Assembly (NCBI GenBank): GCA_944325785.1
Contig: CALVBN010000001.1
Span: forward strand, 441,002 to 505,001
Direction of reading: 5' to 3'
Origin: Candidatus Gastranaerophilales bacterium
GTDB taxonomy: Bacteria; Cyanobacteriota; Vampirovibrionia; Gastranaerophilales; Gastranaerophilaceae
Length of the DNA stretch: 64,000 nt
In this document: in pieces, positions 1 through 64,000 of the stretch
Numbering within the stretch: position 1 is the first letter of the stretch
How the letters are laid out: each line of letters opens with the position of its first letter
Position numbers and translations under genes: made by a program
The notes under the pieces: generated by a model
Databases searched by the model: none
What the model was told of the DNA's origin: nothing
Seen by the model: only the letters and a program-made list of their open reading frames with translations

Positions 1-180
1 ATTTGTTAGATGACTTCCCTGATTTGCTGTAACTCCACAGCAACGGGCAAAATATTACGGTTTATAAAAATTAACAGTTTAAAGAAAGACGTACTTGCAA
101 AAAAAAATTCAGCAGAATAAAATATTGTTGGTCGAAAAAATTCAAGTTTGGAATCTTGAGAAAAAGAAAGAAGGTTAAAA

Positions 181-381
181 ATGAAAGATGGTATCCATCC
201 AGATTATAAAAAAACTGTTATCAAATGTGTTTGCGGTAACGAAATCGAAACAGGTTCTGTTGTAGACGATATCACAGTTGAAATCTGCTCTAACTGCCAC
301 CCGTTCTACACAGGTCAACAAAAAATTCTTGACTCTGAAGGACGTGTTGAAAGATTCAAAAAACGTTACGGAAACAAATAA
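181..381 (+). CDS. rpmE: 50S ribosomal protein L31 (zinc-binding type)
   Basis: [37 protein letters not shown] signature motifs. Confidence 0.98.
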
Positions 382-403
382 TAGTTTCGTTAAGATTTTA
401 CAT

Positions 404-432
404 AAAAAAGAAGCCTTTATGGCTTCTTTTTT
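404..432. terminator. Rho-independent terminator after rpmE
   Basis: AAAAAAGAAGCC-tttat-GGCTTCTTTTTT stem-loop with T-tract. Confidence 0.85.
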
Positions 433-568
433 ATTGAGCATTAATATATTCGGCAAATCAATGATTTCATTTGAAACATCAAAATGATACAAAAAAATCG
501 CATCCAGCTATGCTGAATAACCTAAAATCCCGGGGACGCCGGACAAAATATATTTACTCCCGAAATAC

Positions 569-598
569 TTGACAGTGTTTCAGATATAAATGTAAAAT
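569..598 (+). promoter_or_regulatory. Putative sigma70 promoter for folK
   Basis: TTGACA (569-574), 18-nt spacer, TAAAAT (593-598) just upstream of the ATG at 605. Confidence 0.5.
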
Positions 599-604
599 TA
601 GATT

Positions 605-1105
605 ATGGCTATTGTCTATTTATCGTTAGGTTCTAATATCGGCGACAGAGTCGGTTATTTACAGCAGGCAACAAGTCTGCTTAATGCTGTGCCGGAAATT
701 AATGTTATTGCAACATCATCCTTTTATGAATCAGAACCGTGGAGAATGAACTCCGAAAACTGGTTTGTGAATGCTGTTGTCCAAATTTCAACAACACTTC
801 CGCCGGATAACTTATTAAGCGAGTGCCAAAGGATTGAAGCTCAGCTTGGAAGAAAAAGAGAACCGCAAAAAGAGTATCAAGACAGAACCATTGATATTGA
901 TATTTTATTTTATGACAATCTGATTTTGCATAATGATAATCTTACAATCCCGCATCCTTTTTTTCATAAAAGAGCTTTCGTTATGGTGCCGATGCTTGAA
1001 ATTGCGCAGGACTTTACCCATCCGCTTTTAAACAAGACTGTTATGCAGTTGTATGAAGAATTAGAAAATCCGGAAATGGTTTTATTGTATGGCACAAGAA
1101 TATAA
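605..1105 (+). CDS. folK: 2-amino-4-hydroxy-6-hydroxymethyldihydropteridine diphosphokinase
   Basis: YLSLGSNIGDR, FVNAVV, RTIDIDILFY, LTIPHP HPPK motifs. Confidence 0.97.
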   Translation: MAIVYLSLGSNIGDRVGYLQQATSLLNAVPEINVIATSSFYESEPWRMNSENWFVNAVVQISTTLPPDNLLSECQRIEAQLGRKREPQKEYQDRTIDIDILFYDNLILHNDNLTIPHPFFHKRAFVMVPMLEIAQDFTHPLLNKTVMQLYEELENPEMVLLYGTRI

Positions 1106-2246
1106 AAACAGTTCCGGTTGCAAAGGTAATATTGCCATTATCGGCGCAGGGGCATCCGGCTGTATGTGTGCATATTTTCTTTTGAAAGCTGGAGCTGATG
1201 TCACACTTTTTGATTTTGGAGAACCGCTTAGAACCTTATTGCCTACGGGCGGAGGGCGGTGTAATCTTGCACATGCGGAATTTGATTTTAGAGAACTTGC
1301 GAAAAATTATCCGCGCGGAGAAAAATTTTTGTATTCTGTTTTTTCACGATTTTCTACCGCAGATACGATAGAACTTTTTGAAAATATCGGGGTAAAAACT
1401 TATATACAGGAAAACGGAAGAATTTTTCCGGAGTCTAACAGCGCAAAAGACGTTCGGAAAAAGATTTTAGAAAATCTTAATAAAGCACAATTTGACAGAG
1501 AAAAGATTAATTCAATTGAACGGATAGAAGGCGGATATAAGCTGGTAGGAACTTCGGCTTATTTCTTTTCTCATGTTGTAATTGCAATCGGCGGGCATTC
1601 TTCTTTTAATATTCTTAAAAATTTTGATATTAAAATTACGGCGCCAAAACCATCGCTAGTCGGCTTAAATACGGATATAAAAATGCCCTCCGGAATTGTT
1701 TTGAAAAATGTTTTATCAAAAGATTTGAATATTAAAGATGACATTTTATTCACGCATTTCGGGATTTCCGGTCCTTTAACCTATACAATTTCATCAATCA
1801 AGGCAAGGGAAGAATTTCCGTATAAACTTACATTTGACCTTTATCCGCAGGAATTTGACCTACAGAAACTGTTAAATACTTACCCCCATAAAGATTTAAA
1901 AAATATACTTGCAGAAATTTTTCCGTTAAATTTTGCCAAAAATATTTTAGGAGAATTAAGCGGAATAAAAGCACATAAAATCAACGGTGCAATGCGGGAT
2001 TCCATTTTAGATAAAATTCATAACTTTGAAGTTACTGTTACGGGTACAAACAGAGGGGAAGAAACCGTAACTGCCGGCGGGGTAAATCTTGATGAAGTTA
2101 ACCCGAAAACAATGGAAGCAAAAAACTTTCCGAATTTGTACTTTACAGGAGAGTGCCTTGATATAGACGGATTCTGCGGAGGGTTTAATCTGCAGAATGC
2201 CTGGTCAACAGCTTTTTCCGCATCTCAAAGTATTTTATCTGATTAA
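1089..2246 (+). CDS. HI0933/BaiN-family NAD(P)/FAD-dependent oxidoreductase
   Basis: IIGAGASG, TGGGRCNL, GRIFP, LFTHFGISGP, VTAGGV, DIDGFCGGFNLQNAWSTA. Confidence 0.93.
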   Translation: MAQEYKNSSGCKGNIAIIGAGASGCMCAYFLLKAGADVTLFDFGEPLRTLLPTGGGRCNLAHAEFDFRELAKNYPRGEKFLYSVFSRFSTADTIELFENIGVKTYIQENGRIFPESNSAKDVRKKILENLNKAQFDREKINSIERIEGGYKLVGTSAYFFSHVVIAIGGHSSFNILKNFDIKITAPKPSLVGLNTDIKMPSGIVLKNVLSKDLNIKDDILFTHFGISGPLTYTISSIKAREEFPYKLTFDLYPQEFDLQKLLNTYPHKDLKNILAEIFPLNFAKNILGELSGIKAHKINGAMRDSILDKIHNFEVTVTGTNRGEETVTAGGVNLDEVNPKTMEAKNFPNLYFTGECLDIDGFCGGFNLQNAWSTAFSASQSILSD

Positions 2247-2879
2247 CAAAATATACCACGGAAAATTATCCGTATTTTCGCCAAAATGAGAGAACTGTAT
2301 CATACCTTTCTTTTTCACATCAATAAAGCCGGCTAAAGGATATGTTTTAAACTTGGCATTGCCGGATGAAAAAGAATAGTGGTAAAAGTTTCTGTCCGTA
2401 TCGTTTAATACAATAATTTTAAAATTCAGTTTTTCTTTCTTTATTTTTAACGAATTGGTATTAGGGCTGAATTCGGAAATTTTTATAATTTTATAATCCG
2501 GAAACAACGTCTGAACCTCTTCCAAAGAAAGTTCTCTGCGGGTTAATTCTCCATCAGCGAGAGTAAAGTCATAAAACTTTAAATCTTGATTGGAATATCC
2601 TATCAAATCGCCTTTATAAATAAATTCATACTGGCATCCGGTATTAAAAGCAAAACTGCCGTCAGAATTATAAAACTCAGAATAGCTTCCGGTTCCGTCA
2701 GATATAAATTTTATAAAATAATCAGTATCTTTTCTTTCGACCTTTGATGTCCATGTATCTTCAAAAACCTTAAGCTTAGTTTCCTCTTTAATATTTTTAT
2801 ACGGAATTGACTGCAAATCTTCTGCCCCTACGGACAAACCTAAGCACATAGCAAATAGAATATAAAAAATCTTTTTCAT
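2235..2879 (-). CDS. Hypothetical secreted protein
   Basis: 214-aa ORF with Sec-like signal peptide (MKKIFYILFAMCLGLSVGA); RBS AGGAGAG. Confidence 0.75.
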   Translation of the reverse strand: MKKIFYILFAMCLGLSVGAEDLQSIPYKNIKEETKLKVFEDTWTSKVERKDTDYFIKFISDGTGSYSEFYNSDGSFAFNTGCQYEFIYKGDLIGYSNQDLKFYDFTLADGELTRRELSLEEVQTLFPDYKIIKISEFSPNTNSLKIKKEKLNFKIIVLNDTDRNFYHYSFSSGNAKFKTYPLAGFIDVKKKGMIQFSHFGENTDNFPWYILLIR

Positions 2880-2941
2880 TATTAATAAACTCTCCTAACT
2901 ATCACATAATTATACAAAAAATATCCTCTTACTTCAACTTT

Positions 2942-3502
2942 TTGAAGGATGAAAGAGAGAATAAAAATTCATATAATACAAATATGAGTTTAGTATCAAA
3001 TTTTATAGGCGGAATTTCCGGCATAAACAATTTAGGGACAAGCGGAATTACTCAAAATTTTGATTTGAGTGATACAACCTTTGCGGAACTTCTGGAAAAA
3101 CAACTCAATAATCAAGAAGAATCCAAAGGAGTAAATTCACTTCTTGGCGCACTTGGCATACCTGCCGGCATGCAAATTGACGGCATGGACGGCGCCGAAT
3201 TTACGGAAACAGCTTTTGACCAGGCAGAAGCATTAGGCGCAAAAACCGACGCTGAAAAAAGTGAAGAAGAAAACCAAAATAATAATATTATAGATTTAAA
3301 CAATGACGGAGAAATTACCAGCTCTGAAGTCCGCACATTTTTCAGCTCCTTGCTGGATAACGGTGCAACAGGACAGGAAGCCCGCTCCGAATTATTTGAT
3401 TTTGCAAAAAGACAGGCTGCAAATTTTTATGACAAATACTCAAAAAATGTCGTAACTAATCTTACAGAATTTGTTGATGATATAAAAGAAAAGATAAGCT
3501 GA
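2942..3502 (+). CDS. Hypothetical acidic protein with one EF-hand-like loop (start may be ATG 2984)
   Basis: DLNNDGEITSSE fits the 12-residue EF-hand loop pattern. Confidence 0.7.
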   Translation: MKDERENKNSYNTNMSLVSNFIGGISGINNLGTSGITQNFDLSDTTFAELLEKQLNNQEESKGVNSLLGALGIPAGMQIDGMDGAEFTETAFDQAEALGAKTDAEKSEEENQNNNIIDLNNDGEITSSEVRTFFSSLLDNGATGQEARSELFDFAKRQAANFYDKYSKNVVTNLTEFVDDIKEKIS

Positions 3503-3662
3503 TTTTAAATTTAGTTTTTGCTGTCTTAAAACGCACATTTTATACCTCATTAAATTTCTGCATGCCAATCAAAAAAATATTTTGCTCAAATTCCCCCTGT
3601 TTGTTTTATAATAAAGTTATTGGAATTTAAATAGCTTTATTTTTGATTAATAAGGAGGTCAA

Positions 3663-4364
3663 ATGGGCAAAATTGAAATTACGCACGAAATCGAAGAAAA
3701 GTGCTGTGTACACCGCGGGGTAAAAGGTGTTCCCGCTCCAATCCCTCAAGAAGGCGAATGGACTAAATGTAAAGAAATTAAAGATATTTCCGGTTTAACA
3801 CACGGATGCGGATGCTGTGCACCTCAGCAAGGTACATGCAAATTAACTTTGAACGTTAAAGATGGTGTTATTCAAGAAGCATTGGTTGAAACTCTTGGTT
3901 GTTCAGGCATGACTCACTCAGCTGCAATGGCTGGTGAAATATTACCTGGTAAAACTATTCTTGAAGCTTTAAACACTGACCTTGTTTGTGACGCAATTAA
4001 CGTTGCTATGAGAGAATTGTTCTTGCAAATCGTTTATGGAAGAACTCAAACAGCTTTCTCTGAAAACGGACTTCCGATAGGTGCAGGACTTGAAGATTTA
4101 GGAAAAGGTCTTCGTTCACAAGTCGGTACTATCCACTCTACAAAACAAAAAGGGGTTAGATATCTTGAACTTGCTGAAGGCTATATCTTAGAACTCGGTC
4201 TTGACAAAAACGATGAAGTAATCGGATACAAATTCGTAAACCTTGGTAAAGTTATGGACGCAATTAAAGCAGGCGTTGATCCTAAGGAAGCTTACGAAAA
4301 GAATATCGGTACTTACGGCAGATTTGCTGATGCTGTTAAGACTATCGATCCGAGAAAAGAATAA
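3663..4364 (+). CDS. NifU/IscU-like Fe-S scaffold-fold protein associated with the GGGtGRT protein
   Basis: CAPQQGTCKLTLNVKDG, VETLGCSGMTHSAAMA, LNTDLVCDAIN; RBS AAGGAGG; adjacent to GGGtGRT gene. Confidence 0.85.
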   Translation: MGKIEITHEIEEKCCVHRGVKGVPAPIPQEGEWTKCKEIKDISGLTHGCGCCAPQQGTCKLTLNVKDGVIQEALVETLGCSGMTHSAAMAGEILPGKTILEALNTDLVCDAINVAMRELFLQIVYGRTQTAFSENGLPIGAGLEDLGKGLRSQVGTIHSTKQKGVRYLELAEGYILELGLDKNDEVIGYKFVNLGKVMDAIKAGVDPKEAYEKNIGTYGRFADAVKTIDPRKE

Positions 4365-4396
4365 GGTGAGCAAAGCTCACAGGGGAGAAGAGGAGA

Positions 4397-4474
4397 AGTT
4401 TAGCAGTTTAGAAGAAAATAAAATTCAATATCTATAACTTCTTCTAAACTTAAAAACTCCTAAACCTCTAAACT
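4397..4474. repeat. Inverted pair of 8-bp tandem arrays (AGTTTAGA-type / CTTCTAAA-type)
   Basis: agtttagc-agtttaga ... cttctaaa-cttaaaaa-ctcctaaa-cctctaaa; same family at 15104-15178. Confidence 0.8.
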
Positions 4475-4516
4475 TTTTAAATTAGTAATGAAAGATAAAA
4501 ATAAGGAAAATAAATT

Positions 4517-5521
4517 ATGACAGTAAAATTTGAAGGACAAGACAGGCGCGAAGCTACTCTTAAAAAAGTTTTACCGGAATACGGATTCAAGTCTTTGGAA
4601 GATGCTCGCGAATTATGCTTATCAAAAGGCATCGATGTAGATGCTATTGTTAAAGGTATTCAGCCTATCGCGTTCGATAACGCTTCTTGGGCTTACACAT
4701 TAGGATGCGCTATTGCAATTAAAAAAGGAATCAAAACTGCTGCAGAAGCTGCTGAAGCTATCGGTATCGGTTTACAAGCTTTTGCTGTACCAGGTTCAGT
4801 CGGCGATACAAGAAAAGTTGGTTTAGGTCACGGAAACTTAGCTGCAATGCTTCTTAGAGAAGAAACTGACTGCTTCTGCTTCCTTGCAGGACACGAATCT
4901 TTCGCAGCTGCAGAAGGCGCTATCGGTATTGCAAGAAACGCTAACAAGGTTAGAAAATCACCTTTAAGAGTTATCTTGAACGGGCTTGGAAAAGACGCTG
5001 CTTATCTTATCGCAAGAATCAACGGATTTACTCATGTTGAAACTGAATACGATTATAAGACAGGCGAATTAAAAGTTGTTAAAGAAACTCCGTTCTCAGA
5101 CGGCGAAAGAGCTAAAGTAAAATGCTACGGCGCTGATGATGTTAATGAAGGTGTTGCCATCATGATTAAAGAAGGCGTTGATGTTTCTATCACAGGCAAC
5201 TCAACTAACCCGACAAGATTCCAGCACCCTGTTGCAGGTACTTACAAAAAATGGTGCTGGGAAAACGGAAGAAAATACTTCTCAGTAGCATCCGGAGGCG
5301 GTACAGGACGTACACTTCACCCAGATAACGTTGCAGCAGGTCCTGCTTCTTACGGTATGACAGATACTATGGGAAGAATGCACGGCGACGCTCAATTTGC
5401 AGGTTCATCTTCAGTTCCTGCTCACGTAGAAATGATGGGCGTTATCGGTATGGGCAACAACCCGATGGTAGGTGCTACAGTTGCAGTGGCTGTTGCTGTA
5501 GAAAATGCTATGAAGGGTTAG
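4517..5521 (+). CDS. GGGtGRT-family protein (function unknown)
   Basis: SGGGTGRTLHPDN hallmark motif; FCFLAGHESFAAAEGAIG. Confidence 0.95.
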   Translation: MTVKFEGQDRREATLKKVLPEYGFKSLEDARELCLSKGIDVDAIVKGIQPIAFDNASWAYTLGCAIAIKKGIKTAAEAAEAIGIGLQAFAVPGSVGDTRKVGLGHGNLAAMLLREETDCFCFLAGHESFAAAEGAIGIARNANKVRKSPLRVILNGLGKDAAYLIARINGFTHVETEYDYKTGELKVVKETPFSDGERAKVKCYGADDVNEGVAIMIKEGVDVSITGNSTNPTRFQHPVAGTYKKWCWENGRKYFSVASGGGTGRTLHPDNVAAGPASYGMTDTMGRMHGDAQFAGSSSVPAHVEMMGVIGMGNNPMVGATVAVAVAVENAMKG

Positions 5522-5543
5522 TAAAATAATAAAATTTTACGAT

Positions 5544-5577
5544 ACAAAAACGGGGCTAAATTTAGCCCCGTTTTTGT
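5544..5577. terminator. Perfect-palindrome terminator after the GGGtGRT gene
   Basis: ACAAAAACGGGGCTAAA/TTTAGCCCCGTTTTTGT. Confidence 0.9.
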
Positions 5578-5919
5578 TTATTTTTAAGCGATATATTACA
5601 GATTTAATCTTAATTGTATAATATTTATGTATATATTTATAAATATTATACTTTAAATAACTTCCAAAATATTAACTTTACGGATTTTCTTTTTTCCAGC
5701 CGTGTTTAAATTAAATAGTATTGTCTGCCCGATATCACCCCATCCCTGCCTTCCCCATCCAGGGAAGGAGCGGTTCGGGCATTATCTGTCCGCAATTATC
5801 AAAACGTCCTCTCCTTGCAGTTCTGTATAAGGACGGAAAAAGCAGTGCTGATAAAATATATATACTCGTCTTTTTAATTTTGGGAAAATCTATGATGCGG
5901 TATAGATTTACCAGATCAT

Positions 5920-6183
5920 TTAGTTCTGTTTAATTGCTTTTAAAAATGCTTGATAAGCATTGTTTATATAATCACTTACACTTTTCCCACCGGATGAAAG
6001 ACTTTCCAAATCGCTCACAAGTCCTTCATGATTGTCATTAAAAGATGTGAGTTCTCCGGCTACATCCCTTTCACCGCCTAGTTCAAACAAGGCTTTTTGC
6101 ATTTCTTGTTTAGATAAAAATCCTTTTTGGTTGTCCGTATCATAAATAGAAAGAATATTAACAATAAGAAGGGCAAATAATGC
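5920..6183 (-). pseudogene. Possible 5'-truncated gene remnant
   Basis: Frame is open from 6183 to the stop at 5920 (ALFALLIVNILSIYDTDNQKGFLSKQEMQK...). There is no start codon before ATG 6102, and the frame begins next to the 6201-6282 dispersed repeat. Confidence 0.3.
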
Positions 6184-6200
6184 CTACAGCTTCCAGATTC

Positions 6201-6282
6201 GGCGTCATTCAGAGGCTCGTAAGAGCCGAAGAATCTCCAATCTCCCGCCTCACCCCTCACTCTTCACCCTTCACGCAAAATA
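6201..6282. repeat. Dispersed composite repeat (GTCATT...GAAGAATCT module plus TCAC heptamer array), copy 1
   Basis: Aligns colinearly by eye with 55871-55951. Confidence 0.8.
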
Positions 6283-6361
6283 TTTTACTTAAACATAGCA
6301 AAATATATTTTTAGGGTTTTTAGTTTAATATGCGACGGATATATTTTAAGGATAAAATCTA

Positions 6362-7525
6362 ATGATAATAAAAGAAACTTATTCAAAAATCCATTTTGGT
6401 TCAGCAGAAAACAGCAAGCACGATAAATCAACTAAGCACAATAACCGGAAAAATGCTGACAAAATACTTATCGGTACAGCTCTCGGTTTAGCCGTCATAA
6501 ATACTGCTCTGCTTGTCAAAAAGCCTTCTCAAAAAAAGGTTGAAGAAATGGTTAAAGATAAGTTTCTGGAAGAGCAGATTAAAAACAGAAAACTCTTGTT
6601 CAGCAAATTTAAATTTGAATCTTTTAAAGATAATGATAAAATTGCTTCTATCGACGATTTGGCAGGATTAGAACAACTCAAAGATTTTATAAATAAACAG
6701 CAGGTTTTATTAAAAAATAAAAACATACAAAAGGAACATAATATAGATAACTTTTCTTCACTGCTTCTCTGGGGCGTCCCCGGGACAGGAAAAACAACTG
6801 CAGTTCTGGGGATTGCCAAAAAACTGGATGCAGATTTTATAAGGCTGGATAAAGAACTGTTTGATTCCGAATTTATTTCAAAAGGTCCGAGGCAGTTAGC
6901 GGAATATTTTAGAAACATTGAGATGCATGCTAAAAACCATAAAGATAAAAATATAGTCGTTTTTATGGATGAAATAGACAGTACAATTTCCGTAGACAGA
7001 GGTTTAGAAGCAAAACAGGATGATGTTCTTGTTAATACATTAAAGCAAGGACTTACGGACTTACAGCAAAAATGCGATAACGTTATATTTATCGGTGCTA
7101 CTAATAAGGACCCGAACGGCATAAAAAGCGACAATACTGCAGTAAGATTAAACAGCGCAGTTTTAAGCAGATTTAACTATCAGTTCGAGCTTAAACTGCC
7201 GGAACCTAAAACAATCCAGGAAGCATGGACAAAATTAATGAAAACAAAAAGCGGAAAGGATAAATTCACCAATAAACAGAATGAAATCATCGCTCAAAAG
7301 TTTGCAGAGCTTGGGATGTCTTTTCGGGATATTAAAAATACGGCAAACAAACTCAATATAGAAGATGCCGTTGAATTTTGCCGAAAGGGAAGCTATAATT
7401 CCAAAGCTAATTTGATTAACGTAATTAAAAATGACGAAAAAACAGGATATGACCACGTCAAAAAGATAGAAATGGATAAGAATAAAAAGGCAAAAATTCT
7501 TGAAGAATTAAAAGCAGGTCTATAA
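6362..7525 (+). CDS. Membrane-anchored AAA+ ATPase (no protease domain)
   Basis: Walker A GVPGTGKT, Walker B VFMDEIDS, IGATN sensor, SRF arginine finger; N-terminal hydrophobic helix. Confidence 0.9.
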   Translation: MIIKETYSKIHFGSAENSKHDKSTKHNNRKNADKILIGTALGLAVINTALLVKKPSQKKVEEMVKDKFLEEQIKNRKLLFSKFKFESFKDNDKIASIDDLAGLEQLKDFINKQQVLLKNKNIQKEHNIDNFSSLLLWGVPGTGKTTAVLGIAKKLDADFIRLDKELFDSEFISKGPRQLAEYFRNIEMHAKNHKDKNIVVFMDEIDSTISVDRGLEAKQDDVLVNTLKQGLTDLQQKCDNVIFIGATNKDPNGIKSDNTAVRLNSAVLSRFNYQFELKLPEPKTIQEAWTKLMKTKSGKDKFTNKQNEIIAQKFAELGMSFRDIKNTANKLNIEDAVEFCRKGSYNSKANLINVIKNDEKTGYDHVKKIEMDKNKKAKILEELKAGL

Positions 7526-7554
7526 AAAATGCTCTCTTGAGAGAGCATTTTTTT
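7524..7554. terminator. Bidirectional terminator
   Basis: AAAAAATGCTCTC-ttga-GAGAGCATTTTTT between convergent genes. Confidence 0.85.
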
Positions 7555-7744
7555 ATTTAAACAAATTTTTAACTTTTGCAGTTAATGTTTTCAATAAACT
7601 TTCCTTTTGAACAACTGTATTTTTATTTTTTGCAAGAGGCGACGGCTTCATAAAATAACCTTCTGTATAACCTCTTTCTTGAATCCTTCTTACAGGTTTG
7701 GATGCTCTGCATGAAGGGGAAAATTGTTTTATCGGAGTTATCAT
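7553..7744 (-). CDS. Small basic hypothetical protein
   Basis: 63-aa ORF with AAGGA upstream of the ATG; shares the terminator with the AAA gene. Confidence 0.55.
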   Translation of the reverse strand: MITPIKQFSPSCRASKPVRRIQERGYTEGYFMKPSPLAKNKNTVVQKESLLKTLTAKVKNLFK

Positions 7745-7793
7745 AATTTTGCGTCCTTTCTATCACTCATAAAAACTCTAAAAAATTTTTTTG

Positions 7794-9056
7794 CTAGTCT
7801 TTATTAAATTCTTCAAAAGTATTTTTTATAACTTCATAGCCTTTAATAAGAGTCTTATAATCTACTTTTTCTTCTGCTGAGTGCATATTATAAACATCAG
7901 CTAAACCGAGAAGCACCGGCATAAAAGTTTCGCCGTCTGCATTTTTATTATGGCAGTAAATATGAGTTTCTGCTCCGGCGTGGAATGATGAAATATCATT
8001 TTTTATCCCCGCTCTTTCGCAGGCTCTTGTATGAACTTTTTCTATCCTGTCATCTTTCGCTCTTTCAAACGGCAGAAGGTGAACTTCGAATTCTATCTCT
8101 GCTTCAGCAAGGCCTTTATATTTTTCGTTAAATTTATCAACAATAGACTGCATCAAGGCTTTTAATTCATTTTCTTTTTCTGCACTTGCGCTTCTGATTG
8201 AATATGATGCCATACCTAGCGTATTAATTATATTTGTAGAAGTTTTTTTCATTATCTCTGTTATGTAGTCATTAGTTTTAATCCCTCTTTCTACTATAGA
8301 AGCAACGGAATTTTGGATGCCTCCTGCAACAATAGCACCTATATTGCAGGAAGTTATAACCCCTGTTTCATCCGAATAATACGCTCCCTGCGGAAATTCT
8401 GCAATAAGTTCTGCAATAAGTTTTGCAGCATTCAACCGTGTTTTATCACCGATATCAATACCAGAATGACCGCCTTTTAGAGCTTTTACGGTAATTTTCG
8501 CGTTTGTATAGCTAGCTCCGGAAATTTGTAACTGCCCGAGCTTATCCGCATCACATACCAGAACGTGTTTAGATTTGATTTTGTTAAATTCTACATGCTC
8601 AATTCCGCTCATGCCGGATTCTTCATCACGTGTAAATGTAATCTCAAGCCCGCCGTGAGCAAATTGTTCTACTTGAAGAGGGCTAGAATGAGGCGCCCCC
8701 GCAAGCTCTTTTGCCAGCATCAAAGCACACGCAACACCTGCTTTATCATCAGCGCCGAGGGTTCTTCCCTCAGCCTTTATAAAATCGCCGTCCAAATAAA
8801 TATTAACAGGACTGTCATCCCCGACAACATCCATATGAGAAGAAAGCATCAGAGGTTCTTTTGAACTGTCAGTTGCCGGAACATTGATATATACATTGCC
8901 ATAGTCATCTTTTCGTCCGTCTATTCCGTTTTCCCTGCAGAAATTAAGTATCCATTCAATAACCTTATCTTCTTTTAAAGACGGAGATGGTATTGAAACC
9001 AGATTACAAAAAATATCTAAAACTTCGTTTTCTTTTCTTAATTTATCTAAACTCAT
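7794..9056 (-). CDS. M20/M25/M40 metallopeptidase (peptidase T-like)
   Basis: SSHMDVV, LGADDKAGVA, FTRDEE, GGHSG, HAGAETH, NMHSAEE. Confidence 0.92.
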   Translation of the reverse strand: MSLDKLRKENEVLDIFCNLVSIPSPSLKEDKVIEWILNFCRENGIDGRKDDYGNVYINVPATDSSKEPLMLSSHMDVVGDDSPVNIYLDGDFIKAEGRTLGADDKAGVACALMLAKELAGAPHSSPLQVEQFAHGGLEITFTRDEESGMSGIEHVEFNKIKSKHVLVCDADKLGQLQISGASYTNAKITVKALKGGHSGIDIGDKTRLNAAKLIAELIAEFPQGAYYSDETGVITSCNIGAIVAGGIQNSVASIVERGIKTNDYITEIMKKTSTNIINTLGMASYSIRSASAEKENELKALMQSIVDKFNEKYKGLAEAEIEFEVHLLPFERAKDDRIEKVHTRACERAGIKNDISSFHAGAETHIYCHNKNADGETFMPVLLGLADVYNMHSAEEKVDYKTLIKGYEVIKNTFEEFNKD

Positions 9057-9162
9057 ACTGCCCCCTATATATCGGATTTTATCATTTAAAAATTTCCACT
9101 ATCAATCATAGTATAAAATAAAAAATTTACAAAAGAGACTTTTTACATTCTAATTTTTCTCA

Positions 9163-9305
9163 CCCCTCACCAAATTTTCTAAGCTCACTCCCGTTCGCTA
9201 AGAAATTCTGCCCTCTCCCGCAAGGGGCGAGGGGACACGCTACATTAGACGAGTAGAGCACCCTACACTTGTGGGAGGGTCGAAATCTCTGATTTCGGGG
9301 AGGGG
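9163..9305. repeat. Pair of GC-rich REP-like palindromes (CCCTCTCCC-loop-GGGGCGAGGG type)
   Basis: ccctctcccgcaaggggcgagggg and ccctacacttgtgggaggg...ggggagggg; related motifs near 5746-5770 and 53427-53462. Confidence 0.7.
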
Positions 9306-9369
9306 TTCAGTTTTTATAAACAAAAATTTTACCGGACAGCAGAGCGCAAAGAGCGGACGGGTTTACTTG

Positions 9370-9558
9370 CTATCTTCCAAGGAAAAAGCGCCTGTTTGTA
9401 CCCTCGCCTCCTATACGGACATGAACAGGACGCAGGCATTTCGGGCATCTGCCCACGTATGCAGTACCGTCTTTGTTTTTATAAAGCCTGCCGTACACAT
9501 GACAGCATTCAAACCATATACCGAGAAACGCCCGCTTAGTATTATTTTCTTCCGCCAC
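9370..9558 (-). CDS. Small Cys-rich (putative zinc-binding) hypothetical protein
   Basis: FLGIWFECCHVYGRLY...YVGRCPKC; start overlaps the end of the upstream gene. Confidence 0.7.
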   Translation of the reverse strand: MAEENNTKRAFLGIWFECCHVYGRLYKNKDGTAYVGRCPKCLRPVHVRIGGEGTNRRFFLGR

Positions 9559-11368
9559 GCTTTTTCTCCTTCTGCGATTGCTGAACCTGCGGAGATTGAG
9601 TTATTACGACTTCTTTTTTTACCGGCTTAAATATACTTTCCGTCAAAGTGCCTAAATAAGTATCATTTAAATGTGCATAATCAAATATAATTATCCCGCT
9701 CAAACAATACCTTCTTGATGCATGAATCTGCTTAATCAAATCTGACGCTGAGCCGTTCATAAAAGTAACAAAAAGTCCTGCGTACAATTTGGTGCTTGAA
9801 GATTTGTTTCTCAATATCTCTTCCATCAAATTCATCGCAGTTCTGTCGTCGCATGTTAAGAACAGAGGAGTAAAACCATCGACAAAATTATTCATAGACC
9901 AGGTTCGCCAATCCTGCAATTTTGTATTTAGTGCAACAGCTCTGTTTGGGAATATCACAGCTGTCAAGACTACATTATTATACCTGCACAAATGGCTTAC
10001 TCTTCTTACAAAGTTCGTAACCTTATTACACCTGTAGAATTTCCACTGGAACCACATCGGATCTGATGGTCTTATGGTTATAGGATCGATACCATATGCA
10101 TTTTTAAATTCTGTTCTTGCATATTTTGTATAGCCCCAGCTTGACAAATCGTAATTCGGGTATGTTGCATCTAAAGACTGCGGATATCTTATGTAATCCA
10201 AATTAATCCCGTCCGGCTTATATTTAGTAATAATTTCTGACAACAAAGCATACAAAAAATTCTGAACATCAGGATTTGCCGGATCAATAAAATAGCCGTT
10301 GTGTTCTGAAACTGAGTACGCTATAGTATCAGATTCAGCACTTCTTTTCGGACAATTCGCCCATTGAGGTTTCTTAGCCAGAATATACTCCGGATTTGTT
10401 TCCGGCGATTTATTTCCTACATAAAATGTTTCAAACCAGATATGAACTTTCATACCTCTCTTGTGTGCTTCATTTATCCAAATTCTTAATGGATCAAACC
10501 CTGCAAAATCTTCATTTTGTTTTATAAATCCATACCTTGCCATTGTTTGGGACGGAAATATTGTTTTGCCGTGATAGTAGGTTTCTACAAAAATATTATT
10601 TATACCTGAATCCGCAAGGCGTGTAACAACCCTTTCTATATCTTTAGGACTATAAAAAGCCGGCCGAATCCATACCCCTTTCAACTCATTTGCATCATAT
10701 GGTACTACTGTTGACATTGCCAAATTAGCATATTCTATAGCCCTTGATGCATATTTCTGAGAATCCTCTGTATTTTTCTGTGCCTTATTAATATAATCCT
10801 GAGCCTTTGCTATATTTTGCTCTGTACGTTTTTGATTATAGCTTGAAGCATTCTGAACATAATATAGCATCATATTCTGAACTTCTTTTATTCTTTCTCT
10901 TGCTGTATACAAAAATGTATCGGATGTAATATAAGAAGTTATTATTTTTTTATTCAAATCAATGGAAACCTTAGCCCCCACCATAATATTTTCATTTATC
11001 CATTTTTTTGCCTGTCCGTGACCGCTTATTACAATACCGTTTGCAGGTATAAGCGAATCTGCACCGCTTAGGGAAGTAACTGTATCACCGATGACAATAG
11101 CCTCAGTTCCGTACTCATTGGTATTAGTACGGTAGCCGAAAGCCGGTGTATATACAACAAGCTGGTTTGTTCCTCTCAAGCCCGGGTAGTTTATCCCTTT
11201 CCAGTTGGTGCTTGCTTTAGGGTCAACGACATCTATCTTAAACATTGATTGGTTAAATATAACTTCATTATTTTGGGGAACATACTCTGAATAAACATTT
11301 TGTGCAAACACTGTATTACACAAAAAGAAAAATATAATAGTTATAATAAACCAGACTCTGCTCTTCAT
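9542..11368 (-). CDS. Glycosyl hydrolase-like family 10 (DUF187) secreted protein
   Basis: ELKGVWIRP, IFVETYYHGKTIFPS, AHKRGMKVHIWF, DPANPDV, DGINLDYIRYP; signal-like N-terminus from ATG 11368 (ORF track begins at 11440). Confidence 0.88.
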   Translation of the reverse strand: MKSRVWFIITIIFFFLCNTVFAQNVYSEYVPQNNEVIFNQSMFKIDVVDPKASTNWKGINYPGLRGTNQLVVYTPAFGYRTNTNEYGTEAIVIGDTVTSLSGADSLIPANGIVISGHGQAKKWINENIMVGAKVSIDLNKKIITSYITSDTFLYTARERIKEVQNMMLYYVQNASSYNQKRTEQNIAKAQDYINKAQKNTEDSQKYASRAIEYANLAMSTVVPYDANELKGVWIRPAFYSPKDIERVVTRLADSGINNIFVETYYHGKTIFPSQTMARYGFIKQNEDFAGFDPLRIWINEAHKRGMKVHIWFETFYVGNKSPETNPEYILAKKPQWANCPKRSAESDTIAYSVSEHNGYFIDPANPDVQNFLYALLSEIITKYKPDGINLDYIRYPQSLDATYPNYDLSSWGYTKYARTEFKNAYGIDPITIRPSDPMWFQWKFYRCNKVTNFVRRVSHLCRYNNVVLTAVIFPNRAVALNTKLQDWRTWSMNNFVDGFTPLFLTCDDRTAMNLMEEILRNKSSSTKLYAGLFVTFMNGSASDLIKQIHASRRYCLSGIIIFDYAHLNDTYLGTLTESIFKPVKKEVVITQSPQVQQSQKEKKRGGRK

Positions 11369-11427
11369 CCCCTTGTCCTTTATAAATATTATTATAGAAC
11401 CATCTTTTGATAAATACAAGGAATTTA

Positions 11428-12219
11428 TTATCCCTCGCATTGGTACGCCCAGGCAGAATGATTATGTATACTTTCCAGTGATTCGCACTCGACCTCAAAA
11501 GAATCTATCACATTATTATTTCTCAAAAGTAAAACAACGTCCCTCAAAACATCCTCAACGAATTTTGGATTATCATAAGCGTGTTCGGTAACATATTTTT
11601 CATCTTCTCTTTTTAAAATAGGATAAAGTTCAGAAGAGGCACTTTTTTCAACATCTCTAATTAAGTCCTCCAGCCAGATATGCTCTTCGTCAGGATAAGT
11701 TACCTTCACAGAAACAATTGCCCTCTGGTTATGCGCGCCGTATTGGGAAATCTCTTTCGAACAGGGGCATAAGGTCGTAACAGGAACCTTTACTCCAAGG
11801 TAAAAACGATACTCCTCGTCCTCTTCATTGTAATTATCAAGAATTCCTTCAAAAAAGCAGTCATAGCACATTGGCGCGGATATTCCGGTTACAGGCGCCT
11901 GCTTGTTAATGAAATATTTAAAATCAAATTTCAAATATCCGCTCTTTGCATCAAGCCGTTTAACAATTGCTTCTACACAGCCTTTTATATCAATACCTAG
12001 AGTCTTTTTGCTTCTCCACTCATTCAAAACCTCAACAAAGCGCGACATATGAGTGCCTTTATAATGCGCGGGCAGAGAAACACCTGCCGTCGCCGTTGAA
12101 TATATTACAATATCCTCTTTGTCCTTGCGCTGAATAGTAAGAGGCAGCTCAAGCCCTTTAATTCCGACTTTTTGAATATCAACCCCTCTGGAATCAGCCT
12201 GGCTCTGAACATCCTTCAT
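11428..12219 (-). CDS. folE2: GTP cyclohydrolase FolE2 (type IB)
   Basis: MKDVQSQ, KGTHMSRF, VTTLCPCSKEISQYGAHNQR, NPKFVED, ESIHNHSAWA. Confidence 0.97.
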   Translation of the reverse strand: MKDVQSQADSRGVDIQKVGIKGLELPLTIQRKDKEDIVIYSTATAGVSLPAHYKGTHMSRFVEVLNEWRSKKTLGIDIKGCVEAIVKRLDAKSGYLKFDFKYFINKQAPVTGISAPMCYDCFFEGILDNYNEEDEEYRFYLGVKVPVTTLCPCSKEISQYGAHNQRAIVSVKVTYPDEEHIWLEDLIRDVEKSASSELYPILKREDEKYVTEHAYDNPKFVEDVLRDVVLLLRNNNVIDSFEVECESLESIHNHSAWAYQCEG

Positions 12220-12543
12220 TTATATTTCTACCCCTTCAAAGCTTTTTTGTTCAAGCGCAATAAGAAGCTTTAAAGCCGCAACCCTCTGAACCTTCGGAGG
12301 CGCATTTCTTAAAAGCTCAACAGCCTTAAGCATAACAGGGTCATTATCATACCAGCGGTTTCCTTTGCCTTGATATGTGTTAATAATTTCATACACATGT
12401 TCAATTACTTCTCCCGCGACCTGTTCCTGAAGCTGAAGCATAAATTCCGCCGCTTCACTCTTCGTTTCATCCGGCGAAAGGCGTAGAAGTTCCAGCGCTT
12501 CCTTTAATATTGGGTCTTTATCATACCAGCGTTTGTTTATCAT
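12220..12543 (-). CDS. Hypothetical protein with two RWYD-x-DP repeats
   Basis: RWYDKDPILKEALELL and RWYDNDPVMLKAVELL internal duplication. Confidence 0.8.
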   Translation of the reverse strand: MINKRWYDKDPILKEALELLRLSPDETKSEAAEFMLQLQEQVAGEVIEHVYEIINTYQGKGNRWYDNDPVMLKAVELLRNAPPKVQRVAALKLLIALEQKSFEGVEI

Positions 12544-12610
12544 AATTTCCTCTCTTGTTGTATTATATTATAAAACAGGTTATATTAAAAGATATAAATA
12601 AGGATTTTTT

Positions 12611-13045
12611 ATGAAAATTTTATTAATTAACGGCGCAAATTTAAATATGCTCGGTCAAAGAGAACCGGAAAAATACGGTCATACGACTTTAAAAGAAATT
12701 GAAGCCTCTGTTATAAATAAAGGCAGAGAGTTAAATGTTCAGGTTGATGCCTGGCAAAGCAACCACGAAGGTGATATTGTAGATAAAATTCAAGCATTAA
12801 AAAAAGAAGGCTATGACGGTCTGCTTATAAATGCCGGCGGTTATACTCATACAAGCGTTGTAATCCGCGACGCAATAAGTTCCATAGGAATTCCAGCAGT
12901 AGAAATCCATATGACAAATATCCATGCAAGAGAAGAATTCAGACATACATCACTGCTGTCAGGAGTCTGTATAGGGCAGGTAGTCGGATTTAAAGAATTG
13001 AGCTATACACTCGCTCTTGAGGGATTAATAAATTATTTAAGGTAA
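12611..13045 (+). CDS. aroQ: Type II 3-dehydroquinate dehydratase
   Basis: INGANLNMLGQREPEKYG, QSNHEG, INAGGYTHTS, EIHMTNIHAREEFRH. Confidence 0.97.
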   Translation: MKILLINGANLNMLGQREPEKYGHTTLKEIEASVINKGRELNVQVDAWQSNHEGDIVDKIQALKKEGYDGLLINAGGYTHTSVVIRDAISSIGIPAVEIHMTNIHAREEFRHTSLLSGVCIGQVVGFKELSYTLALEGLINYLR

Positions 13046-13214
13046 AAAAAATCTTCCCCGAAGGGAAGTCTTTGCTTTTTCTCTTTCTCTCGTGTCTAAC
13101 TTTGTTAATGACTCTCTCTTATGTATATATAAAGAATATATTTTATCTTCAATTTCAAAAAAGAGAAAATTTGTTACAATAGTTTACAAAAGAGAATGCA
13201 AGAATTAAGCTTAA

Positions 13215-13258
13215 AAATAAAACGAGGCGGATGGCAAGCCATCCGCCTCGTTTTATTT
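13215..13258 (-). terminator. Strong terminator after secY
   Basis: 21-bp stem AAATAAAACGAGGCGGATGGC-aa-GCCATCCGCCTCGTTTTATTT. Confidence 0.9.
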
Positions 13259-13270
13259 AATTATACCGCC

Positions 13271-14620
13271 CTACTCTTTCAAGAATGTTTCATAATTTCT
13301 TGCAAGCAGGTGTGTTCTCACTTGATTAATCAAATCCAGCGCAACACCGACCATGATGATTAGAGATGTAGCCCCGATACCCTGCAGAGTAGTTATTCTT
13401 GTAATATAACTTGCAAAAGCCGGAACAAGAGCTATAATACCCAATCCCATAGCACCAATAAATGTTGTCTTTGTAAGAATTTTATCCAGAGCATCCGCTG
13501 TCGGTCTGCCGGGTTTCACGCCGGGAATAGAAGAACCGTACTTCTTTAGGTTATCAGCGATTTCTTTAGGCTGCATATTCGGCATAATTGATGCGTAGAA
13601 AAATGTTAATACAACAATCATAACAAAATATATTGCATAATAAGTTATTCCGCTCGGATTGAAAATCTTATTCAGAACAAGCACAACATCTTGAAGCCAT
13701 CCAGCCGGAAGGTTAGCCTGTCCTACAAGACTCAATATAGTTGAGGGGAACAAAAGAATTGCAACCGCAAAGATAATCGGCATTACACCACCCGGATTAA
13801 GTTTGAACGGAATAAATGTATTAACTCCGCCATAAACCTTGTTTCCAACCTGTCTTTTCGGGTTAACAATGATAACCTTTCTTACGGCTTCCTGCATTAT
13901 TACAATAAAAATCATTGTAACAAAGAATATTGCAAGGAGCATTACCAAGCCCCACATAAGCGCAGAATCATTTGCAACCATCTGCGCAGTTCTTGATGAG
14001 TATAAAGGAATACCGGAAATAATACCTACAAAGATTATAAGAGAACCTCCGTTTCCTATACCTTTTTCAGTAATTAATTCTGACATCCACATAACAAGAA
14101 CCGAGCCGGCTGTAAGCGTTATTACAGAAGAAATGTAAAACATTATATGATTTACGCCCGCTGTAATTGCACCCGGAAGATGAGCCATATAACCCATAAA
14201 GATTATACCTTGAAATGCCGCCAAAACAACCGTAAAAATACGTGTATACTGCGATAATTTTCTTCTTCCGGCTTCGCCGTCTTCTTTTTGTAATTTTTCG
14301 AGTGCGGGAATAATTACTGCCATCAATTGCATAATGATTGATGCCGTAATGTATGGTCCGATACCCAGAGCAAATATAGAAACCTTGCCTAAAGCACCGC
14401 CGGAAAATAAATCAAGAAAACCTAAAATGTTATTTCCGGAAGCTATTCTTGCAAAGATTTCATTATTTATGCCAAATACCGGCAAATGAATTCCGAAACG
14501 GAAAAGAACCAGCATACCAAAAGTAAATATGAGCTTTTCCTTAAGTCCGGAAGCATTCCACATTGACATCAAATCTGCAGTTGTCGGCATTCTCATACCG
14601 CCTGTGTGTCCGCCTGCCAT
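13271..14620 (-). CDS. secY: Preprotein translocase subunit SecY
   Basis: SIFALGIGPYITASII, GIGNGGSLIIF, GGVMPIIFA, IPGVKPG, GATSLIIMVGV. Confidence 0.98.
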   Translation of the reverse strand: MAGGHTGGMRMPTTADLMSMWNASGLKEKLIFTFGMLVLFRFGIHLPVFGINNEIFARIASGNNILGFLDLFSGGALGKVSIFALGIGPYITASIIMQLMAVIIPALEKLQKEDGEAGRRKLSQYTRIFTVVLAAFQGIIFMGYMAHLPGAITAGVNHIMFYISSVITLTAGSVLVMWMSELITEKGIGNGGSLIIFVGIISGIPLYSSRTAQMVANDSALMWGLVMLLAIFFVTMIFIVIMQEAVRKVIIVNPKRQVGNKVYGGVNTFIPFKLNPGGVMPIIFAVAILLFPSTILSLVGQANLPAGWLQDVVLVLNKIFNPSGITYYAIYFVMIVVLTFFYASIMPNMQPKEIADNLKKYGSSIPGVKPGRPTADALDKILTKTTFIGAMGLGIIALVPAFASYITRITTLQGIGATSLIIMVGVALDLINQVRTHLLARNYETFLKE

Positions 14621-15069
14621 TATACTAATTCAACCTTTCCGCCTGCTGCTTCGATTTTTTCTTTTGCTGATGGTGTTACATAATCAGCTTTAACAGTAAT
14701 AGCTTTCTTTATTTCACCTCCGCCTAAAATTCTCAAACCATCGCAGGAAGGATGAGCTTTTTTGATTTCTTTAAGCGATGCTAAAGAAATTTCAGTAATC
14801 TCTAATTCAGCAAGTCTGCCGACGTTAATTTGAGCATAATTACGCTGATTAATAATTTGGAAGCCTTTCAATTTAGGAAGTCTTCTGTAAGCAGGCATTT
14901 GTCCGCCTTCAAAACCTCTTTTAGAAGTTCTTCCGGAACGCTGTCCTTCGCCGTTATGTCCGCGGCAAGATGTTTTGCCGTGTCCTGAAGAACGGCCCCT
15001 GCCGACTCTTTTTGATTTGCCTGTAGCACCTTCTGCAGGTCTTAAATCTTCTAGTGTTATATTTGTCAT
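14620..15069 (-). CDS. rplO: 50S ribosomal protein L15
   Basis: RVGRGRSSGHGKT, GFEGGQMP, AKEKIEAAGG. Confidence 0.98.
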   Translation of the reverse strand: MTNITLEDLRPAEGATGKSKRVGRGRSSGHGKTSCRGHNGEGQRSGRTSKRGFEGGQMPAYRRLPKLKGFQIINQRNYAQINVGRLAELEITEISLASLKEIKKAHPSCDGLRILGGGEIKKAITVKADYVTPSAKEKIEAAGGKVELV

Positions 15070-15103
15070 TTTTGTGTCCTCTTTTATAAAATCTACATTA
15101 CAG

Positions 15104-15178
15104 AGTTTATCAGTTTAGAAGTTTATAAGTTTAGTTTTTTACTTCCTCTAAACTACTCAACTTCTAAACCCCTAAACC
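15104..15178. repeat. Inverted pair of 8-bp tandem arrays between rpmD and rplO
   Basis: agtttatc-agtttaga-agtttata-agtttagt ... cctctaaa-ctactcaa-cttctaaa-cccctaaa. Confidence 0.8.
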
Positions 15179-15367
15179 TTACTCAACCACTTCAACAAGA
15201 TGTGAAATCTTGTTAACCATACCCATAATTGTTGCGCTGTTGTTGTGTTCAACAATCTGGTTGGTTTTCTTTAAGCCCAATGCTTGAGCAACTTTTCTTT
15301 GTGCTTCTGAGCATCCTATTAAACTTCTAACGAGTTTAATTTTTATTTGTTTAGTTTTTTCTGCCAT
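15179..15367 (-). CDS. rpmD: 50S ribosomal protein L30
   Basis: IKLVRSLIG, ALGLKK, IMGMVNKISHLV; lies between rpsE and rplO. Confidence 0.95.
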   Translation of the reverse strand: MAEKTKQIKIKLVRSLIGCSEAQRKVAQALGLKKTNQIVEHNNSATIMGMVNKISHLVEVVE

Positions 15368-15419
15368 AATTATTCTTTTCCTTATTATTTCACTTTAAAC
15401 TTTAACTTAAAATAGCCTA

Positions 15420-16076
15420 CTAGTTTAATAATTCAGCCATTGTCAAACCGCGTTTTTTAGCAACTTCGTTGAACGGTCTGAGAGCTTTAAGAGCTTCTAA
15501 AGTTGCATTAGCCGCATTAAGCGGAGATTTTGAACCTAAAGATTTAGAAAGAATATTTTCTATACCAGCAAGTTCAAGTACTGAACGAACAGCACCGCCC
15601 GCGATAATACCTGTACCTTGAGAAGCAGGTCTAAGCATTACAGCGCCTGCACCTGAACGTCCTGTAATCGGGTGCGGAATAGTTGTTTTGAAAATAGGTA
15701 CTGTAATAAGATTTTTTCTGCCGTCTGCAATAGCTTTTTGAATAGCAATAATAACTTCAGAAGCTTTTGCACAGCCTACGCCTACTTGTCCTTTTTGGTT
15801 TCCGACAATAACGATAGCACGGAAGCTTAATTTTTTACCGCCCTTAACAACCTTTGTTACACGGCGGATTTGAACAACTTGTTCTTTCCATTCAGATTCC
15901 GGCTTAACTTCTTGAGTTTCAACTCTTTTCTTTCTTCCGCGCTGTTTTTTTGCAGGAAGCTGTTCAACAGTTTCTTCCGCTACAGCGTCTGTTTCTTGAG
16001 ATTCTGCTGCTGATTCATTAACTTCTGTTTCTTGAGTTAGTTCAGCATTTAATTCTTCGATTTTTTCTTCTGTCAT
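15420..16076 (-). CDS. rpsE: 30S ribosomal protein S5 with acidic N-terminal extension
   Basis: [39 protein letters not shown] before ATG 16076 (ORF track begins at 16124). Confidence 0.98.
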
Positions 16077-16286
16077 GTTATACCTTTCTTTTTTGAATAA
16101 ATTATACTTTGACTTATAAATCATTTGAATAACTAAAACAACAAAACACCCAAAATGGGCATTTACAGATTATTCAAATGCGGGTTATTTTCTGACATAA
16201 AAGATAATAAAACAAAAACACACTAAATGCAAGAGTGCAGAGATATACAGATTAACAAAACTTTACCTTGCTAAAACTCGATAAAT

Positions 16287-16320
16287 GTAAAACACCGGAT
16301 ATTAATATCCGGTGTTTTAC
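16287..16320. terminator. Palindromic terminator of the silent pilin 3' cassette
   Basis: GTAAAACACCGGATATTAATATCCGGTGTTTTAC; core identical to 17599-17632. Confidence 0.85.
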
Positions 16321-16335
16321 AATCTATTCATTATA

Positions 16336-16612
16336 TTATTGATAAATAACTTTTAAATTGTTTTCATAAATTGAAGCTGCGCAGGTGTAACCACTCGTAA
16401 CGGTATCTGCATTACATTTATCATTTCCGGAATCATTTCCGGTATCCCAGCTGCCGTTGCTTCCGTATGGGGTTAGGGAGCCATCAGCCATGAGCCTAAA
16501 TAGGAAAGCATCACGTCCCATTTTATTAGGCTCAGCCTTACCATTAATATCAATAACTACAGTACCATAGCCGGTCAAATGCGGAGGAGTTGTCTGTTGT
16601 GCCCTGCCCAGT
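16336..16612 (-). pseudogene. 5'-truncated copy of the pilin-like gene 3' end (candidate silent cassette)
   Basis: GYGTVVIDINGKAEPNKMGRDAFLF...CAASIYENNLKVIYQ is nearly identical to the C-terminus of 16777-17577; no prepilin N-terminus. Confidence 0.8.
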
Positions 16613-16723
16613 AATGCATTGAATATATCTGCAAAGAGAAATTTTATATAATAAGAGATGAAAATATGATATTGCAAAAGTGTTGTAAATAGTGTATTAT
16701 AATATTATGTAACACAATATGTA

Positions 16724-16748
16724 TTAAGTTACATTAAATGTAACTTAA
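16724..16748. promoter_or_regulatory. Palindromic operator-like site upstream of the pilin gene
   Basis: TTAAGTTACAT-taa-ATGTAACTTAA perfect 11-bp arms. Confidence 0.5.
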
Positions 16749-16776
16749 TTTTAATTAAAATAGGAGAGCTGTTTAT

Positions 16777-17577
16777 ATGAAAAAATCCGGATTTACCTTG
16801 GCAGAAGTGCTGATTACTCTTGGTATTATAGGTGTTGTAGCTGCACTTACCGCCCCAGCCTTAGTTCAAAACGCCGGTTCAGCACAAATCGGACCAAAGC
16901 TTGCAAAGGCTGTTTCTACGTTCGAACTCGCTAATCAAAATATGTTGAATGAAAGAGATGCATCAACTATAGCCGCATCCGGTGCAACATCCAGTTATTT
17001 TTCTAATAATGGACCTTTGGTTATAGGCACTCCATCTGCAGAAATGTATTATCTTTCGAATCTTGCAAATTATATGAAAATAAACTATCTGTCAGAAGGC
17101 AATGATGCGAATAAATATTCAAATTTGGTAACAGATTACAATGGTGACGCACTGAGAACTCCAGGGCAAAATCAACTAGGGAACGGAATGGTCATTATAC
17201 AACAGCTAAATCCATTACTACCTCAAACAGCAGTAAATAGTGTTGCATTAGCAAAAGATGGCACTTTGTATGCTGTAAATATACGACCTGATATTATCTT
17301 AAACAGACCAATACTAGGTCAACCCCAACAAGTTACTCCTCCACATATGAGAGGATATGGAACTGTAGTTATTGATATCAACGGCAAAGCTGAACCTAAT
17401 AAAATGGGACGTGATGCTTTTCTCTTTAAACTCATGGCTGATGGTTCATTAACTCCTTATGGCTCCAACGGCTCCTGGGATACAGGTCGTGACAAATGCA
17501 ACGCATCAGAAATTACGACAGGTTACACCTGCGCAGCGTCAATTTATGAAAATAATTTAAAAGTTATTTATCAATAA
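16777..17577 (+). CDS. Type IV pilin / pseudopilin-like protein
   Basis: Prepilin motif G-FTLAEVLITLGIIGVVAALT; two C-terminal cysteines; RBS AGGAGAG. Confidence 0.93.
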   Translation: MKKSGFTLAEVLITLGIIGVVAALTAPALVQNAGSAQIGPKLAKAVSTFELANQNMLNERDASTIAASGATSSYFSNNGPLVIGTPSAEMYYLSNLANYMKINYLSEGNDANKYSNLVTDYNGDALRTPGQNQLGNGMVIIQQLNPLLPQTAVNSVALAKDGTLYAVNIRPDIILNRPILGQPQQVTPPHMRGYGTVVIDINGKAEPNKMGRDAFLFKLMADGSLTPYGSNGSWDTGRDKCNASEITTGYTCAASIYENNLKVIYQ

Positions 17578-17598
17578 ATAAATTCTTATAAACAGAGT

Positions 17599-17632
17599 AT
17601 AAAACACCGGATATTAATATCCGGTGTTTTAT
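17599..17632. terminator. Palindromic terminator of the pilin gene
   Basis: ATAAAACACCGGATATTAATATCCGGTGTTTTAT. Confidence 0.85.
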
Positions 17633-17790
17633 TTTAACAAACAAACACACGACATTCAAGAGGGAAGATGCCGAAGGTTTTGTCGTTTTACGTCAAAATA
17701 ACAAATTCGGCACTATACCACAGAGCTTCTCCTTTCTAACTTCCTTTCACAAAGTGTGCAGGATAAAAAACTTAATATTAGAGGTTTATA

Positions 17791-18399
17791 TCACATAGAT
17801 AAACAAGTTAGGACTTTTCGCAGTACTTCTTCAGGATTAGAATTGTCTTCTATTGCCGGAAGAACTTTTGTGAGAGCCTCTTCAATTTCTTTTTCTTCAT
17901 AACCTAAAGAAAGAAGAACAGCTTGAGTATCACCTACCGCTTGTGTTTGCGGAATAGTGCATGCATTTCGCGGGAGTTCGGTCTTCATCAACCTGTCTTT
18001 TAGTTCAAGTATAATCTTTTGAGCAAGCTTTGGACCGACACCCTTTGCCTTTGTAAGCTCTTTATAATCTCCGTCAATTACAAGAGAAATCAAGTCACAG
18101 GCATCAAATTCATTAAGAAGAGCTATTGCCATTTTAGCCCCGACACCGGAAACAGAAATAAGAATTTGAAAAATATCGCGCGTTTCTTTGTTTAAAAATC
18201 CGTAAAGTGCCATCGTATCTTCCCTGTGAATGAGAAGAACATATATTTTTCTATCCTTATCTTCATTTATATTAAAGTTAATAAAGTCGTTTTCCGTAAC
18301 CTCCAGCAAATAGCCGGTTCCTGCGGTTTCTATTGTTACAAAAGCACCTTTAGCTGTTTTTCTTTTGTCAGTAACAAAGCCTTTAAAATAGTCAAACAT
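17791..18399 (-). CDS. ruvA: Holliday junction branch migration protein RuvA
   Basis: LYGFL, LISVSGVGAKMA, LTKAKGVGPKLAQKIILELKD, LLSLGY. Confidence 0.96.
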   Translation of the reverse strand: MFDYFKGFVTDKRKTAKGAFVTIETAGTGYLLEVTENDFINFNINEDKDRKIYVLLIHREDTMALYGFLNKETRDIFQILISVSGVGAKMAIALLNEFDACDLISLVIDGDYKELTKAKGVGPKLAQKIILELKDRLMKTELPRNACTIPQTQAVGDTQAVLLSLGYEEKEIEEALTKVLPAIEDNSNPEEVLRKVLTCLSM

Positions 18400-18417
18400 A
18401 CCTTATTCCTTTTGGTT

Positions 18418-18840
18418 TTATTTAGCTGTAAACTTTTCTTGCAAAGAATCCAAATATTTCCAGATTGTTTTATAAGCAGATATTTTTTGTTGTTGTGTAC
18501 TTCCGCATATAAACTTTTCTGTAGGTTCATCAATACTTTTGCCGGAGAAACAATGATGCAAAGTCACTTTTGTTCGTTTTTCCTTTATTCTGTATGTAGG
18601 GACTCCCAGCATATTTAAAAATAAATTAGGTTCAGGTTCAGACACATAACTATTACAAAGCCCGACAATTATAGTATCTTTATCAGTACCAATAGCGTTA
18701 GCCTTTTCCTCTAATCTCTGCAAGGCTTTTTTAGGTAATAATTTTTGAGGTTTTTTAGACAAAGGCGGACCGCCGATAATGGTAAGTTTTGCATTAAAGT
18801 TTGTATTAGTCCGGTCAATATTAATCGCTTCTGTCCGCAT
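18418..18840 (-). CDS. Hypothetical protein
   Basis: 140-aa ORF; N-terminal leader ...NTNFNAK. Confidence 0.65.
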   Translation of the reverse strand: MRTEAINIDRTNTNFNAKLTIIGGPPLSKKPQKLLPKKALQRLEEKANAIGTDKDTIIVGLCNSYVSEPEPNLFLNMLGVPTYRIKEKRTKVTLHHCFSGKSIDEPTEKFICGSTQQQKISAYKTIWKYLDSLQEKFTAK

Positions 18841-18975
18841 GATGAATCCTTGTATTTATACTCCATATCTTGTACATATTAGCACAAAAATGCAGTATTG
18901 TTCTTTTTTTTAAGCATGGGGTTTACAAAAGAGTATGTTTTATGTAAGATATATTTTGTTACAATTAAATACTTT

Positions 18976-19065
18976 GGAGGAGTGCCAGAGCGGTTGATTG
19001 GAGCGGTCTTGAAAACCGTCGAACGTGCGAGCGTTCCGTGGGTTCGAATCCCACCTCCTCCTCCA
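18976..19065 (+). tRNA. tRNA-Ser (anticodon TGA), CCA encoded
   Basis: Acceptor GGAGGAG/CTCCTCC, anticodon loop CTTGAAA, long variable arm GAACG/CGTTC, T-arm GTGGG-TTCGAAT-CCCAC. Confidence 0.97.
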
Positions 19066-19066
19066 T

Positions 19067-19102
19067 TTTAAATCCCGAAGATTTTGTACTTCGGGATTTA
19101 AA
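19067..19102 (+). terminator. Terminator after tRNA-Ser
   Basis: TTTAAATCCCGAAG/CTTCGGGATTTAAA stem. Confidence 0.8.
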
Positions 19103-19463
19103 TTTGTTATACTTTAATGTCCAGCTCTTTACAAAAATATTTCTCTACAAATTAAAACACTCGCTCCCAGCATGCCTAAAGTCATAAATTTTATTCACTC
19201 CAACATTTTTATTCTATCTAATCCGAAATTCCCAAATGAGGATTATGGATTATGTAATTATCAACATCTTTATATTTAGCACTCAACCCATACATGGTAT
19301 AAAATTTCTTATACAAGTTAATCAGTTTCATAAATTTGCAGCTTTAATTTCGCAAAAGCTATTACAATGTTATTAAAAATTAAATTATAATATCAAATAA
19401 AATATCTCCGGAAAATATACTCTACTGATATAATCCGGAGATATAATGCATTTACTGTCTACT

Positions 19464-20018
19464 TTAAAAATTTATTTTCGTCTCATTACCATCATAATTA
19501 TCAAATATAAATGTTACATTTTGGATTTTGTCTAAATGCAGTCCCATTGCAAGAATCCTTATATTCTCTCCTTTTTTTATTGTATAATTTTTAGGAAAAT
19601 CATACAGGTATGGAGTTTGCTCCTTTGTACTTTTGAAACCATGGTAATCATCAATAAACGGAATATATGTCTGCCAGTACTTTAAGTTTCTGACATTAAC
19701 TCTTGTCCAGTGGCTTTTTCTCGTTATATTTTTGTTTGCATAATAATCAGAATCAACACCTTTTAACAATAAATCCCTGTCTGTATTGTTTGTTACAATG
19801 TATTCATAAGGAATACCTTCTTTATATGAATAGTCAAATTTAAAAACGTTTTTTTCTATTTTTATGCCATTTTGTTCATAAACATCACTTAAAACTTTTT
19901 GTAATGTTATTTCTTTTTCATAATTTTTGCGGGGGTTGGTATTGAACCAGGTATCTATAGACGCAAACACAGGTGCTGAGATGAATAAAATAACTGCAAG
20001 TATAAATATCTTTTTCAT
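19464..20018 (-). CDS. Hypothetical secreted protein
   Basis: Signal peptide MKKIFILAVILFISAPVFA; RBS AAGGAGG. Confidence 0.8.
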   Translation of the reverse strand: MKKIFILAVILFISAPVFASIDTWFNTNPRKNYEKEITLQKVLSDVYEQNGIKIEKNVFKFDYSYKEGIPYEYIVTNNTDRDLLLKGVDSDYYANKNITRKSHWTRVNVRNLKYWQTYIPFIDDYHGFKSTKEQTPYLYDFPKNYTIKKGENIRILAMGLHLDKIQNVTFIFDNYDGNETKINF

Positions 20019-20099
20019 TTTTACCTCCTTTTCTTGGCTATTTATTTTTACATATTTTTATTTAAATTTAAACCTTGCAGAAATAATTCTTAATAAAAC

Positions 20100-20630
20100 T
20101 TATACTTTTACTGTATGCTTTGTTAAATTAGAGGTTTTATTTAAATATTGTTCGTATATTTTATATGCTATGTTATCAGGATGTTTGGGGTAAATTTTTT
20201 GAGGAATTTCGTGTATAGGAACCCACTCTGCAGAATCTACTTCCGGAGATAAAATTAAATCTTTCTCGCAAGTCTTTGCAATAAAACCAATCATTAGCAT
20301 TTGTTTTAAGTCAAACCAAAGCGATGAGGCAATCTCCAATTCCGAGATATTTAATCCGACTTCTTCTTTAATCTCTCTCAAGACTGCTTCTTCGGCACTT
20401 TCTCCTTTTTGCATGTATCCTGCGACAAAAGTTGAATATTTATCAGAGATGTACGATTGTTTCAATAATAATGCTTCCCCATCAGGATTTACAATTAATG
20501 CTATTACACAGGTTGAAAATATATCGAACCAATAGCGGTCACATTTTTCACAAAATGGTATTAAACCATCATCTCCTGCTTTTTTTAATAATAATTTCTT
20601 TCCGCATAGCGGGCAATATTTAAATTCCAT
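20100..20630 (-). CDS. NudC-like NUDIX hydrolase with N-terminal zinc ribbon
   Basis: YCPLCG...CEKC; Nudix box GYMQKGESAEEAVLREIKEEVG. Confidence 0.9.
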   Translation of the reverse strand: MEFKYCPLCGKKLLLKKAGDDGLIPFCEKCDRYWFDIFSTCVIALIVNPDGEALLLKQSYISDKYSTFVAGYMQKGESAEEAVLREIKEEVGLNISELEIASSLWFDLKQMLMIGFIAKTCEKDLILSPEVDSAEWVPIHEIPQKIYPKHPDNIAYKIYEQYLNKTSNLTKHTVKV

Positions 20631-20907
20631 GTTTTATATATCCATATTGAAAATAGCTATTTTTAATTAATTTTATGTCTTAAATATCATAAGTTTATTG
20701 TAAAATAAAATTTCTTTATAAACTATAATAACTAATTTGTTTTTATAAATCTGCAGATATTTCTTACCCTTAGTATTTATAGTTATTTTGAGTACTGGGT
20801 ATCCGTTGTTTAGTTTTCAAGTTAAGTTTTGCCGGACACATTATACCAAATATCAAATCTTTCCGGCTTAACACAACTTTTGCCAGCCTAGCTTGTTGAT
20901 TTCTGTT

Positions 20908-22500
20908 TTATGCTTCATAAAACACAAGTGTATCACCGAGCTTGATTTCGGTATCTCCATTGGGTACGAATGCGCTGTTATTTCTTTTAATCAATGCGAT
21001 AAGAAAATTCTGCGGGCACTTGATTGTGTTAATTTTTTTGTTAAGCCATTCATGTCCCTTATCAATTGTAGTTTCGCATAATTTTATATCATTCTGAACG
21101 CTTGCAACTGTTGTTCCGAGAAGTATCTCATCTCCTTCCATAAGTTTAGTTCTGCCCTTGGGGAGAATTTTTTCATTATTTCTATTAATTGTCAAGATTA
21201 ATGCATTATCGCTGATATTAATATCTTTAATTTTGCGCCCTTTCCAGGGATGCGACTTTTTGATCAGAATTTTATCCAGTGCTATTGCTGACTCCTGCCG
21301 GTAATCATTAAATGTTTTTCTGACATCATTAAATCTGTCAATCATTCCATCCCGTTTTGCAATAACAGGAAGCATCGACCCCTGGATTGCAACCGATAAA
21401 AGCGAGGCAACAAATACAATATGGAACAAATCATACTTAAGGTTTGAGCTTTCGGCAACGGTCATAATCGCAAAAACGATGGACGCAGCGCCTCTGAGCC
21501 CTGCCCAGGAAATAAAAGAAATCTGATTCCAGGGAGCTTTGAAAGGGAGCATTATCAAGAATACTGCAAGGGGTCTTGCAATAAAGGATAAAAATAGTGT
21601 GATTAAAAGAGCCGGCACAAGTATTTCCGGAATTTTGCGCGGAAAAGATAAAAATCCGATTAAGAAAAATATTAAAACTTGCGCCAGAGCCGTAATCCCG
21701 TCGAAAAAATATATTAGATTAACTTTGTTTCTTATTTCGCTGTTTCCAAGTATAATTCCTGTTATGTATACGCTTAAATATCCGTTGCCTCCTGATAAAT
21801 CAGCTATTGAAAAAGAAGCAAGCGCAGATGCAACCATAAATATTGTGTCGCTTCCTTCGCTTAAAAGTTTTGTCTTTTTGAATATGAACAGCGCGCTGAA
21901 TGCGGTTAATATTCCAAATGTAATGCCCCAGAACAGCTGATTAAAGAGCATGGGCATCAGCGAAGCGGGCTCGCCTCCTTTCAGCAATACTATACCGAGC
22001 ATTGTAAGCATATATGCAAAAGGGTCATTGCTTCCGCTCTCCATTTCCAAAATCGGAGCCGTATTGTATTTTAGGTTAAGCCGTTTTGAACGTAAAATAG
22101 AGAAAACGGATGCCGCGTCGGTAGAGCTTATAATAGCGCCGATTAAAAAGCTCTCTGCAAACGAGATTTTTAGTATAAAATAGCAGAATGCAGATGTGAA
22201 AAGCGCGGTAAGAACCGTTCCAAAGGATGAAAGCAATACTGCCTGGACAGTAGCTTTGTTATCATTAGATTTTTTTGTACAGAATCCGCCATAAAAAATT
22301 ATAAAAATCAAACCGAGCGAGCATAGTTTTGAAGTCAAATTATAGTCGCTGAATGATATCTTCAAAATTCCGTCAGAGCCGAATAATACGCCTAGGAACA
22401 TAAAAAATACAAGGGATGGTATTCCGAGTATGTTTGAAAATTTGTTGGTTATTATACAAGATAGTATGACAACTGAGCAGAATAGTATAATAACCGACAT
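20908..22500 (-). CDS. cvrA: K+/H+ antiporter (CvrA/NhaP2 type) with two TrkA-C (RCK_C) domains
   Basis: SSTDAASVFSILR, LEMESGSNDP, WAGLRGAASIVFA; ATG 22500 preceded by GGAGAG (ORF track begins at 22515). Confidence 0.92.
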   Translation of the reverse strand: MSVIILFCSVVILSCIITNKFSNILGIPSLVFFMFLGVLFGSDGILKISFSDYNLTSKLCSLGLIFIIFYGGFCTKKSNDNKATVQAVLLSSFGTVLTALFTSAFCYFILKISFAESFLIGAIISSTDAASVFSILRSKRLNLKYNTAPILEMESGSNDPFAYMLTMLGIVLLKGGEPASLMPMLFNQLFWGITFGILTAFSALFIFKKTKLLSEGSDTIFMVASALASFSIADLSGGNGYLSVYITGIILGNSEIRNKVNLIYFFDGITALAQVLIFFLIGFLSFPRKIPEILVPALLITLFLSFIARPLAVFLIMLPFKAPWNQISFISWAGLRGAASIVFAIMTVAESSNLKYDLFHIVFVASLLSVAIQGSMLPVIAKRDGMIDRFNDVRKTFNDYRQESAIALDKILIKKSHPWKGRKIKDINISDNALILTINRNNEKILPKGRTKLMEGDEILLGTTVASVQNDIKLCETTIDKGHEWLNKKINTIKCPQNFLIALIKRNNSAFVPNGDTEIKLGDTLVFYEA

Positions 22501-22647
22501 TTTTCTCTCCTGCACGTATTATAGCGGAACGTTATAAAAATTTCGTAGCCCGTATGTACATGAAGGAATGCTAATATTTGGGCTTAAATATCTATAGAAA
22601 AACAAGGGAAAGAATCTGCTCTCTCCCTTGTTAAATTTTCCGTTTGG

Positions 22648-23685
22648 CTATTTTAAGTTTTCGTTAAAGAATTCCGTTATCTTATCAAAAGGAATTTTTT
22701 CTAAGTTGTCGTACAAGTCGACATGGCTTGCGCCATCTATGATTAAAAGTTCTTTGTTTGCGCCTTTAAGCTTTTTGAATGCATCTTCGCTAAAGTAACG
22801 GCTGTGGGCTTTTTCTCCGTGAATCATCAGGACAGCATTTTTGATTTCATTGCTGTAGGTAAGAATTGGCATATTCATAAACGATAAAGAAGATGTCATA
22901 TTCCAGTGTCCGTTAGAATTAATCGAGCGTTCGTGGAAACCGCGTGAGGTTTTGTAATAATTGAAGTAATCCTGCACAAATTGAGGTTCTTCTCCTGTAA
23001 GTTTGTCCGGAAGTCCGTCTGCCTCTGCATATGTTCCGTTTTTAAAATCTTCTGTTCTCTGAGCATTGAGTTTTTCTCTCAATTCATATCTTGCCTTTTC
23101 GTCCATTGAGTCAAAATATCCGTTAGCGTTCACTCTGCTCATATCATACATTGTAGATGTGACGGTTGCTTTAATTCTTGTATCCATTGCCGCAGCATTC
23201 AATCCCATACCGCCGAAACCGCATATTCCAAGAATTCCTATTTTAGCGGGGTCAACATCTTTTCTACAGCTTAGATAGTCAACAGCTGCAGAAAAGTCTT
23301 CCGTGTTAATATCAGGAGATGCGACATTTCTCGGCTCACCGCCGCTTTCTCCGGTATAAGAAGGGTCAAATGCCAGTGTTATGAAGCCTCGTTCAGCCAG
23401 TGTCTGAGCATATAGTCCTGAAGCCTGTTCTTTTACTGCGCCAAAAGGACCGCTTATTGCAACCGCAGGATATTGCATTCTGCTTTTTTCTTTCGGCGTA
23501 TATAAGTCTCCGGTCAGCTCAATGCCGTATCTGTTTTTAAAGTGTACCTTTTTTACATCGACTTTATCGCTTTTAGCAAAAGTTTTGTCCCAATCATTGT
23601 TTTTTGCAATACTCATAAGACTGCCTCCTATCATTAATGTACAAATCATACAAACTGAAATTACTTTAGAAAGAATATTTTTCAT
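22648..23685 (-). CDS. Secreted alpha/beta hydrolase
   Basis: SGPFGAVKEQASGLYA, GICGFGG, HGEKAHS, ASHVDLYD. Confidence 0.9.
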   Translation of the reverse strand: MKNILSKVISVCMICTLMIGGSLMSIAKNNDWDKTFAKSDKVDVKKVHFKNRYGIELTGDLYTPKEKSRMQYPAVAISGPFGAVKEQASGLYAQTLAERGFITLAFDPSYTGESGGEPRNVASPDINTEDFSAAVDYLSCRKDVDPAKIGILGICGFGGMGLNAAAMDTRIKATVTSTMYDMSRVNANGYFDSMDEKARYELREKLNAQRTEDFKNGTYAEADGLPDKLTGEEPQFVQDYFNYYKTSRGFHERSINSNGHWNMTSSLSFMNMPILTYSNEIKNAVLMIHGEKAHSRYFSEDAFKKLKGANKELLIIDGASHVDLYDNLEKIPFDKITEFFNENLK

Positions 23686-23699
23686 TAACCATTCTCCTG

Positions 23700-24575
23700 T
23701 TATACTAATACTGGTGCAAAGCGGTTTTCAATACAGTCAAGAACTATTTTTGCATACGTTTCATGCATACCGTAGAATATATGGGAAGCCCCTTCAACTT
23801 CAATAACACGGTTTTTCTGCGGGTGTTTTGTCCAGAAATTCAATGTTTCCATAAATTTTTTCGGGCTTTCTCCGGTTACCGAATCTCTTGAGCCGATAAT
23901 AAAGGCTCCGTTTGGTTTTATATTGTACAAGGATTCAACTTCCCCCTGCCCGCTTAATACCGGACAGTTTTTTAAATTCTCTGCATTATAAAATCCCAAA
24001 ACTGCATTTGCAGTCATTGGAGAAAATCCACCAAACATAAAAGGAAGAATGTCTTCTCCTCTTCCGCTATCAGCCCAGGATTTTGCAAGCTCCAAGCAAC
24101 TGTCTATATTCGGCATAATGTTCCACCAATGCATAATATCAATCGGTGAAGATAAAATAAAATAATCTGCCAAATCATCCGGAGTGTTTCCGAGATAATG
24201 GATTATTTTATTAGAACCGAGCGAATGCCCGCCGAGGATTATATTTTTAAACCCCATTTCTTTTGCATATTTAACATAGCTTTCAACATCTTCGTAAACC
24301 ATATTGAAATCGTCATTAAATACACCGGCATGTCTTTGTTTTCCTATAGAATAATCAGTATAAGCAAAGCAGGAAAAAGAATCATGCGCGTGTGCAATAA
24401 TACAGGTAATGCCGTTTTGGCTCAAAAGTTTTCCCGTGGAGTACAAAAGCTCGTTTTGGAAAACATTTGAACAGATTCCAGTAAGCATAACAAGAACCGT
24501 ATCATTGCTGTTATCTCCGAATATCGCGCCTTTTAGTTCCAAACCTCTGGGTGTTTTAACTTTTAAAATATCCAT
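23700..24575 (-). CDS. Alpha/beta hydrolase (DUF1749-like)
   Basis: Nucleophile elbow GHSLG; C-terminal ASHIF histidine. Confidence 0.85.
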   Translation of the reverse strand: MDILKVKTPRGLELKGAIFGDNSNDTVLVMLTGICSNVFQNELLYSTGKLLSQNGITCIIAHAHDSFSCFAYTDYSIGKQRHAGVFNDDFNMVYEDVESYVKYAKEMGFKNIILGGHSLGSNKIIHYLGNTPDDLADYFILSSPIDIMHWWNIMPNIDSCLELAKSWADSGRGEDILPFMFGGFSPMTANAVLGFYNAENLKNCPVLSGQGEVESLYNIKPNGAFIIGSRDSVTGESPKKFMETLNFWTKHPQKNRVIEVEGASHIFYGMHETYAKIVLDCIENRFAPVLV

Positions 24576-24690
24576 AATTTTACTCCTAATTATATTTTTA
24601 TTATTTAATATTTAAAGAAAATAGCAAATACTTATATTACATAATCAAAAATGCTTGACAGGTATAATTAAATAATATATTTTATTTAAT

Positions 24691-25590
24691 ATGGAAATAC
24701 GCGTTTTAAAATATTTTTTGGCAATAGCAAGAGAGGGCAGCATTACGCGGGCAGCTAATTCGCTTCATCTTACCCAGCCGACGCTGACACGGCAGATTCA
24801 AGAGCTAGAGAAGGAGCTCGGGCATAAACTGTTTGTACGCGGTAAATACAAAGTTACTCTGACCAATGAAGGCATAATGCTGAAACAGCGTGCAGAAGAA
24901 ATTCTCGATATGGTAGATAAAACAGAGGCTGAGTTTAAATCCATAAAAGATACCGTAAGCGGTGATATTTATATCGGAAGCGGTGAAACAGAATCAATGA
25001 GGTATATTGCAGAAGTTATAAAAGATCTTCAAAAACAGTATCCGGAGATAAAGTACCATATTTACAGCGGAAATGCCGAAGATGTAACAGAAAAACTTGA
25101 CAAAGGACTTCTTGATTTCGGAGTCTTAATTCAGCCCATAGATTTATCAAAGTATGATCATATTACACTGCCGTCAAATGATGTCTGGGGCGTCATAATG
25201 CGCAGTGACAGTCCTCTAGCACATAAACAGGTTATTACCCTTGAGGATTTAGTTAAAGTGCCTATAATAGCCTCAAGGCAGATGTCAAGAAAATATTCTG
25301 CAGAGAGCGGGTTTTTGGACTGGTTCGGAGAAGAGTTTGATAAATTAAATATTACAGCTACTTATAACCTTGTTTATAACGCAGCGATAATGGTTAAAGC
25401 AAATATAGGATATGCCGTTTCACTCAAAGGGCTTGTGAATACTTCATCCGGTCTTTGCTTCATTCCATTGAGCCCAAAGCTGGAATCCGGCTTGGATATT
25501 GTGTGGAAGAAAAACCAAATTTTTTCTCCGGCATCAAAGATTTTTCTGGAACGCTTAAAGAAAAAGCTTGAAAACCTGCCGAAAGACTAG
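24691..25590 (+). CDS. LysR-family transcriptional regulator
   Basis: LKYFLAIAREGSITRAANSLHLTQPTLTRQIQELE HTH; divergent from the hydrolase genes. Confidence 0.95.
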   Translation: MEIRVLKYFLAIAREGSITRAANSLHLTQPTLTRQIQELEKELGHKLFVRGKYKVTLTNEGIMLKQRAEEILDMVDKTEAEFKSIKDTVSGDIYIGSGETESMRYIAEVIKDLQKQYPEIKYHIYSGNAEDVTEKLDKGLLDFGVLIQPIDLSKYDHITLPSNDVWGVIMRSDSPLAHKQVITLEDLVKVPIIASRQMSRKYSAESGFLDWFGEEFDKLNITATYNLVYNAAIMVKANIGYAVSLKGLVNTSSGLCFIPLSPKLESGLDIVWKKNQIFSPASKIFLERLKKKLENLPKD

Positions 25591-26702
25591 CTGAAATATT
25601 CTCGTATTATTTTTTCGATTTGGCGGGAAGATGTTCCGTCGCCGTACGGATTTTGTGCTTTTAATCTGGTTTCGCTCTTAGAAGAAGCAAGAATTTTTTC
25701 GCTTTCCTCAAGAATTTTTTCGTAATCCGCGCCGACGAGCTTAGAAACGCCTGCTTCTATACCTTCTTTTCTTTCGGTTTCGTAGCGCATAACAAGGGTC
25801 GGGCAGGCAAATGAAGGCGCTTCTTCCTGAATTCCGCCGGAATCTGTTAAAATCAGTTTTGCATGTTTCATTAAATAAACAAGATACGGGTAGTCAAGAG
25901 GCGGTAAAAGATGAATATTTTTAAGATTACCGAGTCTTTCATATATTTTATTTTTGACATTCGGGTTCGGGTGAACAGGGATTACGAAGGTGTGATCAGA
26001 ATATTTTTGCGCAAGGTATGATATTGCATCTATTATTCTGTCAATTCTTTCTCCGTGGTTTTCCCGCCTGTGCGCCGTAATCAAAACCAGTTTGTCATCA
26101 ATAGGAATATTTTTTTCTTGATAAAACTTTTCAGAATGTTCAATAACTTCTTTGGATAGGCAAAACAGTGCGTCTATAACGGTGTTTCCGGTTATATGAA
26201 TTTTATTTTCCGGAATATTTTCTTTCAACAGCGCATTTTTATTTACCTCTGTCGGCGCGAAGTGTAATTCTGCGACCCTTGAAGTCATCTGGCGCATAAC
26301 TTCTTCCGGAAAAGGCTCATATATGTCGTACGAACGAAGCCCTGCTTCCACGTGGAAAACCGGAATTTTATGATAAAAACTGGTTAAAGCTCCGCATAAA
26401 ACTGTCATTGTATCGCCTTGTACGATTGATGCGTCAATTTTGTTTTCGCAAAAGACTTTATCTAAAGATATCAAAAGCCTTGCCTGGACAGAAGCTAGAG
26501 ATTGATTTTCTCTCATGCAGTCAAGGTTGATATCGGCTTTTAATCCAAAATAAGCCAGGGTTTGATTTGACAGCTCTTTTTGCTGTTCTGTATTGCATAT
26601 AATCACGTTATAATCTTGAGGAAATTTTTTCATCTCAAGTATAACAGGCGCTAGCTTAATAATTTCCGGACGTGTTCCAAAGATAAAAATAATATTTTTC
26701 AT
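25587..26702 (-). CDS. wecB: UDP-N-acetylglucosamine 2-epimerase (non-hydrolysing)
   Basis: FGTRPEIIKLAP, VQGDT, HVEAGLRS, TAHRREN, DSGGIQEEAP, NPYGDG. Confidence 0.97.
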   Translation of the reverse strand: MKNIIFIFGTRPEIIKLAPVILEMKKFPQDYNVIICNTEQQKELSNQTLAYFGLKADINLDCMRENQSLASVQARLLISLDKVFCENKIDASIVQGDTMTVLCGALTSFYHKIPVFHVEAGLRSYDIYEPFPEEVMRQMTSRVAELHFAPTEVNKNALLKENIPENKIHITGNTVIDALFCLSKEVIEHSEKFYQEKNIPIDDKLVLITAHRRENHGERIDRIIDAISYLAQKYSDHTFVIPVHPNPNVKNKIYERLGNLKNIHLLPPLDYPYLVYLMKHAKLILTDSGGIQEEAPSFACPTLVMRYETERKEGIEAGVSKLVGADYEKILEESEKILASSKSETRLKAQNPYGDGTSSRQIEKIIREYFS

Positions 26703-26899
26703 ACTGGTTATTATACAATAAAATTAATTTTGTTGGATAAATAAAGAATTTATCTAAGACAAACAAAAAATTTTGACAAATTTTATTGTAACCGGATGCA
26801 GGCTAAAGTAGAATTCAATGTAAATTATTGTAAATTTTTTTCAAAAACTAGCAATAAAATTTTTTAGGGGCTTTCTTATATTAGAAGAAGAAGGTCAAA

Positions 26900-28498
26900 A
26901 TGAATTTAAGAATACCAGCAATTAATATAAATATTGTTCCAAAGCCGGTTTTTAGGGCTGAAACAGGCTTTAGCATGCCGGAGAACAAGCTTGAAAAAAC
27001 TCCTAATAATGACACTTTTGAAATATCTGTCGGATATGTCAACGATACGCATGGGCAGACAAATAATATGATGCGGATTTTATCCGGTATTAAAGGAGAT
27101 TTAAAATTATCTGCCGGTGATAACGATATCGGAGATGAAAAGAATGACAAAATCCACCTTGCCACAGCAAAATTTTTGAATATTGCAGATATTAAGGCTT
27201 CTGCTCTCGGAAACCACGAAATTGATATGTCACAAAAAGACTGTATTGAAGCGATTAACCGTATGAACGGCGAAATGCTTGCAGTTAACTTCGAGCAAAT
27301 TCCGCTTTCCGAGCAGGATGAAGATGATATTAAAAAGTTTGGAAGGGCAGATTTAAAGGGCGCTCTTAAAAAATCAACCATTGTTGAAGTAAAAGGCGAG
27401 AAAATCGGATTGATAGGCGCATGCCCGATGGATATGCTTGAAAGGCTGACTCATCCTAATTATTATAAAGACTGCTCCGTAGAGGATTTGGATGATACCA
27501 TTGAACTTATTCAAGAAGAAATTGATAAATTACGCGGACAAGGAGTAAATAAGATTATACTGCTCTCACATATGGGGCATAAAAGAGATATTAAAACAGC
27601 CCAGGAGCTTGACGGGCTTGATGTCATAATTGGCGGGCATACGCATGAACTCCTAAAAGATATTAAAGAAGGCGAAAACCTTATTTATTCTAAAACCGGT
27701 GAACCGGTTATTATTACAGAGGCTGGACGCGACGGAAATTATTTCGGAAAGCTTAACTTGACATTTGATAAGGACGGCGTAATTACAAAAGCGCAGAATA
27801 ACCTCGGAAATACGGGAAATTTCTTTAAAAACATGATTAATCAATATGTTTTTGATAACATTCTCGGAGTTCCGGAAAGAGTCGGGTATGTAAAACAGGC
27901 GCCTCCTCCGCCGGCTAATCTGGCGGAAGAAAATCCGCATGCAAACTTTGTATGCGATATTATGCGCGAAAAAACTAATTCAGACATAGCCCTCTGGCAC
28001 CACAGCGGAGTTAGAAACTTTTTCCATGAAGGAGAAATTGACTCTCGCGATGTAAAAGACATGGCGCCGTTTTTGGACTATATTGTAGTGGCTGATGTGC
28101 CGGAAGATACTCTGGTAGAAGCTTTTAAAAAGGCTGTAAAAGTTACATATGAATCTCCTAATATGAAACCTGGACTGCTAGCGGTTTCTGGTTTGAATTA
28201 TACTGTTAATCCGGAAGAAGGGACTCTGACCGAGATGAATTTTATTGACAAAGACGGCAGAGAACATGAAATTGATATTGAACATCCGGATAAGAATAAA
28301 AAATACAGAGTTGTAACAGATGAATTCTTAATGTCTGCGGGTGCGGATTATAACGTACTTGCTCCAGAAGAATTGTATGTAGAAAAATATCCTTTTGATA
28401 AAGATGTTCTGATAAGCAGTTATATAAAGGAAAAGAATGAGCCTGTTATAATAAATCACACAGGACGTATCAGATATGAATCTGATGATGACGATTAA
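26900..28498 (+). CDS. 5'-nucleotidase/UshA-family metallophosphoesterase, paralog 1
   Basis: YVNDTHG, SAGD, LGNHEID, LLSHMG, IIGGHTHE plus C-terminal 5'-nucleotidase domain (SGVRN, LAVSGLNY). Confidence 0.9.
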   Translation: MNLRIPAININIVPKPVFRAETGFSMPENKLEKTPNNDTFEISVGYVNDTHGQTNNMMRILSGIKGDLKLSAGDNDIGDEKNDKIHLATAKFLNIADIKASALGNHEIDMSQKDCIEAINRMNGEMLAVNFEQIPLSEQDEDDIKKFGRADLKGALKKSTIVEVKGEKIGLIGACPMDMLERLTHPNYYKDCSVEDLDDTIELIQEEIDKLRGQGVNKIILLSHMGHKRDIKTAQELDGLDVIIGGHTHELLKDIKEGENLIYSKTGEPVIITEAGRDGNYFGKLNLTFDKDGVITKAQNNLGNTGNFFKNMINQYVFDNILGVPERVGYVKQAPPPPANLAEENPHANFVCDIMREKTNSDIALWHHSGVRNFFHEGEIDSRDVKDMAPFLDYIVVADVPEDTLVEAFKKAVKVTYESPNMKPGLLAVSGLNYTVNPEEGTLTEMNFIDKDGREHEIDIEHPDKNKKYRVVTDEFLMSAGADYNVLAPEELYVEKYPFDKDVLISSYIKEKNEPVIINHTGRIRYESDDDD

Positions 28499-28547
28499 AT
28501 AGCAAAAAATATATTTAGGCGTTTTATTATTCAAAAAGCAGGAAACC

Positions 28548-30125
28548 ATGAAAATATCATTATCCAACATTAACCCTCAACTATTCGCATTTAGGGAGTC
28601 AAAGGCTCCTAAACAGAACAGCTTGGAAAAATCTCCTAACAAAGATACTTTTGAAATGTCTATAGGCTATGTAAATGATCTGCACGGACAGACTAATAAT
28701 ATGACAAGGATTTTGTCAGGTATAAGAGGGGATTTGAGGGTTTCTGCAGGCGATAATAATATCGGGGATGAAAAAAACAAAGCTGTTAATCTTGCTGTAA
28801 TAAAATTTATGAATATGGCGGGCATAAAGGGTTCTGCAGTCGGCAACCATGAATTAGATACTAAACAAAAAGACTTTGCTGACACTGCCGAAAAATTTAA
28901 AGGCGATTATTTTGCGCTAAACTTGAAACAAACGCCGATAGAAGATGAAGACGAAGGAGAGGTCGAAGAACAGGAGAGAACGCAGTTAGATAAAATCATT
29001 AAGAAGTCTGATATTATAGAAATCAAAGGGGAAAAAATCGGGCTTCTCGGAACGGCTCCGGTTGATTTATCAGAGCGTATAACACATCCTTCATATCATT
29101 CAGACTGCATGGTGGATGACTTGGAAGACAGTATTGAAGATATTCAAGAAGAAGTAAATAATCTGCGCTCGCAGGGCGTAAATAAGATAGTGCTTTTATC
29201 TCACCTTGGCAACGAGCGCGACAGAATTGTTGCTAAAAATACAGAAGGAATAGATGTAATTATAGGCGGTCATACGCACGAATTAATAAAAGGAATTACA
29301 GAGGGGGAAAATCTTTTGTATTCCAAAACCGGCGAACCGGTTATTATGACAGAGGCCGGTAAAAACGGAAATTATTTCGGCGAACTTAATCTGACGTTTG
29401 ATAAAGACGGTGTTATTACGAAGGCACAGAACAATCTTGGCGAAGCAAGAATGTTTCCTAAGAATATGATTAACCAATATATAATAAATCAGATATTGGG
29501 CGAGCCGGAAGTTGTAGGCTACATCAAATCTGTTACCCCTCCTCCGATGACTTTGATTGAGGAAAATGCGCACGCTAATTTTATGTGCGATGCAATGCGC
29601 CACGAACTCGGAGTGGACATTGCTATCTGGAATAACAGCGGAACAAGAAGCTTTTTCCAGGAAGGAGTAATTGATTCCCGCGATATTAAGGATATTGCAC
29701 CTTTTGAAGACAGAATCTCAGTAGCAGATGTTTCGGAAAAGAAGCTGGTTGATATGTTTAAGCATACAATAGAGGCAACATATCGAACACACGGCAATAA
29801 ACCGGGACTTTTAGCTGTTTCCGGTCTGCATTATACAGTAAATCCAAAAGCCGGAAAACTTACGGCAATGAGTTTTGTGGACAATAACAACATTGAACAT
29901 CCTATAGATATTGAAAATCCGAGAGAAGATAAGTTCTATAAAGTAGCACAGGACTCATTTATGATGTATGAAGGCGCTGATTTTGATATTCTGGCGCCGA
30001 AAGAAGAATGTATAAATTACCCGTTTAACAAGGATTTTCTAGCATGCGAGTACATCAAACACCTTAATAAACCTGTCGAAATAAACCAGACAGGCCGTAT
30101 CAAATTTGAAGAGGGTCAGGGGTAA
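28548..30125 (+). CDS. 5'-nucleotidase/UshA-family metallophosphoesterase, paralog 2
   Basis: YVNDLHG, SAGD, VGNHELD, LLSHLG, IIGGHTHE; colinear with paralog 1. Confidence 0.9.
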   Translation: MKISLSNINPQLFAFRESKAPKQNSLEKSPNKDTFEMSIGYVNDLHGQTNNMTRILSGIRGDLRVSAGDNNIGDEKNKAVNLAVIKFMNMAGIKGSAVGNHELDTKQKDFADTAEKFKGDYFALNLKQTPIEDEDEGEVEEQERTQLDKIIKKSDIIEIKGEKIGLLGTAPVDLSERITHPSYHSDCMVDDLEDSIEDIQEEVNNLRSQGVNKIVLLSHLGNERDRIVAKNTEGIDVIIGGHTHELIKGITEGENLLYSKTGEPVIMTEAGKNGNYFGELNLTFDKDGVITKAQNNLGEARMFPKNMINQYIINQILGEPEVVGYIKSVTPPPMTLIEENAHANFMCDAMRHELGVDIAIWNNSGTRSFFQEGVIDSRDIKDIAPFEDRISVADVSEKKLVDMFKHTIEATYRTHGNKPGLLAVSGLHYTVNPKAGKLTAMSFVDNNNIEHPIDIENPREDKFYKVAQDSFMMYEGADFDILAPKEECINYPFNKDFLACEYIKHLNKPVEINQTGRIKFEEGQG

Positions 30126-30275
30126 ATGGGAAATTTTTATTGTTGTATAATATACTATGAGGTAACTATTAGGTTTCATTCGAACTGCAAACGGATGAAT
30201 TGAGAAAAGTTTATAAATTTTTATAAGACTTGTTTGACTTATAATTAGGTAAAAGAATGGACTATTGGAGATTTT

Positions 30276-31142
30276 ATGAACATTTTTAATAATAATATTT
30301 TTAAATATTGTTTAGTCATAGTATTTATTATTTTATATTTTAAGTTTGGTATAATCGGACTACCTAAACCCAATATACAAATTATAATGGATTCAGAAAT
30401 ACAAGAAAATACTATCACAGAACCCACATATAAACTTTTTAACGATCTGTCACCAGACAGTACTGTTTATGGAATTGTTTCAAATTTAAAGACCTTGAAA
30501 AGCATACAATTTATAAAGATATATAACAAAACTTGTGATCCAAATACATATTTCCAAGATTGTAGACTCATAGGCGGTGACAAAAACTTTGCCGGAATAA
30601 AAACTGATGAAGTAAATATCGCAAGATATTTGAGCCGGATATATAGAAATGATATTAAGCAAGATTTTCAAACTATCGCAGGAAAGTACAAAATACCTTC
30701 TAATGATATGATTATTTACGCAGAACCAGTAATTATTAACAATGTTGAATTTAAATTAATTGCTAATTTAAAGTGTAATGGGTATTTATTTTATTTATCT
30801 CCATTATATTCTATTCAATATAATAGAATTTTTTATCCATATGTAATAAAAAATATTGAACTAATTCCAATAAATAATGAAGCAAATCTCTCTCTACTCA
30901 ATAAAAACAAAAAAGATTTGATAGCTCTTTATGATCAAAAATATAAATTTACTTTTAAAGATAGTGATGTCGGAATTTATTCAAATGATTTAATCAGCAT
31001 AAGGGCTTTTGATGAGAAGGACTTCACTATCAATTATTCAAATTTTTTATTTCTTGAACAAATAAAAAATGATGTTATAAAATATAAACAGGCAAAACAA
31101 ATAAAAACAAATAAAAATAACAATAATGCCAATCAAATATAG
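30276..31142 (+). CDS. Very AT-rich hypothetical membrane-anchored protein
   Basis: 288-aa ORF with a single N-terminal hydrophobic segment; no recognised motif. Confidence 0.7.
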   Translation: MNIFNNNIFKYCLVIVFIILYFKFGIIGLPKPNIQIIMDSEIQENTITEPTYKLFNDLSPDSTVYGIVSNLKTLKSIQFIKIYNKTCDPNTYFQDCRLIGGDKNFAGIKTDEVNIARYLSRIYRNDIKQDFQTIAGKYKIPSNDMIIYAEPVIINNVEFKLIANLKCNGYLFYLSPLYSIQYNRIFYPYVIKNIELIPINNEANLSLLNKNKKDLIALYDQKYKFTFKDSDVGIYSNDLISIRAFDEKDFTINYSNFLFLEQIKNDVIKYKQAKQIKTNKNNNNANQI

Positions 31143-31152
31143 TTACAATGTC

Positions 31153-31173
31153 GTAGGTTGTGTGAAACACAAC
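31153..31173 (+). repeat. GTAG-family REP-like palindrome
   Basis: GTAG-GTTGTG-tgaaa-CACAAC. Confidence 0.65.
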
Positions 31174-31183
31174 ATTAACTTTA

Positions 31184-32086
31184 TCAAATAATTTCCTTTA
31201 TCGCTTTATGCAGATATTTAGGCAGGTCGGATGCAAGAACTGAATATTCGGTTAAATCTTCGGATGCAATTTCTCCGGTGCGGGAATGAAGATATACTCC
31301 GAGTTTTGCAGTTTCAAATAAATTTAAATTGTTATTCCCCTCTCTATTTACCCCATCTCTATTTACCCCCTCTCTGTTTACCACTTCTTTATTTATCCCT
31401 GTTCTATTTACCCCTAATCCATTTACCCCTTGAGCAAGAAGTCCTGCAATTATGCCTGCAAGAACATCGCCGGAACCGGCTTTTGCCAGCGCTGAATTGC
31501 CATGCCGGTTAATGAATAAATTATCATGATTACTGATTATCGTTCTGTGTGTTTTTAATACCGCAGTACAGTTGTATTTTTCCGAAAGTTTTCTGGCGCT
31601 TCCTTCCAAATCATCTAAAACTTCCTTGAGGGTTATGCCCAAAAGCCTTGAAGCTTCAAGAGGGTGCGGGGTTATAATAGTGTTTTTCGGAAGTTTTATA
31701 TCTATCCAGCTTAAAATATTCAAACCGTCTGCATCTATTACAGCCGGAATTTCTGTATTATTTATTTTATTAATAACTTTTTTGAATAAATCTTTGGATT
31801 TTTTCTCTAAGCCAAGCCCGCATCCTATAAGGACTACAGAGAAATCTTGTATCTGTTTTATTCCCTCTTTTCGCGAAAGATAAACAGCCTCCGGTAAAAG
31901 GGTTGAAACAGAGCGGATAATATCTTTTTCGCTTGCAAGCGCAACGAAACCGCCACCTATTTTTAATACGGATACTGTAGATAAATAAGAGGCTCCGATG
32001 TAATTTTTTGAACCGGAAAAATTCAGAACTTTTCCGAAAGTTCCTTTATTTGAATTCTGTTCGCGTTCTGGCATTTTATAATCCAA
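31184..32086 (-). CDS. nnrD: ADP-dependent NAD(P)H-hydrate dehydratase with in-frame repeat insertion
   Basis: NKGTFGKVL, IGCGLG, IDADGL, ITPHPLEASRL, LAKAGSGDVLAG. Confidence 0.95.
   Translation of the reverse strand: MDYKMPEREQNSNKGTFGKVLNFSGSKNYIGASYLSTVSVLKIGGGFVALASEKDIIRSVSTLLPEAVYLSRKEGIKQIQDFSVVLIGCGLGLEKKSKDLFKKVINKINNTEIPAVIDADGLNILSWIDIKLPKNTIITPHPLEASRLLGITLKEVLDDLEGSARKLSEKYNCTAVLKTHRTIISNHDNLFINRHGNSALAKAGSGDVLAGIIAGLLAQGVNGLGVNRTGINKEVVNREGVNRDGVNREGNNNLNLFETAKLGVYLHSRTGEIASEDLTEYSVLASDLPKYLHKAIKEII
31332..31430 (-). repeat. GGGGTAAAT-family 15-bp tandem array inside nnrD
   Basis: About six 15-bp units encoding GVNGL-GVNRT-GINKE-VVNRE-GVNRD-GVNRE. Confidence 0.9.
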
Positions 32087-32519
32087 TTTGTCTTATCACC
32101 TCATATGCTGTTATTGCAACCGAATTTGATAAATTTAGGCTTCTCTGTCCTTCTTTCATCGGAATAGTTATTGCTGTATCTTGTGTAACATATTCCATAG
32201 GTAGTCCGCGGGATTCCGGACCAAAAACAATAAAATCATTTTCCTTAAATTTAATGTCTGTGTATTTTTTCTTTGATTTGGTTGTCAGATAATAAAATGT
32301 ACCATTAGGAAACATTTGGAACAACTCCTCCATAGAGTTAATTCTATGCAGATCAACAGAGTCCCAATAGTCCATTCCCGCACGTTTGGTATATTTATCC
32401 GTCAGGGCAAACCCGAGTTTGCCAACCAGATACAAAGATGCACCCGTACAGGCGCATAATCTTGCTATGTTTCCTGTATTCTGCGGAATTTCCGGTTCAT
32501 ATAGTACAACATTGAACAT
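32076..32519 (-). CDS. trmL: tRNA (cytidine(34)-2'-O)-methyltransferase
   Basis: VVLYEPEIPQNTGNIARLC, FGPESRGLP, RSLNLSN. Confidence 0.96.
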   Translation of the reverse strand: MFNVVLYEPEIPQNTGNIARLCACTGASLYLVGKLGFALTDKYTKRAGMDYWDSVDLHRINSMEELFQMFPNGTFYYLTTKSKKKYTDIKFKENDFIVFGPESRGLPMEYVTQDTAITIPMKEGQRSLNLSNSVAITAYEVIRQIGL

Positions 32520-33106
32520 TATTTTTTCTCAAATAAATATTTTGACTCAATAATAACTGGCAATCCTCTTACTACGCAGAATACAATTGCGAAAATTGCT
32601 GCCCAGTAGCCGATTGTCCAGATAATTTCTCTATGCGGGCAGACAGGCATTTTTGCAGTAATAATTAATATAAAAGCCAGAACTTTAGCTACTGCATAGC
32701 TTATTCTCATAAATTTGGAACCTGTAATAAACTTGCAGACAGGATTAACCTGCATTCCAAAAGGTGTAAGTCCGTGTTCCATAGCAGCGCTTCTTATTGT
32801 ATCAGTAATAAATCCTCTTGTAATAGCAATCAAGGGGAATAAAATATTTAGCCAGCCCATAACTGCAAATAAAATCCAGTAAGTGTTTTCTACAATTCTA
32901 TCGCCCATAATATCTAAAAGCGCGCCGAATTTTGATTCTTCGTGGAGTTTTCTTGCAACATACCCGTCAACACCGTCAAGAGCGAAAGCCAAAATTGTCA
33001 ACCCGAGCGCCCATAAATATGCCGGAGTATTTCCCTGGCATGTGTATATAAGATACACCGCAAAGAACATTACAAAGATTCTGAATATTGATATAAAGTT
33101 TGCCAT
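32519..33106 (-). CDS. CDP-alcohol phosphatidyltransferase (PgsA-like)
   Basis: DGVDGYVARKL...FGALLDIMGD family motif. Confidence 0.92.
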   Translation of the reverse strand: MANFISIFRIFVMFFAVYLIYTCQGNTPAYLWALGLTILAFALDGVDGYVARKLHEESKFGALLDIMGDRIVENTYWILFAVMGWLNILFPLIAITRGFITDTIRSAAMEHGLTPFGMQVNPVCKFITGSKFMRISYAVAKVLAFILIITAKMPVCPHREIIWTIGYWAAIFAIVFCVVRGLPVIIESKYLFEKK

Positions 33107-33130
33107 TTTGGACTCCTTGTTTAAGTTATT

Positions 33131-33151
33131 GTCGGGCAGTGCCCGACCTAC
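33131..33151 (-). repeat. GTAG-family REP-like palindrome
   Basis: Minus strand GTAG-GTCGGGCA-c-TGCCCGAC. Confidence 0.7.
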
Positions 33152-33183
33152 ATTCTATATTTGAAGATGTTTTTCGATTCACT

Positions 33184-33204
33184 ATTCACGAATCACAATT
33201 CACG
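33184..33204. repeat. 7-bp TCAC-core tandem repeat
   Basis: attcacg-aatcaca-attcacg. Confidence 0.6.
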
Positions 33205-33207
33205 AGC

Positions 33208-34206
33208 TTAAACTTTCATTCTTGAAAGAGCAAAATCTTTCTTATTCAAATCTTCAACTTTTGAGCCGAGCATAATTCTTTCTGCTTCTTCAAGAACGCT
33301 TACAACCGCATATCCGTTAGCGCCGTCTGAACGGGCTTTTTGACCGGAAGCACAGCAGTTAACAAAATGCTGGCATGCAAGTTTCAGAGGTTCTATTTCG
33401 AGATAATCCAGCGCATAGTTCTGCGTATTTGCAGGAACAAAATTGTCATATACTTTCAATTTATCTGCAGGCGCAGTATCATCAAACATTGCTGTAGCCT
33501 TTGTTCCTCTTACAAGAAGTGTTACGTGTTTTTGAGGTGTAATCCAGCTGTCAGAGATATGTGCAATCATTCCGCCTTCAAACTCAATGCCGAGATGCGT
33601 TATATCCATAATATCATTTCTTTCGGAAGAGCATCCTATTGCAGATATAACTTTTACAGGGCTTTTTCCCGTCACATAAGCTATCATTGAAACATCATGC
33701 GGTGCTAAATCCCACATTACACTTCTGTCATTTTTATGATAATTAACATTCAGCCTGTCGCTTTGAGCATAGACTAAATCACCTAAAACGCCTTCTTCAA
33801 TAAGCATTTTTAATCTGTTTACCGCAGGATGATAAAGAAGCAGATGGTCAACCATAAGAACAAGCCCTTTTGATTCGGCAAGTTCTGTTAAAACTTTTGC
33901 TTCTTCCGCTACGGTAGAAATCGGTTTTTCCACATACACGTTTTTGCCTGCTTCAAGCATAGCTTTTACTATTTTAAAATGTGTATGGCTTGGAGTTACG
34001 ACAGCTACTCCGGTGATTGAAGAATCATTAATAATATTATTAAAATCTTTAGTAACTTTTACTCCCGGAAATTGTTCCTGCACAGTTTTTAAGGATTCGT
34101 CATCCAAATCGCAGACAGTATCAAGCACCCCGAGATTATAAAAGTTGCGGACAATATTGCGTCCCCACATGCCAAAGCCTATAACTGCAATTTTTTGTTC
34201 TTTCAT
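33208..34206 (-). CDS. Gfo/Idh/MocA-family oxidoreductase (nucleotide-sugar dehydrogenase-like)
   Basis: IGFGMWG, VYVEKP, MVDHLLLYHP, WDLAPHD. Confidence 0.93.
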   Translation of the reverse strand: MKEQKIAVIGFGMWGRNIVRNFYNLGVLDTVCDLDDESLKTVQEQFPGVKVTKDFNNIINDSSITGVAVVTPSHTHFKIVKAMLEAGKNVYVEKPISTVAEEAKVLTELAESKGLVLMVDHLLLYHPAVNRLKMLIEEGVLGDLVYAQSDRLNVNYHKNDRSVMWDLAPHDVSMIAYVTGKSPVKVISAIGCSSERNDIMDITHLGIEFEGGMIAHISDSWITPQKHVTLLVRGTKATAMFDDTAPADKLKVYDNFVPANTQNYALDYLEIEPLKLACQHFVNCCASGQKARSDGANGYAVVSVLEEAERIMLGSKVEDLNKKDFALSRMKV

Positions 34207-34324
34207 ACTTAAAATTCCCCTATAAAAAAATTATATTACAACGAAATTTTTCCGTAAAGTGGAGAATATTAAATTTTGATAAAGTTTATTTCACTACCCG
34301 CTTGTAGCTTTACTTCCTAGTATT

Positions 34325-34428
34325 GTAGGGTGCAAATTTTTGCACCAATAATTATTTTAAAATTAACGTTTTTTTGAAAATATTAATTATTTAAGATATT
34401 GGTGTCGGTGCAAAAATTTGCACCCTAC
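34325..34428. repeat. REPIN-like inverted doublet of GTAG-family REPs
   Basis: GTAGGGTGCAAATTTTTGCACC (34325-34346) and its exact reverse complement (34407-34428). Confidence 0.85.
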
Positions 34429-34549
34429 GACTGCCTTTTATTATTGCAATGTTTTACTCATCCAGCTTGTAGCTTCACCTTTGAGGGAGACACCGCGTTT
34501 TAATCCCTGCCAGTAGTCATACAAAATGTCTCCCGATGTACTTATATAT

Positions 34550-34594
34550 ATTTCCCCCCCCCTCATTTACCCCCCTCTCATTTACCCCCCCTCT
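34550..34594 (-). repeat. GGGGTAAAT-family 15-bp array (intergenic)
   Basis: ATTTCC/ATTTAC cores at 34550, 34565 and 34580, each followed by a C-run. Confidence 0.75.
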
Positions 34595-34668
34595 TGAAAT
34601 TTTATTTTGTTAGCAATATAAAAGTATTTGGTAAAATTAGTAAAATAGTTTTGGGAATGTAAATAGTT

Positions 34669-36654
34669 ATGGAAATTTATTTTTTAGCTTTAGGAATGCT
34701 GTTTGCGGGAGCTTTAGTTTCTGCTGCAGTCAAAGAACAATGGAAATTTAAAATTTGTTCTGTTTTTAGTTTAATTGCATCTGCTATGTTGTTTATACCG
34801 GCAGCTGCAGTTTTATTAACAGGAGGAACTCTCAAGCAGACTGTTTATATGTCGCCTATTTTGGGTAATGTGGAGTTTGTTATTGATCCTCTGTCAGCAT
34901 TTTTTGTAATGGTTATTTCCGTTATGAGTTTATTGGGAACAATATATGCTAACGGATATATGAAACCGTATTTAAATAAAGGAATGAATGTTTCATCACA
35001 TTGTTTCTTTTTAATGATGTTAATTACTTCTATGATTCTGGTTGTTACAGTCCAGAATGCTTTGTTCTTCCTCATTGTATGGGAATTGATGTCACTTTCA
35101 TCATTTTTCCTTGTTATCTTTGAGGGCGAAAAGAAGGAAGTTATTTCAGCTGGTATCAAATATTTAGTTTATATGCATTTGTCTGTAATATTTATTATTG
35201 CAGCTTTTGTTTTACTAAATATTCAATCAAACAGTTTAAGTTTTGCAGATTTTGCAGCTGTATTGCAGAATAATGCAAACCTTGCAAATATAGTTTTCTT
35301 GCTGGCATTTACCGGTTTTGGCATAAAGGCTGGATTTGTTCCGTTTCACAACTGGCTTCCGGATGCCCATCCGGCGGCTCCGAGCCATGTTTCCGGAATT
35401 ATGTCCGGCGTTATGATAAAAACAGGTATTTATGGAATATTGAGAGTTTTGTTATTTGTTGGGACTCCTTCCAAGCTGGTTTCTTATACGGTGCTTATTA
35501 TTTCCGTAATATCTGCTTTATATGGTGTTTTATATGCTATAACCCAGCACGATATAAAAAGACTGCTTGCTTATCACAGTATTGAAAACATCGGAATCAT
35601 CGGCATCGGAATCGGAGCCGGCATGCTCGGGCTTGCATATTCAAATCCGGTAGTTGCAGCTTTGGGCTTTGCTGGAGGTATTTTACATATACTTAACCAC
35701 TCTATATTTAAAGAGCTTCTGTTCTTTGCAGCAGGCAGCGTATACTTAAAGACTCATACAAGAAATATAGAAAAGCTTGGTGGGCTTATTAAAAACATGC
35801 CTTATACAGGTTTGATGTTTATAATCGGTTCTGTTGCAATCTGCGGTTTGCCGCCGTTTAACGGATTTATAAGTGAATTTTTGATTTATGCGGGTATGCT
35901 TCAAGGAGTTCCTGCTTCAGAAATCAATTTATTTATAACATTAATATTTGCTATTGCAGGTCTTGCAATGGTCGGAACAATGGCAATATTATGCTTTACA
36001 AAAGCTTCCGGTATTACATTCTTAGGTAATCCGAGGAGCGAAAATGCAATGAATGTTCAAGGAGATGTTTCAAGAGTAATGATTATACCTATGGGAATTC
36101 TTGCATTTTTGACATTCTTTATCGGAATGTATCCGCAGTATTTTATAGGCGCAGTACTGGTTCCTGTTTTTATGTTTATAAAAAACGAAGCTGTTATGCC
36201 GGTATTTAATTCCGTAATGGAATTAGTCAGTGTATTAAGCTGGTACTTCTTTATATTCTTAATAATGGTTCTTGTATTGTTTGCTTTAAGAGCCGTTCTT
36301 AACAGAAAAACGCAAATTCATAATACATGGGGATGCGGTTATGACAGGGCAAACAATCATATGCAATATACGGCATCTTCTTATGCGGATTTATTTATTT
36401 CTACATTAAAACCGTTATTTAAACGTGTTACTCATATTAAAAAACCTAAGGAATTATTCCCGAAGGAAGCATATTATGAGCTTGAAATTGAAGATATCGA
36501 AGAAGCATATATTGTTAAACCGCTTGTTATGTGGGATGAAAAACTTCTTGCAAAATTTGAAAGAATTCAAAGCGGTAACATTCAGCAGTATATTTTATTC
36601 GGATTAATATTCTTGATATTAGCAATAGTCGGAATGATTTACTTTGGGGGTTAG
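34669..36654 (+). CDS. hyfB: HyfB-like proton-translocating membrane subunit (Ehr complex)
   Basis: WELMSLSS, GIKAGFVPFHNWLPDAHPAAPS, RLLAYHSIENIG, TWGCGY. Confidence 0.92.
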   Translation: MEIYFLALGMLFAGALVSAAVKEQWKFKICSVFSLIASAMLFIPAAAVLLTGGTLKQTVYMSPILGNVEFVIDPLSAFFVMVISVMSLLGTIYANGYMKPYLNKGMNVSSHCFFLMMLITSMILVVTVQNALFFLIVWELMSLSSFFLVIFEGEKKEVISAGIKYLVYMHLSVIFIIAAFVLLNIQSNSLSFADFAAVLQNNANLANIVFLLAFTGFGIKAGFVPFHNWLPDAHPAAPSHVSGIMSGVMIKTGIYGILRVLLFVGTPSKLVSYTVLIISVISALYGVLYAITQHDIKRLLAYHSIENIGIIGIGIGAGMLGLAYSNPVVAALGFAGGILHILNHSIFKELLFFAAGSVYLKTHTRNIEKLGGLIKNMPYTGLMFIIGSVAICGLPPFNGFISEFLIYAGMLQGVPASEINLFITLIFAIAGLAMVGTMAILCFTKASGITFLGNPRSENAMNVQGDVSRVMIIPMGILAFLTFFIGMYPQYFIGAVLVPVFMFIKNEAVMPVFNSVMELVSVLSWYFFIFLIMVLVLFALRAVLNRKTQIHNTWGCGYDRANNHMQYTASSYADLFISTLKPLFKRVTHIKKPKELFPKEAYYELEIEDIEEAYIVKPLVMWDEKLLAKFERIQSGNIQQYILFGLIFLILAIVGMIYFGG

Positions 36655-36656
36655 AA

Positions 36657-37574
36657 ATGATTAGTTTGTTAATAAATATATTAATACTTTTATTTGTGCC
36701 TTTCTTAATGATAGGTGTAATAAAAAAGACAAAAGCCTTTTGGGCAGGACGCAAGGGTGTAAGTATTATGCAGCCGCTGTGGGATTTCTTAAGACTTATG
36801 AAAAAAGATTCCGTTATTAGCGAAACAACTTCATGGGTGTTTAAGTTTGCACCGGTTGCGGGATTTGCTTCAATATTGTTTGCGGCGCTTTTTGTACCGC
36901 TTGTAGCAGGCAAACCGATATTTAATATCCCGTTTGCGTTTGTTGTTTTTTCTTACATTCTCGGGTTTGGCAAATTCTTCTCATTAATTGCCGCTTTAGA
37001 TACAGGAAGCAGTTTTGAGGGAATGGGAGCTTCAAGAGAAGCGTGTTTTTCAACAATTGTAGAACCCGCCTTCTTTATCGGAATGGCATCAATTGCGGCT
37101 TTAAGCCAGAATTATACATTTGAAAGTTTAAGATTGATACTCAAAAACGCCGGAACTTACGGATATTTGATTATTGCATTATTGGCAGTTACTTTGTTTA
37201 TAATGCTTTTAATCGAATGCTGCAGGGTTCCTGTTGATGATCCTACTACACACCTGGAGTTAACGATGATACACGAAGTTATGATATTGGATAACTCCGG
37301 TGCAGATTTAGGCTTAATCACATGGGGTTCTGCAATCAAAATGTTTTTGTTTGAGGCTTTGATTGCAAATCTTATATTGCCGGTATCTTTGCACGGCTGG
37401 ATGGCGCTTGCTGCATTCCTTGCTGTTGTATTTATACTTGCAGTGATTGTCGGAACGGTAGAATCTTCTATGGCAAGATTCAGAATGACCCACGTTTTTG
37501 AATTCATATTCATTATGTCTATTACGGCGCTTATAATACTTGCGCTTGTGACATACAGAATGTACGGCGGATAA
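36657..37574 (+). CDS. hyfC: HyfC/HycD (NuoH-like) membrane subunit
   Basis: LDTGSSFEGMGASRE, ECCRVPVDDPTTHLELTMIHE, ESSMAR. Confidence 0.92.
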   Translation: MISLLINILILLFVPFLMIGVIKKTKAFWAGRKGVSIMQPLWDFLRLMKKDSVISETTSWVFKFAPVAGFASILFAALFVPLVAGKPIFNIPFAFVVFSYILGFGKFFSLIAALDTGSSFEGMGASREACFSTIVEPAFFIGMASIAALSQNYTFESLRLILKNAGTYGYLIIALLAVTLFIMLLIECCRVPVDDPTTHLELTMIHEVMILDNSGADLGLITWGSAIKMFLFEALIANLILPVSLHGWMALAAFLAVVFILAVIVGTVESSMARFRMTHVFEFIFIMSITALIILALVTYRMYGG

Positions 37575-37628
37575 GGCGTGAAGAATACTCTAAAAATGGC
37601 AAAGGATAGACAAAGGAAAATATAGATT

Positions 37629-38336
37629 ATGGAAAATATTTTTATAATTTTATTAGGATTATCAATGATATACATAGCAGCAACAAGCCGTTTGGCAGCG
37701 CATGTTAATATGCTTATTGCGCAGGGCTGGCTGTTGTTCTTTGTATGTTTATCCGGTTTTGCAAAAGAACCATGGTTTAACTGGCATATGATTGCAAGCA
37801 CCGGAAATATTGCAGAAAACATGCCTCATATTATCGGATTTTTGTTTGTAATAGTTGAAACACTGATTGTAAAGGCAATTGTTATACCTGTATTTCTTAA
37901 AAAAGTTTTAAATAAAACACAGGCGCATAGAGATACGGATGCAAATATTCCTCATTTCTATTGTCTTGTTATTGCAAGCATTATCTTATTCGGAGGATTT
38001 CTGGTTGCTAATATAGCGGCTCCGGAATTTAAGATGGTGGACGGAATGTATTTCGGTGTTTCTATTGCAATAATTATTACAAGCTTGTGGCTGATTACAA
38101 TTAAACATAAAGTTTTATCAAATGTTATTGGTTTTATAACAATGGAAAACGGGATTTTTCTTCTTTCCCTTTCTGTAGCTAAAGAAATGCCGATTATTGT
38201 TAATTTAGGCGTATTGCTTGATATCTTTATTGCGGTATTTATACTCGGTATGCTTGTTAATGAAATTAATAACGAATTTGAAGATTTGGAAGTTGCACAT
38301 TTATCAGACTTAAAGGACTACGAATACAATGATTAA
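37629..38336 (+). CDS. hyfE: HyfE-like membrane subunit
   Basis: Hydrophobic protein, IGFITMENGIFL motif; operon position. Confidence 0.85.
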   Translation: MENIFIILLGLSMIYIAATSRLAAHVNMLIAQGWLLFFVCLSGFAKEPWFNWHMIASTGNIAENMPHIIGFLFVIVETLIVKAIVIPVFLKKVLNKTQAHRDTDANIPHFYCLVIASIILFGGFLVANIAAPEFKMVDGMYFGVSIAIIITSLWLITIKHKVLSNVIGFITMENGIFLLSLSVAKEMPIIVNLGVLLDIFIAVFILGMLVNEINNEFEDLEVAHLSDLKDYEYND

Positions 38337-39759
38337 TTTGATTTTATTATTTCCGATTTTAGCATTTATTATATTGTCTTTGTTTAAAAAGAAATTCTTA
38401 AACAATTTGATGATTAATTTGTATGCACTAATACACTTTGCAGTATCAATGGCATTCTGCTTTAATATTGATTTTCTTCCGGCATGGAAAACTTGCAGAT
38501 TTTTTGCGGTAGATGATACCAATAAGATTTTTCTTGCGGTAATGTCAATAGTTTTTCTTGCCGTGGCTGTTTATAATAACGGCTATGTTCAGAAAGAAAC
38601 TTCGCTTACAAAGAAATTAAGACATTATACGTACATGGTTTTATTCTTTGTATTTTCAATGACAGGTGCTATTTTGAGCAGTAACCTTGGTATTTCCTGG
38701 GTATTTATTGAAGGTACAACCCTTGCAAGCGCATATTTGATTTATTTCCACAAGACAAAGCATTCAATTGAGGCAGCGTGGAAATATGTCTTTATATGTT
38801 CAATCGGTATTGCGCTGGCATTTGTCGGTATTATACTTATGACAATCGCAACAGGAAATTTAAATTCATTATTCTACAGCGATTTATATCACAATGCGCC
38901 TTTGTTCAACCACTTCTGGCTGCAGCTGTCATTTGTGTTTATATTGTTTGGTATTGGTACAAAGATGGGGCTTGCGCCTGTTCACTTCTGGCTTCCGGAT
39001 GCTCACGCCGAGGCACCGTCTCCGATATCTGCATTATTATCAGCAACACTTTTGAATTCAGCATTTTTGATGATATTAAATGTGTTTAGAGTTATGGTTA
39101 TAGCAGGCTGTGACGGATATGCCAGAATAATGCTTCTGGTAATGGGGCTTTTGTCATTATTTATTACGGCAGTATTTGTTTATCATATCAATAATTACAA
39201 AAGAATGCTTGCGTATTCTTCTATTGAAAATATGGGTATATTAGCAATAGGTACAGCTTTAGGCGGTGTCGGTATGCTGGCTGCTATGATTCATCTTATC
39301 GGGCATTCTCTAATAAAAGCTTCTTTCTTCTTGACTTCCGGCAATATATTGGAAATATACGGAACGAAGAAGATAAAAGCGGTAACAGGACTGTTAAAAA
39401 CCGACAGAAAAACAGGCTGGCTCTGGATTGCTTCTTTTATCGGCATTGCAGCTTTCCCGCCGTCAGTGTTGTTTATAAGCGAATTTTTGATGGTAAAAAC
39501 ATTGTTTATGCAGAAGCATTTTATCATATGCGCAGTATTTCTGCTTCTTTTAACCATTATCATATATGGTTTAGGAAAGTCTGTTATTAAAATGGCATTT
39601 TCAGCTAATAAAGAAGAACAGCTTCCGGAAAACGCAGGAAAGCTAAGCTGGACAATGTATACTCCTCAGATTATAATGCTTGTTCTTGCATTTGTAATAG
39701 GCATTTACATGCCTATAGGTCTGTCGCAGGCTGTATTAATGGCTGTTGCAGGCTTTTAG
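38329..39759 (+). CDS. hyfF: HyfF-like proton-translocating membrane subunit
   Basis: SIEAAWKY, GTKMGLAPVHFWLPDAHAEAPSP, KRMLAYSSIEN. Confidence 0.92.
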   Translation: MINLILLFPILAFIILSLFKKKFLNNLMINLYALIHFAVSMAFCFNIDFLPAWKTCRFFAVDDTNKIFLAVMSIVFLAVAVYNNGYVQKETSLTKKLRHYTYMVLFFVFSMTGAILSSNLGISWVFIEGTTLASAYLIYFHKTKHSIEAAWKYVFICSIGIALAFVGIILMTIATGNLNSLFYSDLYHNAPLFNHFWLQLSFVFILFGIGTKMGLAPVHFWLPDAHAEAPSPISALLSATLLNSAFLMILNVFRVMVIAGCDGYARIMLLVMGLLSLFITAVFVYHINNYKRMLAYSSIENMGILAIGTALGGVGMLAAMIHLIGHSLIKASFFLTSGNILEIYGTKKIKAVTGLLKTDRKTGWLWIASFIGIAAFPPSVLFISEFLMVKTLFMQKHFIICAVFLLLLTIIIYGLGKSVIKMAFSANKEEQLPENAGKLSWTMYTPQIIMLVLAFVIGIYMPIGLSQAVLMAVAGF

Positions 39760-39762
39760 AAC

Positions 39763-39797
39763 GGGGTAAATAGGGGTAAATAGGGGTAAATGGTAAA
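39763..39797 (+). repeat. GGGGTAAAT-family 10-bp array inside the Ehr operon
   Basis: ggggtaaata-ggggtaaata-ggggtaaatg. Confidence 0.9.
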
Positions 39798-39821
39798 GAA
39801 ATAAAGAAAAGGTGCAATAAA

Positions 39822-41285
39822 ATGAATTGGATAGTAACTGAAAATAATAAAAAGATAAACGCTCTGGATATTCCGGCAGTTTCTATAGAAGAAATAAAAT
39901 CTGACATAGAAAACATGAAAATGCGTGTAGTTGGTTTCTTCGGGAAACAGGAGTATGAAAATGTCCGTTTATATGTAGTAATGGCAGATGATAAAATTGG
40001 TAAATTATATGTAACATCAACAATATTTACTCCTAATATGAAATCATATGAGTCATTCACTCAAAAGTTTCCGGCATTTCATATATTTGAAAGAGAATTT
40101 TATGAAGAGTTCGGCATTGAACCGCTGAATCATCCTTGGCTTAAGCCGGTTCGGATTAATCAAGATAAATACCCCTTCTTTGAAATGCAGGGAGAAGATA
40201 TCCACCAGGTTGCGGTCGGACCTATCCACGCAGGTGTAATTGAACCGGGGCACTTCAGATTTATGTGTCTTGGCGAGAAGGTTTATGATTTGGAAATAAT
40301 GCTCGGATATCAGCACAGAGGTGTTGAAGAACTGTTTTTGAAAAATAAAAGATATAACAACAGGCTTGCTGAATCTGTCTGCGGAGATTCCGTTATTGCC
40401 TACAATATGGCTTATTCACAGGCAATGGAAGCTTTATCCGGAACAGAAATTACTTCCAAAGCTCAAATTATAAGAAGAGTTGCGCTGGAAATGGAACGAA
40501 TTGCAATCCATATTGGTGATATGGGCGCAATTGCAGGTGATATGGCATATTTAATGGGCGCTTCAATTTTTGGTATAACAAGAACGCTGGTAATTAATAC
40601 TATGCTTGAAATTTCCGGAAGCCGTTTCGGGCGCGGATTAATCAATGTCGGCGGTGTTAATTTTGATATAGATGACAAGATGTCTGATAAAATTATAGAA
40701 ATGCTGGATGGTGTAGCAAAAACTGTTGACAGAACAACAAAAGTTATGCTGAAAACTCCGTCCTGCATATCACGTATGGAAAGAACCGGATGCGTAAGTG
40801 CAGAAAATGCCAAAGCACTCGGTGCTGTAGGTATGGCGGCGCGTTCATCCGGCGTTGATATTGATACAAGATTTGATTTTAATGATAAATGGTATACATC
40901 TCTGGATGTTGTTAAACCGTTTAAGGCAACGGGTGATGTACATTCAAGATTTATGCTGAGATATAAAGAGATTAAGCAGTCAATGCAGATTGTCAAAAAG
41001 CTTCTTGCTAAATTGAAAGAATTCAAGTCAGAAGCCATAAAAGTAACTCCGAATAATATGCTTGCGCCGAATTCTTTTGTTATATCAATGACAGAAGGCT
41101 GGAGAGGCGAAGTCGTACATATTGCATTAACAGGAGCTAACGGAGAGCTTCTCAGATACAAGATGAAAGATCCTTCTTTCAATAACTGGTATATGCTTGC
41201 AATGGCAGTAAGAAACAACGGTGTTTCAGACTTTCCGCTCTGCAACAAGAGTTTCAATCTGTCCTACTGCGGAAATGACCTATAA
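39822..41285 (+). CDS. ehrL: Ehr large subunit (HycE/HyfG-like, NuoC+NuoD-like) lacking NiFe ligands
   Basis: FEREFYEEFG, VGPIHAGVIEPGHFRF; ESVCGDS replaces RxCGxC; C-terminal SFNLSYCGNDL replaces DPCxxC. Confidence 0.88.
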   Translation: MNWIVTENNKKINALDIPAVSIEEIKSDIENMKMRVVGFFGKQEYENVRLYVVMADDKIGKLYVTSTIFTPNMKSYESFTQKFPAFHIFEREFYEEFGIEPLNHPWLKPVRINQDKYPFFEMQGEDIHQVAVGPIHAGVIEPGHFRFMCLGEKVYDLEIMLGYQHRGVEELFLKNKRYNNRLAESVCGDSVIAYNMAYSQAMEALSGTEITSKAQIIRRVALEMERIAIHIGDMGAIAGDMAYLMGASIFGITRTLVINTMLEISGSRFGRGLINVGGVNFDIDDKMSDKIIEMLDGVAKTVDRTTKVMLKTPSCISRMERTGCVSAENAKALGAVGMAARSSGVDIDTRFDFNDKWYTSLDVVKPFKATGDVHSRFMLRYKEIKQSMQIVKKLLAKLKEFKSEAIKVTPNNMLAPNSFVISMTEGWRGEVVHIALTGANGELLRYKMKDPSFNNWYMLAMAVRNNGVSDFPLCNKSFNLSYCGNDL

Positions 41286-41307
41286 AAATAAGTGAACAAA
41301 ATTTCTT

Positions 41308-41339
41308 ATTCACTCAGTCACTTAATCACTTAGTCACAT
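41308..41339. repeat. 8-bp TCAC-core tandem repeat
   Basis: attcactc-agtcactt-aatcactt-agtcacat. Confidence 0.75.
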
Positions 41340-41357
41340 TCAAAGAGGTAATTTAAA

Positions 41358-42098
41358 ATGTTAGACACTATAAAATTAAAATATTTTCAAGGAAACCAAT
41401 TTATACCGGATATTCCAAATGCGCCGATGCGCAGTCAATTTAGAGGTTTTCCTATATTAAAAAAATGCGAAGGATGCACTCTTGATGAGTCAATCTGCCC
41501 GACAGGAGCTTTAAAAGCAAATCCGCTTTCTATTGATATGGGCAAATGTACACTCTGCGGAGAATGCAAATGCGAAGCTGTACAATTCAGTAATTATTAT
41601 AAACTGGCATCAACTGACAGAAATAAATTAATAGTTACGGAAGATATGACTCCGGAAGAGTTTGCAAAAACTGCAATTGAGGCAAGAAAGGAAATAAAGA
41701 GAGTCTTTTCTAAATCACTTAAATTAAGACAGGTTTCTGCTGCAGGCTGCAACGGCTGTGAAATGGAATTAAATGCCTGCTCAAACTGCAACTTTGATAT
41801 GGGCAGATTTGGAATAGACTTTGTTGCATCCCCAAGACACGCGGACGGGATAGTAATTACAGGACCGATTTCAGAAAATATGGCATATGCTCTTGAAGAT
41901 TGCTACAAATCCACTCCGGATCCTAAGATTGTAATCTTAGCCGGAGCATGCGCAATCTCCGGCGGTGTTTTCCAGAATTCATCAAAACTTAACAGGGAAT
42001 TTCTTGAAAAGTACCCGATAGATTTGTATATCCCGGGCTGTCCTGTTCATCCGCTTACATTCATTAACGGAGTGCTTGATTTTATATCAAAAAAATAA
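41358..42098 (+). CDS. ehrS: Ehr small subunit (HycG/NuoB-like) fused to a ferredoxin-like domain
   Basis: CEGC...CPTGAL...CTLCGEC; AGCNGCE, ASPRHAD, GACA, IPGCP. Confidence 0.9.
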   Translation: MLDTIKLKYFQGNQFIPDIPNAPMRSQFRGFPILKKCEGCTLDESICPTGALKANPLSIDMGKCTLCGECKCEAVQFSNYYKLASTDRNKLIVTEDMTPEEFAKTAIEARKEIKRVFSKSLKLRQVSAAGCNGCEMELNACSNCNFDMGRFGIDFVASPRHADGIVITGPISENMAYALEDCYKSTPDPKIVILAGACAISGGVFQNSSKLNREFLEKYPIDLYIPGCPVHPLTFINGVLDFISKK

Positions 42099-42135
42099 AA
42101 AACAGAAGATTTTGAGAATATTTCGGAGGGTTTGT

Positions 42136-42786
42136 TTATTGATTGTTTTTCATTACAATTTTTAATTCAACCCTCCGGCTTTTATCAAAGTCCTCTTTGC
42201 CGTTGACTAAAACCGGACTTGAATAGCTGGCTCCTTCAACTATAATCATTTTACGGAGTTTATCGCCGTTAGATTTATTATACGGGGTTCCTGTCATATA
42301 ATTGGCAACTTCGTATGCCCGCTTAAGGCTTAGTTCCATATTTTTCATATACTGCTCATCTGCAGAGAACTTCCCTTTGAAGGTTTGGGAGTCTGTATGC
42401 CCTTGAATTATTATTTTGGCAACATTTTTGTTCAAGTAATCATTTGAAAACAGGGAATTAAAATATGCAGGAGCAAATTTGTCCAGATACTTTCTTCCTT
42501 TGTCAGAAAGTTCATAACTGTTTACATTAAAAAGCTCCAAATCAGAAATTTTAACGACGCCAGCTTCGACTTTTGCATTAATATTCTGGTTTTTAAGCGT
42601 TTCCTGCAAAGCTTTTGAGGCTCTGTCCTGCTCTAGTTTACTCTGTATTTTTTCATACGAACTTGTTACATAAGTATAAAAAAACAGGACAATAAAAACC
42701 AAGACTAAGGCTGTCATTAAGTCAGTCATTGTTATCCAGAATATGTTATTTTCTCCGCTGTCTTCTTTGTGCCGTTTTATGTCCAT
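42136..42786 (-). CDS. ZorB/MotB-like protein (N-terminal TM plus OmpA-like peptidoglycan-binding domain)
   Basis: FWITMTDLMTALVLVF with conserved Asp; IIQGHTDS, NMELSLKRA, SRRVELKI. Confidence 0.88.
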   Translation of the reverse strand: MDIKRHKEDSGENNIFWITMTDLMTALVLVFIVLFFYTYVTSSYEKIQSKLEQDRASKALQETLKNQNINAKVEAGVVKISDLELFNVNSYELSDKGRKYLDKFAPAYFNSLFSNDYLNKNVAKIIIQGHTDSQTFKGKFSADEQYMKNMELSLKRAYEVANYMTGTPYNKSNGDKLRKMIIVEGASYSSPVLVNGKEDFDKSRRVELKIVMKNNQ

Positions 42787-42795
42787 AATTTTTCT

Positions 42796-43680
42796 TTAAA
42801 ATAATTTATCTACAATGTCGCCTTGTGAGGCTTTTGTTGTCGTTTCATTAAGTTTATTCAAACTGTACAGAATATTTTCCAGATACGGAACCGTTGTTTC
42901 TCCGAGGCTTTTTGCAACCGCTTTTGCAAAATTTTCCGGCAAAGCCTTTAAGAGCTTTTCATTTACCGCATTCTGGAGTTTTGATTCTTTAACAAGGTCA
43001 ATCAGGAACTTTTCGCTTGTTACGATATCAAATAATCGTATAAATTCTTTCTGTATTGCTAGATAGTATTTTTTACATTTGCGGTTATAAACAATTTTTT
43101 CAATAAACATAAATAACAATGAAAAACCGACTGCAAACACTGAACACAACGCCGCAACCTGTATATTAGAAATAAGTCCGTTCAGTGAGTTTCCTATGCT
43201 GTCATCAATAGTAAAGTTTATTGCAGAAAAAGCTACTGCCATTTTTAAGAATGTAAAAAACGGACCGAGTCCTGTTAAAAGTGTCGGCATTATTTGTATA
43301 AATTTGTGGTTAATTTTTGAATAAACAATAGTTTCTTCGTTAAAGAAGAATGAAGCGTCTATAGTCAGATATATTTCCGGCTTGTAATCGCCTGTCGATT
43401 TGGTATTTTGGGATGCAAGGTATAATTTTTCCGGAAATATTAATGCTTTTTTAAAGTCCTCCCAGGCTGTTGCAGTATAGCTGTTTGAACTCATAAACTC
43501 ATCAAGTTCTTGAAAGCGGTATGACAGTTCTTTTTTGTTCAATGATTTTAAGAACATACACACAGAATTGAGATTCTTCTCGACTTTTGAATAATTTCTC
43601 AAAACCGTCATTATAAAAAACAGGAAAAAAACTGTAATAATAAGAATTGCAGGTTCTGTTACAATTTGAATAAAGCTCAT
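42796..43680 (-). CDS. ZorA/MotA/ExbB-like membrane protein with short tail
   Basis: AWEDF...FFFNEE...IMPTLLTGLG...SLLFMFIEK; three hydrophobic segments; ATG 43680 preceded by GGAGGG (ORF track begins at 43758). Confidence 0.8.
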   Translation of the reverse strand: MSFIQIVTEPAILIITVFFLFFIMTVLRNYSKVEKNLNSVCMFLKSLNKKELSYRFQELDEFMSSNSYTATAWEDFKKALIFPEKLYLASQNTKSTGDYKPEIYLTIDASFFFNEETIVYSKINHKFIQIMPTLLTGLGPFFTFLKMAVAFSAINFTIDDSIGNSLNGLISNIQVAALCSVFAVGFSLLFMFIEKIVYNRKCKKYYLAIQKEFIRLFDIVTSEKFLIDLVKESKLQNAVNEKLLKALPENFAKAVAKSLGETTVPYLENILYSLNKLNETTTKASQGDIVDKLF

Positions 43681-43737
43681 GTTTTCCCTCCTTATAAAGT
43701 ATAGCATAATAGAGCATTTTAGGCTATAATTTTCACT

Positions 43738-46700
43738 ATGGAATGTCCGAAGTGTCATAAAAATATTTCAGAAGAGGAAACAGTTTGTCCGCACTGCCAT
43801 AAAGTTTTGGCTCTGGAATGTCCTAACTGCCATAGTCTAAGCCAATCGCCCGTATGTGAAAAATGCGGATACATTATTCTGATAAAATGTTCCAAATGCG
43901 GGAGAATGGTGCCGACAACAAAAGATAAGTGCAAATGCAGTTTTGAAATCAGAAACAGTATTGCATATCAAGAATGCGAAACAGACGAATTTGCCTCCGT
44001 AATTGTTAAGTTTGAGGCTTTGAAAAATATCAGAAGGGTTCTGGGTTCGCAGGAGCTGTTTTCTAAATTTTATTTTCGGTTAAGAAACCTTTTGACGGCA
44101 CAGTTAAAATCTGCAGATGCTGTAATAATAACATATAACGATACTATTGAAGTTAATATGTGCAAAGAACTCTCCTTTGCAACCTCTGCTAATAAAGCGG
44201 TAAGGCTTGCGCTGAAAATCGCCAATGCTTTTGCAGGATTAAATTCTAAAGTTATAGAGGAGCTTGCAACGCCGTTAAGATTGAATATTACTATCGCCCA
44301 AAAAACTTCGGACAAACTTCTGGAAGAAACCAGAATTGCTTCTAATGTAAAACTTCTGGCGGTAAAAAAGGATGAAAAAAAGTTCTTAAAAGGTATGCAG
44401 ATAGTTCTGGATCAGTTTGTCTGGGATAATGTCAACAAGGAGTATAAAACAGACTCTTTGTACTCTATAGAGCAGGACGGAAGCTCTGTAATGCTTTATG
44501 AAATTCTCCTTGATAACTATGTTCTGCCTCCTTCAAGCAACAATGAGGAAGATACTGTTAATACTCTAAAACCCGCACAGAATGCTATAGCTAAAGATAT
44601 TCCCAAAACAGATGATATATATTCCTTTAAAGTTTTTGACATAAACGCAAAGTGCAAGTTTTATAAAGTTACGGCTGAGGATTTATTAAACAAACTCGAC
44701 AACAGCAGAATTACATCTGTAAGAGGAGCGCAAAATCTTGAAATAAGATTGTCAGAGCTTGTTGAATATTATGAATCTAAAGGGAAGAAAGTTGTACATG
44801 CTGTTTGTACGGAAGAAGCCAATTACCGCCCCTGGGGTGTAATGGAGCAGTTATTTAAAGATTTCTACGGGCTTCCGCGGTGTAATTCTTTAATACCTAA
44901 AGAATACGATGCAAAGAGGTTTAATGAAATCCTTAATCTTATACTCGGCAAGCCAAGAAAAGCGTCTGCGCCGGAGGATGCCAGATTTGCGTATATGGAA
45001 GATTTCGGCCTGTTCCTTACAGGACTCAAAAATTGTGTTGTTATTATAGAATCTTTTGAATATATGGATGACACATCCATACAGACTTTGGAGCTGTTTT
45101 TTGACCGGTTTAAAAAATTAGATACAAATTTTGTATTCATTACGGACAGCGAATGTGCTTTGCATTCAAAAATAAAAGGGCTTTTAAGAACTCCTCTTTA
45201 TTCAGAGTATTCTCTCCAGAAAATCAGTATGGATACAATTCTTTCTTCTCTCAAGGAAGAAGCAGGAGATTTCATACAATCATTCTATTTTGAAAAAATA
45301 AAAGAATATTTTGACGGTTCGCTTCTCTATTTCGATAATGCTTTAAGATATTTAACAGAGAAGAATATTCTTATTAATTTTGAAGGCAGACTGCTCATTA
45401 AGAGCAATAACTCGGTAATTCTGCCTAAAACATTGCAGGAGCTTTTGAAAGCCAGATTGAAATGTCTTGGAAAGCAGGCTGACGCTTCATTAATTCTGGC
45501 GTATTCAACCCTGCTGGGAGCAAGAATTGACTTTGAAACTCTTAAACTTCTTGGAATAACGGAGCCGGAAAAGTCCGCTAAAATTCTGTATGAAGCAGGA
45601 TTTGCAAGATACAATGATAAGGCTGTGTATGTTAATAATTTCAATCTGGTAAAACCAGTTATAGAATCCTCTTTAAAAAAAGAAATAACAGAGTTTTTGT
45701 GCAAAAATATCCTTGCGAAACTTTCCAAGGGGCTTGATGATACAACAACGCTTTTGATTTTCGGCAAGCTCTCGTTTTTCAAAGAAGAATATCTGCTTCT
45801 TTGGAGAAACTCGCAATTTGCGATGAATACAGGTGATTTTGATGCATATTTGAAAAACTGCCTGGGATTTCTTTCATTGATAGAATATATTGACAATAAT
45901 ATTCCGGCAGAAGACATAGAAAATAATAAGAAAGAAGTGTATCAGAATATTTTAATGTGCCTGTACGGCTATTCACCGGAAAAAATATATTCCATAGAAA
46001 ACGTTTTGCTTATGGACGCAATTAAAGATAACGATAATGAGCGTATTGTAAAATTATCAAATTTAATGCTTCAGGGCGCTTTAATATCATCTAATTATAC
46101 AGACGCATTAACGCTTCTTCACAATATTTTGACGCGTATGCCGAATCCGAAGCTTATAGTTGACGGAGCTGTCAATACTAAATTTCTGCTTCTGTCGCTT
46201 GTAAATATAGAAATACTATTCAATACAGGTGATTTTGAACAGTGCGCAGAAGTGGCATCAGAATTGCTAAGCGTCCTTAAACCGGAAATTGTTGAAAAGA
46301 TAAAGCCTGCAAGTTTTTCAATAAGTTTATTTATAGAGCATTTGTATGAAACATTTAGGATTGCAGGGTTTGCTAAGCTTTTCTTGATGGATGACGGGCT
46401 GGAAGAATTCTTTGAACAGATAAAAACCGCGCTCGGAGAGAACCTGCCGGATAAAGAGTGTATACTGGCTGTAAGAGATTTTATCGGCGGAAAGAGCTAC
46501 GCAGTTTCCAATATTGAAAACTCTTCTGCTTTTTCTAAGGTTATTTACCTTATCCTGCAGGAGTTTAATGAGCATAAGCAGGATTATAAAACTTTTGCGC
46601 AGAATATTTATCAGGCAAAACTGCTTGCATCTGATATACACCAGACCCAGCTGGAATTGTTCTGCGATCTTTTGATTGCATACAGCTACGCCAATATCGG

Positions 46701-47037
46701 AATTAAGCAGAAAGCAGAAGCCATATACAGTGATATTCTTGAAAAAGCAGAGAATTCAGCAATATTTAATATTCTTGCTCTTGCAAAATATTTCATAGCA
46801 AAACTAAAAATATCAAATAACGAGATAGAGGAAGCATTGTTAATAATAAATGATACACTCGCCTTGCTTCAAAAATACGCCAACCAGTCAAAAATTATCT
46901 ATGTAATGTTTGAAAAACTTTTTGTCGATATTGTCAAAGATTATGACATATCAGCGGTAAATATTGAATCAGAAGAGCAAAAACTAGCTCTTGCAGTTTC
47001 TGACGGCAAATTCAGCCGTTTAATCCAAAACACATAA
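43738..47037 (+). CDS. Multi-zinc-ribbon / cyclase-like / degenerate ATPase / helical-repeat protein
   Basis: CPKC, CPHC, CPNC, CEKC, CSKC N-terminus; cyclase-like ANKAVRLALKI...LRLNI; IIESFEYMDDTS resembles EDLHWAD; helical C-terminus. Confidence 0.75.
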   Translation: MECPKCHKNISEEETVCPHCHKVLALECPNCHSLSQSPVCEKCGYIILIKCSKCGRMVPTTKDKCKCSFEIRNSIAYQECETDEFASVIVKFEALKNIRRVLGSQELFSKFYFRLRNLLTAQLKSADAVIITYNDTIEVNMCKELSFATSANKAVRLALKIANAFAGLNSKVIEELATPLRLNITIAQKTSDKLLEETRIASNVKLLAVKKDEKKFLKGMQIVLDQFVWDNVNKEYKTDSLYSIEQDGSSVMLYEILLDNYVLPPSSNNEEDTVNTLKPAQNAIAKDIPKTDDIYSFKVFDINAKCKFYKVTAEDLLNKLDNSRITSVRGAQNLEIRLSELVEYYESKGKKVVHAVCTEEANYRPWGVMEQLFKDFYGLPRCNSLIPKEYDAKRFNEILNLILGKPRKASAPEDARFAYMEDFGLFLTGLKNCVVIIESFEYMDDTSIQTLELFFDRFKKLDTNFVFITDSECALHSKIKGLLRTPLYSEYSLQKISMDTILSSLKEEAGDFIQSFYFEKIKEYFDGSLLYFDNALRYLTEKNILINFEGRLLIKSNNSVILPKTLQELLKARLKCLGKQADASLILAYSTLLGARIDFETLKLLGITEPEKSAKILYEAGFARYNDKAVYVNNFNLVKPVIESSLKKEITEFLCKNILAKLSKGLDDTTTLLIFGKLSFFKEEYLLLWRNSQFAMNTGDFDAYLKNCLGFLSLIEYIDNNIPAEDIENNKKEVYQNILMCLYGYSPEKIYSIENVLLMDAIKDNDNERIVKLSNLMLQGALISSNYTDALTLLHNILTRMPNPKLIVDGAVNTKFLLLSLVNIEILFNTGDFEQCAEVASELLSVLKPEIVEKIKPASFSISLFIEHLYETFRIAGFAKLFLMDDGLEEFFEQIKTALGENLPDKECILAVRDFIGGKSYAVSNIENSSAFSKVIYLILQEFNEHKQDYKTFAQNIYQAKLLASDIHQTQLELFCDLLIAYSYANIGIKQKAEAIYSDILEKAENSAIFNILALAKYFIAKLKISNNEIEEALLIINDTLALLQKYANQSKIIYVMFEKLFVDIVKDYDISAVNIESEEQKLALAVSDGKFSRLIQNT

Positions 47038-47076
47038 AAAAGGAATCCGCGGTTTTTTCCGCAAATTCCTTCTTTT
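47036..47076. terminator. Probable bidirectional terminator
   Basis: AAAAAGGAAT..GCGG-ttttt-CCGC..ATTCCTTCTTTT between convergent genes. Confidence 0.6.
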
Positions 47077-47094
47077 CAAAACTTTGGTTATTTA

Positions 47095-47394
47095 TTACTT
47101 ACCGCCGGATTTCTTTTTTTCTTCTTCAGCCTTAGCTTTAGCTTCTACATCAGCTTCTGCTAATTCAGCGCCTTTTACGCCAGCTACAGCACCGATAACA
47201 GCACCTACCGGACCGCCTATAATAAGTCCGCCCAGCATAGCGCCTATAGCACCCAGCCCGATTTTTATTCCGCTTTGAAAGTTAACATTTTGCGGCTGCG
47301 GATTGGTAACAGTAGTTTCCGCTCCCTCATGGCGCAACTGCCTGTTTCTTGCAGTATATAAACCGCTGTTTGCATTGATTGCACTAATTCTCAT
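47095..47394 (-). CDS. Small glycine-zipper protein
   Basis: GLGAIGAMLGGLIIGGPVGAVIGAVAG GxxxG repeats; RBS AGGAG. Confidence 0.75.
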   Translation of the reverse strand: MRISAINANSGLYTARNRQLRHEGAETTVTNPQPQNVNFQSGIKIGLGAIGAMLGGLIIGGPVGAVIGAVAGVKGAELAEADVEAKAKAEEEKKKSGGK

Positions 47395-47730
47395 ACTTAA
47401 TCTCCTATATAATATAACACATACGTAATTATATGCTAAAACAAGTTATATGTAAATATATATGTTATTATATAGGGTATTTGACTGAGTTTTTTATTTC
47501 CCGTGTTTTTCGCAAAGTGTCGGAATACCGATTAATGCTACATAAAATATGCATCCAAACAATACAAGATTTAAAATTTCCATACTAACTAATTCTCCTT
47601 TCTAATTTTTTAATTCCACATTTTTAGAAATTTATAACGCTTTTTGAAAAAAAATTTACAAAAGTTCATAAATTTTTGTTTACTTTGATATTAGTTTGAG
47701 TGTAAAATTATATAAGGAGGCTTTATAAGA

Positions 47731-48375
47731 TTGAGTAAAGGCTACGAAAACTTTAATAATATGGAAACTTCCTTCAGAAAATCCACACTAATCCAAGAGC
47801 GCATAGGACTTGTTTCCAGCCATATGTACAAGCAGTTTTTAGATTATCAGCACGCTACTTTGAATACAACAGAAATTTTTGCCGAAATGATAGAAAACCT
47901 TAAAGCGATTGCCGATTCTTTGAAACAGTCTTTTTCTGCCCGTGGTGTTACTACAGAAAATATATATGTGGATTATGACAAGGACAAAACAGTTGTTATT
48001 ATTAATATTCTATGGCATACAATAAGCCTTACTACTCGCTGTAACTATGAACCGCAGGCATTGTTCAGAGAAAGCGCCCCTCCGATGTTTTCCGGAAGAA
48101 TTATGGCAATTAACGGCAATTATAATGAATTGATGGAGGGTATAAACTCAAGGAGCGATATGATGCAGGTTCTGCTTGATAAAGAAGTCGCATCCCTTTA
48201 TGTTCCTGCGGATAAAACGCAGAATTCTATCTTCAAAATCCGCCATCTTGTAAATCGAGAATTTTTCTTGAATTCTTCTGATGCTTCCAGAGAATTTGTG
48301 CTTAAGGTTGTCGAAACCATCTGCGGGGGCGGTCTATACCACGAAGAAGGCTCCAGAAAAAGTTTTAATATTTAA
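47731..48375 (+). CDS. Hypothetical protein
   Basis: 214-aa ORF, RBS AAGGAGG before the TTG start. Confidence 0.8.
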   Translation: MSKGYENFNNMETSFRKSTLIQERIGLVSSHMYKQFLDYQHATLNTTEIFAEMIENLKAIADSLKQSFSARGVTTENIYVDYDKDKTVVIINILWHTISLTTRCNYEPQALFRESAPPMFSGRIMAINGNYNELMEGINSRSDMMQVLLDKEVASLYVPADKTQNSIFKIRHLVNREFFLNSSDASREFVLKVVETICGGGLYHEEGSRKSFNI

Positions 48376-48549
48376 CTTTACATTTGTTTAAACTCCTTGA
48401 TTAGTTTCCTTGTTTGTGTTTATTTAGTATATGAACGGGCTGTATCCTCTTTTAACAAGTCAGTTCAAATAAGGATTAGCGGCTAAATCCTTAGCAGTGT
48501 GGAGTAATGAAATTGCTCCGGATATTGTAATTAAAAGAAGGAATTAGAA

Positions 48550-48951
48550 ATGTTAAAAATCAGATTAAAAAGAATGGGCGCAAAAAAGAACCCGTCATAC
48601 AGAGTTATAGTTATTAATTCAACTACAAAAAGAGAAGGCAGACCTATTGAAGAATTAGGCTACTACAATCCTAAGACAAAGGAAATGAAACTTAATAAAG
48701 AATCTGCACTTTCTTGGATTTCTAAAGGCGCTCAGCCGACTGATACGGTTAAATACTTGATATCTAACTGTAATGATGACGGCAGTCTAAACTATAAGAA
48801 AAAAGAAGTTGTTAAATTATCTAAAAAAGCTCAAGCTAAGAAGGCTGAAGAAGAAGCCAGAAAAGCAGAAGAAGCTGCAAAAGCGGCTGAAGAAGCAGCT
48901 CAAGCAGAATCTGCTCCGGCTGAAGAAGCTCCTGCTGAAGCTGAAGCATAG
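48550..48951 (+). CDS. rpsP: 30S ribosomal protein S16 with Ala/Glu/Lys-rich C-terminal extension
   Basis: [35 protein letters not shown]. Confidence 0.97.
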
Positions 48952-48975
48952 AAAATATATTGCTGAAAATATAAG

Positions 48976-49006
48976 AAAAGAAGGGCTGGTTTTAGTCCTT
49001 CTTTTT
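48976..49006 (+). terminator. Terminator after rpsP
   Basis: AAAAGAAGGGCT...AGTCCTTCTTTT stem with T-tract. Confidence 0.75.
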
Positions 49007-49115
49007 TATAATAGAATTTATTGTAAAGTTTTGCAAAGATTTTATATAAAAAAGACAATTTTTTAGTTTTAAATGTTTTTATATACGTGTATCATTTTGT
49101 AGAAGGAAGGTAAGT

Positions 49116-49376
49116 ATGATTAATCCAATTAACTTTAGAGCAAGCGCAGGAAATGTAACTCTTGAAACTCCGAAACAGGAAGATGTTAAATCCGCACCTG
49201 TAACAGCACCGATTACGAACAGTGCTTCTTTTAAAGGTGCAGATGCAATCGCATCATATAATAAAGCAATGATGGGACTCGGTGAAGCGGAACCCGCTGC
49301 AGAAAAAGCTCCTGTTGCATTTAAAGGAGAAGAACAAGCTCCTGCTGAAACTGAAAAGAAAGAAGAAGTTAAGTAA
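49116..49376 (+). CDS. Small hypothetical protein with three F-[RK]-[AG] motifs
   Basis: NFRA, SFKG, AFKG; RBS GAAGGAAGG; followed by terminator. Confidence 0.8.
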   Translation: MINPINFRASAGNVTLETPKQEDVKSAPVTAPITNSASFKGADAIASYNKAMMGLGEAEPAAEKAPVAFKGEEQAPAETEKKEEVK

Positions 49377-49402
49377 CAAATCTTTAAAAATTGTATTTTT
49401 GC

Positions 49403-49440
49403 AAAAAAGTTCCGGCACTTCATTACTGCCGGAACCTTTT
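49403..49440. terminator. Bidirectional terminator
   Basis: AAAAAAGTTCCGGCA...TGCCGGAACCTTTT. Confidence 0.8.
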
Positions 49441-49456
49441 GTACAAAATAACATAG

Positions 49457-50875
49457 TTAAACTTTTTGCGCTTTTACAAATTTAACAGCATCTTCCCGCG
49501 TGGTAATATCGCCGTTAAGCTGTGCTTCGTGCAGATTTTTTATGATTTTGCCGAGCATCGGCGACTGATTGATGTTTAGAAGATTCATAATTTCATTACC
49601 GTCAAGAAGCTTGGGGAGGGGCTTCAGTGTATCTTTTTTTTCAAGATAAAAGCTCAAGAGTTTTTCAAGCCCGTTTAGGTTATTGTTTATCATCTCTTCT
49701 GTCACATCAACCCCTCTTGCAGAGAGTCTGTCAGCCTTTGCAAGTACAATATTATCAATGACGTTATCTTCCATTTTTCTTATGTACCGCATAAGGACTT
49801 TGTCGTTTAAATCAGGCGCGGATATTACGCTTGAGGGGTAAATATGGTTTTTAATCATGCATGAGATGTATTCTATTTGTTTCTTCGAGAATTTCAAATC
49901 TTTAAGAAACGGAATAACCATTTTGGAGCCGGCATCATCGTGCTTAATAAATCGGTGCCGTGCATTGCAGTCTGCGCATTCCGGTTTATTATAAAGGCAT
50001 TCGTACTTATCGCATTTTCCGTTTTCTAATGTCCAGGTCGAAAATTTCCCGATATCATGCAAAAAACCTGCAAGCTTCAAATGGTTTAATCTGGGGAAAC
50101 CTCCAAAATCAACAGAGTCAAGATGCGTCTTTACTGCATCATTTGAATTTTCATAAATTATTTCTATCTGCCTTACGGTTTCAACTGTGTGATGAAACAA
50201 ATCAAGATGATGGTGGGCGTTTGGCGGAACTTTTTTCATATCAATTATGCAGGGAAAGATTTTTTCCAAAAGTCCTGCTTCATCCATTTTTAATAGGGCT
50301 TCATCTGCATATTTACCGCCGAAAAGCTTCATAATCTCATAGTTTATTCTTTCTTTTGCAGGCTTAAGAGCAAGGGGCAGGTATTTTTTTAAAGAAGCTT
50401 CCAGCTCTTTTGTCATCTGAAAACCCGTGAGCGCATAAAACCTGTAAGCTCTTAAAATTCTGAGCGGATCATCTTCAAAATTTTCTTCTTTTATGTGGCG
50501 CAAAACGCCGTTTTTCAAATCCTCAAGCCCGCCGGTTACGTCAATAAGCTTATCATTCTTTAAATCATATGCGATTGCATTTATTGTAAAATCGCGTCTT
50601 TTGAGATCTTCTTCAATACTTTCGCCTTGGAGTTCGGATATATCAAGATAATTTATTTTATCCTTTAAAACTACGCGGTAAATTTTATTTTCGCTATCCA
50701 GTGTAATAAATACCGCATCCAGCCTTTCCGCCGTTTTTTTTGCAAAATCTTCCGCGTCTTTTATCGTTATATCCCTGTCAGCGACATTCTTCCCCATAAA
50801 AAAATCTCTGACTGAACCGCCGACAAGCCAGCCTTCATTAATATCTTTAAGAATAAAATCATCCTTGATATTCAT
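49457..50875 (-). CDS. tRNA nucleotidyltransferase/poly(A) polymerase family with HD domain; probably CC-adding type
   Basis: LVGGSVRD, DRD, EDLKRRDFTINA, EDDPLRILRAYRF, ERINYE, HDIGK; short segment before EDL suggests the flexible-loop deletion. Confidence 0.88.
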   Translation of the reverse strand: MNIKDDFILKDINEGWLVGGSVRDFFMGKNVADRDITIKDAEDFAKKTAERLDAVFITLDSENKIYRVVLKDKINYLDISELQGESIEEDLKRRDFTINAIAYDLKNDKLIDVTGGLEDLKNGVLRHIKEENFEDDPLRILRAYRFYALTGFQMTKELEASLKKYLPLALKPAKERINYEIMKLFGGKYADEALLKMDEAGLLEKIFPCIIDMKKVPPNAHHHLDLFHHTVETVRQIEIIYENSNDAVKTHLDSVDFGGFPRLNHLKLAGFLHDIGKFSTWTLENGKCDKYECLYNKPECADCNARHRFIKHDDAGSKMVIPFLKDLKFSKKQIEYISCMIKNHIYPSSVISAPDLNDKVLMRYIRKMEDNVIDNIVLAKADRLSARGVDVTEEMINNNLNGLEKLLSFYLEKKDTLKPLPKLLDGNEIMNLLNINQSPMLGKIIKNLHEAQLNGDITTREDAVKFVKAQKV

Positions 50876-51617
50876 AAATTATATCTCCTAAAGCGGTAAT
50901 AACAGCGGTATCTGCTTTTAGAATCAAATCGCCGAGGCTTATCAAGGGTAAATTTTTTTCCCTGAAATAATCAAATTCTCTCGGGGAAAATCCGCCTTCC
51001 GGTCCGATTATAACCAGAACTTTTTCAGCTTTTTTGATAGGATTTTCTTTTAGGTATTGCTTTAAACTCTTTTCAGTAGAGCGTTCTGCAAAAACTATAA
51101 TCTTATCGAAATCATTTTTAAGAACTTCGTCAAAAGTCTGCGGTTCGTAACATTCCGGAATTTTAGCTCTTTCGCACTGCTTAGAAGCTTCATACATAAC
51201 CTTCTGCCACTTTTCCCGTTTGTTAACTTTCAACGCGCAATTGTCAGTGAATACCGGAAAAACAGCCCTAACGCCAAGCTCTGTAGCTTTTTCCATTATG
51301 GTAAGCTGTGAATCGCTCCTCAAAGGACTCTGTGCCAAAAACAAATCAAAATCCAAATCCCTTTTAGACGGATAGGATTTTTCTATCCTGCATACAATTT
51401 CTTTTGAATTAATCTCAACAATAACTGTTTCATACTGAATCTGCTTATCATCAATAAGCAGAAGTTTTTCTCCCGTCCTTGCCCTCAAAGAGCGCGCAAT
51501 GTGGCGGTAATTCTCAGTATCTTTTATTGTAATCAGAGGCGGAGCTATTGTGTTAGGGGTATCATCTCCATTTACCCCTTTATTTACCCCTGCCCCTCCT
51601 ATAAAGAAGTGCGGCAT
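50859..51617 (-). CDS. rsmE: 16S rRNA (uracil(1498)-N3)-methyltransferase with N-terminal repeat insertion
   Basis: MEKATELGV, EASKQCER, IGPEGGFS, LGDLILKADTA. Confidence 0.95.
   Translation of the reverse strand: MPHFFIGGAGVNKGVNGDDTPNTIAPPLITIKDTENYRHIARSLRARTGEKLLLIDDKQIQYETVIVEINSKEIVCRIEKSYPSKRDLDFDLFLAQSPLRSDSQLTIMEKATELGVRAVFPVFTDNCALKVNKREKWQKVMYEASKQCERAKIPECYEPQTFDEVLKNDFDKIIVFAERSTEKSLKQYLKENPIKKAEKVLVIIGPEGGFSPREFDYFREKNLPLISLGDLILKADTAVITALGDIIYEYQG
51570..51597 (-). repeat. GGGGTAAAT-family 12-bp array inside rsmE
   Basis: Minus strand ggggcaggggtaaataaaggggtaaat, encoding GAGVNKGVN. Confidence 0.8.
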
Positions 51618-52927
51618 GATGTTTCCTTATAATCTGTTTTGAATTTCTTAATAAGCGTCGTAAGCATTATTGTACATAAAATTATAGCAGATACTCCTAA
51701 ACTATACCAGAAGCCAAGGAGATTCAGTTTATAATGCAGGGCAAGAACGCACCCCAGAGGTATTGATACAAACCAGTACGCAATAAGGTTTGATATCATT
51801 ACAATGCTTGTCTGTTTTATACCTTTAAAAATTCCGGCGAGCGAAACCTGCAGTCCGTCAAAAATCTGGAAGAAACATAATACATAAGCTACCGGAATAC
51901 AAACTTTTATTAATTCCGCATCGTTTGTAAATAACCTTACAAGAAATTCCGGAATAAGCCCTACGACTATAGCAGAGCAGGTCATAAATGCGACACAAAG
52001 AGCAATACCCGTATAAGCATATGTTTTAAGAGATTTGTAATACCTTGCGCCGTTTGCAAATCCGACCTTTACGGCTGTCGCATTAGAAATTGCAAGCGGA
52101 ACCATAAAAGATACGCTTGTTAATGTGCAGACAATGTTTTGCGCAGCGGCGTAAATTCCTCCTACACGCCCCATTATAACAGTTATTGCATTAAACCCGA
52201 TAAATTCTATCATAACTGCAAGCGAAGCCGGAGTGCCGACTTTTATTAAATCTTTGTAATAATTTTTATCTTTATGATGCTTGATGTTTACTTTCTTAAA
52301 ACAATAGAAAAATAAAACTCCACCCATCAAATATCTGGTAATCAAACTTGCAATAGCTAAACCGCCTGCACTCATCTCCGGAATTGAGCCGAAACCGAAG
52401 CAGAAAATAATATTCAAAAACAGGTTCACAAAAATACAAATAACTGTAAGGATATTAGGAAACACAACAATTTCAAAAGCCTGCAAAAATTCTTTTGTAG
52501 ATGTATGCAAATATGCACCGAATGTAGAAAAAGCCGTAATCCAAAAATAATCCTTAATCATAGGAACAAGTTTTGACTCAAAGCCCAGTTTATCAATAAA
52601 CGGTATGCAGGCAATAATCAAAATAGAAATTAAAACCGACAAAATCGCCGCAAACTTCAATGAGGGATAAAAATATTTTTCTGCCTCTTTTCCGGCACCT
52701 CTATAATTAGAAAGTATTGCAGAAATACTTCCTAAAATACCGTTTCCAAATATCATAATACAGTTAATTATTGCAGTAGCAAGGCTTACGGCTGCAAGCG
52801 TATCAGTCGAATGCCTGCCGGCTACAATAACATCTCCGACGCCAATCAAAATAAATCCCAGATTGCCTAAAATTATGGGACCCGCAATATTGGTAATATC
52901 TTTAATATAAAAACTTCTGACTAGCAT
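51599..52927 (-). CDS. MATE-family efflux transporter (NorM-like)
   Basis: DVIVAGRHS, GGLAIAS, FQIFDGLQV, about 12 hydrophobic segments. Confidence 0.93.
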   Translation of the reverse strand: MLVRSFYIKDITNIAGPIILGNLGFILIGVGDVIVAGRHSTDTLAAVSLATAIINCIMIFGNGILGSISAILSNYRGAGKEAEKYFYPSLKFAAILSVLISILIIACIPFIDKLGFESKLVPMIKDYFWITAFSTFGAYLHTSTKEFLQAFEIVVFPNILTVICIFVNLFLNIIFCFGFGSIPEMSAGGLAIASLITRYLMGGVLFFYCFKKVNIKHHKDKNYYKDLIKVGTPASLAVMIEFIGFNAITVIMGRVGGIYAAAQNIVCTLTSVSFMVPLAISNATAVKVGFANGARYYKSLKTYAYTGIALCVAFMTCSAIVVGLIPEFLVRLFTNDAELIKVCIPVAYVLCFFQIFDGLQVSLAGIFKGIKQTSIVMISNLIAYWFVSIPLGCVLALHYKLNLLGFWYSLGVSAIILCTIMLTTLIKKFKTDYKETSCRTSL

Positions 52928-53167
52928 AAAAACATTCTACAATAAGGGGGAAATGTAGTAAATAACTATTGTTTTCTTGCAATGGTCTAGTTCTGCTCTA
53001 ACTGCTGGAACATTTTATATAAGAGAAGCTCTATTTCCTCAAGATTATTTCTTAAATCTTCTTGGTTCCTTAAGTTTTAATAATTCTGTCAAGACGTCGT
53101 TTTGATGTCAATATGAAATCTTGATAATTTCGAAGGGAATTTATAAAATAAAAAAAGGAAGAATTTT

Positions 53168-53314
53168 ATGAGTGAACAAAAAAAGGGTGAAAAAGTATTT
53201 ACTTTGAGAATTAAGCAGGAGCTTTTCAATCTCGTAAAAAAAGATGCTGAGCTTAATAAACGCTCGATTACTAAACATATCGAATATTTATTGGAAAAAA
53301 GCTTGAAACCATAG
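53168..53314 (+). CDS. Arc-like ribbon-helix-helix DNA-binding protein (48 aa, absent from ORF track)
   Basis: Hand translation MSEQKKGEKVFTLRIKQELFNLVKKDAELNKRSITKHIEFLLEKSLKP; FTLRI strand and xRS motif; AAGGAAG upstream. Confidence 0.75.
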   Translation: MSEQKKGEKVFTLRIKQELFNLVKKDAELNKRSITKHIEYLLEKSLKP

Positions 53315-53426
53315 GTAAGCTATAGATATTCCTGCTCATAAAATCTAATTAACTAAATACGAGGAAACTACGGTGGAAATCCGTGACTGTACCGCAACCG
53401 TTAAAGCCGGGATACTCAAGCTTTCA

Positions 53427-53462
53427 TTCCCTCCCTTTATAGGGGGAGGGCTAGGGTGGGGG
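53427..53462. repeat. GC-rich REP-like palindrome
   Basis: ccctccct-ttat-agggggaggg followed by ctagggtgggg. Confidence 0.65.
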
Positions 53463-53548
53463 CTGGTTATAAGCAAGACTGCGAGTTACGGTATTGCTTA
53501 AGACTTTCTTCTGATGCGGTACAAATACAGCAAAGGAAGGTTTTTTTA

Positions 53549-54244
53549 TTGGCTGGTACAGCACCAAATGTTAATAGTGTAAAAAGCGGGCTTTGTCCTC
53601 ACGGAATGTCCCCCGGCGCCTGTCCTATCTGTTCCGGCATGGGAGGAGGAGGCGGAGGAAGAAGAACAGGAGAACGTCCGCAAAAAGCCGGTGAATGGAG
53701 TTATCATCATTGTGCAATGGTCGGCGCAATGATGAAAGCACACGCTCAGAGAATAGAAAACCACGAAAGAAGTTTACAGCTCCATACAGAAGCCGTTTTA
53801 AAATTTGAACAAAACCTTGAGAAAATGGCTCAAAAAATGGCTGAATTTGCAAATAAACTCTCAAATAACTTTATTTTAAAGCCTGTTGCATATATAATAT
53901 CAAATATCACAGTTCCGATTCTAAACGGATTAAAAACTCTGATAAGTAATATCCCTAATATTGCAGAAAAACTATCGCAGATAAAACAAAAGCTTGTTGA
54001 TATTCAAGACAAATTAAACGCTTTGTTCGGCGAAGCCAAGGCTTTTGTTGAAAAAAAAGTTTCAGAATTGATAAATTCCGTAAAATCAAGCTTTGAAGGA
54101 TTATTTAAGATTTTTAAGAAAGATAATGCAAGGGATGATGATACAAAAGTCGACGATGATAAAAAAATTTTTAATTTAAAGAAATTTATTCAAAAGATTA
54201 GGGAAAAGAAAAGGGATGATTCCGAAGATAAATCAAGATCTTGA
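53549..54244 (+). CDS. Hypothetical protein with N-terminal CPHG-x4-CPIC motif and coiled coil
   Basis: TTG 53549 after AAGGAAGG; CPHGMSPGACPIC, poly-Gly linker, helical body (ORF track begins at 53456). Confidence 0.75.
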   Translation: MAGTAPNVNSVKSGLCPHGMSPGACPICSGMGGGGGGRRTGERPQKAGEWSYHHCAMVGAMMKAHAQRIENHERSLQLHTEAVLKFEQNLEKMAQKMAEFANKLSNNFILKPVAYIISNITVPILNGLKTLISNIPNIAEKLSQIKQKLVDIQDKLNALFGEAKAFVEKKVSELINSVKSSFEGLFKIFKKDNARDDDTKVDDDKKIFNLKKFIQKIREKKRDDSEDKSRS

Positions 54245-55688
54245 GTCTTCAAGACATCAAAAAAATATGACAAATACGCAAAAGCGCAATGATACTTATG
54301 TAAAAGAAGGTGTTATTGTAAATTCGTATATCAAGGATCCTCTGCTCTCTCTTGATGAGACCTGCGATACGCTTGTTATTTCAAATACAAAAATAGATTT
54401 GCCGTCCAAGGTTTTCGAAAAAGAGGAAAAAAATACAAATCCTCTAATTCCGCTTTGTATTGCAACAGTAGGCGTAATGGGCTTGCTCGGGGGATTCACG
54501 GCAATGATGAAAAAGTTTTCAAAAGGCAGGCTTGAAAGCACAAAAGAATATCTTCTCCCAGGAATAACCAGAAACCACTGTATAAATAACGAAATTCACC
54601 AGAGTATTTTCAGTATGATACAATCCCCTAGCAGAAAAACAATTCTTGCCTCATTAGGAGTTATAACGCTCGGTTCAATGGCGTTTATGGGAAAGATTTT
54701 TATTGACGGCTTTAGGGATGTTTGGGTCAAAAAACAGGAAGCTGATATTCAAAAAAACTTGCAGGAAAATCTTATTGCCGTAGAAACCCAGTCATTTTCA
54801 GGAAAAATCCAAATTATACGAAGCATGCTCTCTTCTAAAGCCCGAATGTTTTCTCAAGAGCTTGCTTTTAAGGGAAAAGAGCAAAAACCAGATAAAAAAC
54901 ATTACGATTTGATGCTTTTAACAGGCGGGGCAACTCTTCTTTCAATACTGGCGCTCGGTTATTATTCCGCAAGAAACATCAGAAAAAGCGACGAATTTAT
55001 AACTAAAGGCATAAAAAACACTAAAAAAGGGCTGGATAATATTATAGATGAGTTTAACCAAGGGAAGCCTATCGGTAGTATTGAGGGGCATAACGGAGAA
55101 ATTCTTTCCGGAAAAGAAGCCTATAAATACCTTATAGAAAATCTTCTGGAATCAATCTATGCAAGACCGGAAGAGGTTGAGAAAACCGTAAACAAATTAA
55201 ATATGCCAGAGGGTGAAAAACGGGAATTTATAAACTACCTGAAAGATGCAATGAATCAGGCAACGGAAAAAGTTAATCCGATGATGGGAGGTTCCGGCAG
55301 AAATAAAATAACATATTTTTCTCATGTAAATGATTATTTATCCTTCTTTTACGATTGGCTGATGAACCCGAAAAATCCGCAGTTCAAAAATTTGTTTTTA
55401 GGAATAGCAGGAGTATCCGCGCTGGCATATGGCGGAAAGACTGCAGCAGAGGCGGTTAAAGATGTACAGGTAAAGAAATATAATGCGGAAATCGAACTAA
55501 ATCTGCAGAAACGTCTGGTTTCAACAGAGCTAAGGAATTTTAAAGCAAAAAAAGAATCTGCAATAGAGCCGTTGTGCGAAGAGTTTATGAAGCAGAAAGC
55601 AGAAGGCAAATCTCAAAAAGAATTAAAAATAATGGCAGATAATATTCTATTTGAGATAAAGAATGGTCCGCCATTTGTTTACTCATAG
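54216..55688 (+). CDS. Hypothetical multi-helix membrane-associated protein with internal duplication
   Basis: Four hydrophobic segments; DVWVKKQEADIQKNLQENL is similar to DVQVKKYNAEIELNLQKRL. Confidence 0.8.
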   Translation: MIPKINQDLESSRHQKNMTNTQKRNDTYVKEGVIVNSYIKDPLLSLDETCDTLVISNTKIDLPSKVFEKEEKNTNPLIPLCIATVGVMGLLGGFTAMMKKFSKGRLESTKEYLLPGITRNHCINNEIHQSIFSMIQSPSRKTILASLGVITLGSMAFMGKIFIDGFRDVWVKKQEADIQKNLQENLIAVETQSFSGKIQIIRSMLSSKARMFSQELAFKGKEQKPDKKHYDLMLLTGGATLLSILALGYYSARNIRKSDEFITKGIKNTKKGLDNIIDEFNQGKPIGSIEGHNGEILSGKEAYKYLIENLLESIYARPEEVEKTVNKLNMPEGEKREFINYLKDAMNQATEKVNPMMGGSGRNKITYFSHVNDYLSFFYDWLMNPKNPQFKNLFLGIAGVSALAYGGKTAAEAVKDVQVKKYNAEIELNLQKRLVSTELRNFKAKKESAIEPLCEEFMKQKAEGKSQKELKIMADNILFEIKNGPPFVYS

Positions 55689-55782
55689 GGGTAAATGAGG
55701 GGGTAAATGCATGGGTAAATGCATAGGTAAATGAATGTGCAAATGAATGTATAAATGAATGGGTAAATATATTAGGGTAAAT
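55688..55782 (+). repeat. GGGGTAAAT-family 12-bp array starting at a stop codon
   Basis: GTAAAT-like cores at 55691, 55703, 55715, 55727, 55739, 55751, 55763, 55777. Confidence 0.9.
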
Positions 55783-55870
55783 GTATCCTGATTGGGGATT
55801 GCACATCCAAGTTTGTCTTCAAGTGTAAATGTATTTATTTTGCCAATTTAGGAATTACACATTCCGGCTA

Positions 55871-55951
55871 GGCGTCATGCAGATACTCACAATAGCCGAA
55901 GAATTTCTAAATTTTCGCTTCACCCCTCACACCTCACGCTTCACAAAATAT
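55871..55951. repeat. Dispersed composite repeat, copy 2
   Basis: Colinear with 6201-6282. Confidence 0.8.
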
Positions 55952-56159
55952 ACCCCAAAACAAAAAGCCGCAATCTGTTGCGGCATTAACTCTCGTTAGA
56001 TAAAGGAGTGGAGGAGAAAATAAAGAAAAGAGATTATACTTTATATATTCCACAGTATATAAATTTATAACACAAAGTATATAAATTGTTACAAAACTTC
56101 ATATTTTAACTTTTATTTGTTTGTAGTATAATCTATTTGCTCATAGAGGAGGATTGCGA

Positions 56160-56915
56160 ATGGTTAATGTAGCAGTATGCGGAGCAAACGGAAAAATGGG
56201 GCAGGAAGTTATTAAGGCTGTTAACGGCGCAGATGACATGACCCTCGTCGCAAAAATTGATATTAAAGACGGAGAATTTGCAACCATAAAGGATGCGAAA
56301 AATTCTGTTAAAATTGATGTTTTGATAGATTTTACCCAGCCTAAATCAATATATGAAAATGCTTTATACTGCTTGAATAACGATATTAATATTGTAATCG
56401 GAACGACAGGACTTAATGATGAGCAGATAGAAGAACTAAAGAAGCTTGCAGAGGAGAAAAAGCTCGGGTGCTTGATTGCTCCTAACTTTTCAACCGGTGC
56501 GGTTTTGATGATGATGTTTGCAAAAATGGCATCTAAATATTTTAAAAATGCGGAAATTCTTGAACTTCACCACAATCAGAAAAAGGATGCTCCTTCCGGT
56601 ACATCAATAAAAACGGCTTTAATGATGGCTGAAAATAATCCGGATTTTACGTATGGTAATTGTCCGGAAACTGAAACGATACAAGGTGCCAGAGGTGCAG
56701 AATCTTATAATAATATTCATATACATTCAGTAAGAATGCCAGGTTATATTGCCTCACAAGAGGTCATGTTCGGCGCAAACGGACAAATTTTAACAATAAG
56801 GCATGACTCAATGAACAGAGAATGCTATATGGACGGCGTATTAAGAGCTGTAAGATATGTATACGATAATCATAAATTTATATACGGTTTAGAAAATATA
56901 CTGCAGGGAGATTAA
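56160..56915 (+). CDS. dapB: 4-hydroxy-tetrahydrodipicolinate reductase
   Basis: GANGKMG, IDFT, VIGTTG, APNFS, ELHHNQKKDAPSGT; RBS GAGGAGG. Confidence 0.97.
   Translation: MVNVAVCGANGKMGQEVIKAVNGADDMTLVAKIDIKDGEFATIKDAKNSVKIDVLIDFTQPKSIYENALYCLNNDINIVIGTTGLNDEQIEELKKLAEEKKLGCLIAPNFSTGAVLMMMFAKMASKYFKNAEILELHHNQKKDAPSGTSIKTALMMAENNPDFTYGNCPETETIQGARGAESYNNIHIHSVRMPGYIASQEVMFGANGQILTIRHDSMNRECYMDGVLRAVRYVYDNHKFIYGLENILQGD

Positions 56916-64000: not shown

Follow-up and report, generated by a model that had tools for sequence, protein, structure and literature searches.

A naturally short-tailed ZorAB-like motor pair conserved in Gastranaerophilales, and BIG1, its candidate pseudo-STAND partner

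In current models of Zorya, the long cytoplasmic tail of ZorA, found in all Zorya subtypes and required for defence (PMC11946911), is essential for carrying the signal to cytosolic effectors. What, then, does a ZorAB-like motor do when its ZorA has only 294 residues? This question is raised by a locus of Candidatus Gastranaerophilales bacterium for which the initial annotation proposed an orphan Zorya-like motor pair, coupled to the divergent neighboring gene or repurposed for a nondefence role. The two-gene unit is indeed present on the minus strand at 42136-43680 of the window (the whole 64,000-nt stretch of DNA analyzed), and all of the motifs quoted for it (AWEDF, FFFNEE, MPTLLTGLG, SLLFMFIEK and FWITMTDLM) are found. 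The zorB-like gene lies 9 nt downstream of the zorA-like gene, and the divergent gene encodes a large protein, here called BIG1. The parts of the locus are as follows.

42136..42786, minus strand: zorB-like gene, 216 aa, with a plug/TM helix and an OmpA-like peptidoglycan-binding domain
42721-42723, minus strand: codon of the invariant Asp22 of the zorB-like gene, in the plug/TM helix
42796..43680, minus strand: zorA-like gene, 294 aa, a ZorA-type motor subunit with three TM helices, cut short after the tail base
42799..43017, minus strand: cytoplasmic stub of the ZorA-like protein (aa 222-294), two helices and a disordered C-terminal end (AF2)
42799-42819, minus strand: D-x-V-D-x-L-F end of the ZorA-like protein (aa 288-294), kept at the extreme C terminus in family f1 orthologues
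43681..43737, no strand: zorA/BIG1 divergent intergenic region, 57 bp, from the sequence as read
43738..47037, plus strand: BIG1, 1099 aa, candidate partner gene co-occurring with zorAB (adjacency and HMM co-occurrence)
43738..43947, plus strand: N-terminal zinc ribbons of BIG1, five CxxC pairs, aa 1-70 (Pfam DZR, 5e-6)
43987..44505, plus strand: class III cyclase-like fold of BIG1, aa ~84-256 (Foldseek)
44656..45219, plus strand: STAND/AAA_16-like nucleotide-binding-fold domain of BIG1, Walker A lost (Foldseek)
45229..47034, plus strand: winged helix and TPR-like helical repeats of BIG1, aa ~498-1099 (AF2 helical repeats, Foldseek)

The zorA-like gene starts at Met27 of a 320-aa open reading frame, which fits both a strong Shine-Dalgarno site and the homologues, all of which are ~294 aa long. 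In the intergenic sequence, that site, AAGGAGG, precedes the zorA ATG, and a TATAAT is present at 43725-43730, 7 nt ahead of the ATG of BIG1.

Profile, sequence and fold comparisons all show that the pair fits ZorA and ZorB of type I Zorya, not MotAB, ExbBD or TolQR, in agreement with the annotated likeness of the first protein to the ZorA N-terminal region over MotA. The ZorA-like protein matches the PADLOC ZorA1 models at 1e-25 to 5e-19, with the match spanning only the first ~250-270 positions of these 630-730-position profiles, and belongs to PF28082 (ZorA-like_t1) in precomputed Pfam, while the Pfam search gave no MotA_ExbB (PF01618) match. Its best PDB sequence match is E. coli ZorA (8qyd, 3e-15), and in Foldseek its model matches 8qyd at 6e-11 (TM 0.62-0.73), with TolQ and ExbB at 0.05 or worse. 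The ZorB-like protein matches PADLOC ZorB1 (PDLC00609) over its full length at 1.4e-48, contains Pfam OmpA (4.8e-8) and MotB_plug (1.8e-4) regions, and finds the PDB sequences 8vvi_A (4e-11) and 8qyd_F (E. coli ZorB, 1e-9). For neither protein did the PDB sequence search return a MotA, ExbB or TolQ match at E<=1. Scores against the NCBIfam ZorA and ZorB equivalogs (NF041794, NF041788 and NF033915) lie below the curated cut-offs, at 86 bits against 100 for ZorA_2 and 73.7 against 750 for ZorA1 in the case of the ZorA-like protein, and at 58.3 against 400 for ZorB1 in the case of the ZorB-like protein. Among 22 orthologues, the TM2/TM3 motifs of the ZorA-like protein are invariant, as are D22, GHTDS and SRRVE of the ZorB-like protein, the first of these being the conserved Asp that had been recognized in FWITMTDLM next to an OmpA-like domain. 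One of the two Ca2+-site glutamates of ZorA is not conserved, E89 being a lysine here. A better fit to MotAB or ExbBD had been named in advance as contrary evidence; instead, the fit to ZorAB is far better.

The AF2 monomer model of the ZorA-like protein has a 3-TM topology in which TM3 and its extension stop near residue 216, followed by helices at 222-246 and 249-283 and then a disordered end. Only about 70 residues thus follow the motor, as the note of a short tail had suggested. Long ZorAs can be aligned as far as query residue ~280-293, so this stub is homologous to the tail base only (about 60-70 aa). In a phylogenetic tree, the 22 short ZorA-like proteins form one clade (SH-aLRT 99) among long ZorAs, and their sister, P0193, is located in a ZorABCD operon. 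The clade probably descends from type I Zorya ZorAB, with loss of the remaining 300-500-residue tail. Besides the Gastranaerophilales clade, no short-tailed ZorA clades were found elsewhere; P0199 and P0260, considered as further short-tailed ZorAs, are split zorA genes in canonical ZorABCD operons. Another short ZorA match, P0192, lies on a 1.1-kb contig.

The Zorya partners that the initial annotation found missing are absent on wider inspection as well. Neither the window open reading frames nor PADLOC revealed ZorC, ZorD or ZorE near the zorAB locus, and no EH_Signature (ZorC) match above cut-off was present in the source genome or 40 relatives. Zorya systems are recognized by adjacent ZorC and ZorD, ZorE, or ZorF and ZorG, none of which arrangements occurs at this locus, and by a long ZorA cytoplasmic tail, which the 294-aa protein lacks. 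The surroundings are housekeeping genes; the pair itself has an Ehr-type complex on one flank and BIG1 on the other. A link to this convergent Ehr-type hydrogenase-like operon (34669-42098) was rejected, as the flank is not kept even within the genus. In 10 loci, zorB is followed by a 453-aa gene, which we take to be UPF0210/DUF711-like; it is an ~80%-identical core gene that lies on another contig in the source genome (C7:56456-57814), and a functional link to zorB was likewise discarded.

The zorAB pair is found in 175 of 251 Gastranaerophilales genomes, almost always in single copy, including 24 of the 25 genomes of the genus, and in 25 of the 53 genera of the order. A phylum-wide sample of 301 genomes gave no match to the short-ZorA clade outside the order, and a literature search found no paper describing the clade. 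The dN/dS values of 0.02 for zorA, 0.03 for zorB and 0.05 for BIG1 indicate strong purifying selection. zorAB is a core gene pair, mostly vertically inherited, and not a patchy defence-island gene; this distribution favors a repurposed or fixed function over a mobile defence island.

Comparison of neighborhoods across genomes revealed that the association with BIG1 recurs, both by adjacency and by near-perfect co-occurrence. BIG1 and zorA are arranged head-to-head in 10 of the 22 loci sampled, an arrangement that spans the deepest divergences of the clade and includes three other families (G025, G030 and G045), in which the ZorB-ZorA<>BIG1 order is kept with no other flanking gene in common. 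Within family f1, adjacency is weak evidence, since synteny there is generally high (glgA follows BIG1 in 12 of the 22 loci). In raw HMM counts, taken without species-tree correction, a BIG1 orthologue (E<=1e-233) accompanies ZorA in 172 of 175 ZorA-positive genomes (the others being G248, G241 and G247, with no strong BIG1 match), and presence or absence of the two genes agrees in 248 of 251 genomes. Inside family f6, genus g47 has both genes and g6 neither. The best BIG1-profile match in any ZorA-negative genome, at 1.6e-100, comes from a BIG2 paralogue. In about half of the sampled genera, zorAB and BIG1 are not adjacent, and two species of the source genus also have them apart; at these unlinked BIG1 loci no other effectors were found beside BIG1, its neighbors being presumably GlgA-, RuvB- and aminotransferase-like. 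Collectively, the comparative evidence points to BIG1 as a real partner of zorAB. The term orphan therefore does not apply to a pair with a dedicated partner, while the recurring neighbor and the core-gene distribution lend support to the suggestion that the Zorya-like motor may be coupled to this gene or repurposed.

BIG1 was assigned domains by fold, because Pfam, NCBIfam and PADLOC detected the zinc ribbon alone, with no PADLOC match at all; a PDB sequence search gave no meaningful match. The five CxxC pairs of this N-terminal ribbon have cysteines invariant in 10 orthologues. In the AF2 model (pLDDT 79), the region that follows resembles class III nucleotidyl cyclases (Ma1120, Rv1625c and CyaB at 2-5e-4, TMt 0.59-0.68), but the position of the beta1 metal-binding Asp is occupied by Lys, and by K, G, L, D, E or T across orthologues. 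The next domain matches STAND proteins (6mfv at 8e-10, Avs3 at 7e-6, and also MalT) and leads, as in STAND NTPases, from a NOD fold into a helical region, which itself matches TPR proteins, among them LGN, APC subunits and the sensor domain of MalT. The Walker A and B motifs of a STAND NTPase are, however, not intact: GAQNLEI stands at the Walker A site, and Walker B has degenerated. Of 10 aligned orthologues, 9 have lost Walker A and only L038 retains a GK remnant, whereas the four BIG2 paralogues examined, none of them linked to ZorAB, have GxGK[ST] intact. Pfam and Foldseek revealed no nuclease, killing, HTH effector or other recognizable output domain. BIG1 is thus a predicted cytoplasmic zinc-ribbon/pseudo-cyclase/pseudo-STAND/TPR protein that, judged by sequence and model, is catalytically degenerate.

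How might a stub-only motor and such a protein work together? The reading that we favor, to which we give about an even chance, is that the pair derives from Zorya and serves, anchored to peptidoglycan, as an envelope sensor or motor with BIG1 as its signalling outlet. The two subunits would form an inner-membrane complex of the ZorA5-ZorB2 type, with ZorB anchored to peptidoglycan and a channel for ions gated by the invariant Asp22 of ZorB; what this lineage kept would be the motor plus a tail base of about 70 residues. A change in the envelope or peptidoglycan may trigger ion flow and, as in Zorya, rotation or conformational change of the ZorA pentamer. Since tail truncations abolish function in E. 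coli, a signalling ZorA with only a stub would need a different mode of coupling. The stub and the disordered D-x-V-D-x-L-F end may pass the state of the motor to BIG1, with the TPR region as the most plausible docking site, an idea suggested by the conservation of the C-terminal motif and its disorder in the monomer model. BIG1 would then act as a scaffold or switch, not a nuclease, and both the trigger and the output of such signalling are proposals of ours. An unlikely extension is that the motor was domesticated for core envelope surveillance throughout a bacterial family, with its change of state replacing the nucleotide cycle of BIG1, whose P-loop would have been lost after the tie to ZorAB. 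If true, this would be a motor-gated pseudo-STAND signalling complex, with a short stub and a C-terminal peptide providing the coupling for which the 70-nm tail is considered indispensable.

Other explanations fit parts of these data. The locus could be a further Zorya subtype, in which ZorAB detects phages attacking the envelope and BIG1, as a STAND-like protein resembling Avs or MalT-type sensors, stands in for ZorC, ZorD or ZorE on the cytoplasmic side. Both motor subunits have their nearest relatives in type I Zorya, the fold matches of BIG1 include antiviral Avs3, and in three other families the three genes stay together, yet we consider an anti-phage role rather unlikely: the genes are single-copy, family-wide, largely vertical, set in housekeeping surroundings and under strong purifying selection instead of forming a patchy island, BIG1 has no PADLOC match, Walker A, nuclease or killing domain, and the tail required for Zorya defence (PMC11946911) is missing. 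Alternatively, ZorAB could act without BIG1, either alone or with another partner, in a role such as envelope integrity or ion leakage; BIG1 would then be a further clade-specific gene with the same phylogenetic history. This would account for the lack of linkage in about half of the genera, and it draws on the facts that family synteny is kept even for unrelated genes such as glgA and that co-occurrence was counted without phylogeny correction. It is nevertheless distinctly unlikely, given that nothing but the trio is conserved as a block in G025, G030 and G045, that presence and absence agree so closely, including the split within f6, and that BIG1, unlike the BIG2 paralogues examined, has lost Walker A.

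Roles of the kind played by related ion-driven complexes appear far less probable. The source organism is flagellated, one metagenomic locus has a flagellin gene after zorB with cheR nearby, and zorAB of G024 has a pilin-like gene next to it, all of which would suit an auxiliary stator that serves the flagellum or type IV pili. These flagellin and pilin adjacencies do not recur, however, and the topology and fold are ZorA/ExbB-like (three TM helices against the four of MotA, and no PF01618). Canonical MotAB is encoded at C5 of the source genome, and FliG occurs in 39 of 41 relatives while the pair occurs in 25 of 53 genera, on which grounds a sole or second flagellar stator was rejected; an auxiliary stator is very improbable. 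Equally remote is a Ton/Tol-like energizer that transmits force to an outer-membrane process. The source lineage is regarded as diderm, the 3-TM topology of the ZorA-like protein is ExbB/TolQ-like, and TolQ and ExbB are its next-best fold matches, but these are 8-9 orders of magnitude weaker than the match to ZorA, the B subunit carries an OmpA-like domain rather than that of ExbD or TolR, and no TonB- or TolA-like gene is linked, the genome having an ExbB-ExbD-ExbD locus elsewhere.

A natural ZorAB lineage that is without nearly all of the tail and all known effectors is under strong purifying selection and core-like in Gastranaerophilales, a large group of bacteria from human and animal guts, where it has a different conserved partner in BIG1. 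It offers a minimal system for asking what the ZorAB motor senses, how its state is transmitted and whether motors of defence systems can be recruited for housekeeping signalling, and provides a first way into the function of a large, unannotated family of pseudo-STAND proteins in these bacteria.

Among known systems, MotAB/PomAB and ExbBD/TolQR share with the pair described here the ion-driven superfamily, a presumed 5:2 stoichiometry and the TM Asp of the B subunit, but differ in the MotA_ExbB Pfam family, which was not matched, and in fold, for which matches are far weaker. The order of folds in BIG1, cyclase-like, then NOD-like, then winged helix and TPR, is like that in STAND NTPases with TPR sensors (6MFV PH0952-type, MalT 8BOB, Avs3 8DGC) and in cyclase-AAA_16-TPR proteins. 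In contrast to the STAND NTPases, BIG1 has lost Walker A, has a degenerate Walker B and a five-fold N-terminal zinc ribbon, and carries no HTH or nuclease effector; in contrast to class III cyclases, its metal site is not conserved. Engineered tail-truncated EcZorA is comparable in length with the natural ZorA-like protein. Such motors (e.g., 8QYY, delta435-729) assemble in vitro without the full tail, but every truncation of the ZorA tail abolishes function in E. coli Zorya (Hu et al., PMC11946911). The natural short ZorA, being under strong purifying selection even though the engineered forms lose defence, must function in some other way. The closest known system is type I Zorya (EcZorAB, 8QYD; Shewanella sp. 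ANA-3, 8VVN), which is alike in motor sequence and fold, in the TM Asp and OmpA-like peptidoglycan-binding domain of ZorB, and in the zorA-zorB order with a tiny spacer. Type I ZorA is roughly 420-840 aa long with a long coiled-coil tail, in contrast to the tailless 294 aa here, and the present locus has no ZorC/ZorD and no defence island, with Lys in place of the Ca2+-site Glu89. Instead, the Gastranaerophilales pair has its own conserved C-terminal motif and a co-occurring partner, BIG1.

Two minus-strand genes lie where the initial annotation had placed a ZorA/ZorB-like unit, with all of the motifs that it quoted, and a third gene, BIG1, diverges from them.

42796-43680, minus strand, zorA-like, 294 aa
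42136-42786, minus strand, zorB-like, 216 aa; 9 nt between the two genes
43738-47037, plus strand, BIG1, divergent from zorA, 1099 aa; starts 57 bp from zorA

Read from its first ATG the zorA-like ORF is 320 aa long; because the homologues are all ~294 aa and the ATG at 43680 is preceded by a strong AAGGAGG site, the start was set at 43680 (294 aa). The zorA-like product matches the PADLOC ZorA1 models (1e-25 to 5e-19), the match being confined to the first ~250-270 positions of profiles 630-730 positions long, while the zorB-like product matches PADLOC ZorB1 at full length (1.4e-48). ZorA and ZorB are also the top-ranked NCBIfam families, all scores lying under the curated cut-off. In the local Pfam copy the pair has no MotA_ExbB match; the B subunit matches OmpA and MotB_plug, and homologues carry the precomputed Pfam label PF28082, "ZorA-like_t1". 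The best PDB sequences are Escherichia coli ZorA (8qyd, 3e-15) and Shewanella type I ZorA (8vvn) for the first protein and 8vvi_A (4e-11) and 8qyd_F (1e-9) for the second, and no MotA, PomA, ExbB or TolQ chain was found at E<=1. A fold search with an AF2 model of the ZorA-like protein (22 orthologues, pLDDT 74) returned E. coli ZorA (6e-11, TM 0.62-0.73) and Shewanella ZorA (2e-8), with TolQ, ExbB and PomA appearing only at E 0.05-0.6. The genome separately encodes canonical MotA/MotB and an ExbB-ExbD-ExbD locus. By these HMM, PDB and fold matches the pair is therefore a ZorAB-type motor, the third of 5:2 type in the genome, and not a misread MotAB or ExbBD. Thus, the ZorA likeness that had been proposed over MotA stands after comparison with the ZorA/ZorB, MotA/B, ExbB/D and TolQ/R families.

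In the AF2 model TM1 comprises residues 10-46 and TM2 residues 125-152, and TM3 with its extension reaches residue 216, followed by helices 222-246 and 249-283 and disorder at 284-294. When 1.8 billion representatives were searched exhaustively, about eleven clusters of 292-309 aa appeared at E<=1e-52 and then, after a gap, long ZorAs of ~420-840 aa at 1e-23 and weaker. The long ZorAs align with the query as far as residues ~280-293, so the short protein corresponds to the motor plus the tail base. In a motor-domain tree that takes MotA and ExbB of this genome as its root, the 22 short proteins group as a single clade (SH-aLRT 99), which branches by a long stem from among the long ZorAs; a 692-aa ZorA of a canonical type I operon is its sister (support 95). 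The short tail remarked on in the initial annotation is therefore real and clade-wide. Its derivation from a type I ZorA by truncation is likely, not proven, as the tree does not settle the basal branching of ZorA lineages. At the Ca2+ site, the PDB alignment shows Glu86 replaced by Asp and Glu89 by Lys. Other seemingly short matches were rejected as short-tailed forms, being zorA genes split into two ORFs within canonical zorA-zorB-zorC(EH_Signature)-zorD(SNF2) operons. In two canonical type I operons from unrelated metagenomes (L041:3257-5341 and L042:7001-9035), zorA is likewise divided into a motor ORF (300-331 aa) and a separate tail ORF (353-387 aa); this may be a frameshift or a ZorA that is genuinely made in two pieces.

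The ZorA-like gene is present in 24/25 genomes of the genus (65-82% identity) and, over the order, in 175 of the 251 genomes sampled (25/53 genera), encoding ~295-310 aa and single-copy in all but two of the 175. The sole match beyond the order in a phylum sample of 301 genomes was weak, a 742-aa ORF that is presumably a long ZorA. Comparison with the nearest species gives dN/dS values of 0.02 for zorA, 0.03 for zorB and 0.05 for BIG1, approximate ratios as dS exceeds 1, with dN still far under dS. The conserved Asp noted earlier beside the OmpA-like domain, Asp22, is invariant in the ZorB-like protein, as are GHTDS and SRRVE, and in the ZorA-like protein the motifs of TM2 (TG.GP..TF) and TM3 (AA..S..A) are invariant too. 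The flanking genes are housekeeping genes, and neither this genome nor 40 relatives encodes a ZorC-type EH_Signature protein, in agreement with the reported absence of that partner. This single-copy distribution, with low dN/dS, housekeeping neighbors and no EH_Signature protein, does not fit a mobile defense island.

The suspected link to the 1099-aa gene recurs. The zorA-zorB pair is intact in 22/22 loci from different genera, and BIG1 lies head-to-head with zorA in 10 of them. Adjacency inside the family counts for little, because synteny is generally conserved there (a GlgA-like gene lies 3' of BIG1 in 12/22 loci). The head-to-head loci include genomes of three other families, G025, G030 and G045. 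Identity to the window's counterparts is just 38-40% for ZorA and 19-25% for BIG1 there, and beyond the trio no flanking gene is shared. Several of the assemblies are incomplete or carry mild contamination (7% in G025 and G045; G030 is 78% complete), and the G025 trio sits on a 257-kb contig. An HMM of ten BIG1 proteins, searched against the same 251 genomes, matched at E<=1e-233 in 172/175 ZorA-positive genomes (all but G248, G241 and G247), with 1.6e-100 the best score in ZorA-negative ones, as raw counts that are not species-tree-based. Since in family f6 genus g47 has both ZorA and BIG1 and genus g6 neither, and the three outgroup trios form a separate clade in the ZorA tree, the three genes must have been either lost together or transferred together.

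Sequence libraries detect in BIG1 an N-terminal double zinc ribbon alone. Its AF2 model (pLDDT 79) matches a STAND ATPase with TPR sensor (6mfv, 8e-10), Avs3 (7e-6) and MalT; for residues ~84-256 the matches are class III adenylyl cyclases (2-5e-4, TMt 0.59-0.68), and for the C-terminal half they are TPR proteins. At the metal-binding position of the cyclase the window's BIG1 has Lys, and the residue varies among orthologues. Weaker HMM matches form a paralogue family, BIG2 (1228-1287 aa), widespread in the order, also in ZorA-negative genomes, and with no adjoining stator pair. In the four BIG2 proteins examined Walker A (GxGK[ST]) is intact and a Walker B (ED) is kept; the P-loop is lost in 9/10 aligned BIG1 orthologues, a GK remnant persisting in one outgroup member. 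BIG1 is thus a dedicated co-occurring partner of the pair that has lost its P-loop, with the modeled architecture of a zinc-ribbon/pseudo-cyclase/pseudo-STAND/TPR scaffold. BIG2 (L046:6775-10638, L047:6199-9969, L048:6173-9895 minus strand, L049:5907-9593 minus strand) has the same layout, zinc-ribbon/cyclase-like/STAND/TPR; in L048 and L049 a 193-296-aa gene and a 764-775-aa gene precede it in the same orientation.

Several features surround these genes. In the stretch 43725-43740 a perfect TATAAT (43725-43730) lies 7 nt ahead of the BIG1 start codon, which has no visible Shine-Dalgarno site, so the translated BIG1 mRNA may be leaderless. As just 57 bp separate zorA and BIG1, the zorA promoter may reach into the coding region of BIG1, and the BIG1 promoter may lie partly within that of zorA. 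On the minus strand, 47095-47394 encodes a protein of 99 aa that has a hydrophobic core resembling a glycine zipper and a tail rich in Lys and Glu; it weakly matches the N-terminal region of PdsO (sortase-associated OmpA-like; 4e-7, far under cut-off). Proteins of 106-198 aa, in one or two copies (contig C7 of this genome, 56456-58149; loci L023, L029, L031 and L036), come after a 453-aa UPF0210-like core gene in many genera, there adjoining zorB. A 214-aa protein (47731-48375, plus strand; 78-89% identity) has no family match in any library; its gene stays beside BIG1 within the genus, including two species with zorAB moved off. In genome G024 the moved zorAB divergently adjoins a 429-aa gene (L016:5695-6984) whose N-terminal ~100 aa resemble the window's pilin gene (16777-17577; 43% identity over 103 aa). 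One metagenomic relative, L020, has a flagellin gene directly downstream of zorB (9797-10855) and cheR ~5.5 kb upstream of zorA (1721-2500), an arrangement absent from the other 21 loci.

The motor genes are intact, of ZorAB type and under selection, with a truncated tail and a core-gene distribution. The ZorAB-like complex would assemble 5:2 and anchor to peptidoglycan via ZorB; an envelope change would activate it, as proposed for Zorya, and the conserved ZorA stub would relay the activated state to BIG1. A D-x-V-D-x-L-F motif is conserved at the extreme C terminus of the stub, where the monomer model shows disorder, and TPR domains often bind peptides of that kind. Of the originally proposed ion-driven sensor or motor coupled to the 1099-aa gene, the ZorAB homology and the co-occurrence hold; the coupling itself, with BIG1 as scaffold, is a reading to which we give an even chance.

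That the same parts form a bona fide new Zorya-type defense system is unlikely: the motor is of the right kind, the distribution is not that of a mobile defense island, and BIG1 shows no PADLOC match and no recognizable nuclease or other effector domain in sequence libraries or the fold search. According to Hu et al. (PMC11946911), all Zorya subtypes have long tails and every tail truncation loses defense. Slightly less probable again is that ZorAB acts without BIG1, as the separation of zorAB and BIG1 in two species of the genus might suggest; the co-occurrence speaks for a partnership. A flagellar or pilus stator is very improbable, FliG occurring in 39/41 relatives but the pair in just 25/53 genera, and the genome having its own MotA/MotB, and a Ton/Tol-like energizer is just as improbable beside the separate ExbB-ExbD-ExbD locus.

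Our search of the literature found no description of this short-tailed ZorA clade. Of the features that define Zorya, the pair has neither the long ZorA tail nor ZorC/D/E/F/G partners, and it falls below the NCBIfam ZorA/ZorB cut-offs. What it shares with Zorya is the ZorAB motor, to which it is homologous and which it probably resembles in how it works.
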